Shown: positions 1-64,000 of the stretch, one piece after another | How positions within the stretch are numbered: the stretch's first letter is position 1 | How the letters are laid out: each line of letters begins with the position of its first letter | Assembly: GCA_028287085.1 (NCBI GenBank) | Contig: JAQBQI010000114.1 | Coordinates: forward strand, 6,755 to 70,754 | From: Myxococcaceae bacterium | Lineage (GTDB): Bacteria; Myxococcota_A; Polyangia; Polyangiales; Ga0077539 | Direction of reading: 5' to 3' | Length of the DNA stretch: 64,000 bases | The notes under the pieces: generated by a model | The model's input: only the letters and a program-made list of their open reading frames with translations | Told to the model about the DNA's origin: nothing | Database searches by the model: none | Made by a program: the position numbers and the translations under genes

Positions 1-327
1 CTGAAGGGGGAGGTCGGCTTCGATCACTACGAGGGTCGAAGTTGGCCCGGCTGGCACCATCACATGAGCGTCGTGCTCTGCGCGTACGCCGTGCTCGTCG
101 CCGAACGATGCATGGCTTTCCCCCCCGGAGCGGCCCGCGGTTCGGCCGCTCGTCCGAAGCGTCGATCGTCCCGCACGGCACGTGGCCGACTCGATCCCGT
201 CGCTGCGCCTCGCGTTCGCGAGGACGACGATCGCGCTCTGGCTCCCGCGGTGCCCGACCTGCGGGCACGACCTCGAACCTCACGCACCACACGCGCTGGA
301 AGCCCCAAACTCAACCTGACGCAGTAG
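1..327 (+). pseudogene. C-terminal fragment of a DDE transposase (IS701/IS4-like); the 5' part is outside the window
   Basis: Frame +1 is open from base 1: LKGEVGFDHYEGRSWPGWHHHMSVVLCAYAVLV. The HYEGRSW.GWHHH block is typical of IS701-type transposase C-termini. Stop TAG at 325-327. A CPxCG-like tail (PRCPTCGH) is readable only in another frame, which suggests decay. Confidence 0.5.
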
Positions 328-705
328 TGCTAGTCTCGCGACCGCATGAAGGTGTGGGGGTCGTAGCCGAACTTCGCCCGCGCTCGCGCGGTCGTGAACC
401 GCCATCGGATCTTGAGCGCGAGCCGGTTGGCCTCACGCTCCCACGCCTGTGCGCGCCGGCGCAGGGCGTCGAGCGTGGCGATGCGGTCGCGCCCCAGCGC
501 CTGTCGAGAGAACAGGCTGATCTCGATCTCGGCCTGGTTGAGCCAACTGCCGTGGGTCGGCGTGTAGTGGACCGTGAAGCGACGCCAGAGCCACGCGCCG
601 GCGCGCGGCCCGAACGTCGTGACGCACGCCTTCTCCGTGTGGGTACTGAGGTTGTCCACCACGAGGTCGATCGTGCGCGCTCGCGGGTACGCCGACGCGA
701 TCCGC

Positions 706-1867
706 TAAGCAGGACGGCAGAAGTTCTTTCCCACCCCCTCGGGTTGATCTGCGGCATCCTTCCGCTCGATGGGCCACGACGACCTGATTCGAGTGACCGC
801 CGCCCAACGCCGACGCCTCCAGGCGATCGTGCAGGGTTCGGTGGACGACGCCCGCGCTCGACTGCGCGCGACCGTGATCTTGATGAGTGCCGAGGGCAGC
901 GGCGGGGAGCTGATCGCGCGGACGCTCGGCGTGACCCGCCGCACGGTGACCAACACCCGCACGCGCTGGCGTGAGCGGGGCCTGGCGGGCCTGTCCGATC
1001 GCCCTCGCTCCGGGCGACCGCCCCTCGCGGACGCCTCCTACCGGGCGACCCTGCGACGCGTCGTCGAACGCGACCCGCGCACCTTGGGCTACGCCTTCGC
1101 GCGATGGACCGCACCACGCCTGGGGGCGCACATGGCGACGGTGTCGGGCGTGCGGCTCTCGACCTCGCAGCTGCTGCGGCTGCTGCACGGGCAGGAGTTC
1201 GTCTGGCGCCGCACCAAGCGCACCCTGCGCAACCTCCAGGATCCCACCGCGATCGCCCGCGCCCATCGTCAGCTCAAGCGCCTCAAAAGGGGGCCCTTGC
1301 GCCCGGCTGCCCGTACGAGCTCTGGTACTGCGACGGGGTGACCTTCTCGCTGCTGCCGCAGGTCACTCACGCGTGGAGGCGTCGCGGACGGCCGAAGCGC
1401 GTGAACACGCCCGGCAGCAACGTGCGCGTCTCCGTGTTCGGCGCCTACCGGTGGCCGGACGGCCCCTTCCGCTTCGCGTTGGATCGAGGCGGCGTGCGCA
1501 CGGACCTGTTCCTGCCGGTGCTGGAGACGCTTCGGCGGCGAGCGCGGCGGACGGGCCGATTCATCGTGTTGGTGAGCGACAACGGTTCGGCGCAGACCTC
1601 GAAGCGCTCGACGGTCGCGGTGTGGCGCGCGTTCCCAGGGGTCGTGATGATCTGGCTGCCGCCCTACTCCTCGGAGCAGCTCAACGACATCGAGAACCTC
1701 TGGCACCACCTCAAGGACGACTACTTCTCCGAGATGTTGGTCACGCAGCGCGAGGACTTCGCCGAGACGACGCGTCGGCTCCTCACGCGGATGACGAAGC
1801 CGCGCGGGTTGCGACAACTTCTCAAGCCACGGCGTCGGGTGGGAAAGAACTTCTGAGGTCCTGCTTA
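706..1867 (+). mobile_element. Intact-looking IS630-family insertion sequence nested inside the older IS630 copy
   Basis: The terminal inverted repeats are 708-734 (agcaggacggcagaagttctttcccac) and 1839-1865 (reverse complement agcaggacctcagaagttctttcccac), matching at 25 of 27 positions. TA dinucleotides flank them at 706-707 and 1866-1867, the IS630/Tc1 target duplication. Element size is ~1158 bp. Confidence 0.85.
769..1856 (+). CDS. IS630-family transposase, orfA/orfB joined by a putative -1 frameshift
   Basis: orfA (769-1341) is an HTH region (IARTLGVTRRTVTNTRTRWRERGLAGL, SGRPP). orfB (frame of 1104-1856) is the DDE part (ELWYCDGVTFSLLP..VSVFGAY..VLVSDNGSAQTS..WLPPYSSEQLNDIENLW). The frames overlap at the run ctcAAAAGggggc (1285-1289), where a -1 slip gives ..RLKKGALAPG... 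The fusion is ~360 aa, typical for IS630. Confidence 0.8.
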
Positions 1868-2717
1868 GAGCATCGCGGCGAACGCCGGCGACTTGCGGTC
1901 CGGGGTGGCCTCCAAGAAGTGGCGCCCGCGTTCGGCTCGACCGCACAGAACACGTTGGCCGTCCCGCAACGGATGTACTCGTAGTCCCGGCGCGCCGGCC
2001 GACCTGGCCTCGCAGGCTGAGGGCGACGGGCATGTTCCAGCAACTGGACCGGCCGCTCGTCGAGCGTCACCACCGGCTCGCACGGATCGAGCGGCCGCTC
2101 ATACAGGTCGAGGAGGTCCTCCATGCGCGCCACGAACGCCGGCGTGAGCGCGGGCACGCACAAACTTTTTCTCCCACCACGGCTTCAAGTCGTGGGTCTC
2201 CAGGAGGCGCCGCATGGTCTCGCGGCCGACCGCGGGGATGAGTTTGCGGCGGACCGCCTCGCGGGTGATCAGGCGAACGCTCCACCGCCGGAATCCTTCA
2301 GGAGGTGTCGCGCAGACCATCGCCACGATGGCCGTGGCCCGCCGCTCCGTGAGGCGGCGCGCTGCCCCCGGCCGCGGGGCCTCGAAGAGCGCTCGCTCCA
2401 AGCCGGCGGTGGCGTACCGGCGGGCGATCCGCCGGACCGTCTCGATGCTGACGACGACGGCATCGGCCACCGCGGTGGTGCCATCACCCCGGTCGAGCAG
2501 TTGGAGGACGCGGGCGTGCTTGAGGACACGGACGGCGGGGTGCCCCCGTCGCATCATCTCGTCCAACCGCGCTCGCTCCTTCGTCGAGAGTCAGACTCCC
2601 TGCGGCCCAGGCCGCGCTGTCTCTTGCGGGCTCATCCCCCAGAGAAACCACCCGAAAGCGCTTCGCGCAAGCGACTCCCGGCCACACCTTCACCCGGTCG
2701 GGGGACTAGGACGGGGG

Positions 2718-2745
2718 TTGACGTCCGCAAGGGGTCAGATACCCT
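2718..2745 (+). promoter_or_regulatory. Candidate sigma-70-type promoter that would give a leaderless transcript for the ATP-grasp cassette
   Basis: TTGACG (2718-2723), a 16-nt spacer, then TACCCT (2740-2745). The ATG of the small ORF at 2752 lies 6 nt after the -10 element and has no Shine-Dalgarno. Confidence 0.3.
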
Positions 2746-2751
2746 CACCTC

Positions 2752-2964
2752 ATGAGCACCGGCACGACCCCATCATTCATCACTCCGATCCTCAAACATG
2801 CAGTTCGCCCCATTCCCGTCACGAAATCGCCGTTTGTGTACGACGAGCAGATGGGACTCAGTCGCTGGTTCGACGGCGACATTGGAGAGCCGGCGGCGCT
2901 ACGTCCCGAGTGCGCCGTGTGGCTGAAAACGAAGGTGGGGCACCCGGGCGGCGGTGAGGACTAA
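2752..2964 (+). CDS. Small ORF (70 aa), candidate precursor peptide of the ATP-grasp maturase
   Basis: It sits directly upstream of the ATP-grasp gene, and its stop overlaps that gene's start (gacTAATGtcg). The C-terminal half is rich in Thr/Ser/Lys and Asp/Glu (..VTKSPFVYDEQMGLSRWFDGDIGE..WLKTKVGHPGGGED), the residue classes cross-linked in graspetides. Confidence 0.35.
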   Translation: MSTGTTPSFITPILKHAVRPIPVTKSPFVYDEQMGLSRWFDGDIGEPAALRPECAVWLKTKVGHPGGGED

Positions 2965-3959
2965 TGTCGTTGAAGCGGATCGTCCTTCTTACTTCGCAGA
3001 CGGACCTCGCCGCTGACCTTCTGCTATTGAAGCTCCGATCGAAGGGTGCCGCTGTTGTGCGACTCAATGCGGAAATGTTTCCGCTTGGCATTGAGGCTGA
3101 TTTCCGGGTCCGGGACAAGAGTTGGTCGTTTCGTATGGGTAGCGATGTCCTACGATCCGCTGACATTAGCGCTGTGTGGTTTCGACGGTGGCCCGATCTT
3201 CAGACAGCCGGAATCGCTCCTGACTGGAGGGCCATAGTATGTCGTGATTCGATGGCTTTCTTGGAAGGATGGTCGATGCTCTGTGATGTGTTTTGGCTGA
3301 ACCGTCCAGAACGCGTTCGGACTGGAGAGAACAAGCTTGTGCAACTTGTTTACGCGCAAGAGGCTGGATTCCGCGTTCCGGAGACAGTCGTTGCAAACAA
3401 TGCTGCCGTAGTGCGGGACGTGGTGTCTTCTGGGCGCATTGCCTTATTTAAGCCACTGCTCTCCTCAGCACTTCGTGATGAGACCGTTGTGCAAATGCTT
3501 CAGGCCACAAGATTAAGGGATGAGCATCTCGATGATGAGTCAATTCGGGCATGTCCTGCGATTTATCAGACGATTGTTCCAGGGCAAGAGTGGCGTCTAA
3601 CGATTGTCGGTGGTCAGGTGTTTCCTGCGAGAATTTGCTGGACTCGTTCAGACACGAGTGTTGATGTTCACGCTGCGCATCCCGAGTGCGTCAGTATCGT
3701 AAGAGGAACGGTTTCTGATGAGGTCCGTAGGCAATGTCTTACGTTAGTACGGATGCTAGGACTTCACTACGCTGCGATCGATGCGATAGAATATGAAGGA
3801 GAGATGTATTTCCTTGAGTTGAATCCCTCTGGGCAGTGGGGGTGGATCGAGCAGGCAACAAATTATCCGCTTACCGACGCGCTCGCGGATTTGCTCATTT
3901 CTTGCGGTCAGCCGAAGAATCTTTCGTTGGTGCCATCCGGTGGTGTCAATGCGGACTAA
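2964..3959 (+). CDS. ATP-grasp enzyme, MvdC/MvdD-type RiPP (graspetide) maturase-like
   Basis: 331 aa. The N-terminus IVLLTSQTDLAADLLLLKLRSKGAAVVRLNAEMFP matches the pre-ATP-grasp region of peptide maturases. ATP-grasp core motifs are present: ALFKPL, EWRLTIVGGQVF, HYAAIDAIEYEGEMYFLELNPSGQWGW. GC is lower than in the flanks. Confidence 0.75.
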   Translation: MSLKRIVLLTSQTDLAADLLLLKLRSKGAAVVRLNAEMFPLGIEADFRVRDKSWSFRMGSDVLRSADISAVWFRRWPDLQTAGIAPDWRAIVCRDSMAFLEGWSMLCDVFWLNRPERVRTGENKLVQLVYAQEAGFRVPETVVANNAAVVRDVVSSGRIALFKPLLSSALRDETVVQMLQATRLRDEHLDDESIRACPAIYQTIVPGQEWRLTIVGGQVFPARICWTRSDTSVDVHAAHPECVSIVRGTVSDEVRRQCLTLVRMLGLHYAAIDAIEYEGEMYFLELNPSGQWGWIEQATNYPLTDALADLLISCGQPKNLSLVPSGGVNAD

Positions 3960-4936
3960 TGGCTTATTCATGTCATTTGGATCAACCTCGCGCCTATGAA
4001 GGATTCGAGGTGGGTTTCCACGTACGCACGCCCGAGGGGTCTGGAATGAAAGAGTTTCTGCTTCGAGATTTGCTCACGATTCCGCGTCAGTCAGACACCG
4101 ATAGGTCGATTGATTTGGGATACGAAGAAATGAGGGCAAGGGTGACGGGGGAGGTGGGACAGAGCTCGGATTCAACGTCGGAGGATGTTGCCTTCGAGGT
4201 GGCAAAACGAGTTTACGATTTCGAGTTCTCTGGCCGCGAGCGCAGGGAGAGACAAGTCCCTATTTATTTTGCGGCGGTTGGGTTGGTGGGAACGTTCACG
4301 TCTGGAATTATGTTGCCGGTACTTGCTCGGGATGAATTTCACCTCGGTTCACTATGGCTGGGCGTGCTTGGCGCGATCTGGTTGACCGGGACGTCATTCT
4401 TGTTGAGGTCGATAACTCTTGCCCTTTCCAGTTTGGGAGGTCAGACGTTTTATAGCGTGCTCGGTCCCGAGGACGCGCTCGCACCTACGAAGCGCGCACT
4501 CGCTGGTAAGATGATCGAATACTCCATCAAAAACTACCCGATATTCAATCGTGATGCATCGCGCCTTGCGGCGGCGGCGAATGCTGTAAGGAACGCGTTC
4601 GTTCTTCTGTTCGTCGTTGGGCCTTTGGTTTTTTTGATCGCGCGGCACTTTCAGCACGATTACCAGCGGTCAAGTCATCCGGTCGGCAGCACCGCAACAG
4701 GGTCGCCGGAAGTGGATGTGAGAAGCGATGTTGGGCCCGGTGGACAGTCGAGTTTGTCGACCTCAACGGGTAATAGTAGTAGTCACGATATCTCACGGCC
4801 TGGTGCGAGGGTCGATGGGTCGGCACCGCAGGGAGATGTGCACTTCCAGAATGTGACTTCGGAGGAGCACCCCGCCGTCCATGAAGCGCTTGCTCCCACT
4901 GCTCACCCGCCGAACGACCCCCACGTCCAGGATTGA
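3959..4936 (+). CDS. Hypothetical integral membrane protein coupled to the ATP-grasp gene
   Basis: The start overlaps the upstream stop (TAATG at 3957-3961). There are three or four hydrophobic segments (VPIYFAAVGLVGTFTSGIMLPVLA, LWLGVLGAIWLTGTSFLLRSITLALSSL, AFVLLFVVGPLVFLIA) and a Ser/Gly/Pro-rich C-terminal tail. An alternative start is MKEFLL near 4046. Confidence 0.55.
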   Translation: MAYSCHLDQPRAYEGFEVGFHVRTPEGSGMKEFLLRDLLTIPRQSDTDRSIDLGYEEMRARVTGEVGQSSDSTSEDVAFEVAKRVYDFEFSGRERRERQVPIYFAAVGLVGTFTSGIMLPVLARDEFHLGSLWLGVLGAIWLTGTSFLLRSITLALSSLGGQTFYSVLGPEDALAPTKRALAGKMIEYSIKNYPIFNRDASRLAAAANAVRNAFVLLFVVGPLVFLIARHFQHDYQRSSHPVGSTATGSPEVDVRSDVGPGGQSSLSTSTGNSSSHDISRPGARVDGSAPQGDVHFQNVTSEEHPAVHEALAPTAHPPNDPHVQD

Positions 4937-5040
4937 CCTCTACCGCCGTAGACCAGAGTGCCTAGGGGGGTTCCTAGCTGAACCTGGCACGAACTTGCCC
5001 TCGCGCGGCTCGGCGGGAGACTTCCATCTGGAGCTCGACG

Positions 5041-5259
5041 ATGAGCCTCTACAGCATGGATCTCCGGGAACGCGTGGTCGCAGCCCATCAGGCCGGCGAA
5101 GGCTCGATCCGCGAGTTGGCGGACGTGTTCCACGTGGCCAAGAACACGATCGAGAACTGGCTCCGCCGGCTGCGTGAGACAGGCAACGTCGCGCCCCTCC
5201 CGCACGGAGGCGGGGTGGCTGCGACGATCCGAGGCGAGCGACTCGACACCCTCTGTTGA
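5041..5259 (+). pseudogene. IS630-family transposase N-terminal HTH remnant
   Basis: MSLYSMDLRERVVAAHQAGEGSIRELADVFHVAKNTIENWLRRLRETGNVAPLPHGGG is the typical IS630 orfA start. It is truncated after 72 aa. Homology-like text (..ELVGAL..) continues only in other frames up to ~5350. Confidence 0.6.
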
Positions 5260-5399
5260 TTGGTCGGCGAGCGCGACGCGAGGTGCTCTCTCGTGAACTG
5301 GTTGGGGCGCTCCGCGCAGCGCCTCATGGAGGGGCGAACGTAGCTATCGACAGGGGCGTTCGTTGCCTATACGATCATGGGCATGAGGTTGGGGGCGCG

Positions 5400-8201
5400 A
5401 TGAGTCTCGCTACGTGGAACGGTCGGTTGCACGACCGGTACGCCGCTCTGAAGAAGGCGCGCGGGGACAGTCCGGTGTTCGCGATCGAGCACGGGCTAAC
5501 CTTGACGGAGCTTGCCGAACTCAAGCGGGACGTGAGCAGGGAGGTCATCATGCACGCGGACTGGCTCCCGTGGATCGTGTACGCCACCGAGTACGGCTAC
5601 GAGTTTGGCAGACAGGGGCACGTCGGCGAATACTGGACCCGGTTCAAGCGTGGGATGCCGCGGTGGGGTGACACAAACGCCCAGCGGTCGTTGATTCGCG
5701 ACTTCTTCAAGGCATTCCACACCCGCTACGGCGGGATTTCGCCGCCGGCTGATCGGTTTCCTGGTGCTGGGCCGACCATTATCGGCTGGCCGATCACGAA
5801 TGCGCTGCTGCCCGCGGACATGCGGTTGCATTTCGCGCGCGCAATGCGCGAGTTCGTACAGGACACATCGGCGTACAGCGCCGCGCAACTCCTCGCAGAG
5901 CCGAGCGCGCTCGAGGGGCGGTTACTGGGGTACGTCGAGCACGGGCGTTTAGCTCACATCAGCGGTGAACCCGCACACGTATTGGGGCGCCTTGCGGCTG
6001 CATTGTTGGACCCCCGAGTAGAGGACGAGAGGTACGTCTCCCGCGCCACGGTTGAGCGCATCCTCGCTGACATCGCGAAGGTGGACGCTTACGTGACGGG
6101 CGCGATCGGGCGGATCCGCACGCACATCGATGGCGTCATCCGCAGCCCTCATGGGCTCACCGCGGGCAACCCGTCCTCATCGGCATCGTCGCAAGAGAGC
6201 GCAATTCGCGCCAACTATGAACTTCGTCAGTTGAGCGGTGAATGGGTCCCATACGTCTCGCTCCCGTCGCTGGAGTCTCTCTCCGAGGTGCCGCGTCTCG
6301 GTAACGACCTCCGGTCTGCTCGATGGCGAATCACGGGCGAGCAAACGTGGCGCCCGGCGGGGAGTGCGCTCGCGGCGCAACCGCCCCGACGACTCGCTTC
6401 GATCCAAGGCGGTCGGCAACTCCTCGAGTTGGACGCCGCAACCGACGCGCTGCGCCGAGTGATCGATCCGCTCATTACGCCACCGACCCCTTGGCTCTTC
6501 CGCATCGCGTCAGATGGCGTCGGTCGCCGAGCCACATCGCTTTCGTTCCCCGCTGAGTTTGTAGCCGTCGGGCCGCGGAGCAGCACTCTCCCGCAGGTGC
6601 CTGGCGCGGCGCGTGCGCGCGTCGCAGGCGGTGAGGGCATCGCGTTTAGAACACCAAGCGCGGTCGGTCCCGGGTGGGAGGCGCTCGCTCGCGCGCTGCG
6701 CGTCGACGTGACACAGCATTTCGAGGTGTGGCCAGCGGGCCGCGCCGCCGCGGAGTGGACAGACGGTCACGGCGTCTGGATTGACGGGGACACGCCACGG
6801 TTGGGAGTGTCCACATCACTCCCGCTGCAGGCCCTCGAGATGTCGATCGGCCCAGAGTCGATCCGCCTCGAATCTCCACCGCCTCGTAACACGCCACTGT
6901 TCCTGTCCCTCGGCCAACTACCGGTCGGAGAGTATCGGCTCCGGTTGAGCGGTTCCACCGCTGACGGGAAGACCCTCAACACCGAGTTGAACGTCACCGT
7001 GCGCCCGACGAGAGCCCCTGGCGCTCTCCTGGCGGCCCTCGGGGTCGTCGTCGAAGTCCAGCGCCGGAGCGTTGCAGACGTTGTGCAAGGTGCGTTGAAC
7101 GGAGACATTCTCCTCGTCGCACGCGGTCCCGTGGGTCATCCAGTCGAGGCGACCGTGTCGCTCGTTTCGGTTACCGAGGAGCGAACCGATCTCAACCTCA
7201 CCGACCTCGCGTTCCCTGTCACCGAGGCCGCCTGGACTCGGGCGCTAAGCACCGCGATGGAGCGTGAGGACGACAAGCATCGCCTTCAGGTCGCAGCGGG
7301 CACCGCAGTGCGCGTGGAACTGAGCATCGACGCCCTCGAGTTCGGCCTCCACCGACGGGTGTTTGAGCGGACGCGTCCGCCCTTCGCTTGGCGCCTCAGC
7401 GGTGAGAGGGTAGCCCTCGCGTTCGAGGGAGAGATCTCTGCCGACCTCGACGTGTCCCTGTCTGAGTTCGCAAATCCAGCGGCAGGACCCCGCCCTGTCA
7501 AACTCCCTTACGAACTCTCCGAGCAGGCCCTTGGAGGCATCTTCGTGGCGCGGGGTACGGGCCACACGGCGACTGTGGCGCTCGTCGCTCCACGGCCATT
7601 CTCGCGGTTTCCGATGCCTCGGCCCGTTCTCCCGTACGCTGGCCAGCGCTTCGAGGCGCTCCGAGCGCGAGCAGACGACGTCAGTCGCCTCATTGGGATC
7701 TCGCGGTTGTGGAGGAGCGCGGGCATCCCTGTTCAGTCGTCGGCGTTCGCGCAAGCGGCCGTCATGCAGGGACTCGGCAAACTCCTAGTGCGGATGCTCG
7801 CGGGTGATGACATCTACCAGTTCACTCGGTCGAGGAGCGACTTCGCGAGGCTTGTGCCAGTTGCTCGTGATCTGTTCGGCAGGCCCTCTGCCTTCGAGGA
7901 CATCACGACCAAGCAGGTCCGGTCCATCTGGGAACCCGCGGCGCGAGGAACCCGCGGCGCCACGCTCCGCGACGTCGCGGCGGCCATGGGCCGGCCGGTC
8001 GCCGCAGATGTCCGTCTGGGAGCGGAGGTTGCGGAGGCTGCGATCGCGCTGGCCGAAGATGCCGGCGCCTTCCTGACCGCTGTCGAGGAACCTGTCCTCG
8101 CGCGCGTACTTCCGACGTTCTGCGATCGCGGTGGCGTTGTCGCATTGACCATCGCCGTGTTCACGCGAGAGAACTACCGACCGGTGCCCCAATGCCGCTA
8201 G
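5400..8201 (+). CDS. Large hypothetical protein (933 aa), first gene of the helicase operon; possible DruH-like partner
   Basis: Long ORF with protein-like composition. The chosen start is ATG 5400 (MSLATWNGRLHDRYAALKK). The 3' end overlaps the next gene by 10 nt. I recognise no catalytic motif. The DruH analogy rests only on its size and its position upstream of a DruE-like helicase. Confidence 0.7.
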   Translation: MSLATWNGRLHDRYAALKKARGDSPVFAIEHGLTLTELAELKRDVSREVIMHADWLPWIVYATEYGYEFGRQGHVGEYWTRFKRGMPRWGDTNAQRSLIRDFFKAFHTRYGGISPPADRFPGAGPTIIGWPITNALLPADMRLHFARAMREFVQDTSAYSAAQLLAEPSALEGRLLGYVEHGRLAHISGEPAHVLGRLAAALLDPRVEDERYVSRATVERILADIAKVDAYVTGAIGRIRTHIDGVIRSPHGLTAGNPSSSASSQESAIRANYELRQLSGEWVPYVSLPSLESLSEVPRLGNDLRSARWRITGEQTWRPAGSALAAQPPRRLASIQGGRQLLELDAATDALRRVIDPLITPPTPWLFRIASDGVGRRATSLSFPAEFVAVGPRSSTLPQVPGAARARVAGGEGIAFRTPSAVGPGWEALARALRVDVTQHFEVWPAGRAAAEWTDGHGVWIDGDTPRLGVSTSLPLQALEMSIGPESIRLESPPPRNTPLFLSLGQLPVGEYRLRLSGSTADGKTLNTELNVTVRPTRAPGALLAALGVVVEVQRRSVADVVQGALNGDILLVARGPVGHPVEATVSLVSVTEERTDLNLTDLAFPVTEAAWTRALSTAMEREDDKHRLQVAAGTAVRVELSIDALEFGLHRRVFERTRPPFAWRLSGERVALAFEGEISADLDVSLSEFANPAAGPRPVKLPYELSEQALGGIFVARGTGHTATVALVAPRPFSRFPMPRPVLPYAGQRFEALRARADDVSRLIGISRLWRSAGIPVQSSAFAQAAVMQGLGKLLVRMLAGDDIYQFTRSRSDFARLVPVARDLFGRPSAFEDITTKQVRSIWEPAARGTRGATLRDVAAAMGRPVAADVRLGAEVAEAAIALAEDAGAFLTAVEEPVLARVLPTFCDRGGVVALTIAVFTRENYRPVPQCR

Positions 8202-9268
8202 CGCTACTTTCCAAGGACGATCTGCTCGTCGAACTCAACCTCGCCTATGCCGGGGCACCGAGCGACGAGGATCTTGCGCACCTATTGCGTGAGGCGGCCT
8301 CGCGTGTGGCACGGTTCAGACCCGCGGAACTCAGGCAGCGCGTGCTCCGGCCGATGCGGTCGGTCTGGGATGAGCGTGGAGAGGAGCTCCGCGAACGCCT
8401 CGATGACCTCATCGATGCGCTCGTGTCTTACGGTGACCTCCTTGAGGTCGCGGCTGATGAGTCCCTCGGCGGGAGATACCTGTGCGTCGCCCCGCCCGCG
8501 TTTGTGACCTTGGCGAGCGGCGCGATGGTCCTGCTTGGGGGGTTGCCGAATCGTCCGCTCCCGCTCCCGGACGTTCTCGTGGAGCAGGTCGAACGCAATG
8601 GGCACGCGCGGTTGCTCCGCAGCGATGGCGCGCGCGAATTTGAACGAATCGCGAGGAGCGATGGCTGGATCGCGATTCCAGAGACGGCTTGGCTCGCCGC
8701 GCCTCTCGTGGAGCCCTGCAGTGCCTACCGTGCCCGCTTCAACGTGGCTCTCGCCGAGAAGGCTCAGGGGACCGCGGCCGGCGTCGAGGACCTGGTGATG
8801 ATCCGCCCCGATCGACCCGCCGATTACTACCGCGGTCGGTGGGGCCCTACAAGCGGGCTCACCGGGAGGCTTCTGGGTCGGCGCGGGCAACGCTATGGCG
8901 CTGCGGCGTGGTGCTACGTCGAACTGGAGGCAGGGCTCGCGCGGCGGCTCGTTGACCTCCCCGACCGCGCGGGTGGTGACCCGAGAGATACCGCCGCTGA
9001 CCAGGCCTGGAGGCTACAAGCTGCGATCGATGCCGAGCGCCACCTGGCGCCGCGGTGGAGTGTGAAGCCTGACGGTGAGGGCTGGACGATCGGCGTTTCG
9101 ATGCCACCGCCCCGATGGGCAGAGCGGCGGTTTGCGGCGGTGGGCCGTCGCGTTCGGCGCCCCGGCGCTGTGGTGACGTACCTTGTCGCCGAGCGCGCCG
9201 ACGCATTTGCTGCCGCGGAGTTCTATGCGACCCGAATGTGGGCGCAGCCAACGGAGTCGTCACAATGA
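8192..9268 (+). CDS. Hypothetical protein (358 aa), second gene of the helicase operon
   Basis: ATG 8192 lies inside the upstream stop region, and the stop TGA forms an ATGA overlap with the helicase start at 9265. No recognisable motif. Confidence 0.65.
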   Translation: MPLALLSKDDLLVELNLAYAGAPSDEDLAHLLREAASRVARFRPAELRQRVLRPMRSVWDERGEELRERLDDLIDALVSYGDLLEVAADESLGGRYLCVAPPAFVTLASGAMVLLGGLPNRPLPLPDVLVEQVERNGHARLLRSDGAREFERIARSDGWIAIPETAWLAAPLVEPCSAYRARFNVALAEKAQGTAAGVEDLVMIRPDRPADYYRGRWGPTSGLTGRLLGRRGQRYGAAAWCYVELEAGLARRLVDLPDRAGGDPRDTAADQAWRLQAAIDAERHLAPRWSVKPDGEGWTIGVSMPPPRWAERRFAAVGRRVRRPGAVVTYLVAERADAFAAAEFYATRMWAQPTESSQ

Positions 9269-12200
9269 GCACGGTGAGCGAGACAGTCTCGGAGTTGCGC
9301 GGCGCGCTCGGTTCTTACATCGAGGCGACGTACCACATCAGCGAACCAACGCTCATAAGGCAGCGCAGTGAGATCCTCACGAAGGACGGTGTCATCGCCC
9401 AGATTCCGTTCGTGGAGAGCACACCGCGATATGAGGCCGGCGCGGCTCTGCGCACGCTCAGCATTGGGCCCGCGAGCAGGGCGATGTTGGAAACCCTGTC
9501 TAGGAAGCCGCTCGTGGTCCACGACCCTCCGTACAAGCACCAGACGCAGTCTCTTGAGGAGGTGGCGGCGGGGCGCAGTCTGGTCGTGATGACCGGTACG
9601 GGCTCCGGAAAGACGGAGTGCTTCCTACTACCGATTCTTAGCAAGTTGGCTGAAGAGGCGTCGGCCCGCGGCGTCGCATTTGGTCATGACCACGCCGTGC
9701 GGGCGCTCGTTCTTTACCCGATGAACGCGCTGGTCAACGATCAGCTGGGTCGACTGCGGTTGATGTTTGGAGACAGCCGCGTTGTTGACCAGTTCATGGC
9801 GTGGTCCGGGCGCCCCGTTCGTTTCGCACGCTACACGAGCCGCACGCCATATGCGGGTGAGCGTGGCAAAGAGGGCGGCAGTAGCGGGGCGGAGCGCGAT
9901 GGGGTGTACCTGAAGGCGATCCGCGAGTACTATGTGTCCCTGCTCCGAAAGGCCGACTTGGACCCGAGCGGCACCCAGGCGGCCTTGGTGGCTGAGTTGA
10001 AGAAGCGGGGCCGCTGGCCAGCGAAGCCGGACATCGGCGAGTGGTTCTACGGCGAACGGGACTGGCGCTCGAAGGATGAGAAATATGCTCCGGAGTGGCG
10101 GAAGCGTGGTGGCGACAAGGGCTACAAGCGCGCTGTAACGTTGCCCCGGGACAGCGAGCTGATCACGCGGCACGAGGTCCAGGCGACGCCGCCAGACGTC
10201 CTCGTGACGAACTACTCGATGCTCGAGTACATGCTGATGCGCCCGATCGAGCGCTCGATCTTCGACGCGACCCGCGGTTGGCTTGAGCGAAACCCGAAGG
10301 AGCGCTTTCTCCTGGTGATTGATGAGGCGCACCTCTACCGTGGCGCGGCCGGGGCGGAGGTCGCGCTCCTGATTCGGCGTCTGGGTGCGAGGCTCGGTAT
10401 TTCTGCGGACCGGCTCCAGGTCATTTGCACGAGCGCCAGCTTCGGAGACTCGAGCAGGGCTCCTGCGTTCGCGGCGGACCTCACGGGGAAGCGGCCGGAG
10501 GATTTCGTCCCTGTTACGGGTGTACTCGATAGGCGCCCTGGGGCCGCCGAAGGCGATGCCGCTGAGGCCGACCTGCTCGCGGGCATTCCTTGGCTTGCGG
10601 CGTGTGAAGGGGACGCGGCCGCGCGCTGGGCCGCCGTGGAGCCCCTGCTCAATGCCCGTGGTGTTAGCCGCCGAGACGACGTCGCAATCGCGCTATACGA
10701 GGCCCTTAGCTTGTTCGCTCCGATGAGCCTCCTCGTGAATGTGACGATGGCCGGAGCGCGTCACGTAAGCGGTCGACCCTTGCGCGCGTCGGGGGACGAC
10801 ACGGCAGCGCTCAGCCTCGCTGAGACGGTGTTCCCGACCGCACCAGAGCGCGTCGCCGAGCAGGCCGTGACCGCGCTCCTTGCGCTTGGAAGCCTCGCCA
10901 AGCGAGACGCGGACCACCCGGGCCTCCTGCCGTGCCGCGTGCACGCGTTCTTCCGTGGGCTGCCCGGACTCTGGGTTTGCATTGACCAGAGCTGCTCTGC
11001 GCTTGCGCCTGAGCTGCGAGGGGGGAGTTGCGGCCGACTCTTCGCGCAGCCGCGGGAGCGGTGCGACTGCGGCGCGAAGGTCCTGGAGTTGTTCACCTGC
11101 CGCGCCTGCGGCACGGCGTATGCGCGCGCCTACGTCCCCGACCTTGAGCGGCTCGAGTCACTGTGGGCGGAGCCGGGGGCATCCTTTATGGCCGCGCCGA
11201 ACGACGGTGACGACGGCGCTCCTGACGTCGAGGCCCTTGCGCCGTTGGACTTGCTCCTCTCGAGGCCAGACGATGATCGGTTGAAGGACGACGAGGACCC
11301 CGTTGAGTCGGTGGATATCGATTTGACGACCGGACGGATCAACGCGTTGCACCGCGGACCTCGGACCCGGACAGTATGGGTGCGCGCTGATCGTAGCCCC
11401 AAACCGGACCGCCCGAGGGGAGCCGGCCACGACGCGGCGGCAGCGCAAGGAAATTCGAGGAGTCTCGAGAAGGCCGGCCGAGGTCAGTTCGTTCCGTGCG
11501 GTTCTTGCGGCGAACGGATGCGAGGCGGTCGATCTACGGTTCAGGACCACCAGACCAAGGGCGATCAGCCCTTTCAGGCGGTTGTCAAACGGCAGATCGA
11601 GGTGCAGCCCGCAGATCCGCGGCGCCCCGCGACACCGTTCGCGCCGTTGCGGGGCAGGAAGGTTCTCCTGTTCTCTGACTCTAGGCCGACCGCGGCGCGG
11701 CTGGCGCCGAACCTCCAGAACTACGCCTACCGGGACCTGACCAAGGCGCTGCTTTTGGTGGGGTGGCGAGAGCTGGAGTCTCAACCTGCGAGCCAGTGGG
11801 ACCTGGACGACCTCTACCTCGCCCTCCTCGTGGGGGCGTCGTCGCTCGACGTACGGCTCCGCCCCGCGCTGGGGCGAGAGGAGTCCTTCAGCGGGCCCGA
11901 CGCGCTCCGGCGAGCGCGCGAGACCCGCCGCGACATGAAGGCCGAACTGAGGCGTCTGACTCCTCCTCTATCGGTCATGCGAGCGCTGATCGAGCCGCTG
12001 GCCGACCGGTACTATGGGTTCGAGGCGCTGGCGCTCGCATCGCTCGCGGAGGCAGAGCCCGAACGGAGCGCGATCCTGCAGCTGCCGGCCATCGCTGGCA
12101 TCGTGGACAACGATGATCAGCGGCTCGCGTTGGCGCGCGCGTGGATTCGTGCCTACGCCGCCCAGTGTGGCGTTGCCATCTCGCACACCCACGACACGCT

Positions 12201-15200
12201 CAAAGGCGACGAGGTGCGCCGACACAAGTCGGGCGACTTTGAGGCGCTCAAGGCACTCCTCCGCGACAAAGCCGCCATCAAGCAGTTCAAGGCCACCTGG
12301 CTGAAGCCACTCCTGCACACCTTCACGACGGACGGATACCTCGACGGCGGTCGACTGCGGCTCGACCTCTCGCTTGAGTGGGCCTACTGCGACCGCTGTC
12401 GGGCGACGCAGCGCCCATTCCCCGGCCTCGCCCGCTGCATCGCGTGCGGCGCCCATCGGGTTCGCGTGATTCAGCCCGACGCGGATCCGGTGTTTCGGGC
12501 GCGGAAGGACTACTATCGCAGGGACGCGCGCGCGGCGATGCTTCAGCGACGCTCGCCCGTCGCTCCCGTTGTCCGGGAGCATACGGCCCAGCTGGGCGCC
12601 GCGGACAAGAGCGACGCCTACTCGAAGGCGGAGGAGTACGAACTCCTCTTCCAAGACGTGGATCTCGGCGTCGATGACCGCGGTCAACCTCGAGTCGCAG
12701 TCGACGTTCTGTCGTGCACGACCACGATGGAGGTTGGCATCGACATCGGCACACTCTCGGGCGTAGCCCTCCGGAACATGCCGCCGGCCCGCGCCAACTA
12801 CCAGCAGCGCGCCGGTCGCGCAGGTCGCCGGGGAAACACCATCGCGACCGTCGTCGCATTCGGCAGCGCTGACAGCCACGACGAGCAGTACTTCACATAT
12901 CCGGCAGAGATGATCCGTGGCCCGGTGCGCGACCCGAGGATCACTCTCGACAATGCCGACATCGCGCGCCGCCACGTGACCGCCTTCGTGTTGCAGCGCT
13001 ACTTGCACGAGCAGGTACGCGACGCTCAGGCGAATCGACGCGGCCTGTTTTCGGTGCTCGGAACCGTCGGGCAGTTCCTGACGTCGCAGGCGCCTCCGAA
13101 CGCGAGGGACTTCGCTCAGTGGCTGCGCGGCTCGGAGGCCGCCCTCGTGCGCGAGTTGGAGGCCTGGCTCCCGACGGAGCTCTCTGGCCAGGAGCGGGCG
13201 GCGATCGTCTCGGGGCTGGCAGACGCCACCGTGGCCGCGGTCGACAAGGCGCTCGCCGGCGCGATGATGGACCCCACCGCGGCCTCCGCCCGACCGCTTG
13301 GAAGTGCTGCGGGTTCCGATGACGGCGAGGCCGACGACGAGGCGCAGGACCACCCCGCTGCCGAGGGCGACGCGCGAGACGGCGCCTCGCGGGCCGCGGA
13401 GAACCTGCTGGATCGCCTCCTCTACGGCGGCGCGCTGCCACGCTACGCTTTCCCCACCGACGTCGGCACGTTCCATGTCTTCAAGCATGATTCCCCGCCG
13501 TTCCGGCCTAAGTTCGAGCACGCGCCCTCGCAAGGCCTCCCGATTGCGCTCACCCAGTACGCGCCCGGGAAGCAGATCTGGGTCGACAATCGACTGTGGT
13601 TGTCCGGAGCGCTGTACTCTCCGTACACGCCGGAGCGCCCTGCGGCGTGGCAGAGGCGTCGGCTCTACTTCGAATGCTCGAATTGCCATTTCGCGACTAC
13701 GACGGAGTTCGACCTGCAGAAGCGGGGCAGCGTGGGCGAGTGCCCGGCGTGCCGCTCGCCCGACTCCTTCGGTCCCGGGCGCCTCTGGCTTCGGCCACCG
13801 GGGTTCGCACATCCTGTCGACGCTGCGCCGGGGACGACGCCCGACGACGAGCCGGCGGTGAGCTACGCCACCCGCGCCAAGCTCGTCGCGGGTGGTCCGC
13901 CCGATGAGTCGCGGTGGCGAGATTGTGTGCCGTCCGTTCGGGTCGCGCCGCTGCACGAGCATCTGTTGGTCACGAATACGGGACCGCGCGACAAGGGATA
14001 CGACTATTGCACTCGCTGCGGCCGGATCGAACCCTCCGCGGGTGAGACGAAGCTGACCCGCTCGTCCCACACGCGGCCTTACCCGTCGCGAGACCCGAGA
14101 TGCCCCGGGGGCGGCACCACGGATGGCATCGTCCTCGGCACAGACTTCATCAGCGACGTATCACTGTTCAGATTGAAGCTCGCCGACCCCGTCCGACTGC
14201 CGCCAGGAACGCACGCGGCCGAGGTCGCCCTTCGCACTCTGTCTGAGGCACTTTCACGGGCCGCGTGCTCCGTGCTCGAGGTCGAGCCGAACGAGTTGCA
14301 GGCCGAATTTCGGCCGGCGCTCTCCGCGGGCGGGTTCGACGGCTCGGAGGTCGAAATCTACCTCTACGACACGCTGGCCGGCGGAGCCGGCTTCTCGCGA
14401 CGTGCCGCTGAGTTCGGGGCGAAGCTGCTCGAGGAGGCGCTTTCACTCTTGGAGGAGTGCGCCGCTGGCGGCGGGTGCGACACCTCGTGCTATCAGTGCC
14501 TGCGAAGCTTCAAGAACAGGCGTGATCATCATCTGCTTGACCGCCAGGTCGGCGCCGCGCTTCTTCGCCACCTCCTGCGGGGCGAGCCTCCAACGGTGAA
14601 CGCCTCTAGGCGTGAACACTTGCTGAGCCAACTGCACGACGACCTGCGCAGGATCGGCGTGGACGCGAACCTGGAGCGGGGGCGCCTCTGCGTGCGCGCC
14701 AACGGCGCGCTGGTGGGCGTTGTGGACGTTCAGAGCGCGCTCACCCCATACGCGGTGCTGGACCAGACGGGCGGCAAGGTGGTGGGCATCAGCGAGCTCA
14801 TGCTGCGTCTCAACCTACCGCGCGCCTCGGAGCGCGTGCTCGAGGATCTCAGCGTAGCAGGCGGCGAGGTCCTCCTGGGGGCGGCCGCGGCGGTGCGCGC
14901 TCCGGCCGTCGACGTGGCCTGCCGATCTGTGGCCGACCTTCCGACCTTGCTCGACAAGGACGCCCCCGAGGGCGACCTTCTGCTGCGTGTCCCGCGAGCG
15001 ACGATCGGTGGCGAGCAGGCATTCCGGGCCGGAGAGATCCTTGTCATCGATCGATGCGACGCGGATCCAGTGAGCGCGATCCCAGCAAATGCCGACAAGG
15101 CCCTCCTGCTGCTTCGAACCACGGGCTCGTTCATGCGAACGGGGGAGCCTTGGACCATCGCTTTCTGCGAACTGCGCTCGCGCGCGGGGGAGTCGGTGGC

Positions 15201-15303
15201 CTACCTCAGGTACAGGTCGCGAGAGTCCGACGCGATCCCACAGTGGGCCTCGCTCGATGAGCTGCGCGTCGTCGGTGTCGTCCGGGGACGCTACGAGGGC
15301 TGA
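9265..15303 (+). CDS. Giant DEAD/DEAH-box helicase fused to a DUF1998-type zinc/Cys domain (DruE-like; DrmA+DrmB-like)
   Basis: Starts MSTVSETVSEL. Walker A is VVMTGTGSGKTECF (9589-9618). DEAH box is LLVIDEAHLY (10321-10332). TSAS motif III is present. Helicase-C motifs: VLLFSDSRPTAARL, YQQRAGRAGRRG. The DUF1998-like Cys clusters are CTRCGRIEP and GGCDTSCYQCLRSFKNRRDHHLLD (14476-14520). About 250 aa of unassigned C-terminal sequence follow. Confidence 0.85.
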   Translation: MSTVSETVSELRGALGSYIEATYHISEPTLIRQRSEILTKDGVIAQIPFVESTPRYEAGAALRTLSIGPASRAMLETLSRKPLVVHDPPYKHQTQSLEEVAAGRSLVVMTGTGSGKTECFLLPILSKLAEEASARGVAFGHDHAVRALVLYPMNALVNDQLGRLRLMFGDSRVVDQFMAWSGRPVRFARYTSRTPYAGERGKEGGSSGAERDGVYLKAIREYYVSLLRKADLDPSGTQAALVAELKKRGRWPAKPDIGEWFYGERDWRSKDEKYAPEWRKRGGDKGYKRAVTLPRDSELITRHEVQATPPDVLVTNYSMLEYMLMRPIERSIFDATRGWLERNPKERFLLVIDEAHLYRGAAGAEVALLIRRLGARLGISADRLQVICTSASFGDSSRAPAFAADLTGKRPEDFVPVTGVLDRRPGAAEGDAAEADLLAGIPWLAACEGDAAARWAAVEPLLNARGVSRRDDVAIALYEALSLFAPMSLLVNVTMAGARHVSGRPLRASGDDTAALSLAETVFPTAPERVAEQAVTALLALGSLAKRDADHPGLLPCRVHAFFRGLPGLWVCIDQSCSALAPELRGGSCGRLFAQPRERCDCGAKVLELFTCRACGTAYARAYVPDLERLESLWAEPGASFMAAPNDGDDGAPDVEALAPLDLLLSRPDDDRLKDDEDPVESVDIDLTTGRINALHRGPRTRTVWVRADRSPKPDRPRGAGHDAAAAQGNSRSLEKAGRGQFVPCGSCGERMRGGRSTVQDHQTKGDQPFQAVVKRQIEVQPADPRRPATPFAPLRGRKVLLFSDSRPTAARLAPNLQNYAYRDLTKALLLVGWRELESQPASQWDLDDLYLALLVGASSLDVRLRPALGREESFSGPDALRRARETRRDMKAELRRLTPPLSVMRALIEPLADRYYGFEALALASLAEAEPERSAILQLPAIAGIVDNDDQRLALARAWIRAYAAQCGVAISHTHDTLKGDEVRRHKSGDFEALKALLRDKAAIKQFKATWLKPLLHTFTTDGYLDGGRLRLDLSLEWAYCDRCRATQRPFPGLARCIACGAHRVRVIQPDADPVFRARKDYYRRDARAAMLQRRSPVAPVVREHTAQLGAADKSDAYSKAEEYELLFQDVDLGVDDRGQPRVAVDVLSCTTTMEVGIDIGTLSGVALRNMPPARANYQQRAGRAGRRGNTIATVVAFGSADSHDEQYFTYPAEMIRGPVRDPRITLDNADIARRHVTAFVLQRYLHEQVRDAQANRRGLFSVLGTVGQFLTSQAPPNARDFAQWLRGSEAALVRELEAWLPTELSGQERAAIVSGLADATVAAVDKALAGAMMDPTAASARPLGSAAGSDDGEADDEAQDHPAAEGDARDGASRAAENLLDRLLYGGALPRYAFPTDVGTFHVFKHDSPPFRPKFEHAPSQGLPIALTQYAPGKQIWVDNRLWLSGALYSPYTPERPAAWQRRRLYFECSNCHFATTTEFDLQKRGSVGECPACRSPDSFGPGRLWLRPPGFAHPVDAAPGTTPDDEPAVSYATRAKLVAGGPPDESRWRDCVPSVRVAPLHEHLLVTNTGPRDKGYDYCTRCGRIEPSAGETKLTRSSHTRPYPSRDPRCPGGGTTDGIVLGTDFISDVSLFRLKLADPVRLPPGTHAAEVALRTLSEALSRAACSVLEVEPNELQAEFRPALSAGGFDGSEVEIYLYDTLAGGAGFSRRAAEFGAKLLEEALSLLEECAAGGGCDTSCYQCLRSFKNRRDHHLLDRQVGAALLRHLLRGEPPTVNASRREHLLSQLHDDLRRIGVDANLERGRLCVRANGALVGVVDVQSALTPYAVLDQTGGKVVGISELMLRLNLPRASERVLEDLSVAGGEVLLGAAAAVRAPAVDVACRSVADLPTLLDKDAPEGDLLLRVPRATIGGEQAFRAGEILVIDRCDADPVSAIPANADKALLLLRTTGSFMRTGEPWTIAFCELRSRAGESVAYLRYRSRESDAIPQWASLDELRVVGVVRGRYEG

Positions 15304-17957
15304 TGGCAACTATTCGACCTGATGTCGATCCGGGAACGATTCGTCCACTCTCTGAGCAGGCGGTGCTCCTCGCGCTCCGGGACCAACTCCCGGACGACTT
15401 CCTCGTGGTGCACTCGTTTCCCTGGCTCAAGCCGATGAGCGGGTCGCTTCGCGAGGGCGAGGCAGACTTCGTCATCATCCACCGGCGCCTCGGGATGCTC
15501 GTGCTGGAGGTCAAGGGCGGCGACCTGTTGTTCGAGAGTCATCAGTGGTTTCGGCTCAAGGCGGGAGGTCGGGAGAGGGTCAAAAACCCGTACGAGCAGG
15601 CTCGCGATAACATGCACTCACTCGTCGAGTACGTCGCGCGTCGAACGCCCGCGCCGCTGCTCTACGGCTATGCCGTCGTCTTCCCCGACCACGTCGCGGA
15701 TGGCACCTGGCCCGCCGACGCCGAGGCCTCTGCGACCATGCTGAACGCCGACATGCCGAACTTGGGGGCGCGAGTCGTCGCCGCGATGGAGGCGTGGGCG
15801 CGGCGCAGGAGACAGCTGACTGACGCTGAGTTCCAGCAGGTCGTTGACGCGCTGCTCCCTCGGCTGCGGCTGCGTCGCCCGCTTGGGCCGTGGGCGATCC
15901 AGGCGTCCGCGCGCCTGCTTGAGGTAACGGCGGGCCAGGTGCGCGCGCTCGACGCGCCGTGGGCGAGAGAGCGCGTGCTCGTGGAAGGCCCGGCTGGCTC
16001 CGGGAAGACCTTCATCGCGATAGAGCGCGCGTTGCGCGCCGCGGGCGACGGGTCGGAGGTGCTCTTCGTCTGCTTCAATGGAGCGCTCGCTGCCTGGCTC
16101 CGTGAGCAGCTCGCCCAGGACGTCGGGCGGTCCGGAGCTGCGAAACGAATTTCAGTACACCACTTCCACGCGCTCGCGCGGAACATCGCCCTGCAGGGGG
16201 GCGTGCCGTTCGTCGTGCCCGAAGAGCCGGCTGCGAGGGCGCGCTTCTGGGCGGAGGAGGCCTCGGGGCGGCTCGAGCAAGCGATGGACTTCGTCGGGAT
16301 GCGGTTTGACGTGATCGTCGTCGACGAGGCACAGGACCTCCGCACCGAGTGGTGGTATGCGATCCTAGGACTACGGCGTTCAGAGCAAGAGTCGCCTGTT
16401 TGGGTGTTTCGGGACGATCACCAAGCGCTCTTCGGTACCCCACCGCAAATTCCGTTGGAGTTTGAGCGTCACGAGAGTCTGGAGGAGAACTGCAGGAACA
16501 CGCGAGCCATTGCGGCGGGTGCCTCATCGATTGGGGGGACAAGTGCGCCGGCACGGTTCGGAGCGCCGGACGGACGCACCATCGAGGTGATCGAGGCATC
16601 AGGTCTGAACCACCGGTCGCTAGCGACGGAAATTGTCGAGCGGCTCCTGCGCGAGGATGGCCTCCAACCCGGCCAGATCGTCCTCATCGGCCCGAGAGCC
16701 CTCGCCAACGGCTCCCTCAAGGGCGCCCGAGAACTCTCCGGCGTGCCTCTGACCGACGACGCGCGCGAGTGGCGGCTTGGGGGCCGGATTCTCGTGACGA
16801 CAGCGCGCAAGTTCAAGGGCCTCGAGGCTGACGTGGTCGTGCTCTACGACTTGGGCGGTCTCTCTGTCGGCGAGGGGGCCTTCACCCGCGCGGATCTCTA
16901 CGTAGCAATGACCAGGGCGCGCGCGCACTTGATCGCGGTCTCGCACGACAGATCGACGCTCGAGGTTTTGCGAGGCGCTCAGCGCGTCAGCGAGGAGGCC
17001 GAGGTCTACGAAGTGATGGCGGCAGCAGAGGCGCCAGGGCGACGCGCGGAGACGTCTGAGGCCGTTCTGCTCGATCGTGTGCCATACCCGTTGGCCGCGC
17101 TTCACCGGCTCTCTCGCTCGAGGCACGAGGCCAGCGCGAGGCTGTTCATGTCGCTGCGCTACGCTGAGGGAGTCGCGCGGTTTAGCGCTCTTGTGACTCT
17201 TGCCCAGAGCGCGACGAGCGGAGCGAATGCAGCCGAGGCCCGTCGGTGGCTCGGCCTCGCGGGCGACGGCACGTTCGCGAGTGCTCGCGCGCTGCTGGAG
17301 GAGGCGACCGAGTTCCTCGTGCGGAACAGGCTCGTGCCGCTGCTCGGCCCGGAGGCGGCGGAGCCGCGGCGTCGCCTGATACAGGCGTTTCGTGAGTTGG
17401 AGGCCGTATGCGTGCAGTTCGGCGGCGAGAGGCCCCGCGTCCCGGAGCAGGTGGCCGACGCGGCGCTTGCGGCCATGGAGCCTCATCTGTCGTTGGTTCG
17501 GGCGCATGCAACGACGTTCGAAGCCCTGCAACTCGGCTACTTCGACGGAACGACCTCCAACGGCGACGGCGTCCACTCGCACTTCTACCGAGCCCGCGGT
17601 GCGGTTGAGGTCGACGCGCCCGTTCGTGTGCAACTCCGAGTCGCGCCACCGCACCGCGTCGCCCTTCTCGTTGACACGCGCGATGGGCGCGCGCTGCCGC
17701 TGGCGCCGTTCGTACTCTTCACCACGCAGCAGGACGAACCGACGGACACCCTGATGTGGCTCGCCCGGCGCTCGGACGCGCGGCGGGGCGAGTGGGAGTA
17801 TCATCGCCCGGTGGGCGCACGGCGGCTCACCCAAAAACTTGCCGGGGTCGCGAGGGGACAGTCCGTTTTGATCGAGGAGTATGTGGGCAGGTTGTCTCAG
17901 TGGTTGGGGTTGCACCCTCTCGTGGCCGTTGGGGATCTGCCTCGCTTGTCGGCATAG
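15303..17957 (+). CDS. NERD-domain nuclease fused to a UvrD/SF1-like helicase (884 aa)
   Basis: The start overlaps the helicase stop (TGATG). The NERD-like N-terminus is LVVHSFPWL..EGEADFVIIHRRLGMLVLEVKGG. Walker A is VEGPAGSGKTF (15988-16014). Walker B is DVIVVDEAQDL. The UvrD_C-type end is TTARKFKGLEADVVVLYD..LYVAMTRARAHLI. About 320 aa at the C-terminus are unknown. Confidence 0.85.
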   Translation: MATIRPDVDPGTIRPLSEQAVLLALRDQLPDDFLVVHSFPWLKPMSGSLREGEADFVIIHRRLGMLVLEVKGGDLLFESHQWFRLKAGGRERVKNPYEQARDNMHSLVEYVARRTPAPLLYGYAVVFPDHVADGTWPADAEASATMLNADMPNLGARVVAAMEAWARRRRQLTDAEFQQVVDALLPRLRLRRPLGPWAIQASARLLEVTAGQVRALDAPWARERVLVEGPAGSGKTFIAIERALRAAGDGSEVLFVCFNGALAAWLREQLAQDVGRSGAAKRISVHHFHALARNIALQGGVPFVVPEEPAARARFWAEEASGRLEQAMDFVGMRFDVIVVDEAQDLRTEWWYAILGLRRSEQESPVWVFRDDHQALFGTPPQIPLEFERHESLEENCRNTRAIAAGASSIGGTSAPARFGAPDGRTIEVIEASGLNHRSLATEIVERLLREDGLQPGQIVLIGPRALANGSLKGARELSGVPLTDDAREWRLGGRILVTTARKFKGLEADVVVLYDLGGLSVGEGAFTRADLYVAMTRARAHLIAVSHDRSTLEVLRGAQRVSEEAEVYEVMAAAEAPGRRAETSEAVLLDRVPYPLAALHRLSRSRHEASARLFMSLRYAEGVARFSALVTLAQSATSGANAAEARRWLGLAGDGTFASARALLEEATEFLVRNRLVPLLGPEAAEPRRRLIQAFRELEAVCVQFGGERPRVPEQVADAALAAMEPHLSLVRAHATTFEALQLGYFDGTTSNGDGVHSHFYRARGAVEVDAPVRVQLRVAPPHRVALLVDTRDGRALPLAPFVLFTTQQDEPTDTLMWLARRSDARRGEWEYHRPVGARRLTQKLAGVARGQSVLIEEYVGRLSQWLGLHPLVAVGDLPRLSA

Positions 17958-18477
17958 TGACCCTGCTGGACAGGACCGACTCGATCGGCTGCTCGTGGGA
18001 GTTGGCGTGGATGGGGCACAAGGCGTCAGGCCACCTCGATGCACACGGACAGGAACGCTTCTGGCGCTGAGTTGGGTTGTCTATCGGTCGCAGAGAGCAG
18101 CGCCTGGACGCCTGCGCTATCGACCAACTCCGGCGGTTGGGACAAGAGGAGGTGATGCTGCTCGAACTTGGTGAGCGTGAGATCGTTGCGCTCGAATGGG
18201 GACGCAGTCGGTTGGCTTCGGCGAGGCGAGGATTTCTTCGGTGACGACGCCTCAGGGATTTGAGGGACGGCGTGCGAGACAGAGGCTCATTGCGGTATGA
18301 CGGACCTACAAGTCGCACCATGGGAACGCGTGCAGGCCAAAGTGCAGACCCTGTGGGATCGTCACTGGGCGTAGCCCGCGCGTTCTCTATACCGGCGGGA
18401 ACTACCGAGAACGTCGGTGGCTCACCAACGATCACGCTCTGTGCCACGTCGCGTTGCGCAACGATCTCCCGGGACGC

Positions 18478-19524
18478 CTAGCATGTCAGTTCGGCGGGTA
18501 AGGTGAATCGTCCGAGCGGTAGTCGGTACACGTCTCCCACGCCTCGGGTGTAGTCCTTGGGAGGCGCGAACGAACGAGGGGTAGGGTAGACGACCTGCAA
18601 ATCGCGCAGGAATCCACAGGCGATGCCGATGGCCAAGGACTGCATCTTGCTTCCTGTGGGCGAGATCACCAACTTCTCGCGCTGTCCGTGCTCCGCATAC
18701 ACGTCTAGGATCAAGTTGAGTGTCTCACGATAGTCCAGTGTGCTAACGTTGAACTCCTCCCGGGCGGGCAACGAGTCAACTCGGTTCAATTCGCGGATAA
18801 CGTCTCGGCGCCAAGCGTTCTGCGCGTCGGGAGGAGTGCCGTGAACGATCGTAAAATATGATGCCTGAATCTCCGAGCAGACCGCTGCGAGTTGAGTCGT
18901 GTTCCAAGAGGGGAAGGCGATGACGCGCATGGGTTGGCCCTGCATCGCGACGCTCGAGAGTTCGGGCACGATCGTGAGTCCGAATACGCCAGAGGAGACG
19001 AACATCGTCACGCCAACCAAGTCGGCGGACTCGGAGAGAGTCTTCTCGACCTGCTCGCGTGTCGGTGGGTAGTCGAACGCGCTGCAGTACAAAACTTCGC
19101 AGAGCGCCGAGCGGCCACCGCGCACGATCGACGACACGAGTTGGACAATGAGGAGGCGCGACATGCCAGAAAGGTCGATGTGGATGCGATCGGCGGAGGG
19201 CACCTGCGCGAGGATGCGCTCCGCCGTGCCCGCGGGGCGCTCTCGGTCGAACGGGACCGACTCGAGCGTCGCCTGCGCGGAGGCGCACAGGCTGGCGACC
19301 TCGGTTCCTCGGTTCTCTGGGATCTCCGGAAGGTATCCGATGCACAGGACGCGAAAGCCGTGGCAACCAGAACGGACGGCGCGTCGTAGCACCTCAATAG
19401 CGCGATCCTCGAATCCCGCGCACATCAAGAGCACATCACCTACGCCTAGCTTCGGCGCAATCCCCACGTGCAGTTCGGGCTGGGACAGCCGCCGGAGCCA
19501 CTCATCGACACGGCAGACTCGCAT
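18478..19524 (-). CDS. Hypothetical two-lobed Rossmann-like protein (348 aa), possibly CARF/DUF1887-like
   Basis: Starts 3 nt after the kinase stop. It shows alternating beta-alpha patterns (VLLMCAGFEDRA..; RIHIDLSGMSRLLIVQLV..; MRVIAFPSW..; KLVISPTGSKMQSLAIGIACGF). The last block resembles the TGGTK.MS ligand-binding motif of CARF-type folds, but the match is weak. Confidence 0.6.
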   Translation of the reverse strand: MRVCRVDEWLRRLSQPELHVGIAPKLGVGDVLLMCAGFEDRAIEVLRRAVRSGCHGFRVLCIGYLPEIPENRGTEVASLCASAQATLESVPFDRERPAGTAERILAQVPSADRIHIDLSGMSRLLIVQLVSSIVRGGRSALCEVLYCSAFDYPPTREQVEKTLSESADLVGVTMFVSSGVFGLTIVPELSSVAMQGQPMRVIAFPSWNTTQLAAVCSEIQASYFTIVHGTPPDAQNAWRRDVIRELNRVDSLPAREEFNVSTLDYRETLNLILDVYAEHGQREKLVISPTGSKMQSLAIGIACGFLRDLQVVYPTPRSFAPPKDYTRGVGDVYRLPLGRFTLPAELTC

Positions 19525-19527
19525 CCG

Positions 19528-22035
19528 CTACTCCTTGGGTGGGTCAACGAGCCCAAGCGAGAGTTGCTCTGACGGTGCGGCAGAGCCAGCGCTCTGCGGC
19601 TCACTCCTCTCACCTCTGTCACTCTTGAGCCGCTTCCTGCCCTCGAACACCTTTGGGTCGAGAAGGAGATCCTTGAAATCGTCGACGCTGAGTTCGAGAG
19701 AATCGCGACGACTGAACGTGAGGTTGAAGAACGGAATCAGAAACCTTCGTAGGTACAACCGAGGGACGACGTTGCCGCGCCGGCTCTTGCCGCGGACGTC
19801 CTCGATGAACACTGAGTAGCGGAGCAGGTCGTCGTAGACCTCCTTCGCCTTACCCGTCAGGTGGGGGTCCTCGTAAGGCTCGATGCGAGAGGCCTGGTGC
19901 GGAGGGCTTGAAGTCTCGTTCTTCGAGTCGCGGAACCGAAGGTAGGACGACGCGACGCTGCCGAAGGCCTCCACGATCTCGACCAGCGCTTGTCCCGTTG
20001 GGAGGGCGCGCAGGTTGCGAAGGAAATTGCCCGCCTCGGCGCGGATCGCCTTGTTCTGCGCCTCGGGGGAGACCGCAGGCACCTCGGCTCCGCCCCGCAA
20101 AGAATCCGGCCCGCCGGCTGATGCGACCATCTTCCCTACGAGTTCGATGAGGAAGTGGACGTCGCCGCTACACAACTCCCCCAGTGCGCGGCGGCCCCAG
20201 ATCTTTGGGTGCCTTCCATCTCTCAGCGATCTCGCGGTTTCGTTGTGCGGCACCGCGGTCGGCTCGTCTCCCACAAGGGACTCAAGGGAGGACACCGGGT
20301 AGTCTTTCGTGTATCGGAAGCGCCGGTTGAAGACGTCGTCGACAAAACGCAGCTTGTCGTCGCTCTCGGCGTTGATGAAGTCGATCCCCAGGTTAATGAG
20401 GCGAAATTCCCGGCCCTCCACGTAAGATTTGGTGTCAACGTCACTGCTCTCGTACGAGGCAGGGCTCTCGGTGGCCAGTTTGAAGAAGCATGCGGCGCTC
20501 CGCTGCATCAAGAGGCGGTTCAGGGTTCGTTGGAGGTCGCTGCTAATCTTGGGGGTCGAGTAGTCGTCGAAGAAGAAGAAGATCGGTCGCCCTGCGAGCG
20601 GCGACAATTGCTGAGCCAGCGTCGAACACACCGCCGGCAGGACACCCGGACCGAAGTACTGCCCGAAGGTATGAGTAAGATCGTCGACGAATCGCTGCTT
20701 CTTGGCGGCACGTTCGCGCTCTTGGCCAAGGGCGCGCTGGAGCGCGCCGAAGGAGTCCGCGCTCGGTTGCTGCGGCTTCTTGAGGCCGAGCACGGTCCAG
20801 AGCTCACGCGCTACCGAGGCCTCGTCACGCTGCCAAGCCGCTGGAAACCGTCGCGAGAGCCAGAGTCCGAGCGCCTCGAGGAGTTCGCGGACGAGCGTCG
20901 CCGTTACGAAGTGCAGAGGGACGTCGAGCGCCTCTGTGCGTGCGGGCAGCGCGTATCGCGGAAAATTGAAATACAAGTCGTCGCAACGATAGTAGATGCC
21001 GATGTATGAAATGGAGTCTGGTGCATCATCCTGCGTGTAGAAACGATGCTTCAGGCTGAGGCTTCGGAAGACTGTCGTCTTCCCGCACCCGCGCGGTCCC
21101 GTCAGTACGAGGTTGTTGGTCTCCTCGATGGCCCGCAGGCCGAGCATCTTGTCCGAGTACAGCTCTTTGAGGAGAGCGTGAGACTCCCCGATCTGCTCAC
21201 AGCTGAGGTAGTCGAACGGAGTACTGAGTGTGCGCCGAGCGACGCCCGCGGTGCGAACCGCGAAGGCCCGCTGCGCCTCGCGCAAGGACTCAAAGAGAAG
21301 GCGGGGATTGCGCGCCCGTTCGTCGTGCGCGGGGTCTCGCTCCAGCAGCCCCTTGGCCAAGAAGTCGTCGTTGAGGACGTCGAACATGTACCGGTCCTCG
21401 GGGGCGCATGACTGGTAGTCGACCCTGGTCAGGAGGTCACGTAACATGAGCGCGAGCTGATCGAAGTCGCCCAGGAGGGCTGCCCCCGTGGTGAGGGGAG
21501 CGACGCCAAAGTCGGTCACCCGGAACGCGTAGGGCGGCCCAACGAGCGAGGCCGACTTGTCCTCGACGAGCACGTTGCCGGAATGGAAGTCCCCGTGTTG
21601 AAGGGACAGGTCCTGCAATTCCCGCAGGAAATCCAGCATGTCCATGAAGAAGTCCAGCACAAAGGGAATCGTGACCGTACTCTTCTTCTGATACTCGCGC
21701 AGCGTTGACCCCCGAACCAGATCGGACAAGAGGAACACGCAGTCGCCGTCAGCGCAGGGCCAAGTACCCGTGCCATAAAACTTGACCACGCGGTTCGACG
21801 GCACTCGATTTGCGTTGAGGATCTCTTGCTGCCAAGTCGGAGGCTCGCGCTCGGCGCCGATTAGGTTAGCAACCGGGATCACCTTGCAGGCAATCTCCCG
21901 GGCGAGCGCGTCGGCGCGCGCCATGAAGACGTGGGCGTTGCAACCCGAGCCGAGTTTATCGACAATGACGTACTCGGGATGAGCCGGTACCGGCTGTCCG
22001 ATGAACTGCGCGGCTTCGGGTAGGTTTCTTCGCAT
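19528..22035 (-). CDS. Ser/Thr protein kinase fused to a P-loop ATPase (835 aa)
   Basis: The kinase motifs are intact: KLGSGCNAHVF (Gly loop), IACKVIP (Lys), HGDFHSGNVLV (catalytic loop), VTDFGVA (DFG). The C-terminal ATPase has LVLTGPRGCGKTTVF (Walker A) and PIFFFFDDYS (Walker B). A GGAG RBS precedes ATG 22035. Confidence 0.85.
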   Translation of the reverse strand: MRRNLPEAAQFIGQPVPAHPEYVIVDKLGSGCNAHVFMARADALAREIACKVIPVANLIGAEREPPTWQQEILNANRVPSNRVVKFYGTGTWPCADGDCVFLLSDLVRGSTLREYQKKSTVTIPFVLDFFMDMLDFLRELQDLSLQHGDFHSGNVLVEDKSASLVGPPYAFRVTDFGVAPLTTGAALLGDFDQLALMLRDLLTRVDYQSCAPEDRYMFDVLNDDFLAKGLLERDPAHDERARNPRLLFESLREAQRAFAVRTAGVARRTLSTPFDYLSCEQIGESHALLKELYSDKMLGLRAIEETNNLVLTGPRGCGKTTVFRSLSLKHRFYTQDDAPDSISYIGIYYRCDDLYFNFPRYALPARTEALDVPLHFVTATLVRELLEALGLWLSRRFPAAWQRDEASVARELWTVLGLKKPQQPSADSFGALQRALGQERERAAKKQRFVDDLTHTFGQYFGPGVLPAVCSTLAQQLSPLAGRPIFFFFDDYSTPKISSDLQRTLNRLLMQRSAACFFKLATESPASYESSDVDTKSYVEGREFRLINLGIDFINAESDDKLRFVDDVFNRRFRYTKDYPVSSLESLVGDEPTAVPHNETARSLRDGRHPKIWGRRALGELCSGDVHFLIELVGKMVASAGGPDSLRGGAEVPAVSPEAQNKAIRAEAGNFLRNLRALPTGQALVEIVEAFGSVASSYLRFRDSKNETSSPPHQASRIEPYEDPHLTGKAKEVYDDLLRYSVFIEDVRGKSRRGNVVPRLYLRRFLIPFFNLTFSRRDSLELSVDDFKDLLLDPKVFEGRKRLKSDRGERSEPQSAGSAAPSEQLSLGLVDPPKE

Positions 22036-22061
22036 CGGTAGCTCCGCTGCCGGGTCTCGCG

Positions 22062-23276
22062 TCAGAGCAAGACCGGCTGCATTGTCCGGTCAGACGCGGA
22101 ATTTCGGAATACGAGGACAGTCTCGCGCTTGGTGCCACGGAGGTCGCGGCGGGAGCGGCGGATGTCGGGGATGACATCGTGGATGACGCGCTCAAGACGG
22201 AACCCTGCGAGTTCGTGAGTGCTAGAGAAGAGCGAAGTAATGATGGACGAACTGTCGAGAACCTTCGAACCGCGGCTGGCCTCGCCGACCACTAGGATGA
22301 TGACGCCGCGCTCGGAGATGGCCGGGGCGATGCGCGTGAAGGTCTCCCGCATCAGCGCCCGGAACTGCACCTCTCGGGCCCGCTTGGGGATGTCTCGCTG
22401 TAGAGGGAGGGCACGTTCGAGGACCCACAGGCGGAGCCGATTGTCGCGAACATAATCGAGTTCGTTCATGTACGGCGGGCTGGTGATGACCGCGTCGACG
22501 GTGCCGGAAAGACGAAGATCGCGGCTGTCTCCGTGAACGACAACGGACGGCATTCGGCACTTGGGAGGCCGTCGGTAGGTTCGCCGGACCTTTGCTTCCA
22601 TCCGGCTAAGTACGTCGCGCTCCTTGTAAAGCTCGGGAAACTCCAAGGGCTCGAACAACTTGTCTCGGAGGTAAGGTACGAGGTGACTGCTAGGGAACGA
22701 CAGAAAGCCCGGGCGCTGGTGATGCAGGATGCCCAGCAGGCACGCCAGGAGGAACCAATCGGAGCGAGCGACGAGTTCGTCACGCAGCGCGAGGGCGTTG
22801 CGCAGGGTTTCCTTGTGGAAGAACGCCCGAACCCACTGCGGTACGGAGCGAAGATCCTGCGAAGGGATCCGCACACTCGCGGCCTCCCACCGGGCGGCGA
22901 GGCGGCGGAGTGCAACCGCTTCAGAGGACGGAGCCCGGAGCTTCGCGCGCGTCAGCAGTACACCATAGGGGTTGATGTCGTTGGCGATGACGCGACGTCC
23001 CAGTAATGATGCCTCGAGGGGAATCACACCCGACCCACAGAAGGGGTCGAGAACGCGCTGGCCAGGGTCCGTGAACTCCCTGATGAGGTAGCTCGCGATG
23101 GTCGTCTTGATCCGACCGATGTAGGGCGCCAGTTGGTGCAGCGTGCAATCGGTGGCAGTCGTGCACCCGGGCGACCAGGGGACCTCCTCGGGATGTCGAG
23201 GCGTTTCAATATCGCCGCCCGGCGAGGTGCCAGCAACTTCCGTAGGGGCCGCGCTCCGCTCGATGAACACACCCAC
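22062..23276 (-). CDS. DNA methyltransferase (N4-C or N6-A type; SPPY motif)
   Basis: Motif I is VLDPFCGSGVIPLEA and motif IV is VITSPPYMNELDY. The only upstream in-frame start is GTG 23276, 2 nt after the thyX stop, so the exact start is uncertain. Confidence 0.8.
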   Translation of the reverse strand: MGVFIERSAAPTEVAGTSPGGDIETPRHPEEVPWSPGCTTATDCTLHQLAPYIGRIKTTIASYLIREFTDPGQRVLDPFCGSGVIPLEASLLGRRVIANDINPYGVLLTRAKLRAPSSEAVALRRLAARWEAASVRIPSQDLRSVPQWVRAFFHKETLRNALALRDELVARSDWFLLACLLGILHHQRPGFLSFPSSHLVPYLRDKLFEPLEFPELYKERDVLSRMEAKVRRTYRRPPKCRMPSVVVHGDSRDLRLSGTVDAVITSPPYMNELDYVRDNRLRLWVLERALPLQRDIPKRAREVQFRALMRETFTRIAPAISERGVIILVVGEASRGSKVLDSSSIITSLFSSTHELAGFRLERVIHDVIPDIRRSRRDLRGTKRETVLVFRNSASDRTMQPVLL

Positions 23277-23278
23277 GG

Positions 23279-24214
23279 TTAGTCGCCCATTATCCGCGTC
23301 CAGGTGACACGCAAGCCGAGAAGGTCGAGTTTTTCCTCGAATTCATCGAGTTCGCGGCCCCGCTGCGTGCCCGAGGAACCTGCAGGGAGGACACCCTCCG
23401 CGATCGCGATCTCACGCACCTGGCCTGGCGAGTCGGTGAGCGCTCGGATGATGGCGATCTCGCTCCGCGTGAGCGAAAGTGCAGACAGGCGGTAGTCCAC
23501 AAACGCTTCCCACGCCATCGGGCACCACTGCTGGACGATCTGTTCTCCGATGACCTCAGCGTATGCGCGGATCTCGGCCTGTGCGTGCGGGTCCATTCGG
23601 AGCGCGAGGAAGTGGAGCAGGTTGTGCAGATCGACCTTCCAGTAGGCCTCGGTGTAGGTCGACAGAGGAAGATCCTTGCGCGCCTGTTCACGCGCGACCC
23701 CGAGGTCCAAGCGCTCCTCGTACGCGCGGCGCGCACGCTGCTGAAGTTCGTCCTCCTCCGCACTCAGCGCAGCGCCGGTTGCCGCGTCTAGGTACTCGCC
23801 GCTGCCCTGACGATTCTGGGCGGATTGGCGCCGCCACGCATCGGGCGCGGTCCGCTGGGCCGCGTCGATCGCGATGGAGTAGCGCGTTGAGTACTCGTTG
23901 ACGTTGGCGGTGCGATGGCGAATCCACTGGCGCCAGCAATCCATTGGCACCCGCACGTGGAGCTTGATCTCGCACATCTCCAGGGGCGTCGTGTGTCGGT
24001 GCCGCAGGAGGTACCGAATGAGGCCCTGATCCTCATGCACCTTCTTCGTTCCTTGGCCATAGGAAACTCGCGCCGCCTGCACAATGGATTCGTCGCCCCC
24101 CATGTAGTCAACGACCCTGACGAAGCCATCGTCGAGAACCGTGAGTCGCTTGCCAAGAATGCCGTCAAGAGCAGGAACGGTCACCCTGGCGATCTGGCCA
24201 TCGGGGTCGGTCAT
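23279..24214 (-). CDS. thyX: Flavin-dependent thymidylate synthase ThyX
   Basis: 311 aa. The ThyX signature RHRTANVNEYSTRYS is present, along with the conserved N-terminal block LDDGFVRVVDYMGGDESIVQAARVSYG..LIRYLLRHRHTTPLEM. By eye its GC is closer to the downstream MTase/kinase genes than to the ~70% GC flanks. Confidence 0.85.
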   Translation of the reverse strand: MTDPDGQIARVTVPALDGILGKRLTVLDDGFVRVVDYMGGDESIVQAARVSYGQGTKKVHEDQGLIRYLLRHRHTTPLEMCEIKLHVRVPMDCWRQWIRHRTANVNEYSTRYSIAIDAAQRTAPDAWRRQSAQNRQGSGEYLDAATGAALSAEEDELQQRARRAYEERLDLGVAREQARKDLPLSTYTEAYWKVDLHNLLHFLALRMDPHAQAEIRAYAEVIGEQIVQQWCPMAWEAFVDYRLSALSLTRSEIAIIRALTDSPGQVREIAIAEGVLPAGSSGTQRGRELDEFEEKLDLLGLRVTWTRIMGD

Positions 24215-24548
24215 TGGGTCGCCAGAAGGGTCCGAGGGCGTCCGATCTCCCGCGACGGCATCGGCGCCCAGGATCGCTGTTGCGAGCGCGACTCGAGCGC
24301 ACGCCGGTGCGCGGATCCGTGGCGTTGCCGATCTCTCGTGTGGGCGTTCACGGCGCGATCCTACTACAGGTGCCGGCGCCCGCTAGCGGGGTCGGTCCGC
24401 AGAGTAGAGTGGGGCGCCACCGCCTCGGTCCGTGATCTGTTGCGTCGACCCCTCGGCCGCGACGCGGACGCGGTCGATGTGCGGGCTCGATGAGGCGCAG
24501 GGAGGACGGACCGGCGCGCCTTGGCATCGGTCCAACGAGTCCCGCCCG

Positions 24549-26561
24549 TCAGCGTAGCGTCAGCTCGTCCGGCTCGTCAGCCCGACCGAGACGCGAGACG
24601 AGCAGCTCGTGCGGTCTCTTCCGTTCGGTGTCGACGAGCGCCTGGCCGTGGTCGACCCGCGACGCGAGCCACCGCGAGCGCCAGAATTCGGCGACCGCCT
24701 CGACGCCGTCGTCCCCGACCACCCGTGGCACTCGGGGGCTGACCCCCAGCAGAACGCGGCGCACACACTCGATGAGGGGTGCCACGTAGACGATCCTCGG
24801 CGAGCCGTGCTGGATGAGGTCGGCGTCAGAGAGGTTCAGAGCCACCGTCGCTTCCCGCAGCTCCCTCAGCTTCGCGCTCTGACCCTCGCCGAAGACGAAG
24901 TTCACGTTGCGGACGTCGCGGCGCTCCGCGGCGACCTCTGCAAGCACCTCCTCCGCCTCGACACTCAGATTCGTGGATCCGTGGCCGAGGCTCCGTCCCA
25001 CCTCCCGGAAGCCGAGCGGCGACGGCTGCTCCGCGAGCGTTCCCGCGGGGACCTTCACCCGGTTGTACTGCGAGGACCGCTCAGGGTAGAGGCTCGTCGT
25101 CGTGACCATCGCCAGCTCCGGCGAGCGTACCAGGGGGCGGCCGGCCATCTGGCTTGCGATCACGCTCGGCTCGTTCTGGTAGGCCTCCTTCACCGCGTCG
25201 CGGACGAAGGGTGTGAGCATCAGCATGCACGCCAGCTTCCCCGCCAGGAGCGGACCGTAGGGGGGAACGGCGCCGCAGGTCGCGATGTCCATGACCGAGG
25301 CCGCTGCGAAGTGCTGCTTGACCTGCCGGAGCGCGAGCGCCATCGCGTTCTTCGCGCGGGCGTCGAGTACGGCGTCTCGGAGTGGTGCGCGCATCGCCGC
25401 GAGCTCGTGATCCAACCTCAAGAGGATGCGCGCCGTGTTCGCGCGCTTCGCGCGGAAGAGCGGGGTACGCGCTGCGGCGATGAGCGCCGCGTGGTCGAAG
25501 GCGACCTTTCGGTCGACGGCGCTCGTGCGAAGCCCCTCCAGACGGGCCGCCTGAGCCACCTCCGCGATAGATCCCAGGTGTGCATCGAGCGCCGCGTCGC
25601 GGCGAGGCGGCGAGGCGCCATCGAAGCCGAGATCCTCCGTGTAGAGGTTGGCGAGGTCCTCGCGGACCCGTCGGCGCAGGGCGTCGAGGACCTCGTCGTC
25701 CGTGACCTCGCCCTGCTCGATCAGCGCGAGCAGTCCGTGGACGGTCCAGCCGATCCACTCGTCGCGGGCCGTCAGCTGAAGGACCGCGCTGCTGAGCGCG
25801 GTGATCGCCATGATCGGATGAAACGGCCGCGACGCGTCGCGGATCAGGAACGCGATGTGTCGGCCGGGCGGCCTGCGGTAGCGGCTGCTCCACGTGTATC
25901 GGAAATAGCGCCAGACGTGGAAGAGGTTGAGCCCGGTGTATGGATCGCGCGCGTTGGAGGTGGCGATCTGGATGTAGGGGCAGCACACCTTGCGCAGCGC
26001 TTCAGGGCGGGTCGCACGAGGCATCTCTGCGATCACCCGGAGGTCGTCCGCGATGCGCTTCCCGTCGGCGATCAAGTGGAGGACTGACTTGTGCCTCGCA
26101 CCACGCGACGGTCGCTCGATCTTCTCCACGAACCGCTGCACCGACTCAGATTGGAGCTGGTCGTCGCGCCCGTGCAGCAGCTGGCGGCGGACGAGTTGCT
26201 TCGCGGGCGTCGCGCCTCGTTGGTGGGGCCGCACCGAGATCGCGTCGCGGTGGACCCGCACGTGCCAGCCGAGATGGATCAGGTCGCGCAGGATCAGGAG
26301 CGATGCGAGGTACCGCTTCGGCATCGGGTCCGTGGCGCGCACGGTGCTGATCTCGTCGTCGAGCGAGGTGAGCCGCTCCACCTCGCTGCGGTTTCGAAGC
26401 AGCTCGGCGAGCCGCGACGTCGGTCGTTCCACCTCGACCTTCGGCGTGAACGGCCGCCAGCCGTCGCCCTCGTCTTCGGGTGGAGCGGCGACGTCCTCGT
26501 CGTCGGTCTCAATGGCTGCGTCCTGCACCGGCGCGTTCCTAGACCGGCGGGCCGTTGGCAC
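24549..26561 (-). CDS. DUF4338-like (DruA-like) protein, 670 aa; last gene of module X
   Basis: Blocks FHVWRYFRYTWSSRYRRPPGRHIAFLIRDASRPFHPIMAITALSSAVLQLTARDEWIGWT, CGAVPPYGPLLAGKLACML and TTTSLYPERSSQYNRV fit my recollection of the DUF4338 pattern (..RD.WIGW..). It is a clear paralog of the 35634-37739 product. Confidence 0.7.
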   Translation of the reverse strand: MPTARRSRNAPVQDAAIETDDEDVAAPPEDEGDGWRPFTPKVEVERPTSRLAELLRNRSEVERLTSLDDEISTVRATDPMPKRYLASLLILRDLIHLGWHVRVHRDAISVRPHQRGATPAKQLVRRQLLHGRDDQLQSESVQRFVEKIERPSRGARHKSVLHLIADGKRIADDLRVIAEMPRATRPEALRKVCCPYIQIATSNARDPYTGLNLFHVWRYFRYTWSSRYRRPPGRHIAFLIRDASRPFHPIMAITALSSAVLQLTARDEWIGWTVHGLLALIEQGEVTDDEVLDALRRRVREDLANLYTEDLGFDGASPPRRDAALDAHLGSIAEVAQAARLEGLRTSAVDRKVAFDHAALIAAARTPLFRAKRANTARILLRLDHELAAMRAPLRDAVLDARAKNAMALALRQVKQHFAAASVMDIATCGAVPPYGPLLAGKLACMLMLTPFVRDAVKEAYQNEPSVIASQMAGRPLVRSPELAMVTTTSLYPERSSQYNRVKVPAGTLAEQPSPLGFREVGRSLGHGSTNLSVEAEEVLAEVAAERRDVRNVNFVFGEGQSAKLRELREATVALNLSDADLIQHGSPRIVYVAPLIECVRRVLLGVSPRVPRVVGDDGVEAVAEFWRSRWLASRVDHGQALVDTERKRPHELLVSRLGRADEPDELTLR

Positions 26562-26582
26562 GCCACTTCCCGGAGCTCTTCG

Positions 26583-27668
26583 TCAGGGAGCGAGGGGCAG
26601 TCGTCTCCGCCCGTCTGTCTGTCGCACGGGGCAGATGCGGGTCAGGGCGCCTGGGCAGCGTCGGCATGCGTCCACCCCCTTGTGCATGCAGTCACCCGGC
26701 ATCGCGCGGCGGTTCGAAGCGCTCATGAAGAGGTACATGGCCTGTTGAACGACGCGGGGGTTGTTGCGCCGGAGTCCGCGCCGCAGCGAGGCGAGGTCGA
26801 TGCGCTCCGCGAGCCCCCGCACGAACGCGCGGCGGGCCTCGTACGATCGCGGCCCGCGGTAGGCGAGCGCCGTGAGGAAGAGGTCGACGTTGCTGTCGAT
26901 CACGATGAAGTGCCGCCAGTCCACGTCCGACCACACGGGGACGCCGGGGGTCATGTCGGGGTTGCTCACGATCGAGAGGAACATCGCCGCGATCTTCTCG
27001 CTGATGCGCCACGCCCGGGAGAGCGCCGCGACCAACGCCCGTGCGCGCGCGGCGCGCCCGCGAGTGCCCGCGCGAACGAGCGCGAGCAGCTCGGCGAGGT
27101 CGCGCGCGCCGCCCTCCCGCACCACGAGCGCCACGGACGTCGGCACCTTCCCGAAGTGCCCGTAGCGCCGCATGAGCACCGTGTGCCGCTTGAGGTGACA
27201 CTCGACCTCGGGGTTGGCGCCGCAGATCCCGCGCTTCGTGAGCGCGTGCTTCGTCAGGTCGCAGCGCACGCGCAGGGTCTCCGTGGTGCGCATGTGCTCG
27301 CAGCGCCCCTCATCCACCAGGGCGAGCAGGGGAGCCGACGCGCCGAGCTCGCCGGCGTCCTCGCGCGTCATGGAGCGGAGGATGCGGGTGATCTGGTTGT
27401 CCTGGCGGCGCTGGAACATCGTGACGGCCACGAGCAGCCGGAAGAGCGCCTCGCCGTCGTGCGCGACCAGCGCCTCGCGCGACACCGCGAACGCGCCAAC
27501 GCGTTTCGGGTTGCAGAACACCTGCGCCGTGCCCTGGTCGTCGGGCGAGCTGTGGTGCGTCGCAAGGTACCAGCGCACCGCTGCGCGGGCGACCTCCACC
27601 TGGCGTGACGTCGGGGTCGGCGCTGGGGCGCCGGCCCCGCCAGGAGCGTGGGTTCGGGGCGCCGTCAC
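26583..27668 (-). CDS. Endonuclease III/HhH-GPD-superfamily-like protein with a C-terminal 4-Cys (Fe-S type) loop
   Basis: There is an HhH-like segment WRISEKIAAMFLSIV followed by FIVIDSNVDLFLTAL (compare GIG.KTA..FL and VDTH..RV in Nth/MutY). The C-terminal cluster is CMHKGVDACRRCPGALTRIC. The proposed start is GTG 27668 in a GTGA overlap with the upstream stop; the ORF is open up to 27749. Confidence 0.45.
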   Translation of the reverse strand: MTAPRTHAPGGAGAPAPTPTSRQVEVARAAVRWYLATHHSSPDDQGTAQVFCNPKRVGAFAVSREALVAHDGEALFRLLVAVTMFQRRQDNQITRILRSMTREDAGELGASAPLLALVDEGRCEHMRTTETLRVRCDLTKHALTKRGICGANPEVECHLKRHTVLMRRYGHFGKVPTSVALVVREGGARDLAELLALVRAGTRGRAARARALVAALSRAWRISEKIAAMFLSIVSNPDMTPGVPVWSDVDWRHFIVIDSNVDLFLTALAYRGPRSYEARRAFVRGLAERIDLASLRRGLRRNNPRVVQQAMYLFMSASNRRAMPGDCMHKGVDACRRCPGALTRICPVRQTDGRRRLPLAP

Positions 27669-30600
27669 GTCGCGATGAGGTCCTTGAACGCGAGGTCGCG
27701 CACGGTGACGAGCCGATCGCGACATCCCTCGGTCGAGAGACCGCGGCACAGGCTGGTGTGCTTCGGCAGCGCGCCGATCTTCGCGGCGATGTTCACCGCT
27801 TCGTCGCGAGTGTTGAGGGAGAACAGCGACGAGAGGCTCTTCCGGTCGACGTTTGCCATCTGGTGGAGGATCCAGGTGCCGATGCTCGCCTTCAGTTCCT
27901 CGCCGCCCTGATCGAAGTGCGAGAGGAACTGCGTGGAGAGGATCACGCCGCAGCCGAACGACCGACCCTGCTGCAGGATGTATCGGAGGCTCTCGATGTT
28001 GAGGCTCAGGAAGTCGTCGGCCTCGTCGACGAGGATCATGCGACGGAGTTGGCGCAGCTCCTTACCGGGTGCCTCCCCGGGCGCGAGAGGCGCCTCCGCG
28101 CCTTGGAGCATCTGCCGGTAGAACGCGTTCATGAAGAACGCGATGATCGCGCGGATGGTCGGCCTCATGCCCGCGAGTGGTTGGAGGTCGATGACGTTGA
28201 TGCCGTCGAAGAGCGCGCCGATGTCGGCCTCCGGCGCCTCCTCGGCGAACACCCCGAGGTCGACGAGTTCGCTAAGCAGCGACTGCGGAGAGCCGGCGGC
28301 GAGGTCGCGCTTTGTGAGGAGATCGAGGAGGTCCTTGATGGTCGGGAAGGGCCTCGTGAAGGTCTTCGGGTCAGCGGCGTCGATGCCGGCGTCGGCGAGG
28401 CACGCCTGCACGCCCTTGACGATCTGATCGCGCTGCACGCGGCCGATGCGGGGCTCGATCGCGAGCAGCGTGTCCGCGAACGAGTACACCATCCGCGTGA
28501 GGTCCTGCCTGTTCTGCGGGGCGCTGGGGCGGAGCGGGTTCAGCGGCAGGCCCTCGGGCGGCAACACTGTCGCGCCGATCCGCCGCGGGAAGTCGTCGCG
28601 GGTATTGAGGCCGTAGTCGCCCTTGTAGTCGAACACGAGCACCCCGGGCGGCTTGCCTCCGGGGTTGAACTCCGCTTGTCCGACGAGCTGCGCGATCAGA
28701 GACTTCGTGAGCTGCGTCTTGCCGGTACCCATCGTGCCCGTGATCCCCACGTTGTAGTGGTTCACTCGGTCGACGCGGTTTGGTGTCCAGATCGCTGGGG
28801 TCATAGCGCCGGGTTGCAGGACGTCGCCGATGCGGACGACGATCCCCTCGTCGCTTCGGCGCGACGCGCCGGGCTTAGGCTGCGCTGGCGGCGTTCCGTC
28901 CTGTACGGGCGGAGTGTTCGCGGCCGAGGGCGCTGCGGTCGGCGCTGCGGCCGGCAGGGGAGGATCGACCGCACGCGCGGCCGTCGACGCGAGCGGAGCG
29001 GTCGTCGTAGGCGGCTGAGTGCGGGTTACGCCACCGCTCGCGACCGCGCGCGGCTCGGCGGGGCCCTGCGACGGCCCGGCACCCTGCGGCTTGCGCCGGA
29101 CTCGCGGAGTCGGGCCACCGAGGTCGAGGGGAGGCATGATGAAGAAGCGCACCAACACGGCTTCGCCCGGGACCGGCTCACCCTGAACGTCGAGCATGGG
29201 GTGCGACTCCTCGAAGCGCGTGTCTTCGGTCCACGGGGCTTCGGGGACGATCCAGCACTCGACGACGAGGGGCGGGCACTCGCGCTCCTGAAGCCGTCGG
29301 TCGAAGTCGGTGAGCACGGCGCGCCACTCTGACGCGAGCCGCTGCCTGCTCGCCTCCATCCAGGCGACGCGCTGGAGGGCTGTCTTCGGCTCCGCGTTCG
29401 CGGGTGCGGCGAAGCAGGCGCGCACTCGCGCGGCGGCGACCCGCGCCTGCGTCGACAAGTGCTCCCGCGCGGCCGGTGTCGCGAAGGTCGCGTTCTTCTG
29501 GCGCGCCTTCAACTCGACGACGCGCAGGGGCCCGAGCGCGGCGCGGTCGCGGTCCGCGGCCTCGACGAGGACGAGGTCGGCCCGGGAGCGGTCGACGTTG
29601 AAGTGCCGCTGAACCGCGCGCGCCCAGCGGTGCCCCTCGGGACAATCGAGGCTGAGCGGCAGCGTGGGGTTCGCGTCGCCCGCCCGGGCCTCCACGAACG
29701 CGCGGGTCAGCGCGATCTGTCCGCGGAGGTGGCGCTCGTCGAGCCCCTCGAGGAGGTCCGCCAGCAACGAGCGGCACGAGTACAGCGACAGCACCGCCGC
29801 GCGCATTCGCTCGACGTTGAGCCCCTTCGCGCTCGTCGTCACCCGCTCAAGTGCGGCGCCGAGGTCCCGGCGGAGCGCGCCGCCATCGCAGATCACCGCC
29901 GCGACGTGGCCGTCGACCTCGCCGTAGCTCACGAGGCTCGTGTCCGCGGTCGGCTTCACAGGCCAGCCGCCGCGGGCGACCAGGGCGCGTACGATGGCCC
30001 CCCCGATGTCAGCCGGGCGCGTCGACGGGTCGAGCCCGGTTGGCTTGCGGGCGAGATCGAGCCCGTCCAGGAGGGCGTCGTACGAGTCGAGCGATGACAC
30101 GCCTCGCACGCAGATCGCGGCGACGTTGCCGTTCGGGCCGGGCACGTACGAGAGCGGCAGGCCTCCGCCCCTCCCTCCCGTGTCCTCGGCCAGCCGGGCG
30201 TACGGCGTGTCGACCGCATGGATCGCGAGGTGGCAGAGTTCGTCGTCCGCGAGCTCCGTGGCGCGCCGGGGGAGGCCGAGGCTGACCCCGTCGCCGCGCG
30301 TCGCCTCGAGGGCTTCCCGCGCCGTCACCGAGAGGTCGGCCGGGTCCGGCCGCCGCCACGCCTCGGCGCGTTTCGCGTCGGTGAATGTCGCGCGCACTTC
30401 GAGGTGCAGCCCCTCGCCGACGTCGGCGTCGTCCTCGAAGCGACGCCGCGCTTCGACGCAGAGCGCGTCGATCGCCGCCGTCGCGTCCGGTAGGTCGACG
30501 AGCTCGACGGAAACGGACGAGGCGAGGCGTCTCGGGGCAAGCATCGCCCACAGCGCTCCGAGCCCCTGCCGGACCGCGAGCGCGACGCCGCGCGCAGACG

Positions 30601-32362
30601 GCCACGCGCGTGTCGACAGGGCGTAGACGTCCGCGATGTTGTCCGGAAGCAGCGTCTGGGGGTGGTCGTAGACCAGCGCGAGGCGCGGCGGCATCGCGGG
30701 CGGCTCGACTCCGTTCTTCAACCACAGGAGCGCCCTGACGACGCGGAAGGGGTGGAGAGGGAGGAGGCGCGCCGCGGTCGCGGTGGCACCCTCCGCGGCG
30801 AAGGCGAGGTCGAGGTTCGCGAGCCACTCGACCACCCGCTGCGACGGCGCCCCGCTCGGGTACACGGCGTTGATGAGCGATTGGTACGCGTCGACATAGG
30901 CCGACGCGCGATCCGGCAGCCGCCCTACGACGACGAGGGGGTGCGCGTCGAGCAGTGCAAGCGCGAGCATGACCCCCGCCTCGGGCCCGGACTCGCCCTC
31001 GCCGAGCGTCGCGTCCGGCTCGGACTGCATCATCCCGATCGTCGCGCTCACGAGGTCCGCGCGGGCGGCCAGGAAGCGATCAATCGGGTTTCGCAGCGCG
31101 GCGAGGTGCGCGGCCTCGGTCTCGATCCCGCTGTCGCGCCCGCGGAGCTTGGCGGTCGGAATGCGCCGCGTCGCCCTCAGTTGTGCGGTGTCGGACACCT
31201 CAATGCAGTCGCCGAAGCGGACCTGCCGAATCAGGAGTTCGGGGTCCTTGGAGGACAGCAGCGCGCGCAGCAGTCCGCGGGGCGTCGCCGGGCGCAGGAC
31301 GACTGAGACGCCGCCGTCGGTCTCCACGGAGAACGTCGGGTCGTCGTCGTCGGCCTCGCCGAGTTCGCCGGCGACTCGTCCGCTCTGGAAGGCATCGGGG
31401 AGGTCGTCGAGGAGAGCCTCGTCGGTGTACCCCTCCGAGCGGGGCTCCTCGCCTTCGTCGCCTCCGGGCTCCTCGCCTTCGTCCGCGGGCAGTGCCAGCG
31501 CTCGCTCGCCGGCGCGGAGGAGACGAGCGAACTCCACGGTGATCCCGCAGAGCTCGCCGGCATCCTCGGAGACGCCGGTAGCGAACTTGTAGGCGGCGTG
31601 CGCGAGTCGGGCCGCCTCCTTGATGGGGTCGTCGACGTCGGGCAGCAGCGCGCCGGCCAACGTCCGCTCCACGGCTGCGGTCTCCTCGCCGCTCAACGCG
31701 CTCAGCCGCTGCATCACGCGCTTGATCGCCCCCGCCGCCTTAACGCCGCGGAGCAGGTCGAGCTCACGTGCCGGCGTCGGCCCGGGGAGCGCTTTCGGCT
31801 GCCGCGCCGGGACGAGCCCCAGTAGCGGCAGCGCTCGCGCCTCGCTCGTGCTGCGCGCGAGCTCCGCGTATCGCGCGAGCGTGGTCACGCTCGTGTCCGC
31901 GACGCGCGTCCGCACCAGCCGGGCCCTGCGCGACGCGAGGTCCGCGAGCATCTGCCAGCCCGCGGACGCGGCGTACGCCTCCGCCACCTTCTCGGGCGTC
32001 ACCTCGGTGAGCACGTTCAGGCCCGCCTCCCCGGGCGTGGAGTCGGTGTTGAGGTACACGAGGAAGCCGATCGTCTCGCCCTCTTCCGCGCGCGCGTTCC
32101 GGAGGCGGGTGGCCTCCGCGGCCGCGGCGTGCGGTTCGAGCACGATCACCTGCGGCGGCAGCTCGACGCCGGGGCGCTTCGAAGATCCAATGATGAAGCG
32201 GGCACCGCTGCATCGCGGCTCGCGCGCCAGCTCGACCGCGGCGCGCACGCATTCGTCGAGGTGATCCTCGGTCGGAAACGCATGCGAGCGCAGACCGAAG
32301 TCGGTCGCGCGGAGCTCGTCGACGCAGACCTTGAGCGCGCGGAAGATGACGTCTTCGATCAT
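27665..32362 (-). CDS. Giant protein (1565 aa), DptH/DndH-like: N-terminal unknown domains, PD-(D/E)xK-like segment, Pro/Ala-rich linker, C-terminal HerA/FtsK-type ATPase
   Basis: Walker A is NVGITGTMGTGKTQL (28721-28750). Walker B is RRMILVDEADDF. Then GCGVILSTQF. A possible nuclease motif is RADLVLVEAAD..LRVVELKAR. The start forms an ATGA overlap with the upstream gene. Its size and its position after a P-loop protein and a ~470-aa protein match DptH. Confidence 0.75.
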   Translation of the reverse strand: MIEDVIFRALKVCVDELRATDFGLRSHAFPTEDHLDECVRAAVELAREPRCSGARFIIGSSKRPGVELPPQVIVLEPHAAAAEATRLRNARAEEGETIGFLVYLNTDSTPGEAGLNVLTEVTPEKVAEAYAASAGWQMLADLASRRARLVRTRVADTSVTTLARYAELARSTSEARALPLLGLVPARQPKALPGPTPARELDLLRGVKAAGAIKRVMQRLSALSGEETAAVERTLAGALLPDVDDPIKEAARLAHAAYKFATGVSEDAGELCGITVEFARLLRAGERALALPADEGEEPGGDEGEEPRSEGYTDEALLDDLPDAFQSGRVAGELGEADDDDPTFSVETDGGVSVVLRPATPRGLLRALLSSKDPELLIRQVRFGDCIEVSDTAQLRATRRIPTAKLRGRDSGIETEAAHLAALRNPIDRFLAARADLVSATIGMMQSEPDATLGEGESGPEAGVMLALALLDAHPLVVVGRLPDRASAYVDAYQSLINAVYPSGAPSQRVVEWLANLDLAFAAEGATATAARLLPLHPFRVVRALLWLKNGVEPPAMPPRLALVYDHPQTLLPDNIADVYALSTRAWPSARGVALAVRQGLGALWAMLAPRRLASSVSVELVDLPDATAAIDALCVEARRRFEDDADVGEGLHLEVRATFTDAKRAEAWRRPDPADLSVTAREALEATRGDGVSLGLPRRATELADDELCHLAIHAVDTPYARLAEDTGGRGGGLPLSYVPGPNGNVAAICVRGVSSLDSYDALLDGLDLARKPTGLDPSTRPADIGGAIVRALVARGGWPVKPTADTSLVSYGEVDGHVAAVICDGGALRRDLGAALERVTTSAKGLNVERMRAAVLSLYSCRSLLADLLEGLDERHLRGQIALTRAFVEARAGDANPTLPLSLDCPEGHRWARAVQRHFNVDRSRADLVLVEAADRDRAALGPLRVVELKARQKNATFATPAAREHLSTQARVAAARVRACFAAPANAEPKTALQRVAWMEASRQRLASEWRAVLTDFDRRLQERECPPLVVECWIVPEAPWTEDTRFEESHPMLDVQGEPVPGEAVLVRFFIMPPLDLGGPTPRVRRKPQGAGPSQGPAEPRAVASGGVTRTQPPTTTAPLASTAARAVDPPLPAAAPTAAPSAANTPPVQDGTPPAQPKPGASRRSDEGIVVRIGDVLQPGAMTPAIWTPNRVDRVNHYNVGITGTMGTGKTQLTKSLIAQLVGQAEFNPGGKPPGVLVFDYKGDYGLNTRDDFPRRIGATVLPPEGLPLNPLRPSAPQNRQDLTRMVYSFADTLLAIEPRIGRVQRDQIVKGVQACLADAGIDAADPKTFTRPFPTIKDLLDLLTKRDLAAGSPQSLLSELVDLGVFAEEAPEADIGALFDGINVIDLQPLAGMRPTIRAIIAFFMNAFYRQMLQGAEAPLAPGEAPGKELRQLRRMILVDEADDFLSLNIESLRYILQQGRSFGCGVILSTQFLSHFDQGGEELKASIGTWILHQMANVDRKSLSSLFSLNTRDEAVNIAAKIGALPKHTSLCRGLSTEGCRDRLVTVRDLAFKDLIAT

Positions 32363-33768
32363 TGGAGGCCCCCGTCGACCAGCACGACGTTGTCCGACTC
32401 CCGGCGCGCCAGTCCGAGCGTGACGAGGTGCTCGCGGTTAGCGCGGCCGACCTCGCGCAGCGTCGACGCCACGCCCCCGATCCCGAGGCGCCGCTCCGTG
32501 TCGTGCTCGTTCGGCCCCCCAAGCACGAGCCCCAGGCCCTCCGCCCGCGCGGCGAACTCGGGCCAGGGGACCGCGTGGCCGGGGTCGACGAGCGCGTGCG
32601 TGAGCGTCACGAGTTGACGCGGGCCCGGCTTGAAGTAGCGCTTGGCCCCGCCGCGCGCGTCGAGCGGGAACAGCCACCCGCCTGCAGCGCCCAGGTGGAG
32701 CGCGTGCGTGCTCGGCGAGTAGCGGTTGGCGTCGCCCCCTTTCTTGAGCGTCAGCCGCTCCTCCGCCGCGGTGTTGAGCGCGGCGCACGCGCGCTGCAGC
32801 GACTCCTGCGCGCGGGAGACCGCCTGCGCCATCGACGCCGCCTGGTCCGGCGGGCTCACGCAGAGCAGCAGCCGCCCCTCTCCCGCGTCGGGCCGCCAGC
32901 GCAGCAGCCGGACGCAGAGTACCAGGGTGGCGAGGTCGATCATCGCGGTGAGCGTCTCCGACTTCGACGCGCCGAAGCGGTGCCACTCGATCAACCGGCG
33001 CGCGAGCGTGCCGACCGTTTTGGACCACTGCGCCCAGCCGTCGCCGCTCGGCACCGGGAACGCCCCGACGAACTCGTCGGGCGAAAGCGGAGGGGCGGGC
33101 GATGTCGCCGAGCCGATGCCGAGCGCCACGGCGAGCGCAGAGTGCGGGTCATCGCTGCTGCAAGCGAGGTCGTAGAGGCCCGCGAGCGCGCGACAGCCGT
33201 CGGGCGTCGCGCTGAGCATGCCGAGGAATGTCGGCGCGTGCATTCCGCCGAGGGTGTGAGGGTCGTTGAATCCCACGAACGCGAGGCCGGGCGTCGTCGG
33301 GTCTGCAGCCCCGGAGACGGCCACCTTCCCGTCAGCGTTGAGGGCCGCAGCAACTGTGGCGTGCATGGCCGGGGTCAGCGCAAATCCTTCCTCGCTCGCG
33401 AAGTGGTCGCGCACGTGCGCCCGCCCGCGCTTCAGGAACTTCGGGTCGGCGGCGTGCGGTGGCGCGTCCAGGCGCAGTGGGCCGTCCTTCGTGCGCGTGA
33501 CGCAGAGAGCGCGCGCCTCGTCGCTAAGTTTCCAAGCCCCGGCGCCGAAGCGAGCGTCGAGCGCCTGCTTCACGGCGCCGACGTACGCCCGCAACGGCTG
33601 GTCCGTCGCGAGAAGGTGCGCCCACGGTGGGGCCGCGCCCGGCAGCAACCGGAGGAGTTGCATGACGCCGTTCGCGATGTGCACCGCGCGCACGTTGGAC
33701 GTCTGCACGAAGATCCCCCACGCGTCGTACTGCAACTTCTCCGGGGTCGCCCCGCCCTCACTCGCCAT
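32359..33768 (-). CDS. Hypothetical protein (469 aa), DptG/DndG-like by position and size
   Basis: It overlaps both neighbours (11 nt and 4 nt). It is a paralog of 39339-40787. The shared layout is a hydrophobic helix block, then ..LLLCVSPPDQ.. versus ..LVLALSPEQE.., then C-terminal ..GLARRESDNVVLVDGG versus ..GVARRLPDSGAEVGG. Confidence 0.65.
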   Translation of the reverse strand: MASEGGATPEKLQYDAWGIFVQTSNVRAVHIANGVMQLLRLLPGAAPPWAHLLATDQPLRAYVGAVKQALDARFGAGAWKLSDEARALCVTRTKDGPLRLDAPPHAADPKFLKRGRAHVRDHFASEEGFALTPAMHATVAAALNADGKVAVSGAADPTTPGLAFVGFNDPHTLGGMHAPTFLGMLSATPDGCRALAGLYDLACSSDDPHSALAVALGIGSATSPAPPLSPDEFVGAFPVPSGDGWAQWSKTVGTLARRLIEWHRFGASKSETLTAMIDLATLVLCVRLLRWRPDAGEGRLLLCVSPPDQAASMAQAVSRAQESLQRACAALNTAAEERLTLKKGGDANRYSPSTHALHLGAAGGWLFPLDARGGAKRYFKPGPRQLVTLTHALVDPGHAVPWPEFAARAEGLGLVLGGPNEHDTERRLGIGGVASTLREVGRANREHLVTLGLARRESDNVVLVDGGLQ

Positions 33769-35386
33769 CGGCGTTCTCCCATCGCACGCGAGTCTTGTTG
33801 CCGCTGCTCAGTTCGTCCGCCTGCACGGACAGCGGCGTCTGGTCGCCCGGGCGGGCGATCCGCACGCCGTCGCCGTGGGACACCGAGGGCGCTCGCGAGA
33901 GCCAACGCCGGAGCGTCAGCGCCTCGGACGGAGTGAGGTCGCCGCGCGCCCGCGCGTCGTCGTCGTAGAGCGCGCGGAAGAGGCGCGGCGTGACGCGAAG
34001 GGCGTCGTGCGCCGGCGCCGCGCCCGGCCGCTCAAAGCGGAGCCAGACGTACGGGGCGCGCCACACACCCTTGAGCGCCTCCGCCCCCGAGGGGTGGCAC
34101 CGAGGCAGCGCGATGCGGAGCGCGGCCGTGTCGACCGCGGTGCTCGCCACCGACGCGGCGCCCCCCTCCGCGCCCTGGTCGGTGCGCGCGCGGAGAGAGT
34201 CGTAGCAGAGCGTCTGCCACGCGGGGAACCACGTCCCAGCGCGCCACAGTTGGAGGGTCGCGTACACGCCGTCGAGGAGTTTCTTCGTAATGGCGCGCAT
34301 GTCGCCGACCCACCCCTCCGGCCGCTCCTGGAGGCGGTGCAACAGTTGGGCGTACGAGTCGTTGCTCGCCGCAGGTTGCAGCGCGGGGTCGTGCACCACG
34401 AGGGAGCGGACGACCGCCGCCCCCTCCCACTCGAAGGTCGGGTCGTCGGAGAGCGCTGCCAATCCGGGGAGGGCGCGCGCCCGCTGGGGGGCGGCGCCGA
34501 GGAGGACCTCTCGGCAGATGTGAGGGTGCGGGACGAGCGCTGGGTCGACCGCGGCGAGCGCGACGTCGAACTCTGCGGAGGCCCCTTTGTAATCGAAGAG
34601 GCGGGCGCCGACGGCGTCTCGGATCGACGGCGGTTCCGCGGAGTTCGCGCCGCGGCCGCCCGTGATGAGGAAGGCGATCAGCGACCACAGGTGGCGCATC
34701 GTGAGGTGCCCACCGCGCGACGCGACCTCCCCAAGGACGCGCTCGATCCAGCGCCGCACGTGGGGCGTGCGCAGTGCCTCCAGCGCGCACTCCGCGCACG
34801 CCCGCGCCCCGGGCGAAGTCCCCGAGAGGTCGACCGCGAGCGCCTTGTCGATCATCGCGTTGATTATCGATGGTGTGGAGGAGTCCAGCAGGCCGAGGTC
34901 CACGACGGCGACCTCGCCCGCAACGGCGTCGTCCCAGCGCGCGCGGAGTTGCGACTGCTCGACGGCGACGCGGACCAACCGCGCGAGGTCGTCGCCGCCG
35001 TCGCGCACCTGCGCGTGGAGGCGCTCCAACTGCCCGCGGTTAATCGCGAGGAGCAGGCGCTCGCCGCGCGCGAGCGCGGCCCGCAGATCGCCCGCGAGCG
35101 CCACGACGGGGTCTGCGCTCGCCGAGCGCGAGAGCGCCGCGGAGGCGTCGTAGATCGGGCGCAGGTTGCGGAGGTTCGCGGCGAGTACCGCGAAGGTCTT
35201 CCCGTCGCCCGCGTTGCCGGTCAGCACGACGTGCCGCGGGGCGACATCCGCATCGACCCGCTCGATGAAGCGCGCGAGCGGCGTCTCGACTCGTAGGGCC
35301 TCCCGGTGCGTCCGCGAGAGGTTCTCGACGACCGAGGCGTGCCCCCGATAGAGGTCAATCAGCAACTGGTACGTGAACGCTGTCAT
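33758..35386 (-). CDS. P-loop NTPase (542 aa), DptF/DndF-like; first gene of module X
   Basis: The N-terminus is MTAFTYQLLIDLYRG..RHVVLTGNAGDGKTF, with Walker A at ~35190-35230. It is a paralog of 37736-39346. Confidence 0.75.
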   Translation of the reverse strand: MTAFTYQLLIDLYRGHASVVENLSRTHREALRVETPLARFIERVDADVAPRHVVLTGNAGDGKTFAVLAANLRNLRPIYDASAALSRSASADPVVALAGDLRAALARGERLLLAINRGQLERLHAQVRDGGDDLARLVRVAVEQSQLRARWDDAVAGEVAVVDLGLLDSSTPSIINAMIDKALAVDLSGTSPGARACAECALEALRTPHVRRWIERVLGEVASRGGHLTMRHLWSLIAFLITGGRGANSAEPPSIRDAVGARLFDYKGASAEFDVALAAVDPALVPHPHICREVLLGAAPQRARALPGLAALSDDPTFEWEGAAVVRSLVVHDPALQPAASNDSYAQLLHRLQERPEGWVGDMRAITKKLLDGVYATLQLWRAGTWFPAWQTLCYDSLRARTDQGAEGGAASVASTAVDTAALRIALPRCHPSGAEALKGVWRAPYVWLRFERPGAAPAHDALRVTPRLFRALYDDDARARGDLTPSEALTLRRWLSRAPSVSHGDGVRIARPGDQTPLSVQADELSSGNKTRVRWENADGE

Positions 35387-35394
35387 CGGTGGCG

Positions 35395-35417
35395 CCCGCT
35401 CCCGCTCCCGCTCCCGC
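35395..35417. repeat. Tandem hexamer (CCCGCT)x3.8 immediately upstream of the module X start codon
   Basis: The sequence reads cccgct cccgct cccgct cccgc. On the minus strand this is GGGAGC repeats, that is, three consecutive GGAG Shine-Dalgarno-like motifs 9-30 nt upstream of ATG 35386. Confidence 0.8.
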
Positions 35418-35451
35418 GATTTCTCTTGCCAACAGTGGCCGGGCAGCTACC

Positions 35452-35474
35452 ATCGCCGATTCGCAGAGACTAGA
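35452..35474. promoter_or_regulatory. Palindrome in the divergent intergenic region (candidate operator)
   Basis: CGCAGAGA (35452-35459), the 7-nt spacer ctagagt, then TCTCTGCG (35467-35474). The arms are perfect 8-bp inverted repeats, located between the two divergent operons. Confidence 0.4.
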
Positions 35475-35633
35475 GTTCTCTGCGGGGACGGGTGCGCATT
35501 GTTCGCCGAAACCGTTGATTTTAGCGGTAGATCCACACACATCCCGGTCCAGGTCCGCGGACATAGGCTGACCAGGACTGTTCTTGAGATCGCGCGCGCC
35601 CTCCATCGCGGGGACTGGGATCGCGCGCGACGG

Positions 35634-37739
35634 ATGCAGCGCGCGCTCTCGGAGATCCTCGAGAGCGCGGAGGGCGAGCACGAGGAAGCCCGAGGCGAGA
35701 TCTACGCGTCGACCCTCCGCGCGAAGGCGCTTGGCACGGTGCTCGTCGACCTCGCGACGAGCGGGTGGCACATCAGCGTCGACGAAGGCAAGGTCTACGT
35801 CAGCGCCCCCTTGTGGTCCGCCGGCGCTTCCGGGCTCTCGCCCGAGGAGGTGCGCGCGGAGAAGGAGCGCGCGCGCGGGGCGATGCAGGCGCGGGTCCAA
35901 GACGAGATCGAGTCGGAGTCGACGCGCAGATTCATCCTCGACATGGAGCGCGCGGTGCGTGTGGAGGGCGGGGTGCGCTCGATCCGCTCTCTCCTCGCCG
36001 ACGGACCCTCGCTCGCGGCCGCCCTCCAGGAGCGCAGCGCTGAGGCGATCCGGCCCTACCTCCAGGTGGCCGACGGGGCCGCGGGGCGCGACCCGGAGAC
36101 GGGCCTGCGCCTCACTGACGTCTTCCGCTACATGAAGCTGTTCTGGTCCTTTCCGATGAAGTCGCCGCCGGGGAGGACGACGCCGTTCCTCGTTCGCGAC
36201 GCGGGGCAGCCGGGGCACCCGGTCTGCGGGCTGATCGCGATCGCGAGCCCGGTCCCTCGCCTCACGCCGCGAGACGCGGCGCTCGGCTGGACGCCCGCCT
36301 GGTTGGAGGCCGTCGTCCGCGCCCTGCAGTTCTCCGCTGCCGACCCGGCGCTGCAGGTCAGCGCCGTGCTGGCCCAGGCGCACGTCAGCGAGCGCGGAGG
36401 TCTCGACCCGTCGTCGCTCGTCGAGGACCTCTGCGCGCTGCTGCGCTTGCCGACGAGCCGCGCCCTTGAGGGCCTCGTCTCGGAGCTTCGAGCGCTCAGC
36501 GCCAAGGCGTGTCGCGAGCGCGCCGACGCGGCGCTCGGGGCCATCCTGAGCGACCTCCGCGGGGAGGTGGTCGATGCGCTCGGTGCGATCTCGTTCAAGG
36601 GCCTTGGCGTCAGCCGCGTCGATGCGCTGGCGAACCCCGCGGAGTCCGCCTCACGCATCGAGGCCATGAAGGCGGGGGCGTACAAACGCTGGCACGACTC
36701 CCGGCGCGTCGGCGCGGTGCGGACCCCGAACAAGCGGATCGACAAGGGCGCCGTCGAGGCGGCCCGGACGATGCGCGACGCCGAGCACGACCCGCTCTAC
36801 ATGAAGAAGCGCGTCACGCAGGCCGCGGCGCTCTTGCGGGCCTGGGAGGGGATCGCCCCGCGTGAGGGCGAGGTCAGTGCCGAGCGCCTGTTTGAACTCG
36901 CGCTCGGCCCCTCGCCCCGCGCGTCGCACCGGCTCTCGGGCGGCAACGGCGTCGCGCGCGGCCTCCGCGCCGCCTTGCTCCAGCGGCAGAACCGTTTCGT
37001 CGCGGCGCAGGTCGCCGACGTCTGCGTCTGCGGCGCGGTCCCCCCGTACGGGCCGCTGCTCGGGGGAAAACTGGCCGCTCTCATCGCGCTATCGCGCGAC
37101 GTCGCGGGCGCGTACCACGAGCGCTACGACGGCAAGGCCTCGGAGATCACCTCGCAGATGGCGGCGCGGCCCGTGAGCCGCCCCGCGGACCTGCTCGCGC
37201 TCACGACGACGAGCTTCTACGGCGTCGGGTCTTCGCAGTACGAGCGCCTCGCGCTGACCGCCGCGGGCGGCGACGTGCGGTGGAGGTTCGTCGGGTACAG
37301 CCGCGGCCACGGCACGCTTCACTTCTCCGCCGAGACCGTCGAGGCCATAGACCGCCTGCTGCAACTCGAGACGGGGCGTCGGCTCATCACGAGCCGCTTC
37401 GGCGAGGGTCCGTCCGAGCGCCTGCGCAAGATTCGCGACGGCCTCGAGCGGCTCGGCGTGAACCCCAACGTACTGCTCCAGCACGGGATGTGGCGGCTGG
37501 TGTACGTCGCGGAGCTCGCGCCCTCGGCGTGCCGCCCTGGGGGGCGCGGGGACGCCCCGCCGTGGCGCGCCGCGGGCCCATCCGTGGACGAGGTCGCGCG
37601 GCAGTGGCGCGCGCGCTGGTTGGGCCGTCGGCTCGCGAGCGCGCCCGCGTTGGTCGACGAGGTCGCGCGCTTCTCGCGCGACGACGCGATGATTGGCAAC
37701 CGCTTGCGGCGCGAGCCGCAGAGGGTGGGGAGATCTTGA
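35634..37739 (+). CDS. DUF4338-like (DruA-like) protein (~701 aa); first gene of module Y
   Basis: Blocks DVFRYMKLFWSFPMKSPPGRTTPFLVRDAGQPGHPVCGLIAIASPVPRLTPRDAALGWT, CGAVPPYGPLLGGKLAALI and TTTSFYGVGSSQYERL are present. The start is uncertain: the first ATG in frame is 35634, and the ORF is open from 35373. Confidence 0.7.
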   Translation: MQRALSEILESAEGEHEEARGEIYASTLRAKALGTVLVDLATSGWHISVDEGKVYVSAPLWSAGASGLSPEEVRAEKERARGAMQARVQDEIESESTRRFILDMERAVRVEGGVRSIRSLLADGPSLAAALQERSAEAIRPYLQVADGAAGRDPETGLRLTDVFRYMKLFWSFPMKSPPGRTTPFLVRDAGQPGHPVCGLIAIASPVPRLTPRDAALGWTPAWLEAVVRALQFSAADPALQVSAVLAQAHVSERGGLDPSSLVEDLCALLRLPTSRALEGLVSELRALSAKACRERADAALGAILSDLRGEVVDALGAISFKGLGVSRVDALANPAESASRIEAMKAGAYKRWHDSRRVGAVRTPNKRIDKGAVEAARTMRDAEHDPLYMKKRVTQAAALLRAWEGIAPREGEVSAERLFELALGPSPRASHRLSGGNGVARGLRAALLQRQNRFVAAQVADVCVCGAVPPYGPLLGGKLAALIALSRDVAGAYHERYDGKASEITSQMAARPVSRPADLLALTTTSFYGVGSSQYERLALTAAGGDVRWRFVGYSRGHGTLHFSAETVEAIDRLLQLETGRRLITSRFGEGPSERLRKIRDGLERLGVNPNVLLQHGMWRLVYVAELAPSACRPGGRGDAPPWRAAGPSVDEVARQWRARWLGRRLASAPALVDEVARFSRDDAMIGNRLRREPQRVGRS

Positions 37740-39346
37740 GCTACGACCTGCTGCTGAGCCTGTACTACGCGGACGCCTCGAACGCGGACCTCACTACCCA
37801 GGAGGAGCGCGAGCTCCTGCACGTGCGCACGCCCGTCGAGGGGCGCATCACGGCGGCGATCCGGGACGGCTTCGACGTCGTCCTCACCGGCAACCCCGGA
37901 GACGGCAAGTCGCACCTCGTCCGCACGCTCGGCGAGCGCGGCGATCTCGTCGGCGCGGAGGTGCTCCTCGACCTCTCCGCCATCCCGACGGGCGACGCGA
38001 TCGCCCGGTGGAAGGCGTGCCGCGCCGCCAAGCGAAGGTTCGTCATGTGCGCGAACGAGGGGCCCCTGCGCTCGTTCAACGAGGTCGCGAGCGCGGACGA
38101 GGCGCTGAACGCCTCCGCCTGGGAGCTCCGCCAGCAGCTCGCGCACCGCGTCGAGTCCGGCGAGGTGCCGACCAGGCCGGCCCGCGCGCTGCTCATCAAC
38201 CTCGCGGACCGAAACGTCTTGAGCGAGCCCCTGATCGCGGACGCGGTCGCGCGGGTGTGTCGCGACGCGTTCGTGCCCGACGTCGGCGTGTTCTCTGCGG
38301 AGTGCTCCGCAGCGCGGAACATGTTGCTCCTCCAACAGGACGCCCCCCGGCGGCGCTTCGCGCAGCTGCTCGCGCTGGCAGGCACGCGCCGCGGCGAGCA
38401 CGTGACGTTCCGCCGGCTCTGGCAGGCGATCTCGCTCGGCGTGACGGGCGGTAGGACGGTCGCGAAGCTGAAGGACGAGTCGAAGAACGACGCGGACGGG
38501 CCGCTCGGCGCGTCGCCCATCGACAACCTCGCCCGTCGTGCGGGGCGCGGCGTGCTTGTCGAGGCCGTGCGCCGGTTCGCGGACCCCGCGTGTTTCACCG
38601 ACCCCGACCTCGACGAGAGCCTCTGGCACACGGGGGCGCCGCCTAGCGGCGAATGGCTCTGCGAGGAGCCGAGCGCGGAGCACCCCGCGACGATGTGGGC
38701 GATGGGTCGCCGCGACGACGCGATCGACCAACTCAAGCGCTTGAAGCGCCTCGTCGCGCTGGCGCATGAGCGCGGCGACGAGCTGGTGCGGGCGATGACG
38801 CGCGCGACGGCGCGCCCGAGCGCGGTCGAGCCGCGCGCCCTCCTCGACGTCTCCCTCAGGGGGATCCGCCGGCTCTACTTGTCGCAGAGGGAGGACGCGA
38901 ACGCGCCGGAGTGGCTGCGCAGCGGGCTCCCGCTGTGGGTCGGATTCAGCTACGAGCAGGCGCCCGTCGAAGAGCGCCCCCATGTCGCGGTCGTTTCGCT
39001 CCCCGAGGACGAGTTCGAGCTCGTCCAGCCGACGCGCCCGGAGTGGCTCGGCGACGCGCTCGGGCCGCTCCCCGAGCGTGCGTGGCTGCGGCATAGGCGG
39101 TCCTCGACCCTGCTCCGCATCGATCCCGAGATGCTCGCGGCTCTGAAGGCGGCGACGGAGAGCTCGGGGCCACTGCCGATACCGGAGCCCGTCCACCGCT
39201 TCCTCGCGCAGCTCGCGGGCTGGGATGAGCTCCACGGCGAGCGGCCCCTCGGCGACGAGGCGTTCGCGGTGCTCTCGCGCCCGCGCGGCGAGCTCGAGGT
39301 CGACGGTCGCGTGCGGCTGCGCGTGGAAGGGGCGAGCTATGTCTAA
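37736..39346 (+). CDS. P-loop NTPase (536 aa), DptF/DndF-like; module Y
   Basis: A TTG start forms a TTGA overlap with the upstream stop. The N-terminus is (M)SYDLLLSLYYAD..FDVVLTGNPGDGKSH, with Walker A at 37885-37914. It aligns by eye to the start of the 33758-35386 product. Confidence 0.7.
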   Translation: MSYDLLLSLYYADASNADLTTQEERELLHVRTPVEGRITAAIRDGFDVVLTGNPGDGKSHLVRTLGERGDLVGAEVLLDLSAIPTGDAIARWKACRAAKRRFVMCANEGPLRSFNEVASADEALNASAWELRQQLAHRVESGEVPTRPARALLINLADRNVLSEPLIADAVARVCRDAFVPDVGVFSAECSAARNMLLLQQDAPRRRFAQLLALAGTRRGEHVTFRRLWQAISLGVTGGRTVAKLKDESKNDADGPLGASPIDNLARRAGRGVLVEAVRRFADPACFTDPDLDESLWHTGAPPSGEWLCEEPSAEHPATMWAMGRRDDAIDQLKRLKRLVALAHERGDELVRAMTRATARPSAVEPRALLDVSLRGIRRLYLSQREDANAPEWLRSGLPLWVGFSYEQAPVEERPHVAVVSLPEDEFELVQPTRPEWLGDALGPLPERAWLRHRRSSTLLRIDPEMLAALKAATESSGPLPIPEPVHRFLAQLAGWDELHGERPLGDEAFAVLSRPRGELEVDGRVRLRVEGASYV

Positions 39347-40787
39347 CCGCAGGAAGGTGGAGTACGCGAGCCTGCAGCGCGTGCTCATGACGGCCGAGGG
39401 GGACAAGCCGGGGGTGTTCGAGGAGCTGCTCGGGTTCCGGCCGTCCACTGCGAGCTTCAAGGGCGTGCACCTGATGAACGACCTCGCGCAGACGGTCCTC
39501 GGGGGCGCTCCTGCGCACGGCGGGAACTTCCTCTGCAAGGTCATCCGCCCTGACGCGGACGCGGCGGAACGCACCGGCGAGGCCGCCATGCGGAAGGACA
39601 AGGAGTTCAGCGCGCCGTTCGGTCGGGCCTTCCCGAAGGAGCTCGGTCCCAAGCGCGTGCGCGCGCTGCGATGCGCGGCGCAGCTCGTGACGAACTTCGA
39701 CGGGGGTCTCTACAAGGCCGGCGACAGCATGGCGAGCGGGCTCGTGACGCACAGGTCCCTGCTGGGGTTCGAGGGGTTTCGGCGCCTCAAGATCGGCCAG
39801 TACCTCGCGCAGACGCTCGCGGAGGACGGCCGCGCACGGCTCCGGTCGCTCTTCGTCGAGGACGGCGACCCGATCACTCGGGCGCTGCGCCCCCTGCTGC
39901 TCGATGCGCCGCTGGTCGACAAGGTCGCGCGGGCGGACCTGCCCGCCCCGGCCGCGTTCGACCTCGCGCTCGGACGGGGGCTCTCGACGCTGCTGGGCCA
40001 AGGGCTCAGCAAGCCCGTCGCGCTCCGCCTGCTCGCCCTCGCGGCGAGCCTGGGCGTGATCTTGAAGGTCATCGGCGTCGGCCGGGAGGGCGGCCGCCCC
40101 CTCGTGCTCGCGCTCTCGCCCGAGCAGGAGGGCCCGGTGATGTTGCTCCGAGAGGAGGCCGTGATCTCCCTCGAGCGCGGCTTCGAGGAGTTCTACGGCG
40201 CCGTCGCGGCGCGCCTGCCAGCGCACCCGGAAGGCCCCGGGATTTGGCAGCGCTCGAAGTCGGGCGGCCTTGAGTTCGAGGTGACGGGCGGCCTGCCCCT
40301 CGAGGAGGTCGCGGTAGAGATCCTCAACGCGGCGCGGAAGCTCGCCTTCAAGTCGAAGGGCGACGACGCGCAGGACGCCGCGGACGGCGCCGGGCAGACC
40401 GAGCGCGCGATCTACTGGCCCGAGCGCTTCGTCTACGGGCTCGGCCGCAGGACCGGGTGCGTGCTCCCGCGCGGGAACAAGGCGGGATGGGGCAAGCGTC
40501 TTGCGCTGACGCCAGAGCACGTCGAGGCGCTGGTGCTCATGGTCGTGCCCCGCGGCGAGACGATGCTGTGGAAGGACTTCTGGCGCGTCGTGCGGGACCG
40601 CTTCGGCGTCGTGGTCGGGGCGAACGCGTCCGCCGACGCGCGCGAGCTGCGCCAATCGGGCGTACCCCACCTCAACGTGCAGCACCTCGCTGCGAACGCG
40701 GACGCGCTCCTGGCACAGGCCGTCCGACGCGGCGTCGCGCGGCGCCTCCCTGACAGCGGCGCCGAGGTCGGAGGGACCCTCTCATGA
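39339..40787 (+). CDS. Hypothetical protein (482 aa), DptG/DndG-like by position; module Y
   Basis: ATG 39339 overlaps the upstream stop by 8 nt, and the 3' end forms an ATGA overlap with the next gene. It is a paralog of 32359-33768. Confidence 0.65.
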   Translation: MSNRRKVEYASLQRVLMTAEGDKPGVFEELLGFRPSTASFKGVHLMNDLAQTVLGGAPAHGGNFLCKVIRPDADAAERTGEAAMRKDKEFSAPFGRAFPKELGPKRVRALRCAAQLVTNFDGGLYKAGDSMASGLVTHRSLLGFEGFRRLKIGQYLAQTLAEDGRARLRSLFVEDGDPITRALRPLLLDAPLVDKVARADLPAPAAFDLALGRGLSTLLGQGLSKPVALRLLALAASLGVILKVIGVGREGGRPLVLALSPEQEGPVMLLREEAVISLERGFEEFYGAVAARLPAHPEGPGIWQRSKSGGLEFEVTGGLPLEEVAVEILNAARKLAFKSKGDDAQDAADGAGQTERAIYWPERFVYGLGRRTGCVLPRGNKAGWGKRLALTPEHVEALVLMVVPRGETMLWKDFWRVVRDRFGVVVGANASADARELRQSGVPHLNVQHLAANADALLAQAVRRGVARRLPDSGAEVGGTLS

Positions 40788-43700
40788 AGACCGCGGAGCT
40801 CATCGCGTTCGGAATCCGGGACGCGCTGCGCGCGTCCCCGAGGACCATCGGCGCGCACCTCAGCCCGATCGGCCTCTCGCCCGAGGACGTCGTCGCCGCG
40901 CTGCGCCTCGTCCGCAAGCGCCTCGGGTCCGGCCATTACCTCGTCGGCTCGGCTCCCGACATGCCCGACATCAGCGAGGACAGGCTGTTCTGCGCGCGCG
41001 ACGAGCGCGCGGCGGAGCGGGCCACCTTCTGGCGCAACCGCGTCCGCGTCGGCGATGGCGAGCGGCTCGTGTACGTGAGCGTCGAGGAGCACGGCAAGGC
41101 GAGCGGCCTGCTCGACTGCCTGGAGCCGGTGAGCGAGGAGCAGATCGCGGAGGCGTTCCTGAGCTGGTGCGACGACGAGGAGAGTGGGCTGCCCGCGGGT
41201 ACCGCCGCCGCGCTGCGGCAGGGCCGGGTCGTCGAGGGCGTGCAGCTCGAAGACCTCTGCGCGTTCGCGACTGCCTTCGAGCGGGACCCCGCCCGAGCCC
41301 GCAAGCCGTGGGAGGTGATCGGCAAGCATCTGCCACTCCTCTCGCTCGCGCGCGACTCCGCCCTCGGGGGCGACGACACCGCGGAGCGCCTTCGCAACAA
41401 TGCGAAGCTCGTGCGGGCGCTCGCGTCAGGCGAGGACCGCAGGCGGAGCACGGAGGGCGCGCTCGTCGAGGTCGAGGCGAAGCTGGTCAAGGCGTTCAAC
41501 GCGGGCGAAGACCTGCGGTCCGCGCTGGGGACGATCGACCTGGGTAGCCTGGAGACGTCTGGCATCGCACCGAAAGGGTCGAAGGGCGGGCCGCGCGCGG
41601 GCGGCAAGGGCGGCAAGGGCGGCAAGGGCGCGCCCGAGAAGAAAGGCAAGAAGGGTAGGCCGGAGCCCTCCAAGGGCGGCAAGCCGGGCCGCACGCCTCC
41701 CGAACCGGTCGTGGGCCAGAACGGCGCGTCGAAGCCGTCCGAAGGGGCCAACGGCGGGAAGCGCCCCGGTGGCGATGGAACAGAGCTCACCGCGCCGAAG
41801 GGCGGCCAGACGGGCTCCCAGCGTCCGCGCGCCGTCACAGCGCCGGCGCTCTCGCAGGGCGTCGAACTCCTCCTCGCCGCCCTGCTGGGCGGCGACGGCG
41901 CGCCAGTCGAAGCTAAGGTCCGTGCGGGCGCTAGGCAGGCGCTCGTCGCGCCCCCGAGGCAGACCGAGGCGCGACGCGGGGACATCGCCGCTGCGGAGGC
42001 GGAGCTCGCTGCGCCCCTCGCGGCGTGGCGGCAAGCGCGCGTGCAGCTCGTCTCTCAGGCGTCGGGGCTACGCGCGCAGAGCGTGACAGTGTCTGCCGCG
42101 CTCGTCGGCGCGCTGCCGCGACTGCTCGCGGACGGGGGCTGCGCTGCCGCGTTCGAGACCTTCGCGCACGCGACCGTAGCCCTGTACCTGGCCGCCCAGG
42201 ACGCATCGGAGCGCGCGATGCGCGAGGTGCTGGCGCTCGACACGGCCGCGGTGCGCGACGCCGACGGGGTCTCCGTGAGGGTGATCGGGCCGCTCCATCT
42301 GCTGTGGTTCGGTCAGGCGTTGGAGCGCAGCCGTCTGGAGTCGGAGGCGGCGTCCCTCAGCGAGACGGCGCGACGGGCGCTGGTGCGCGCGCGCTCCGCG
42401 GGTCCCACGTCGCCCGCTGAGTTCCCCGAAGGGGAGGGCGCCGACCTCGCACTCTCCCGTCCGGAGGACGGCCTGATCGTGTTCGAACGCGTCCCGGAGG
42501 TGGTCGAGCGCGCATCCCTTTCCGCCCTCGGCTCGCTGCTCGTGCGTCGGTACCTCGCGCTCGCGCCGCACGCGTCGCTCGGGTGTCGCGTCGCGTTCGA
42601 AGGGGAGGGCGCCGAGAGCTTCATCGACGGCGTGGCCGAGCACCTCATGAGCGACGACGGCCAGACGTCAGTCGAGGTGCTGTGCGAGCGCCCCCCGTCC
42701 CTCCGCGACGGCTCGGACGCCCTGCTGCTCGTCGGCCAAGGGCGCATCCGCCTCGGCTCGATCCCGATGCGACAGGAGGGTCTCGCGCAGGCGCGTCCGC
42801 ACATTGCGGTGCGGGTCCCGTCCAGTCGTCCGAGCCTGAGCGAGTCAGAGCCGTCTTCGATGGCGGTGCAGTCCATGGCCCCCGCGGTGTCTCCCGCGCG
42901 CACGCGCTTCGAGCTCCGCGAGCGGAGTCTTCGCATCGTGACCTCCGTGGAGGGCGTCGCGCACCTGGAGGCCTTCGAGGCGCTCCACGCGGCGGCGCGC
43001 GGGCGCAGGGCAACACGGGCGTTCGTGCTCGACGCGTCCGGCCTCGCGCTCCGGAGCGAGGTCGACGTGAGCCGCGGCGCGAGCGCGACGTGGCACGTGG
43101 TGATCGCGCCGAGCCTCGGGAACCGACCTCCCATGGGCGCGTTCCTACTCGCGCACGAGCGCATCGACGACCGCGCCGTCTGTGCGGTTCTCTCGCGCGA
43201 GGTCCGCGTTGCGATGCGGGCGGTCCAAGACGGTCTCGCAAGGGCAGGCCTCAACGAGGAGCAGCCCAAGCGCCTGAAGCCGATCGCAATGAAGCTCGCG
43301 CAGACCTGCGGCGGGGGGCTTCTCTCCTTGCGGAAGGACAACGTCGAACTCCTCGCAGGAGCGCTACTCTCGCTCGAACTGTCGCGCCGCATCGAGGGCC
43401 GCGGGGTCGTGGTGCCCGTCAGCGGACGCGGCTACGAAGCGCTCACCGGGGACGACCAGGATGGCATCGGGATGCAGGCCGCGTTCGGGATCGCCGACGG
43501 CACACTCCGCATCCTCGTGGGCGTCGCCACGCTCGACGCGAGCCTCGACATCGACCTCTCGGTCCCGCAGGTCGGCGGCGCCGTAGGGGCGCGGCTGCAC
43601 GCCGTCGTGTCGTCGCTGCAGGCGCTGCGGGGCGAGGACCTGCTGGCGCGGGCGGCACGCGACGCGGTCGGGTGGCTCGTGTGGCCAACCTTCGCAGGCA

Positions 43701-43903
43701 TGGAGGCGGCGGAGCGGCCGAGCGAACTCATCGCGGCCCTCTCGGACTGGGCGTCGGTGAAGGACGTCCGGATCGAGGTGCATGCCCTGCTGCCGCCCAG
43801 CGTCGTTGTTCCGAAGGGCAGACCGCCCAAGGTGTCGCGGTGTCCGTTCACCGCGTCGGTGATCGATGTCGCGCTGATCAAGCGGCTGCTGCTGTCGGCG
43901 TGA
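40784..43903 (+). CDS. Large protein (1039 aa) homologous to the N-terminal two-thirds of the DptH-like giant but without any ATPase motif
   Basis: The N-terminal block ..DERAAERATFWRNRVRVGDGERLVYVSVEE..GLLDCLEPVSEEQIAEAF.. aligns by eye with ..PHAAAAEATRLRNARAEEGETIGFLVYLN..GLNVLTEVTPEKVAEAY.. of 27665-32362. It contains a Lys/Gly-rich low-complexity linker. No GxxxxGK[ST] motif occurs anywhere in the protein. Confidence 0.7.
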   Translation: MKTAELIAFGIRDALRASPRTIGAHLSPIGLSPEDVVAALRLVRKRLGSGHYLVGSAPDMPDISEDRLFCARDERAAERATFWRNRVRVGDGERLVYVSVEEHGKASGLLDCLEPVSEEQIAEAFLSWCDDEESGLPAGTAAALRQGRVVEGVQLEDLCAFATAFERDPARARKPWEVIGKHLPLLSLARDSALGGDDTAERLRNNAKLVRALASGEDRRRSTEGALVEVEAKLVKAFNAGEDLRSALGTIDLGSLETSGIAPKGSKGGPRAGGKGGKGGKGAPEKKGKKGRPEPSKGGKPGRTPPEPVVGQNGASKPSEGANGGKRPGGDGTELTAPKGGQTGSQRPRAVTAPALSQGVELLLAALLGGDGAPVEAKVRAGARQALVAPPRQTEARRGDIAAAEAELAAPLAAWRQARVQLVSQASGLRAQSVTVSAALVGALPRLLADGGCAAAFETFAHATVALYLAAQDASERAMREVLALDTAAVRDADGVSVRVIGPLHLLWFGQALERSRLESEAASLSETARRALVRARSAGPTSPAEFPEGEGADLALSRPEDGLIVFERVPEVVERASLSALGSLLVRRYLALAPHASLGCRVAFEGEGAESFIDGVAEHLMSDDGQTSVEVLCERPPSLRDGSDALLLVGQGRIRLGSIPMRQEGLAQARPHIAVRVPSSRPSLSESEPSSMAVQSMAPAVSPARTRFELRERSLRIVTSVEGVAHLEAFEALHAAARGRRATRAFVLDASGLALRSEVDVSRGASATWHVVIAPSLGNRPPMGAFLLAHERIDDRAVCAVLSREVRVAMRAVQDGLARAGLNEEQPKRLKPIAMKLAQTCGGGLLSLRKDNVELLAGALLSLELSRRIEGRGVVVPVSGRGYEALTGDDQDGIGMQAAFGIADGTLRILVGVATLDASLDIDLSVPQVGGAVGARLHAVVSSLQALRGEDLLARAARDAVGWLVWPTFAGMEAAERPSELIAALSDWASVKDVRIEVHALLPPSVVVPKGRPPKVSRCPFTASVIDVALIKRLLLSA
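41600..41626 (+). repeat. Tandem 9-bp repeat (GGCGGCAAG)x3 encoding (GGK)3 within a Lys/Gly-rich linker
   Basis: The sequence reads ggcggcaag ggcggcaag ggcggcaag. The surrounding protein is GSKGGPRAGGKGGKGGKGAPEKKGKKGRPEPSKGGKPGRTPP (about 41570-41720). Confidence 0.85.
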
Positions 43904-44145
43904 TCAACGCAGGAAGTGCTCCCAGCGAGGTGGCTACCTGCTGACGCTCCCGACGACCTGCTCGGCGAGCGACCCACCATCGACAACAACACCTGCCCTG
44001 AAGAAACACGACCGGAAGAAGTAGTTGATGCGACTCAAAGTTCCGAAGGAACCGTCAGAAGTGGAGGTCGGCCGTGGTCTCCATTCAACACCCCGACGTG
44101 AGAACCCTGGACGCCGGGGCGACCTCTGAGCGCGCGAGACGCAGG

Positions 44146-44484
44146 ATGGTGATTGTCAAGGAGACCGAGATCTGGCTCCTTGAGCACCTGGAAGAGGGTC
44201 CGCTCCCGGCGGCGGCCTGGGTCCGCGTCTATGCCATCGGATGCAAGATCGCGGACCCGCACCCGGAGGACCAGATCCCTGGCTCGCCAGACGAGAAGCG
44301 ACAGTCGTTCTACGACGCGTTCTCACGCCACGTCGGGCCGTACGACGGCTCGAACGATCGCGTCGTCGTGGCGCACCTCGTCGGTCCGCCAGAGAAGGGT
44401 GAGGAGGTCTCGCATCGGCGTGGCGATGGTACCTCCGCGGCGCGTGCGGCGCACTCGATGCGCGCATGGGGAGGGAGCGTCTGA
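44146..44484 (+). CDS. Small hypothetical protein (112 aa)
   Basis: MVIVKETEIWLLEHLEEGPLPAAAWVRVYAIGCKIADPHPEDQ.. has a protein-like N-terminal half, but the tail is Arg/Ala/Gly-rich. No RBS and no motif. Confidence 0.3.
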   Translation: MVIVKETEIWLLEHLEEGPLPAAAWVRVYAIGCKIADPHPEDQIPGSPDEKRQSFYDAFSRHVGPYDGSNDRVVVAHLVGPPEKGEEVSHRRGDGTSAARAAHSMRAWGGSV

Positions 44485-44619
44485 CGCGTCGACGGGGATC
44501 CCTACGAGGTCTCGAAGGACGACCGGTGTCGGCCGACGCTGTAGCGGCGACTCTCTTTCACTCGCCCAGCCCCGCGTCGAGGCTAGGTTCTGATGTGATA
44601 GTGCGGCGAACGGCCAGAC

Positions 44620-45447
44620 GTGCTTCTGTGCGGGTCCATGGACCGCTCGGCGTTACATCGACAGAGCCTCTTCAACTCTGGGGAGCGGCGCGAGGATCGC
44701 TCGTTTGCGACCTGGATGGCGATGGACTTCGGTCGACTTCTCGGCCAGTTCGGGATCTTCGGGCCCTATTGGTGCGCCACGAACCTGCAACGCGACGAGG
44801 TGTTCAGCGCCGTAGGCTGCGGCGATATCGATGCCCTGTTCGGACCGCTCCACGATCGGAGCTGGCAAGGAGCAACTGACTTTGTCGCCGCGTGCGAGAT
44901 CAAGGCATCCAAGTTTGACGGCGACCGTGGACTCAAGCGAACGCTGGAGAACCAGGGGCAAAAGATTGTCGAACAGCTTCGCCTGTTGGTCGATCGCGGA
45001 ATCGACCGCACCGCGTTCTTTCACCTGATCGTTACCAATCCGCGCGAAGTCCCGGGAGCTGGTCGCTGGAGTGTGTCCGGCCACGACTCCATGGCGGCGG
45101 TCGACGCGGCAAGGAAACGGCTGTTCAATCCGAGCGAGCTGCCGGGATGCGGATACTTTCGGACCTCGATTGCCGCGCTCCCTGGCGTTCCCGAGTATAT
45201 AGAAGGTGGTGCGGGTTGGTTCGATATCGTCGAATACGCGACGGACCATCCGTCGGCACGAGCGCCACAACCATGGCGCGAGACGCTGCGGTCTCTGCTC
45301 GATTCATTAGGTGATCCTGAGTTCTCTCCGTGCTTCATTCGGCGATGCGACAAATGTGACCAGCTGTATCAGCACCCGTGTTCGATCGGAGATCATCGCG
45401 AGGTCGAGCGGAGCCACGAGTTCAACTGCAACCGCGGGACGCGCTGA
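44620..45447 (+). CDS. Hypothetical protein with a PD-(D/E)xK-like nuclease motif and a C-terminal Cys/His cluster
   Basis: GCGDIDALFGP..(about 20 aa)..FVAACEIKASKF fits D...E.K. The C-terminus is CFIRRCDKCDQLYQHPCSIGDH. GC is lower than in the flanks. The start may be GTG 44620 or ATG 44638. Confidence 0.5.
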   Translation: MLLCGSMDRSALHRQSLFNSGERREDRSFATWMAMDFGRLLGQFGIFGPYWCATNLQRDEVFSAVGCGDIDALFGPLHDRSWQGATDFVAACEIKASKFDGDRGLKRTLENQGQKIVEQLRLLVDRGIDRTAFFHLIVTNPREVPGAGRWSVSGHDSMAAVDAARKRLFNPSELPGCGYFRTSIAALPGVPEYIEGGAGWFDIVEYATDHPSARAPQPWRETLRSLLDSLGDPEFSPCFIRRCDKCDQLYQHPCSIGDHREVERSHEFNCNRGTR

Positions 45448-45635
45448 ACCTGGCCAACCTATGGCGTCTGTCTACGCGGTACCGTGGTCGGCCCATACTT
45501 CAGTACCTGGGAGTTCCGACTGAGAATGCAAACACACGTCCAGGTGAAACGGGCACGCATCACGAGGGCGATTCGCCGAGGTCGGCTGGCGATGGGCGGC
45601 GGCCACTGTCGTTACCTGCACATTCGGTCGGGGCA

Positions 45636-46679
45636 TCAAGCGGCTGCGACCAACCTGTATTGGTCGTCAAGGTCTTCGGTACGAGGAGTTGTCGGGGATT
45701 CCCGCGTCGCAGAAGCAGACTCCTTGGCCGCCATCGGCACGGGGGCGAACGCGGGCGGCTTCTTACCGACCGCATCGAGCACGTCCTGGGGCACGGTCAC
45801 GGCGAGGCGGTGGACGGCCTCCCGACGGCGGGTGTCGACGAGGTGAAGGTAGCCGCGGGTCGTGTTCAGATCCGAGTGGCGGAGCAACTCGGCGACGGTC
45901 GCGAGGTCGGTGCCCGTCGTGAGGGCGAGCGTCGCGGCCGAGTGCCGGAGGGTGTGAGGGGTCACCTTCTTCGCCGTGCCCATCGAGGCGCGGAGTTTCA
46001 CGAACCAGTTCTCGACTGTCCGCGCCGCGAGCCGTTTGCGCCGCGCGGAGAGGAAGAGCGCCGGCTCCCCGACTGATGCCCGAGTTCCTCGCGCCCGTAG
46101 CCAGGCGGTGAGGAGCGTCACGGCAGGGACGTTCAGCGGGAGGTCATGGACCGTGCCTCCCTTCCCGTGGACCGAGAGCAGGGTGCCCGTCACGAGGTCG
46201 ACCTGCGAGAGATCGAGCCCGACGAGTTCGTGGACCCGGAGGCCTGTCTGGGAGAGCAGGCCGAGGATCGCGAGGATCTGGGGGCCTTCCCCTGCTGGCG
46301 GGCGTTCCGCGGCGGCTCGGAAGAGCTGCCGGAGTTCGTCCGCGCCCAGGAACGGAGGGTCTCGTGGGACTTTCCTGGTGAACCGGACCCCTTCGGTCGG
46401 GTTGGTTCCCCAGGTCTTCTCTCGGACGGCGACCTTCGCAAGGGATCTGAGCGCCGCGAGTTCCTGGTTCCGTGCGCTGGCGGCCCGACGGGCGCCGTCT
46501 CGCCGCGGCCGGGCGAGAAAGGTCTCGACAGCGACTGTGGTGGGCGCCGACCCGGAGAGTGTGCCGAGGAAGGCGCCCGCGATCTTGACGTAGGTCTGGA
46601 TGGTGCGAGCGGCGCGCTGGTCGCTCTGGAGGTTGGCCCGAAGGGCTGCGAGGTGATCCGACATCGTGAGGGTGATCAT
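45636..46679 (-). CDS. Tyrosine recombinase/integrase (XerC/D-like, 347 aa)
   Basis: There is an N-terminal SAM-like core-binding region (RTIQTYVKIAGAFL). The catalytic C-terminus reads GLRVHELVGL..HGKGG..HTLRHSAATLALTTGTDLATVAELLRHSDLNTTRGYLH. Confidence 0.85.
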   Translation of the reverse strand: MITLTMSDHLAALRANLQSDQRAARTIQTYVKIAGAFLGTLSGSAPTTVAVETFLARPRRDGARRAASARNQELAALRSLAKVAVREKTWGTNPTEGVRFTRKVPRDPPFLGADELRQLFRAAAERPPAGEGPQILAILGLLSQTGLRVHELVGLDLSQVDLVTGTLLSVHGKGGTVHDLPLNVPAVTLLTAWLRARGTRASVGEPALFLSARRKRLAARTVENWFVKLRASMGTAKKVTPHTLRHSAATLALTTGTDLATVAELLRHSDLNTTRGYLHLVDTRRREAVHRLAVTVPQDVLDAVGKKPPAFAPVPMAAKESASATRESPTTPRTEDLDDQYRLVAAA

Positions 46680-47095
46680 GCCGAACGAGCGCTCGGGCTC
46701 TGACGTTGTTCGTCGGCCTTTCTGCGTCGGTCAGAGAGGATCGGCACGGCAGTGATCGGAACGTGCCAGAGCGCGGTCCGGACATTCGTGAACTTCCCCC
46801 TGCGATCTTGCCGCGACGGCCCATGTTTAGTGTGGGTTATGCCGATATTGAGCCAGGGTAGACGCGCTGTGTCAATGTCAGTTGTCAACAATCAGTGGAC
46901 GTCTGCGGCCAATACAGGTTGGTCGCAATCTCCGACGCAAGCCAAGGCCTCCATGAGGCATGGACGCCGACCACGACAACACGCACCCCGACGGGTGCGT
47001 GTTCTGTCTCCGAGACGGGGAGTTCGACGAGCAGAGCTCGCGAAGGTGGTCACCTGGACCGGGGACAGCAGTCTCCACGACAGACGGAGCAGCGA

Positions 47096-49327
47096 ATGAT
47101 TCAGCGTGTGGCAGCCCTCGTGGTTCTCGGTCTTCTGATGGCGTGCAGTGGTGGCACGGCGACTGTTGACGCCGGAACCCAGATCCTTGGCGACAGCACG
47201 GTCGCGATGGATATCCTTGGGATGTCGGATGGCCCTTCAGACGAAGGCGGCAACGACAGCCCTCCCGCAGCGTGTTCGCCCGCGGACTGCAATGACGGCA
47301 TCAGCTGCACGAATGACCTGTGCGTGCAGGGCGCCTGCACGCACACGGCGGTTCCTTCCCTCTGTCCCGCAGGAGCCTCGTGCGATCTTCGTCTCGGATG
47401 TCAGATGGGGGCACCGTGCGGCGCCGACCGCGACTGCATAGACACGAACCCCTGCACGGTGAACGAGCGCTGCGACGCGAGCTCCCGGACCTGTCGCTTC
47501 GATACGCTCGATGGCGATGGCGACGGGCACGCACCGCGGGTCTGTGGCGGCGACGACTGCGACGACGCCCGGGCGGAAGTCCAGCCCACGAGCCGGGAGG
47601 CGTGCAACGGCCGTGACGACAACTGCAACGGGCAGGTCGACGAGGCGGCCGCCGTGGAGTCGTGCGCGACGCCGGGCACGCGAAGCGAACTCTACCGCTG
47701 CACAAGTGGCACCTGCAGTTGTCGACCGGAGAACCTCTGCCTCGGCGACTGCACCGACCTCACGAACAGCCGCTACCACTGCGGAGGCTGCGGCAGGGCG
47801 TGCCCGATGCGCGCGGACTGCGCCGATAGCCATTGCGTCTGCCCGGCCCCGACCTCCACGCTCTGCGGGTCGGAGTGCGTCAACACGCAGACCGACGCGA
47901 TGAACTGCGGGTCGTGCGGACACGCGTGCCCTGCGGTGACGGGAACGGCGGCTTGCGTGGGAGGCGTTTGCGTCTGCCCGGCACATGAGCGCGCTTGCGG
48001 TTCGGCCTGCGTCGCACTGGAGCGTTCGGAGACGAACTGTGGGGCCTGCGGGACCAGTTGCACGCCAGGTACGACCTGCGTCGGAAGTGCGTGTCGCTCG
48101 CTGTGGTCGCAGGCATTTCCCGCGGCGCTTCGATTCGCGGACGACCCGCCGCGAAGTCGGAACGCAGAGGGTACGGCGGTGGCCACCGACGCCTCGGGCA
48201 ACATCTATATCACGGGCTACTTCCAGGGCAGCATCGACTTCGGTGGCGGCCTCATCCAAAGCTCGAGCGGGGGCGATCAGAGGACGAACGTGGGCTTCGT
48301 CGCGAGCTTCACCTCACAGGGGATCTACCGCTGGGCCACAAGCCTGAGTGGGCAGGGAGCTGTCAGCGGACTCGCGATCTCGGTCAACCGTGCGGGCGAC
48401 GTGGTCGTGGGAGGAAGTTACGCCTACGGGTTCTATCCCGTGGCCAGGGCCGGGCTCAACGGCATGTTCCTCATGAGCTTCGCGCCTGATGGCACCACGC
48501 GCTGGGCGCACGCCTACCCGATGGTGAGCTTCTATGGCATGGCTCTCACCCACGATGCGGCCGGGGCCTTCTATGCCGTGACGGCCTACCGCGGTTCCAC
48601 GAACTTCGGCGGTGTCGACATCGAAGCCACGGACGGCCCCAACACGGTCCTCCTCAGCCTGACCGCGATGGGTACTCACCGCTGGTCGCGTCGTGTGGAT
48701 CTCACCTCGGGCTACCGCCTCTCGCTCGCAGCGGACGCGGGCGGGACGCTCTACCTCGGAACGATCATCGGGTCGTCCATGGTGCTTCGAAGCTTCACGA
48801 ACGTCGGAGAGACGCGGTGGGCGAGGAGCTACGGTTCCACCGCATCCGACGATCGCCTTGGTGTCGACGTGGACTCGACCGGAAACGTCTTCGTCACGGG
48901 GACGATCACCGAACCACTCCCGATCGCCGGCACGACGCTGATGCCGGTGGGGGGATTCGGTGTCGAGAACGTCTTCGTCCTCGCGCTCACCGCCGAGGGC
49001 ACCGCCCGCTGGGCTCGGTCGTATCCGAACCTCGACACGACGGCGCCGAGCGTCGACCCCCGCGGGAATGTTCGCGCCGCCGTCCAACGGACTGCGGTGT
49101 ACCCGTCGGACTTCGGCGGAGGGGCGTTGAGGGAGGGGAGCGATTGGATTCTGAGCCTGACCGGAGCGGGGGAGTATCGCTGGAGCCGTGCCATTACCCC
49201 AGTTCCTGCCGGTTCTCTCGCGGTCTCTCAGATGAACGCGGTCGCCAGTGACGCCACCGGTGCGCTCGTTGTCGTGGGCACGCGCGGTGCGGACAGCGTG
49301 CTCTTGATGCGATACGCGGTGGAGTGA
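47096..49327 (+). CDS. Secreted lipoprotein with Cys-rich repeats (MopE-like metal-binding-type motif, CGxCG repeats) and beta-propeller-type repeats
   Basis: The signal peptide and lipobox are MIQRVAALVVLGLLMAC. It contains DGDGHAPRVCGGDDCDDARAEVQPTSREACNGRDDNCNGQVDE and three NCG.CG..C.....C....C.C units. Repeated ..D..GN.(Y/F).TG.. blocks follow (ATDASGNIYITGYF, VDSTGNVFVTGTI). Confidence 0.8.
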   Translation: MIQRVAALVVLGLLMACSGGTATVDAGTQILGDSTVAMDILGMSDGPSDEGGNDSPPAACSPADCNDGISCTNDLCVQGACTHTAVPSLCPAGASCDLRLGCQMGAPCGADRDCIDTNPCTVNERCDASSRTCRFDTLDGDGDGHAPRVCGGDDCDDARAEVQPTSREACNGRDDNCNGQVDEAAAVESCATPGTRSELYRCTSGTCSCRPENLCLGDCTDLTNSRYHCGGCGRACPMRADCADSHCVCPAPTSTLCGSECVNTQTDAMNCGSCGHACPAVTGTAACVGGVCVCPAHERACGSACVALERSETNCGACGTSCTPGTTCVGSACRSLWSQAFPAALRFADDPPRSRNAEGTAVATDASGNIYITGYFQGSIDFGGGLIQSSSGGDQRTNVGFVASFTSQGIYRWATSLSGQGAVSGLAISVNRAGDVVVGGSYAYGFYPVARAGLNGMFLMSFAPDGTTRWAHAYPMVSFYGMALTHDAAGAFYAVTAYRGSTNFGGVDIEATDGPNTVLLSLTAMGTHRWSRRVDLTSGYRLSLAADAGGTLYLGTIIGSSMVLRSFTNVGETRWARSYGSTASDDRLGVDVDSTGNVFVTGTITEPLPIAGTTLMPVGGFGVENVFVLALTAEGTARWARSYPNLDTTAPSVDPRGNVRAAVQRTAVYPSDFGGGALREGSDWILSLTGAGEYRWSRAITPVPAGSLAVSQMNAVASDATGALVVVGTRGADSVLLMRYAVE

Positions 49328-49361
49328 GGCGGCGACCGGCGCCGACCCGTCATGAAAAGAA

Positions 49362-49391
49362 GCGCCCGGTCTCCTGAGCTGGAGCCGGGCG
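49362..49391. terminator. GC-rich hairpin between convergent genes (candidate bidirectional terminator)
   Basis: The stem is gcgcccggtctcc (49362-49374), the loop is tgagct, and the other arm is ggagccgggcg (49381-49391), with one bulged base. It lies 35 nt after the lipoprotein stop and 14 nt before the DUF932 stop. There is no clear U-tract. Confidence 0.45.
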
Positions 49392-49404
49392 TAGAGGGAA
49401 GGGG

Positions 49405-50469
49405 TCAGCTGGGCGTGGCGGCGAGGTAGTCCCCGGCGAGGCGCTCCATGGCGAATCGCACGTCGGGGTCCTTGTTCGTCTCGTGGGCGACGAGGGTGAT
49501 GGCCTGCACCACGCCGAAGCGCGAGAGATCACCATCCCGGAGCACGACCCGCTGGGCCTCTTCGAGGAGGGCCTTCGGCACTTCCGCCGAGTCGCCCAGG
49601 ATCGCGGCTACGGCGTCGTCGGGGTGGGGGACGGGCGTCCGCTTCGCCGACTGCATCCAGGCGAAGGCCGCGGCCCAGCGCTCGGGGAGCCGACCCACGG
49701 CGATCACGAGCGCGGCCGCGAGCTGGTCGTCCTCGATCGCACGGTGGGTGCGGTAGAGCGAGCGCTTGCCGCCGACGCGGACCATGAGCCCGTTCAGGCA
49801 GACCAACCGCATCCAGTGGTCGTCGAGCGAGAGCGCCGAGGCACCGACCTCGGAGTTTCGCAGGTGGAACCCGGGGTGGAGGAGTTCACCGTCGAGGTCG
49901 AAGGCCTCGACGTGGACGGCGGTGTAGTGCGTCGTCGAGTCGGTGAACACCACCGAGCTGAAGCGGTACTCGTCGAGGAGCCCCCGCATCATGGTGTTCA
50001 TCCGCTCGAAGATGCGCGCGTCGTCGATCGGCGTGAACGTCGGCGCGAGGAAGGCCCGGGCGACCCCGTCGGCCTGCCCGTCGCGGTCGGCCCAGGCGCG
50101 GATCTTCTTCTCACCCGGCGTGCGCTGGAATCGGCGGTTCACCTCCTCGGCCCGCTCCTCGCCCGACGCGCTCTGGAACCATCGGTCCCAGCGGAGGCCG
50201 AGCATCGAAGCGAGGCCGCGCCGTGCGTGCGGGTTCAGGCGGTAGCAGAGCGCGCCGGGGAGGGTGATGTTCCCCGCGGGCGTCATGCGGAGGTCGGCGA
50301 CGTGCACCACCTGGTCGGGCAGCATCTCGCCGGAGCGATGCATGACGTCCTGGTACACGTCCGCGAAGGAGCGGCCCCGGACCGCGGTCGGCGGTGGTGG
50401 GGGTGGCGGCGCCGGCGGGGGCGCCACCGCGAGTGCGACGGCGGGAACGGTCGAAATGCGTGCGTTCAT
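49405..50469 (-). CDS. DUF932-family protein (mobile-element associated), 354 aa
   Basis: Starts MNARISTV, preceded by a GAGG RBS. The characteristic core is HPGFHLRNSEVGASALSLDDHWMRLVCLNGLMV. The ORF is open further upstream to 50868, but that extension is Arg/Pro/Ser-rich junk. Confidence 0.65.
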   Translation of the reverse strand: MNARISTVPAVALAVAPPPAPPPPPPPTAVRGRSFADVYQDVMHRSGEMLPDQVVHVADLRMTPAGNITLPGALCYRLNPHARRGLASMLGLRWDRWFQSASGEERAEEVNRRFQRTPGEKKIRAWADRDGQADGVARAFLAPTFTPIDDARIFERMNTMMRGLLDEYRFSSVVFTDSTTHYTAVHVEAFDLDGELLHPGFHLRNSEVGASALSLDDHWMRLVCLNGLMVRVGGKRSLYRTHRAIEDDQLAAALVIAVGRLPERWAAAFAWMQSAKRTPVPHPDDAVAAILGDSAEVPKALLEEAQRVVLRDGDLSRFGVVQAITLVAHETNKDPDVRFAMERLAGDYLAATPS

Positions 50470-50614
50470 GGAGACCTCGGTTTCTCGAAGGAAGCGCGTG
50501 CCTTCTGCACCATGCAGGGTGGGCGCTTCTGTCGAGGAAGGAGGTGGAGAACGCGCAGGCGGAGGGCATGCGGTTCTCCCAAGAGGGAGAGGGAAGGGGT
50601 TGAAGGCGCGGCGG

Positions 50615-51613
50615 TCAGGGGCGCTCGTGGACGACGTTGAAACGGCGGATGAAGCTCCGCAGCGTCGAGCGGGCGACGCCGAGGCGGCGGGCCGTGGCGG
50701 AGATGCTGCCGTGGTCGGCTTCGAGCATCCCGGCCACCATCGTCGCGTGCGCTCCGTCGAGCGTCTCCCGGCGTGCGCTGGGCTCGTCCTCCAGGGCCTC
50801 CTTGATGTGACGGCCCGTGAGGACGGGCGATGCGGCTTGGATTGCGGCCCGGTGCAGCACGTTCGCAAGCTGACGACAGTTGCCCGGCCAGCCGTAGTCC
50901 ATGAGCGCCTGGACCGCGGTCGGGTCGAGCGCGCGTTGACCCACCTCGGGCCCGAGGCGTTTGAGGAAGTGAGGGCCGAGGTCGATCACGTCCCGGATGC
51001 GGTGACGGAGTGGAGGCAGACGGACGACGAGGGTGTTGAGGCGGAAGAAGAGGTCCTCGCGGAAGCGCCTCAGCCGAACGAGTGCGCCGAGGTCCCGGTG
51101 GGTCGCGACCACGAGGCGGACGTCCACGGCCTTTTCGCGCTCGCCGCCGACGGGGCGCACCGTGCGGGCCTCCAGGACGCGCAGGAGCGCCGCCTGGGTG
51201 TCGGGCATGAGCTCGCCGACCTCGTCGAGGAAGAGCGTCCCCCGGTCGGCCTGCTCGAAGAGACCGCGGTGCCGGGCGTGGGCGCCGGTGAAGGCGCCCC
51301 GTTCGTGGCCGAAGAGCTCGGTCGACAGCAGGCCGGGCGAGGTCGCAGCCATGTTTGCCGCGACGAGGGGGCCTCGCCTTGCTCGCGGTGAGAGCGCGTG
51401 GAGGGCGCGGGCCACGAGCTCTTTGCCGGTGCCCGTCTCGCCCGCGATGAGCACCGTGGCCGAGGTGGGGCCGTAGCGACGGAGGCCGTCACGCACGCGG
51501 ATCATGGCGGGGCTTCGGCCGAGGAGGCCCAGGCCGTCGATCGGATCGGGCGCCGGCTCCACGTCGAGATCGTGTGTCCGGTCTAGCGGGCCGGGCTGTG
51601 TGGTCTGTTCCAT
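50615..51613 (-). CDS. Sigma-54-dependent transcriptional activator (bEBP) without an N-terminal sensor domain
   Basis: An AAGGAG RBS precedes ATG 51613. The AAA+ core is LIAGETGTGKELVARALH, ELFGHERGAFTGA (GAFTGA loop), GTLFLDEVGEL. The C-terminal Fis-type HTH is ISATARRLGVARSTLRSFIRRF. Confidence 0.85.
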   Translation of the reverse strand: MEQTTQPGPLDRTHDLDVEPAPDPIDGLGLLGRSPAMIRVRDGLRRYGPTSATVLIAGETGTGKELVARALHALSPRARRGPLVAANMAATSPGLLSTELFGHERGAFTGAHARHRGLFEQADRGTLFLDEVGELMPDTQAALLRVLEARTVRPVGGEREKAVDVRLVVATHRDLGALVRLRRFREDLFFRLNTLVVRLPPLRHRIRDVIDLGPHFLKRLGPEVGQRALDPTAVQALMDYGWPGNCRQLANVLHRAAIQAASPVLTGRHIKEALEDEPSARRETLDGAHATMVAGMLEADHGSISATARRLGVARSTLRSFIRRFNVVHERP

Positions 51614-51787
51614 GGACTCTCCTTCTTCGGGGCGAGAGGAAGGAGCGGGATGCTCCCGCTGGCTCACCACGAAGAGGTCGAGGAAGAACGATGGGTGCGC
51701 CCCGCTCCCGTGCCGTCGCTGCTTCTCGATGACGGTACTGGCGGAGGCGACGATCGAGGGGAGGGGGAAGATCGACCGGCCTCCCGA

Positions 51788-53083
51788 TCACCGAAGGGGG
51801 AGCTGGTTCGCGATGTCGGCCTCGACGCAAGGACGCGGCCTTCCGTACCGCTCCTGTGAGGCGAGACGGATGGTTGTCGCTCGGGCGCTACGGGCCTCGA
51901 CCGTGAGTGGAGGAAGGGTGAGCGCCGTGAAGGGCCGGCTCATGCTGCCGTCCACGCCCAGGCGGAGCGCGATCTGGTGCGGCGCGAGGCGGGTGAGGTC
52001 GTCCGCGCTGAACTCGGGCCTGAACTCCCGGCCGAGAGTCTCCGCGTCCTCGGCCCCGAGCTGGAAGGCGATGAGGGTCCCGACGTTCCCCATCACCGCC
52101 CGCCGAAGGTCGTCGTCGAGCTGCCCGAGGTACTGATGGGCAAGGACGAGCCCGAGCCGATACTTCCGCGCCTCCGCGAGCAGCTGACCGAATGATGGCG
52201 TCGTGAATGACGCGAACTCGTCGATGTAAAGCGTGAACGGCCGCCGCGCCTCGATGGGCTGGTCCGCCCGGCCGTAGGCGGCGAGCTGGAAGCGCGTGAG
52301 GAGGATGGAACCGAGAAGAGCGGAGGCGTCCTCGCCGATGCGCCCCTTCGAAAGGTTCGCGATGAAGATCCTCCCGGCGTTCATGGCCTCGGCGCAGGAG
52401 AGGGTGCTCGTGTGCTGGCCTACGATGTTGCGGAGCAGCGGGTTCGTCAGCACCGCCGCGACCTTGTTCTGCGCAGGGCTCACGACCTCGGCGAGGAACG
52501 CCTTTGGGTAGGCCATGAACTCGTGCGTCCAGTAGAAGCGCACGACCGGATCCCGCAGCTGGGACGTCACCCGGGCCCGGTAGCGCTCGTCGCCGAGCAT
52601 GCGCATCACCCCGAGAAGAGTCGAGCCACGGACCTCGAGCAGGGCGAACAGCGTGTTGCGCAGGACGCTCTCCAGGCGGGGTCCCCAGAAGTCTGCGAAG
52701 ACCTTGCGGAAGACCGAGAGGATGGCGGAGACCACGAGCGGCCGGTGCCTGAGCTCCCCGTGCTCCAAGAGGTTCAGGCCCACGGGGTGCTCGATATCGG
52801 CTGGGTCGAAGAGCACGACCTCGTTGGTTCGATGCCGAGGAACCAAGTCGAGGACGCGCTCGGCGAGATCGCCGTGCGGATCGAGGAGTCCGATGCCGTG
52901 GCCTGCCCGGACCTGGGCCACGATCAGGCGCTCGAGGACTGTGGACTTTCCGGTGCCGGTCCGGCCGATCGCGTAGAGGTGTCGAGAGAGGTCGGCGGGC
53001 CGGATACCAAACACCCGCCCCCGTTGGTGGCGGTGGTCGACCGCCGCGAAAAGAAGCGGGTGTTCGTGGGGGTGGATGGACAT
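51788..53083 (-). CDS. Conjugative coupling-protein-like ATPase (TraD/TrwB/VirD4-type P-loop, no TM region), 431 aa
   Basis: The start MSIHPHEHP is chosen at ATG 53083. Walker A is YAIGRTGTGKSTVLE. Walker B region is FTLYIDEFASF. Then LAEARKYRLGLVLAHQYLGQL, typical of TraG/TraD-family C-terminal modules. Confidence 0.6.
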   Translation of the reverse strand: MSIHPHEHPLLFAAVDHRHQRGRVFGIRPADLSRHLYAIGRTGTGKSTVLERLIVAQVRAGHGIGLLDPHGDLAERVLDLVPRHRTNEVVLFDPADIEHPVGLNLLEHGELRHRPLVVSAILSVFRKVFADFWGPRLESVLRNTLFALLEVRGSTLLGVMRMLGDERYRARVTSQLRDPVVRFYWTHEFMAYPKAFLAEVVSPAQNKVAAVLTNPLLRNIVGQHTSTLSCAEAMNAGRIFIANLSKGRIGEDASALLGSILLTRFQLAAYGRADQPIEARRPFTLYIDEFASFTTPSFGQLLAEARKYRLGLVLAHQYLGQLDDDLRRAVMGNVGTLIAFQLGAEDAETLGREFRPEFSADDLTRLAPHQIALRLGVDGSMSRPFTALTLPPLTVEARSARATTIRLASQERYGRPRPCVEADIANQLPLR

Positions 53084-53386
53084 GAGCGTGGGCTGCCGCC
53101 CTCCGGCATGGCGCCCTCGGCGGTGGACTGCCCCGCGAGGGCGGCCACCTCCGCTCCGGGCAGCCGAAGACGGAAACGACCGGGCGTGTGGTGGCGCCGG
53201 GTCGCCCGGAGGGCGGCCCGCGGACTGCGTCGTGCCGGGAGGGACATCGCGGATCCTGGCGGAGGTGGTCCCTTCGTCGATGGCGCGGCGTGGGCGAGTA
53301 GCCGACGCGCCGACGGGCATCACGACGGGGTCCCTGCGTGGCAGCTGGGAGGACGACGCGCGCCGGCCGACGTCCTCAGGCCGCGG

Positions 53387-54250
53387 TCAATCCTCCAGGC
53401 ACTCCTCCTCGCACTCCTCGTCGGCGCCGGAGTCGTCTACCCCGTCGTCTTCGTAGGGAGGCGGGGCCGGGTCGGCCGGGCGTCGGGATACGACGGGCGG
53501 TGAGGCGGGGACGGGCGGCGCAGGCTCGCTGGGGACGGTCTCGGCGAACCACGTGCGCAGGGCGCGATCCATGGCAGGGCGCAGCGAGGTCAGGGGCGCC
53601 CAGACGCCGCGGCCGTCGGGGACCGTCGTCCCGCTCACGACCGCGACGACGGCGCCTCCAGCGTCGAGCAACGGGCCGCCGCTGTCGCCGTGCGCGAGCA
53701 GGTTCGGTTGAGAGCGGGCGAAGAACGGCATGTCGAAGCGCCGACGCCCCGTGCTGCGGCCGTCGTGCGACGTCTGGCCGTAGCCGAAGGCGGTCACGTT
53801 GGCCTCATCTCGCGGGGCGCGCGTCGCGATCGGCGCCGGCCGCGCGAGCTCCGCGGGGACGGGCTCGGCGAGCTGCGCGAGCGCCACGTCCGAGGTGCCA
53901 GGCCGGCTGTGCGCACACCAAACCTGCTGGATGTGGAACACGCGCGGGCGGCCGTCTTCGGACTGGACCTCGAACGATGCGGCCAGAGCGCCGTCGCGGC
54001 AGTAGTCCAGGCAGTGGGCGGCGGTGATGACGAGGTCAGGGCGCTGCAGCAGCGTTCCTGTACAGGCGGAGATGACGCGGGCGCCCGGGTAGCCGATCCG
54101 CACGAGGCCGACCTCCCGGTGCTCGGACGTCTCCGTGCCTCGCAAGAGCAGGGGGTCGATGCGGGTCGAGAGGCCGAGTGGATCTCCGCGCGTCGTGCCC
54201 GTGACGGCGAGGACTGCCAGCCCGGTCGCGAGTCTTGAACCCAGGTGCAT
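53387..54250 (-). CDS. Secreted trypsin-like (S1) serine protease with an acidic Cys-containing tail
   Basis: The signal-like N-terminus is MHLGSRLATGLAVLAVTG. The catalytic triad context is VITAAHC, SDVALAQL, GDSGGPLL. The C-terminal tail is PPPYEDDGVDDSGADEECEEECLED. Confidence 0.8.
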   Translation of the reverse strand: MHLGSRLATGLAVLAVTGTTRGDPLGLSTRIDPLLLRGTETSEHREVGLVRIGYPGARVISACTGTLLQRPDLVITAAHCLDYCRDGALAASFEVQSEDGRPRVFHIQQVWCAHSRPGTSDVALAQLAEPVPAELARPAPIATRAPRDEANVTAFGYGQTSHDGRSTGRRRFDMPFFARSQPNLLAHGDSGGPLLDAGGAVVAVVSGTTVPDGRGVWAPLTSLRPAMDRALRTWFAETVPSEPAPPVPASPPVVSRRPADPAPPPYEDDGVDDSGADEECEEECLED

Positions 54251-54402
54251 GGCGGTGACTCCGAGGTGAGGGACCTCAGCAGTGTGGTGCAGATCGCCCC
54301 GCTCGCAAGGCGAGGTCGAGCCAGGGACCCGCGGGGCGACCTACGCTGCGCGAGGAGATCGACGCGAGGCGCCTCCGACTTCATCGCCGCGAACCCAGGT
54401 CG

Positions 54403-55263
54403 CTACGCCACCGTGCGCGGCATCAGCTGCTCGAACAGCGGGTGGTGCAGGTCGTCGTGACCGGCCACCTGCCAGACCGGCGCGAGCAGGCGCCCGGGGT
54501 CGTCGACGGTGACGTCCGCGCCCAGGGCAAACCAGAGGAGACGGGAGCCGCGGTTCTCCGTCGCCACGAGCGCCGCTTCCCGCAAACGGGCGAGGCGGGT
54601 CGTGGTCGACGTGACGGTGATCACCCGGAAGCTTCGGAGACCGAAGCGGCGCACGGGACCACCCTCGCGCCACCACGCGTCGTATCCACGGAACTTGCGG
54701 CACATGCGCTCGACGGGGACCGTCCCCTGGTCCTGCTCCAGCAAGAGGCCGGTCGCGTATCCGCCGACCTCGACGACGGCGAGCCCATCGGCCACGAGCG
54801 GGACCCGCAGGGGTCTGCCGCGCTCTGCTAGATGAGTCACGTCGGCGATCTTTGTGCGGGCTGTCTCCCAGCGGAGGAGGCGGAGCCGTCCCAGCTCGTG
54901 GAGGCGTTCGAGCACGAGCGCGAAGCTGTTTCGGGCGAGGTCGTGGGCGAGTGGGAAGAGGGAGCGACGTGGAGAGGGGATGGTCGCGGGCTCCGCGTCC
55001 GTAGCATCCCCCAGGAGTTCGGCCCCCCGGCGCGTGAGGGCGTAGGCGACGGGAACGGGGTCACCGCGTAGGTTCGGAGGTGGGGCAAGGCGCAGGAGGA
55101 GACCTTCGAGTGCGAGGGCATCGAGCGGGGCGGTGACGTCCACCGGAGGGAGGTCCAGGCGGGCGGCGAGTTGGAAGGCGGAGAGCATCTCGTGACGGGC
55201 GATCAGGGCGAAGGCGGCGATGAGCCACGCCGGCCGTGGGTGAAGCAGTGAGTCTTGAAACAT
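54403..55263 (-). CDS. Replication-relaxation (Replic_Relax)-family-like protein, 286 aa
   Basis: The N-terminal winged-helix-like region is AAFALIARHEMLSAFQLAARL..LEGLLLRL. The C-terminal region, ..ADGLAVVEVGGYATGLLLEQDQGT..KFRGY.., resembles the family found on actinobacterial and myxobacterial mobile elements. The assignment rests on pattern memory only. Confidence 0.45.
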   Translation of the reverse strand: MFQDSLLHPRPAWLIAAFALIARHEMLSAFQLAARLDLPPVDVTAPLDALALEGLLLRLAPPPNLRGDPVPVAYALTRRGAELLGDATDAEPATIPSPRRSLFPLAHDLARNSFALVLERLHELGRLRLLRWETARTKIADVTHLAERGRPLRVPLVADGLAVVEVGGYATGLLLEQDQGTVPVERMCRKFRGYDAWWREGGPVRRFGLRSFRVITVTSTTTRLARLREAALVATENRGSRLLWFALGADVTVDDPGRLLAPVWQVAGHDDLHHPLFEQLMPRTVA

Positions 55264-55699
55264 AGGAGCGGGGTGGGATGGCGATCGTCGTCATGGAAGC
55301 GACGGCGAGGGCGACAAGATCGAGGGGGGTCTGGGGGTCGAGCGCACGGACCTCGGGGTACTGCCGCTGGAGTTCGGCCTGCGAGGGCGCCTGCGACGGG
55401 AGCATCGAGAGGACTGCCCCGGAAGGGGTGACCACTGGCAAGCCCGCGCGGAGTCCGATCGCGCGCAGTGTCTGGGATACAGACAGTCGGTTAGGTCCGG
55501 CGAGGCCGAGCTCGACCACTGCGCTCGGGTGGGTCTTGAGCACGAGGCGGTGGAGAGCGAGGCGAAGACCGACGCCGACACCGAGGGTGCCGAGCCCGCG
55601 CACCTCCCACGCGTCGACGACAACGTAGTGCAGACGACGGTGGCGGAGGCGGACCGCGAGCAGGCGAGGCTCGCGGCGGGGTGGATAGGGTTCGAGCAT
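55061..55699 (-). CDS. Hypothetical protein; the last ~65 codons overlap the next gene
   Basis: The N-terminal 140 aa look protein-like (RLLAVRLRHRRLHYVVVDAWEVRGLGTLG..VVELGLAGPNRLSVSQTLRAIGLRAGLPVV). They loosely recall the RNase-H/RuvC-like layout of the 56553-57167 product. The tail beyond ~55263 is Arg/Pro-rich and overlaps 54403-55263 by 203 nt. Confidence 0.35.
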   Translation of the reverse strand: MLEPYPPRREPRLLAVRLRHRRLHYVVVDAWEVRGLGTLGVGVGLRLALHRLVLKTHPSAVVELGLAGPNRLSVSQTLRAIGLRAGLPVVTPSGAVLSMLPSQAPSQAELQRQYPEVRALDPQTPLDLVALAVASMTTIAIPPRSYVSRLTASPTAGVAHRRLRPDRPSRDALRLPTRRPPGPPSGGRHRPARCPRTRRSPPAPCPTSEPTR

Positions 55700-55711
55700 A
55701 GGGGAGGGGGG

Positions 55712-56230
55712 TTACGTCGCGGTCGCGTCGCTCGCGTTCGACGAACTCAGGCGACGACGAACAGCGGCGGTGAAGTAGGCGGCGCGGCTCCGACGAATCC
55801 GTGCCGCGGGGATGGTGAGGGTCTCGTCGAGCGCCGCGCTGAGAACCCAGGCCGGAGAGGTCTCGACCAGCTGCTCGAGCGCTGGGAGGTTCCGCGCGTC
55901 GTCGAGCACCTCGGCGAGGAACCGGGCAGACGGGCGTCCCTCCGGTTCGCGGCCCGCCTCCCCTCGGACCCCACCGACGTCGTTCCGAACGATCGTTCGT
56001 TCTGTTGTTTCAGGGATCGTTTCGATCGATCGTTCGGGCACCCCCTCCGTAGGTTCCCCCGAAGCATGGGTGGGAGAACCGTCGGGCGAGGACGCGAAAA
56101 CGAGCGCCGCGAGGATGGCGCGCAGTGGCTCGCGCGGCTGGTGGAGGGCCGCGGCAAGGGCGACGAGTGGCAACCGCCGGGCGCGGGTGCCGAGGTGGAG
56201 GGTAATCTCCACATCGAGCATTGAGGTCAT
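55712..56230 (-). CDS. Hypothetical protein (172 aa) of the mobile-element operon
   Basis: ORF in the same direction, with a 4-nt overlap with the upstream gene (56227-56230). No motif recognised. Confidence 0.4.
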   Translation of the reverse strand: MTSMLDVEITLHLGTRARRLPLVALAAALHQPREPLRAILAALVFASSPDGSPTHASGEPTEGVPERSIETIPETTERTIVRNDVGGVRGEAGREPEGRPSARFLAEVLDDARNLPALEQLVETSPAWVLSAALDETLTIPAARIRRSRAAYFTAAVRRRLSSSNASDATAT

Positions 56231-56556
56231 ACCGAGCGTTCGACCGGCAGGTCATCCGGCGGCTCCGATTCGCGGACGAACACGGTCCCGATCTCGATGC
56301 CGAGCAGGTCGCCCCGTCGGACGAAGGTCAGGATAAGACGATGCCGGTTTAGCCGCAGGAGCGCTTCGTCGACGATGGGGGTCGTGAGCCGGAGCCCGGC
56401 CGCGAGGCGTTCAAGCGTGACCCACGCCCTCGCCGTCGTCGGACAGGCGTGGGGCATGAGGGCGACGAGCACTTGCAGGTCGATTGCTGAGAGGACCGAG
56501 AGCACCTGCAGGAGTGCGCCTCGGCGGAGGACGATGGTAGGGCGAAGGGAGCTCAT
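56227..56556 (-). CDS. Hypothetical small protein (109 aa), possibly winged-helix
   Basis: It has 4-nt overlaps on both sides. The composition is helix-rich (LLQVLSVLSAIDLQVLVALM..LERLAAGLRL..VDEALLRLNRHRLI). Confidence 0.4.
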   Translation of the reverse strand: MSSLRPTIVLRRGALLQVLSVLSAIDLQVLVALMPHACPTTARAWVTLERLAAGLRLTTPIVDEALLRLNRHRLILTFVRRGDLLGIEIGTVFVRESEPPDDLPVERSV

Positions 56557-57167
56557 AGGTCGGGGTGCTGACGCCGCTCGGCCTCGGCGATGAGGGAGGC
56601 GTAGTCGCCGACGTTGTGCCGCACGAGGGCGAACGCCTGGCGAGGGTGACGCTCGGCGAACTCATGGAGACCGAGCGCCACGGCATGGATGGCCCGGCGC
56701 CAGTAGAACGCTCGCTCCACGTGGCGCTCGATCCCCGTCACGACGCGGCAGGCGAGTTCTGGGAAGAAACCCCGCGCGATCTGGTCCCCGAGCTCGCCCT
56801 TCCGCGAACGTCCTCGCGTTGCACACAGCACGCGGCGGGCGGGGTCGACGGAACGCGTCACGACGCGGACCCGGGCCCTGCGAAGGTGCCGACGAACTTC
56901 CGCGAGCACGTCCCGCTGGGCAGGCCCCGCCTGCGACGCAACGCCGAGGACGACGAGGGCGGGACGGAAGCGACGGAGCGCGCGGCGGATGCGAGCGATG
57001 AGGCGCTCGACCCGGGCGCGCCCCGCCTGGGTATGGTGAAGATCGAAGACGCCGAAGCTCCCTGGGGCGAGCCCCCACCGATCCAGCGCGACGTGGCCAG
57101 TGTTGTTGAGATTGAGAACGAAGACGAGGAGGCGGGTCGGATCAGCGAATGAGGCTGGACTCGACAT
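56553..57167 (-). CDS. Hypothetical protein (204 aa), first gene of the mobile-element minus-strand operon
   Basis: RLLVFVLNLNNTGHVALD..ALVVLGV..VRVVTRSV.. suggests an RNase-H-like alpha/beta pattern. No firm family assignment. Confidence 0.45.
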   Translation of the reverse strand: MSSPASFADPTRLLVFVLNLNNTGHVALDRWGLAPGSFGVFDLHHTQAGRARVERLIARIRRALRRFRPALVVLGVASQAGPAQRDVLAEVRRHLRRARVRVVTRSVDPARRVLCATRGRSRKGELGDQIARGFFPELACRVVTGIERHVERAFYWRRAIHAVALGLHEFAERHPRQAFALVRHNVGDYASLIAEAERRQHPDL

Positions 57168-57393
57168 AACGAGTGTGATGGCCTCGCCTTGACAGATTCA
57201 CGGCTACCCCCATAAGGTAGCGGACCGCCAGGCTTGGCGCGTAGGGGTTACGTCCGCTCCGGGAAGAGCTGCCAGGCACGATCCCGGAGAGAAAGGGTGA
57301 GTTAGTCCCCCTATGATAGCCGAGTCTTGGCGGTCGTACGGAGGGGGAAGGGGTGGTGTCCTTCGAAGATATCCGCAGGACAGGTGCGGAAAG

Positions 57394-57436
57394 ACAAGCA
57401 GGCGCGAGATTCCACAGGGGTCTCGCGCCTGCTTGT
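57394..57436. promoter_or_regulatory. Perfect 16-bp inverted repeat with 11-nt loop (candidate oriT or regulatory hairpin)
   Basis: The arms are acaagcaggcgcgaga (57394-57409) and tctcgcgcctgcttgt (57421-57436), with the loop ttccacagggg between them. It lies in the lower-GC gap between the divergent minus operon and the excisionase/integrase pair. Confidence 0.55.
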
Positions 57437-57557
57437 GTTCGTCCCCCTCCTCGCGACCAAGATCGAAAGGAACAAGCTGTACGTCGTGGAGCATCCGTCG
57501 CCCCCAGCGACTGGAGTTATCCACGGCGTTCTATTCTATTATTTCACCATCTGCCAT

Positions 57558-57866
57558 ATGATGAATATGTCCGATCCGGCGCGGAATGCCTCCGCCTCTG
57601 CCCCGGCCGCCCCTTCACAACCACAGCATATGCCCAAACATCTTCTCAGTCCGCGAGAAGAGGCAGAGTTTCTCGACCCCAAAGGGGTCGCAACTCTCCT
57701 TGGAATCTCGCGGTTGAGTGTCTATCGACTGATCGAACGCAGGCTCGTCCCCTCGTACCGGATCTTCCGGTGCGTCCGCTTCCGGAAGGAGGACATCCTC
57801 GCGTTCGTCGCACGCCAACGAACCCCGGTTGTGAGCCCGCCATCGTATGGCTGCTCGCAAGATTGA
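57558..57866 (+). CDS. Excisionase-family helix-turn-helix DNA-binding protein
   Basis: ..LDPKGVATLLGISRLSVYRLIERRLVPSYRIFRCVRFRKEDILAFV.. is the MerR-like excisionase HTH pattern. It overlaps the integrase start by 20 nt. The start could be ATG 57558 or the later MPKHLL. Confidence 0.65.
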   Translation: MMNMSDPARNASASAPAAPSQPQHMPKHLLSPREEAEFLDPKGVATLLGISRLSVYRLIERRLVPSYRIFRCVRFRKEDILAFVARQRTPVVSPPSYGCSQD

Positions 57867-58989
57867 CGGCTGGTGGTACGCGGACTTCCGAGTGCGTGGT
57901 GCCCGCTACCGCAAGCGCAGCCCGGTAAACACCAAGGCGGAAGCTGAGAACTACGAGCGCTGGCTACGCGCGGAACTCGTACAGCACGACTCCCTCGACC
58001 ATCTTGAAGCCGCGGAACGCGCGAAGACCGCGCCGCCACCTACGTTCGCGGAGTTCTCCGAGCGCTGGCTCACCAACTATGTAGACCTGCACAACAGACC
58101 TCTGGAGCGACGCAAGAAGCGAGGGGTTCTTCGCCGCAACCTCCTGCCCGCCTTCGGCTCCATGGGCCTCAACGAGATCGGCGCCGCTGAGATCGACGCG
58201 TTCGCGTCGCAGCAACGCGTGCGTGGCTACAAAGCCAAGACCGTGAACAATCGGCTGTCGATGCTCCGCACGTGTCTATCTACGGCCGTCGAATGGAAAG
58301 AGCTCGACGAGATACCGAGGGTCAAGTTCCTCACGACGCCACCGCCCGAGACAAGGTTCGTGAGTGAGGACGACGCGGACCGCCTCCTTGCGGCTTGTGC
58401 CGAGCCCTGGCGCTCCCTGGTTCTCACCGCACTCCGTACGGGGCTCCGGTTCAACGAGCTCATCGCGCTTGAGTGGGACGCGGTGGACCTCGAACATGCA
58501 AAGCTGCAAGTGCTGCGCGGCGAGGTCCACGGCCATGTCGACGCGCCGAAGAACAACCGATTTCGGCCCATGCACCTGACCTCGGATGTGGTCGCGGCGT
58601 TCCGCGCTCTACCGCGAGTCCACGAACGAGTCTTCACGTATCAGGGACGGAGCATCAAGTACACGAACGCCTACAAGAAGATCACGAAGGCCTGCAAGCT
58701 GGCCGGTATCCCGCACACGAGCTGGCATCTCTTGCGCCATACGTTCGCGACACGACTCTACGAAAAGGGAGCTCACCTCAAGTCCATACAGGACCTCCTT
58801 GGTCACTCCACCATCACCATGACGGAACGCTACACGCACACGGTTTCATCCGTCCTGCGCGCGACCGTGAGCCTGCTCGAACCGGCGCCCGAGAGCGGTT
58901 GGGCAGCCAGTGGGCAGCCGCCCGCCCGGCCATCGCTCCACGAGGAGCGAACGGGCCTCACGAGGGGCGAGCATTCTCCGCTCCATTAA
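57847..58989 (+). CDS. Tyrosine integrase (phage-integrase family, 380 aa)
   Basis: The N-terminal arm-binding type start is KIDGWWYADFRVRGARYRKRS. The catalytic region reads GLRFNELIALEW..KNNRFRPMHL..SWHLLRHTFATRLYEKGAHLKSIQDLLGHSTITMTERYTH. Confidence 0.9.
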   Translation: MAARKIDGWWYADFRVRGARYRKRSPVNTKAEAENYERWLRAELVQHDSLDHLEAAERAKTAPPPTFAEFSERWLTNYVDLHNRPLERRKKRGVLRRNLLPAFGSMGLNEIGAAEIDAFASQQRVRGYKAKTVNNRLSMLRTCLSTAVEWKELDEIPRVKFLTTPPPETRFVSEDDADRLLAACAEPWRSLVLTALRTGLRFNELIALEWDAVDLEHAKLQVLRGEVHGHVDAPKNNRFRPMHLTSDVVAAFRALPRVHERVFTYQGRSIKYTNAYKKITKACKLAGIPHTSWHLLRHTFATRLYEKGAHLKSIQDLLGHSTITMTERYTHTVSSVLRATVSLLEPAPESGWAASGQPPARPSLHEERTGLTRGEHSPLH

Positions 58990-59015
58990 CGCAAAAACGT
59001 CGCGCATTCGCACGA

Positions 59016-59048
59016 CGCCTCTGCATGGAGCGGGTAGAGGGAGTCGAA
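59016..59048 (-). other. tRNA 3'-end-like fragment (T-arm + acceptor strand + CCA), candidate att site of the integrase
   Basis: The minus-strand reading is GTGGGTGGTTCGACTCCCTCTACCCGCTCCA. It has the T-loop TTCGACT, a T-stem with one mismatch, a 7-nt acceptor 3' strand and a terminal TCCA. It lies 27 nt after the integrase stop. No matching 5' acceptor strand, D-arm or anticodon arm could be folded from the adjacent sequence. Confidence 0.5.
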
Positions 59049-59207
59049 CCACCCACCAGTTCTCAATGCCTCAAGGAAAATCGCTGAAAATGCAGAGATA
59101 TCATGCCCTCCGTCGAGCGGGATATCTACCTAAGTCACCAGTTTTGGGCAGCATGTGGGCAGCGGATCGGATGAGAATATATTACAGGTTCTGTTGAAAG
59201 TCGGTGG

Positions 59208-59233
59208 CTCCCGCCCCTCGTGGCGGGAGTTTT
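59208..59233 (+). terminator. Rho-independent-type terminator hairpin
   Basis: The perfect 8-bp stem is ctcccgcc (59208-59215) and ggcgggag (59222-59229), with the loop cctcgt, followed by TTTT (59230-59233). Confidence 0.55.
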
Positions 59234-59363
59234 CGTAGCGATGAACTGGAGAGCGTCGTCGCGTGCGGCCACTGCCATCGAGTGCCAGCCGAAGATGGGG
59301 CGCTCGCGGGTCGTCATTGAGAGTGAGAAAGACTCTATGAGGTTGACGTCGGGAACGCCAAGG

Positions 59364-62300
59364 TTACTCCGCCAGGAGACTCCACGCCCTTGGGCCGAGC
59401 AGCGGCGCGGTCGCACGTACTGCGCTGATGATCCGACGGGTCGACTCATCCTCGTTGGCGGCCGGTTTGATGGAATCAATCACGCGTTCAGCGTCGTCCA
59501 ACTCGCCGGCGGCGAGGTGAATCACGGCCAACTCAAGAAGGAGATGCCGCCGTTCCCCCGACTGCGGATGATCAAGGACAGCATGATAGTAAAAATCTCT
59601 CAACTGAGGCAGGTCAGAAGCGCGTCTCGCCGCGGCACGAAGGCGCGCACGCGACTCGGCCTGCGAGGGATCGGCGACCATCGCCCAGCCCAAGTCCGCC
59701 ATCGCTTGAGCATGAGAACCGCGAAGTTCGGAGAGCATACCCGCAAAGTTCAGTACGCGGGCCGAGAGGGCACCCTCGGGATGGGATCGGTGACGGTCGA
59801 CGTCACAAAGCTTGACCATTCGGCCAACGACTTCAATGAAGAGGGGCTGGTCCGCAGACTCCGCCTGTAGTGCCGTAAATACTTTCCGGCTTTTGAACAC
59901 GTCTATAAGGTCCCAGAGGCTCTCCTCTTCGGTCATGGAGAAGCTTGCGATACGGATGTGAATGCGTGCGAAAGCCGTCTCGTCCTTCGCGTCGTTCCGC
60001 AAGACAAGGGCAATCCTGCGCATCCGCTCGCGGACTGACAACTCGTGGTTCATCGGCTGGACTTGTGCGACCTCCCTGAGTGCGGCCCAGGTCGATTCAT
60101 CTGGCGAACTTCTCCCGTCAACGTCCCGATACGGGGGCAGCGTGTTCCTGGAATCTCTCCGCGCATAAGCGTGTTGGTAGAGCATCGCGGCGCGGGGAAA
60201 ATCACGAAGCACGGACAGGGCGATGTCGGCGGCGTGCAGGAAATGGCCGCTGGCCGTGCGGGGATCCGTCGCCACATTGCCAGCCTTAATCAACCGCGAG
60301 AGCTCCCGCACCTGATCGCCGTCCACCGGTCCCTCGCACTCCTGCCTCGCAGGCAGGGCGGGAATGGCCTGCCTCGCAGGCGAGGGCAGCCGAGTCGCCT
60401 TCTTGGATAATCTCTCGACGATCAGCTGGAAATCCAGATAGAGAGAGGCGTGTGTGACCGCGCACCTCGCATGGAAAGCGCGAGCCAGCTCTTCAGCCTC
60501 GCCCTCCCCGTGGGCCAAATTGACCAGCGTCTCCACTGCCCTCCAAGTCGACGCGGGAGACAGAGCCTTGAGCGCATCGACCTTGCCAATCCACGTCTCC
60601 GCGCTCTTTTTGACGATCGGCTTCGCGCTCGCCGCTCCGATCGCCTGCCTTGTCGTGGACGGCGAGCGCTCAGCACGGGTCCGCGTTGGGTTGGGCTCCG
60701 TGGACGTCGACCGAGATGGTGAGGTCACTGGGCCCATCAGTTCAAGGAAGCGACGGTACAGCGCTGGGTCGGCGTCCGCGCAGCATGTTCGGAAGGCGAT
60801 CTGGAGAGGTTGCAACGCACCACGTGCTCTGGCGCGTTCGACGGTTCGGCGTAGCACCTCCTCCCTCCTCTCATTCGAAAGTTCGAGGATTGCGAGGGCG
60901 GTGTCCTTCCAAGTGAGCGCGCCGGGAACTTCGTCTGCTGGACGCTCCCGAGGGGTGGCTCCGAGGGCGGGCGATTCCTTGGCCTGTAGCGTCCCAGCGG
61001 TGGCTCCACTTCCGGCCTGAGCGGTCTGCGCTTCCTGTCCCGGTCCGGCGGTTGAGGGCGAACGCTTGGCCGCGCTCGAAGTCGGGGCTAGGTCGGTTCG
61101 GGTGCGGCTGACCAACGGCTGGACATCGGACCCTCGGACACGAGCGGGTTGGTGGGGCCTTGAATCGGCTCCTGATCGTGCGCGAATCTCGGTGGCGGCC
61201 AGCTGGTTCGGCGGTAGGGCTGGCGTACTCGCCTGCGAACTCGGTCGCGCGCCAACGAGTCGCGCCCGCGGACGGAGTCTGCTCAAAAGCTCGTTCGCGG
61301 CGGCGTGACGCTGATCCAGCTTCAGGATCTCCTCACACCATGAGATGGCGCCGGTAGGCGAGTGCAGGCGGTCCTGGAACAGTACCGCCATCTCCCACAG
61401 CAAGGGGATGCGAGCTGCCCCGACCTCGCATTCGAGGCGGTACCGCTTGCTAGAGAGGAGTGAGTGCCAATCCTGCCGCGCCTCTACCAGCTGCTCGAAA
61501 ACGCGCCGAACTTGGGAGAGTGAGGGGTCCCATTGGAGGAGGGGACGAATCGCTAGCAGGGGATCCTCCGCGTTCGCGATGCTCGAGGTACCCCTCTCGA
61601 CGGTGCGGTCGATGTGGCCCGCGAGGTCAACGGTCGCAGCGCCGAGTTGCACCGCCTCGCGGTAGCTTGCGAACGCCTCGGGCAGGCGGCCCAGTCGCTC
61701 CTCGAGCTCACCGAGTTCGATCAAAAGGAGGACGCGACCTGGGTCGGCGGGGTCGGCCTGGAGAACCGTCCGGAGCAAGTCGCGTCGTAGCGCGTGTTCG
61801 TTCGTAGCGCGCAGGCGGGCCAAGGCGGCATTAACGAGCGGCCGGGGCGCAGGGACGCTCGCGAGCTCCTGGAGCACATCGCGCAGCCGGACCGCGCCTC
61901 CGCCGGGGGCCTTCGGACCCATAGCGAGTGCCTGATCGAGTACCTGCTCGAGTGCCAGTTGCCGTAGTTCCTCGCGCAGGGTGGCATCGAGCGCGACCTC
62001 CGTCGCCAGCCGCAGCCGAAGGCCCGAGGAGTGATGTCTCGTGAGCGCGTCCATGGCGACTCCAAGTTCGCCCGTGACGTCGATGAAGATACGCAGGAAG
62101 CGCACCATCATCGTCTGGTCCCCGGCAGCGCTCGCCGTGCGGCAGTAGTGCTCCAGTAGGGCGTCTCGCAGGGGTGCTACGGGCGCCACGAGTTCGATCA
62201 ATGCCTTGGGCGTCGGCTGGAGCGCGAGCGCGAGCGGCAGCACCTCGGTGGCCGGCAACAACACCCGAACGCGTGCGGCGATGCTCACCGCGGTGTGGAG

Positions 62301-63686
62301 GGCCTGCCAGCGAAGCTTGTGGGAACGTCGACCGTCGGAGGCGACCGCGATGGAAGCCAGAATGCGAGGAGGACCGTCGGGCAGGTCGGAAAACCAATTC
62401 TCGCTCGGCGCGTCCTCAGGGGACGCAAACTGAGCGGCGACGAGGTTAGCAATGTCCGGGCGATTGGGGTCCAGCGCCAACAGCGCCGCCCACGCCTCCC
62501 GGGCAAGACCAGGGGACTGGCCATCGGTGGCGCGTCTCCCCGCTTCCTCCAGCAACTCGAGCCGCTCTCGGAGCGCGACGTCAATCGATCGGCTGCGCGT
62601 GAGCAACCTCGAAAGCAGCGGGCCGGTCGCTCCCGTCGCGCGATAGTGGTCGATCGTGGCCCGCTGTACGGAGTCCGAAGAGGGGTCGGCCGCCTCCGCG
62701 AAGTTCAGCAACCGTTCGACGAGGTGTGGGCCCATGCCAGCGGATCCCATCGCTTCGGCGAGTCCAAGCGCGACCGGAACGATCTCGCTCGGCTCGTTCC
62801 GCCTCCGACTGTCGAGAACGTTCATGAGTTGGGAGAGGACGGATTGCCAGTCTCTCAGTTCGTGCGCCAGTTCGGCCAGCTCGTGGATGCGCCCCTCGTC
62901 GAAGGGGCCCCACTCCAAGGCGCGCGACTTGGCCCCGAAAACGGCGTAGGCCTCGCCGCTGAGCTGTGGGGGCCTCGGGAGGTTCTCGTAGAATGCGTCG
63001 AGCAGCTGGCGCGTGTCGTGGAGGCCGACGCGCACGCCATATTTGCGGCGGCCGTCCCTCGCCGCGTCCCACGAGAACGACGTGTCGAGAATCCTTCTGC
63101 GAAGTTCGTCGACAGTCCAGAGCGCCGTCATGCGGTCGACGAGCGCCCGAGACGGAGTCCCGAGCTCCTGCGCCTCCAGCCACCGCCAGTTCCGGTCCGG
63201 CGCGATGAAGAGCGCGCTCGTGCTGTCGAGGAAGCCCTTCAGCTTGATGGAGAAGTCGGACTCGACGACTCCCTTGAGAACGCCCCGCCTGTTCTTCTCA
63301 TTCTGAAAGCTCCCGGTAACCCAGATGACGCCGGCACGGAGCGCCCCCGGGTAGGGGGCGGTGTGGTCGGCGTCGCTTCCGAGCAGCGCAAGCAACGCTG
63401 CGAGCTGCCCCGACGCGCCCTTGAGCAGGTCGGGACGATCCTTGTACTCTTCCGAGATGCTCCAGTCCTCGTTGGAGAACGTGTCATCCATGAAGAACCG
63501 CGCGTGCGAGGCGATCTTGTTCAGGTGGAGGTTCTTCAGGATCGTGGCGTTCTTCACTGCCGCGAATCCACTCGCCTCCGTAGTCCCGGCCCGGATCCGA
63601 ACGACTGCGGCTTCGTCACACCCGTCGTCGGCGGCTCGCGAAAGGACGAGAGGAAAGCCGAGCCGCGGTTCCTTGGGAAACGCCAT
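59364..63686 (-). CDS. Giant protein (1440 aa): N-terminal Lon-protease (S16) catalytic-domain-like region followed by long helical/TPR-like repeats
   Basis: The N-terminal ~190 aa follow the Lon_C pattern: ..LKGASGQLAALLALLG.. (compare GPSAG.A...AL.S with the catalytic Ser), ..GVIWVTGSF....GVLKGVV..SIKLKGF.. (compare AMTGEI..G.V..IGG...K..AA with the catalytic Lys), and ..ALFIAPDRN (compare VIIP..N). The remainder is helix-repeat rich (..YREAVQLGAATVDLAGH.., ..LLELAVIHLAAGELDDAERVIDS..). I found no Walker A motif. Confidence 0.7.
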   Translation of the reverse strand: MAFPKEPRLGFPLVLSRAADDGCDEAAVVRIRAGTTEASGFAAVKNATILKNLHLNKIASHARFFMDDTFSNEDWSISEEYKDRPDLLKGASGQLAALLALLGSDADHTAPYPGALRAGVIWVTGSFQNEKNRRGVLKGVVESDFSIKLKGFLDSTSALFIAPDRNWRWLEAQELGTPSRALVDRMTALWTVDELRRRILDTSFSWDAARDGRRKYGVRVGLHDTRQLLDAFYENLPRPPQLSGEAYAVFGAKSRALEWGPFDEGRIHELAELAHELRDWQSVLSQLMNVLDSRRRNEPSEIVPVALGLAEAMGSAGMGPHLVERLLNFAEAADPSSDSVQRATIDHYRATGATGPLLSRLLTRSRSIDVALRERLELLEEAGRRATDGQSPGLAREAWAALLALDPNRPDIANLVAAQFASPEDAPSENWFSDLPDGPPRILASIAVASDGRRSHKLRWQALHTAVSIAARVRVLLPATEVLPLALALQPTPKALIELVAPVAPLRDALLEHYCRTASAAGDQTMMVRFLRIFIDVTGELGVAMDALTRHHSSGLRLRLATEVALDATLREELRQLALEQVLDQALAMGPKAPGGGAVRLRDVLQELASVPAPRPLVNAALARLRATNEHALRRDLLRTVLQADPADPGRVLLLIELGELEERLGRLPEAFASYREAVQLGAATVDLAGHIDRTVERGTSSIANAEDPLLAIRPLLQWDPSLSQVRRVFEQLVEARQDWHSLLSSKRYRLECEVGAARIPLLWEMAVLFQDRLHSPTGAISWCEEILKLDQRHAAANELLSRLRPRARLVGARPSSQASTPALPPNQLAATEIRARSGADSRPHQPARVRGSDVQPLVSRTRTDLAPTSSAAKRSPSTAGPGQEAQTAQAGSGATAGTLQAKESPALGATPRERPADEVPGALTWKDTALAILELSNERREEVLRRTVERARARGALQPLQIAFRTCCADADPALYRRFLELMGPVTSPSRSTSTEPNPTRTRAERSPSTTRQAIGAASAKPIVKKSAETWIGKVDALKALSPASTWRAVETLVNLAHGEGEAEELARAFHARCAVTHASLYLDFQLIVERLSKKATRLPSPARQAIPALPARQECEGPVDGDQVRELSRLIKAGNVATDPRTASGHFLHAADIALSVLRDFPRAAMLYQHAYARRDSRNTLPPYRDVDGRSSPDESTWAALREVAQVQPMNHELSVRERMRRIALVLRNDAKDETAFARIHIRIASFSMTEEESLWDLIDVFKSRKVFTALQAESADQPLFIEVVGRMVKLCDVDRHRSHPEGALSARVLNFAGMLSELRGSHAQAMADLGWAMVADPSQAESRARLRAAARRASDLPQLRDFYYHAVLDHPQSGERRHLLLELAVIHLAAGELDDAERVIDSIKPAANEDESTRRIISAVRATAPLLGPRAWSLLAE

Positions 63687-63694
63687 GGCGAACC

Positions 63695-64000
63695 CTACTC
63701 CGCGACTACTTCGATGCGGCTCAATTTCAAGGGGTCAAACCCCAGCCGCCTGGTCATGATATCGTAGCGTCTCAACCCTTGCTCGGCCGCGGGAGCGCCG
63801 AGTTCGAACCACGATGGCCGCAGGGACCGGTCCGTCGGGATGAGGCACACCCAGAACGTGCAAGTCGTCTCCGGCTGAACGGACCACGCCAGCGTCACGC
63901 CCTCGGAATGGTAGCGAAACTCAATCCGAATCTGCCCCGATTCGTCCCCACACGTCCACGGGACGACGAGTCGATAGGGCTCTCTGGTCGTTGCGCGCTC
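63695..64000 (-). CDS. Partial hypothetical protein (C-terminal ~100 aa; the 5' end is beyond the window) immediately upstream of the Lon-like/TPR gene
   Basis: The minus-strand frame is open from the window edge: ..EPYRLVVPWTCGDESGQIRIEFRYHSEGVTLAWSVQPETTCTFWVCLIPTDRSLRPSWFELGAP..LKLSRIEVVAE. The stop is 8 nt before ATG 63686, which suggests co-transcription. Confidence 0.5.
   Translation of the reverse strand, partial: ERATTREPYRLVVPWTCGDESGQIRIEFRYHSEGVTLAWSVQPETTCTFWVCLIPTDRSLRPSWFELGAPAAEQGLRRYDIMTRRLGFDPLKLSRIEVVAE

What the first reader, a model, noticed from the sequence alone, without database searches (positions are those of the whole stretch)
40784..43903. ATPase-less DptH-like paralog in module Y
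The plus-strand module ends with a 1039-aa protein whose N-terminus aligns with the 1565-aa giant of module X. It has no Walker A/B motif anywhere, and no downstream gene supplies an ATPase or an EndoIII-like protein; the next ORFs are a doubtful 112-aa ORF and a lower-GC PD-(D/E)xK-like gene. There are three readings. Module Y may be a degenerating duplicate, it may borrow the ATPase of module X in trans, or it may be a distinct sensor variant. Functional interdependence of two mirrored paralogous modules would be novel.
Basis: seen in the sequence. Interest (0 to 1): 0.6.

Follow-up and report, generated by a model that had tools for sequence, protein, structure and literature searches.

The report
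Motor-less DndH-like subunit, conserved cassette
The 1039-residue protein is an intact, selected gene: a DndH/SspH-type giant with no ATPase motor and no nuclease motif, encoded last in a conserved four-gene DruA-F'-G'-H' cassette of Myxococcota that always sits beside a motor-bearing defence module.

Summary
Window 40784-43903 (+) is an intact 1039-aa ORF with GC3 0.89, an ATGA overlap with the upstream gene, and no Walker A or B motif. Its similarity to the 1565-aa giant (27665-32362, -) is not significant by BLASTP (E 0.96). Profile-profile comparison shows it is real and covers about 840 residues (96.6% probability, E 6e-10).

The gene is not a decaying duplicate. The family has 97 clusters at 50% identity. 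55 of its 56 near-full-length members are 921-1202 aa and lack an ATPase. dN/dS against an 83%-identical ortholog is 0.21, the same as its neighbours.

The X and Y modules are ancient paralogs. The module is not ATPase-less, because F' carries a Walker A motif (GNPGDGKS).

"DptH-like" applies only loosely. NCBIfam found no DptF/G/H match for any of these proteins, and PADLOC found no match for the 1039-aa protein. Similarity to canonical DptH is a weak collinear motif trace around PLHP.

The cassette DruA-F'-G'-H' is the constant unit. X-type F-G-H (with a restriction-endonuclease (REase) motif and a HerA/FtsK ATPase) was seen only beside it, in 9 of 9 loci. In 5 other loci the cassette sits beside DruE or other partners instead.

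The best reading is that H' is a motor-less, probably nuclease-dead DNA-recognition subunit that works with interchangeable motor and nuclease partners. This is a new variant of a known kind.

The parts
40784..43903 (+). H': the 1039-aa protein of the finding. It has an N-terminal alpha/beta plus helical region (aa 1-260). A Lys/Gly/Pro-rich disordered linker follows (aa 262-350, nt 41567-41833, net charge +14). The invariant GPLH motif is at aa 502-505 (nt 42287-42298). A Rossmann, methyltransferase-like region spans about aa 576-850. The C-terminal alpha/beta domain (aa 853-1039) lacks a D...ExK motif.
   Evidence: ORF and composition. Family and invariant residues. AlphaFold2 model m1288c1cc948e has pLDDT 84.7 and pTM 0.74. 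Foldseek top PDB hits are SAM methyltransferases, E 5e-3 to 0.3, probability up to 0.97. Linker charge.
39339..40787 (+). G': 482 aa counted from the ATG at 39339. Weakly SspG-like at its C-terminus. Overlaps F' by 8 bp and H' by 4 bp.
   Evidence: PADLOC SspG, E 3e-5. Orthologs of 443-482 aa occupy the same position in L001-L024. dN/dS 0.23.
37736..39346 (+). F': 536 aa from a TTG start. A P-loop protein with Walker A GNPGDGKS (nt 37889-37912), SspF/DndF-like. Overlaps the DruA stop codon by 4 bp.
   Evidence: Walker A. PADLOC SspF, E 8e-8. 27% identity to module X F, E 7e-8. The TTG start is shared with L005; dN/dS 0.11.
35499..37739 (+). DruA of module Y (PF14236/DUF4338, described as a GNAT acetyltransferase domain in PMC10853773). 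The likely TTG start at 35499 gives 746 aa. The mechanical ORF starts at 35373 and would overlap the start of X_F.
   Evidence: Pfam DruA 8.5e-31 and PADLOC DruA 2e-106. Orthologs are 719-758 aa. Sequence read.
35387..35498 (.). Divergent intergenic region between X_F and Y_DruA. It holds a sigma70-like promoter match at 35426-35453 (+) and a perfect 8-bp inverted repeat, CGCAGAGA-n7-TCTCTGCG, at 35462-35484.
   Evidence: Promoter scan: 1 match against 0.2 expected. Sequence read directly. Function not tested.
33758..35386 (-). Module X F: 542 aa, Walker A GNAGDGKT, SspF-like.
32359..33768 (-). Module X G: 469 aa.
   Evidence: Orthologs are 45-50% identical in L001, L003, L009, L012, L021 and L023.
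27665..32362 (-). Module X H: 1565 aa. Residues 2-850 are homologous to H'. It has an invariant D929...E950-x-K952 restriction-endonuclease motif (nt about 29507-29578). A HerA/FtsK ATPase spans aa 1165-1565 (nt 27668-28870), with Walker A GTMGTGKT and Walker B MILVDE.
   Evidence: match to 7ES4 DptH C-terminal domain, E 4.8e-52. Invariant residues. Walker motifs. hhalign.
26583..27749 (-). 388-aa ORF; the true start is probably later, and homology begins near aa 40. It is a recurrent partner of the cassette. By eye it shows HhH-GPD/EndoIII-like motifs and a C-terminal Cys cluster, but this is unconfirmed.
   Evidence: Homologs of 49-60% identity directly follow H' in L006 and L024, precede DruE in L014 and L015, and occur in L004 and L012. 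A profile search against PDB found nothing.
24549..26561 (-). DruA of module X: 670 aa.
   Evidence: Pfam 1.2e-28 and PADLOC 2e-131. 33% identical to Y DruA.
5256..15303 (+). Druantia type I-like block with no DruA of its own. It comprises a 981-aa DruB/C-position protein (5256-8201), DruD (8192-9268) and DruE (9115-15303). A NERD-UvrD helicase follows at 15303-17957.
   Evidence: PADLOC DruD 7e-73 and DruE E=0. The 981-aa protein matches the 955-aa gene between DruA and DruD on Nitrosococcus pNWAT01, E 2e-41. No DruA upstream.

Best explanation
The 1039-aa protein (H') is a functional, vertically conserved subunit. It is a DndH/SspH-type giant that keeps the long N-terminal DNA-recognition core. 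That core consists of an alpha/beta domain, helical modules, a basic disordered linker and a Rossmann (methyltransferase-like) domain. H' has no HerA/FtsK motor and no D...ExK nuclease motif. It is the last gene of a translationally coupled four-gene operon: DruA (GNAT), F' (P-loop), G' and H'.

This cassette is the constant core of a defence locus restricted to Myxococcota. It is always placed head-to-head with, or next to, a module that does carry a motor or nuclease. In this window that module is the ancient paralogous F-G-H trio, whose H has a restriction-endonuclease motif plus a HerA/FtsK ATPase. In other genomes it is the DruE helicase, with the 388-aa protein or with an F-DruD fusion protein.

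The likely mechanism is that the F'-G'-H' complex, with DruA, binds and evaluates DNA. In doing so it recruits, licenses or restrains the neighbouring motor/nuclease effector.

Shown here: the gene is real and under purifying selection; it is homologous to the N-terminal 850 residues of the X giant; it lacks ATPase motifs; the cassette is conserved; and the cassette has variable partners. Inferred: DNA binding, an inactive methyltransferase-like domain, a dead nuclease domain, and cooperation in trans.
For: Intact and selected:
- Intact ORF with coupled start and stop codons.
- Full-length homologs of 1013-1047 aa down to 35% identity.
- 97 clusters at 50% identity among 1.8 billion representative proteins. 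55 of the 56 members of at least 900 aa are 921-1202 aa and lack an ATPase.
- dN/dS 0.21, equal to its neighbours.

Homology to the X giant:
- hhalign gives 96.6% probability and E 5.7e-10 over residues 4-842 against 2-850, with invariant motifs aligned.

What the X giant has and H' lacks:
- The X giant has an invariant D929/E950/K952 motif and an ATPase 34% identical to DptH.
- The H' family has no conserved acidic or Lys residues in its C-terminal domain. Where the X giant has VVELKAR, H' has ILVGVAT.

Structure:
- AlphaFold2 model with pLDDT 84.7. The best PDB matches are SAM methyltransferases and no P-loop fold scores better than E 0.17.
- This fits the DndH architecture described in PMC10853773: an inactive SF2 C-terminal domain, HTH, target-recognition domain (TRD), inactive methylase, REase and a captured HerA/FtsK domain.

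Context:
- The cassette DruA-F'-G'-H' is present in L001-L006, L008, L009, L012-L015, L018, L020, L021, L023 and L024.
- X-type F-G-H is adjacent in 9 loci.
- DruE is adjacent in L002/L010, L014 and L015.
- A GHKL ATPase with a second DruA and a 388-like gene is adjacent in L004.
- A second DruA and a 388-like gene are adjacent in L024.
- Two X giants retrieved independently (P0019, P0020, 35% identity) also have the cassette head-to-head.
- PMC10853773 reports DUF4338/GNAT fused to the N-terminus of some DndF proteins. That matches the DruA-F' gene order here.
Against: No experiment supports any interaction between the modules, and defence genes cluster in islands regardless of function.

Most loci were retrieved through H' itself, so 'X only with Y' rests on only two independent, diverged cases (L021, L023) plus close relatives of the window.

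Loci without X-type F-G-H are on contigs of limited length, so a copy elsewhere in those genomes cannot be excluded.

The dead-nuclease reading of the C-terminal domain is not statistically supported (hhalign E 0.36).

The methyltransferase-like hits are weak (E at best 5e-3), and the tool does not report which residues matched.

The cassette has its own enzymatic domains (the F' P-loop and the DruA GNAT) and could therefore be autonomous.

Similarity to canonical DptH is weak: pairwise E 0.0016 and 16% probability around the PLHP motif.
Confidence: 0.55

Rival explanations
1. The Y cassette is an autonomous defence system. H' and G' sense DNA, F' senses nucleotides, and the DruA GNAT (or F') is the effector, for example by acetylating a host or phage target to abort infection. 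Its position next to module X or DruE reflects ordinary defence-island clustering.
For: The cassette keeps the same four genes while its neighbours change. It carries two potentially active enzymatic domains: the Walker A motif in F' and the DruA GNAT (PMC10853773). That paper proposes such N-terminal DndF fusions act as backup effectors.
Against: In every locus with readable upstream sequence, the divergent or adjacent partner carries a motor or ATPase: an X-type H, DruE, or a GHKL ATPase. The gap is usually short, about 50-370 bp. X-type F-G-H has not been seen without the cassette. The 388-aa gene sits on the X side of the locus in this window but on the Y side in L006 and L024. The window's DruB/C-like, DruD and DruE block has no DruA of its own.
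Confidence: 0.25
2. The Y cassette is a catalytically dead paralog that restrains module X. It would act as an immunity or dominant-negative complex occupying self DNA, taking the role that phosphorothioate modification plays for canonical DndFGH.
For: PADLOC found no dnd or ssp modification gene among the ORFs scanned across the window. X-type trios were found only with Y, whereas Y occurs alone, which is the pattern expected of a toxin and its keeper. H' lacks nuclease and motor motifs. PMC10853773 proposes a dominant-negative role for the inactive methylase domain of DndH.
Against: The cassette also accompanies DruE loci that have no X nuclease. Canonical DndFGH often occurs without dnd modification genes (PMC10853773). 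Nothing here tests toxicity.
Confidence: 0.12
3. H' has a catalytic activity of its own that motif searches miss. Candidates are an active methyltransferase, or a new nuclease built on the invariant residues H505, H673, D191, R202 and N206.
For: Sixteen columns are invariant across 50 diverse members, including two histidines, one aspartate and the WRN triad. A Rossmann, methyltransferase-like fold was detected.
Against: No GxGxG or (D/N/S)PP(Y/F/W) motif is conserved across the family. H505 and H673 align to residues also conserved in the X giant, which has a separate nuclease motif. No enzyme family was hit in Pfam, NCBIfam or PDB.
Confidence: 0.06
4. H' is a degenerating or truncated duplicate of the module X giant, that is, a pseudogene.
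For: It lacks the two catalytic domains that its paralog has.
Against: The ORF is intact. Family members have a conserved length of about 1000-1100 aa across 97 clusters. dN/dS is 0.21. No ATPase or nuclease remnant lies downstream. The X/Y divergence predates the split of the sampled Myxococcota lineages.
Confidence: 0.02

Closest known systems
DndFGH / DptFGH (phosphorothioate-associated restriction; domain analysis in PMC10853773)
   Same: The gene order F (P-loop with Walker A), G, then giant H, with overlapping start and stop codons. The ATPase of the module X giant matches the DptH C-terminal domain (7ES4, E 4.8e-52; hhalign E 8e-58). That giant also has a D...ExK nuclease motif before the ATPase, as DndH does. 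H' shows weak collinear motif similarity to DptH: LGL.D...RL.(A/E)N near residue 190 and PLHPL near residues 505 (H') and 640 (DptH). DUF4338/GNAT is known to be fused to some DndF proteins.
   Different: H' has no HerA/FtsK domain and no nuclease motif. NCBIfam found no DptF/G/H match for any gene here. PADLOC DndH models match only the ATPase of the X giant. PADLOC found no dnd modification gene among the ORFs scanned. DruA is a separate gene. Two paralogous trios sit head-to-head.
SspFGH
   Same: F' and module X F match PADLOC SspF (E about 1e-7). G' matches the C-terminus of SspG (E 3e-5). A 1538-aa protein (P0112) whose FtsK-type C-terminus matches PADLOC SspH shares the H' N-terminal domain (E 7e-5 against the whole library).
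   Different: SspH carries an FtsK-like C-terminus (PMC8092258) and H' does not. H' does not match the PADLOC SspH models. No sspABCD genes were found.
Druantia type I (DruABCDE)
   Same: A DruA (PF14236) gene leads the operon. DruE is the direct divergent neighbour in L002, L014 and L015. DruD and DruE, plus a DruB/C-position homolog, lie 25 kb upstream in this window without a DruA of their own. L002 encodes a fusion of an F-like P-loop domain and a DruD-like domain directly upstream of DruE.
   Different: F', G' and H' are unrelated to the DruB/C-position protein (hhalign probability 0.15%) and gave no PADLOC DruB, DruC or DruD match.
'HerA/FtsK capture' systems (concept from PMC10853773)
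   Same: That work shows different DndH proteins acquired HerA/FtsK domains from several sources on a constant N-terminal core. H' looks like such a core without a captured motor.
   Different: In the passages I searched, that paper describes the eight-domain DndH core, including REase and HerA/FtsK, as constant. My term searches of it found no mention of a motor-less form.

Membership tests
DptH/DndH | Matches a curated DptH/DndH model (NCBIfam DptH; PADLOC DndH). | tested here: not met
   H' had no NCBIfam hit at E<=0.1 and no PADLOC hit at E<=0.01. The X giant matches DndH models only over residues 1167-1563.
DptH/DndH | C-terminal HerA/FtsK P-loop ATPase. | tested here: not met
   No Walker A or B motif. 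No ATPase family hit. 55 of 56 long family members lack one. No P-loop fold among the Foldseek hits scores better than E 0.17.
DptH/DndH | Active PD-(D/E)xK restriction-endonuclease domain before the ATPase. | tested here: not met
   No conserved D...ExK motif in the H' family. The X giant has an invariant D929/E950/K952 and canonical DptH has D1091/E1109/K1111. Whether the H' C-terminal domain is a dead nuclease fold is unresolved.
DptH/DndH | DndH-specific N-terminal multidomain core: inactive SF2 C-terminal domain, HTH, beta-sandwiches, TRD and inactive methylase. | tested here: inconclusive
DptH/DndH | Encoded after F (P-loop) and G genes in one operon. | tested here: met
   The gene order is F'-G'-H' with 8-bp and 4-bp overlaps. 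F' has a Walker A motif and a weak SspF match; G' has a weak SspG match.
Homolog of the module X giant (paralog claim) | Significant profile-level homology. | tested here: met
   hhalign gives 96.6% probability and E 5.7e-10 over about 840 residues.
Druantia type I | DruA together with DruB, DruC, DruD and DruE in one operon. | tested here: not met
   DruA is present. F', G' and H' did not match the PADLOC DruB, DruC or DruD models. DruD and DruE lie elsewhere in the window.
Pseudogene / decaying duplicate | Frame disruptions, variable truncation or relaxed selection. | tested here: not met
   Intact ORF, conserved length and dN/dS 0.21.
Phosphorothioate-dependent restriction | Linked dndABCDE or sspABCD modification genes. 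| tested here: not met
   PADLOC scans of ORFs across the window returned no Dnd or Ssp modification protein. Genes elsewhere in the genome could not be checked.

The most novel reading that the evidence does not exclude
The two mirrored modules form one obligate system. In it, the catalytically dead, motor-less paralogous complex (DruA-F'-G'-H') is the self/non-self licensing or targeting module. This module can be plugged into interchangeable effectors: the X-type nuclease plus HerA/FtsK giant in this window, and the DruE helicase in other genomes. That would link Dnd/Ssp-type restriction and Druantia type I mechanistically, and would explain how a DndFGH-like nuclease is controlled without DNA phosphorothioation.
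Probability: 0.3. Interest if true: 0.7.

Novelty: new variant of a known kind. Interest (0 to 1): 0.55.

Why it matters
DndFGH and SspFGH are described as fixed trios whose giant subunit always carries a nuclease and a DNA pump. How Druantia type I uses DruA is unknown.

This locus shows a conserved version of the giant with neither nuclease motif nor pump. It is always encoded with a DruA acetyltransferase-like gene. It is always beside some other motor: a full paralogous trio or DruE.

If the two parts work together, it would be a natural case of a split sensor and effector built from paralogs. It would also give a testable bridge between two poorly understood defence families, Dnd/Ssp restriction and Druantia. 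Finally, it would offer a clean system for asking what the N-terminal 850 residues of DndH-type proteins do when no nuclease or pump is attached.

Tried and rejected
- Pairwise BLASTP of the two giants and of the G pair was not significant; profiles were needed.
Ortholog dN/dS was used instead.
- Sequence searches of H' and of its 50-sequence profile against PDB found nothing.
- The first AlphaFold2 model (11 sequences, pLDDT 65) was too poor to use. The second (50 sequences) was usable.
- hhalign of the H' C-terminal domain against the nuclease regions of the X giant and of DptH was not significant.
- H' is unrelated to the Druantia DruB/C-position 981-aa protein.
- The locus scan with the 50-sequence alignment failed because no stretch was conserved enough. 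The metagenome scan gave only three short loci.
- The 388-aa protein's 'EndoIII-like' label could not be confirmed by a profile search against PDB or by Pfam, PADLOC or NCBIfam.
- A stand-alone HerA-like ATPase at 51788-53323 was considered as a missing motor and rejected. It lies beyond the integrase, is only remotely similar to the X giant's ATPase, and is not conserved near other cassettes.
- The HerA gene downstream in L002 is likewise not a recurrent neighbour.
Full report
**What is there**

The window is about 72% GC and comes from a Myxococcaceae metagenome-assembled genome. The exact protein is on record as JWM10_732 on a 96-kb contig. The ORF at 40784-43903 (+) encodes 1039 aa. Its ATG overlaps the stop codon of the upstream gene (ATGA). 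Its third-position GC is 0.89, like its neighbours. It has no Walker A pattern, no GK[ST] and no Walker B pattern. Pfam, PADLOC and NCBIfam found nothing in it.

**The surrounding genes form two divergent modules**

On the minus strand, module X reads:
- F (33758-35386, Walker A GNAGDGKT).
- G (32359-33768).
- A 1565-aa giant (27665-32362).
- A 388-aa ORF (26583-27749).
- A DruA homolog (24549-26561).

On the plus strand, module Y reads:
- DruA (likely 35499-37739).
- F' (37736-39346, Walker A GNPGDGKS).
- G' (39339-40787).
- The 1039-aa protein H'.

The three junctions in module Y overlap by 4, 8 and 4 bp.

Further upstream on the plus strand lie a DruB/C-position homolog, DruD, DruE and a NERD-UvrD helicase (5256-17957). 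That block has no DruA of its own. An integrase at 45636-46679 marks the island edge.

**Is H' related to the 1565-aa giant?**

BLASTP alone says no (E 0.96). Profiles say yes. An 11-sequence H' profile against a 5-sequence profile of the giant gives E 1.6e-5 over the first 190 residues. A 50-sequence H' profile gives 96.6% probability and E 5.7e-10, with H' residues 4-842 aligned to giant residues 2-850. Residues invariant in both families line up: the WRN/RxRN triad, PLHP, a PH/H motif and a Trp.

The giant then continues with two features that H' lacks. One is an invariant D929...E950-x-K952 restriction-endonuclease motif. The other, after a low-complexity linker, is a HerA/FtsK ATPase that matches the DptH C-terminal domain (7ES4, E 4.8e-52).

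At the position corresponding by eye to the giant's RVVELKAR, H' reads RILVGVAT. That alignment is not statistically supported, so a 'dead nuclease domain' remains an inference.

**Is it decaying?**

No. Close homologs are 1013-1047 aa and align end to end down to 35% identity. A profile search of 1.8 billion representative proteins finds 97 family clusters. 55 of the 56 members of at least 900 aa are 921-1202 aa with no ATPase. The single exception, P0112, is a 1538-aa protein whose FtsK-type C-terminus matches PADLOC SspH; it shares only the N-terminal domain with H'.

dN/dS against the 83%-identical ortholog in L005 is 0.21. The giant's N-terminus gives 0.23 and the other six genes 0.11-0.23. 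No remnant of an ATPase or nuclease lies downstream.

The X and Y pairs are ancient paralogs: F 27% identity, G E 0.31, DruA 33%. Each protein is closer to its orthologs in other Myxococcota than to its paralog.

**How DptH-like is it?**

Only loosely. NCBIfam found no DptF/G/H match for any of the six F, G or H proteins. PADLOC gives weak SspF hits for both F proteins and a weak SspG hit for G'.

I fetched a canonical DptFGH locus (Massilia plasmid, L007) and built a 17-sequence DptH profile. Against it, the X giant matches only through its ATPase (E 8e-58). H' gives three weak but collinear segments. The best surrounds the shared PLHPL motif (pairwise E 0.0016, 16% probability).

The second AlphaFold2 model is good (pLDDT 84.7, pTM 0.74). 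Its best PDB matches are SAM-dependent methyltransferases (E 5e-3 to 0.3, probability up to 0.97). No P-loop NTPase scores better than E 0.17.

This fits the DndH architecture proposed in PMC10853773: an inactive SF2 C-terminal domain, HTH, beta-sandwiches, a target-recognition domain (TRD), an inactive methylase, then REase and a 'captured' HerA/FtsK domain. The H' family conserves no SAM-binding or catalytic methylase motif. The same paper identifies DUF4338/DruA as a GNAT domain that is sometimes fused to the N-terminus of DndF. That matches the DruA-F' gene order here.

**Context survey**

The four-gene cassette DruA-F'-G'-H' recurs in every locus with enough sequence. All loci are from Myxococcota: Sorangium, Polyangium, Corallococcus and metagenome-assembled genomes.

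X-type F-G-H sits head-to-head with the cassette in the window and in L001, L003, L005, L009, L012, L020, L021 and L023. Two of these, L021 and L023, were retrieved independently through 35%-identical X giants, and they too have the cassette.

Elsewhere the neighbour differs:
- In L014 and L015 it is a 388-like gene followed by DruE.
- In L002/L010 it is a 1167-aa fusion of an F-like P-loop and a DruD-like domain, followed by DruE.
- In L004 it is a GHKL ATPase, a second DruA and a 388-like gene.
- In L024 it is a second DruA.

The 388-like gene directly follows H' in L006 and L024.

So the cassette is the constant unit. The motor-bearing partner varies. The 388-aa gene and the second DruA move between the two sides of the locus.

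The sampling has limits. Most loci were found through H' itself, and the contigs are short.

**Interpretation**

The data reject a pseudogene. They favour H' as a motor-less, probably nuclease-dead DNA-recognition subunit of a DruA-F'-G'-H' complex that works with a neighbouring effector. In this window that effector is the paralogous nuclease-plus-pump trio.

Whether the cassette activates, targets or restrains that effector cannot be decided by sequence. Nor can sequence decide whether the cassette is instead autonomous, with DruA or F' as its effector. I rate cooperation at about 0.55, autonomy at 0.25, restraint at 0.12, a cryptic enzymatic activity at 0.06 and decay at 0.02.

**Novelty**

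My searches of the held literature found no description of a motor-less H subunit, of mirrored paralogous F-G-H modules, or of a Dnd/Ssp-like trio linked to DruE. PADLOC v2.0.0 has no model for H'. This is a new variant built from known parts, not a new kind of system.

Noticed in passing
window 5256-15303 (+): A Druantia type I-like block (981-aa DruB/C-position homolog, DruD, DruE) has no DruA gene next to it. The only DruA genes in the window belong to modules X and Y, 10-25 kb away.
   Followed up: partly
window 26583-27749 (-); L006 8348-9409; L024 10919-11890; L014 3559-4515; L015 861-1847; L004 1-947; L012 14815-15819: The 388-aa protein is a recurrent partner of the cassette. It sometimes directly follows H' and sometimes precedes DruE. 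By eye it has HhH-GPD/EndoIII-like motifs (LFRLLVA..FQRR.D, W[RK].S.KIAAM, ViDSNVD) and a C-terminal Cys cluster, but no profile hit to any solved structure or Pfam family.
   Followed up: partly
L002 1236-4739 (-): A 1167-aa ORF fuses an F-like P-loop N-terminus to a DruD-like C-terminus (PADLOC DruD 4e-8). It lies directly upstream of DruE and head-to-head with the cassette. This is a physical link between F-type proteins and Druantia.
   Followed up: partly
P0055 (1134 aa, from the representative library): The N-terminal part matches DruA (PADLOC 3e-22, residues 116-298) and the rest matches H' profile positions 242-1040. This is either a DruA-H' fusion or a gene-calling artefact.
   Followed up: no
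window 41567-41833 (H' aa 262-350) and the X giant aa 285-345 (about nt 31330-31510): The disordered linker of H' is Lys/Gly/Pro-rich with net charge +14, and is positive in 39 of 50 family members. The equivalent stretch of the X giant family is acidic (-6 to -18).
   Followed up: partly
window 18478-24214 (-): Between the DruE block and module X lie four genes: a CARF-like protein, a Ser/Thr kinase fused to an ORC/CDC6-like ATPase (835 aa), a DNA methyltransferase and a ThyX thymidylate synthase. One X-giant ortholog (P0019, 1864 aa) carries protein-kinase domain matches (Pfam Pkinase) in the same polypeptide.
   Followed up: no
window 35426-35484 (+): A sigma70-like promoter match (TTGCCA-16-TACCAT) is followed by a perfect 8-bp inverted repeat, CGCAGAGA-n7-TCTCTGCG. 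Both lie in the 112-bp gap between the divergent X_F and Y_DruA genes.
   Followed up: no
window 44620-45447 (+): A lower-GC (0.61) 275-aa ORF has a GDID...CEIKASK (D...ExK-like) motif and sits between H' and the integrase. It has no family hit and is not conserved next to other cassettes.
   Followed up: partly
window 50615-53323 (-); L004 13450-14616: A sigma54-activator-like AAA protein (48% identical to one just downstream of H' in L004) lies beside a stand-alone HerA/TraD-like ATPase, outside the integrase boundary. It is probably unrelated to the cassette.
   Followed up: partly
L011 (Polyangium fumosum DSM 14668) 1-12073: The cassette appears disrupted. Only the last 110 aa of F' and H' from residue 351 onward are detectable, and about 5.5 kb of unrelated sequence sits where DruA and F' should be.
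   Followed up: no
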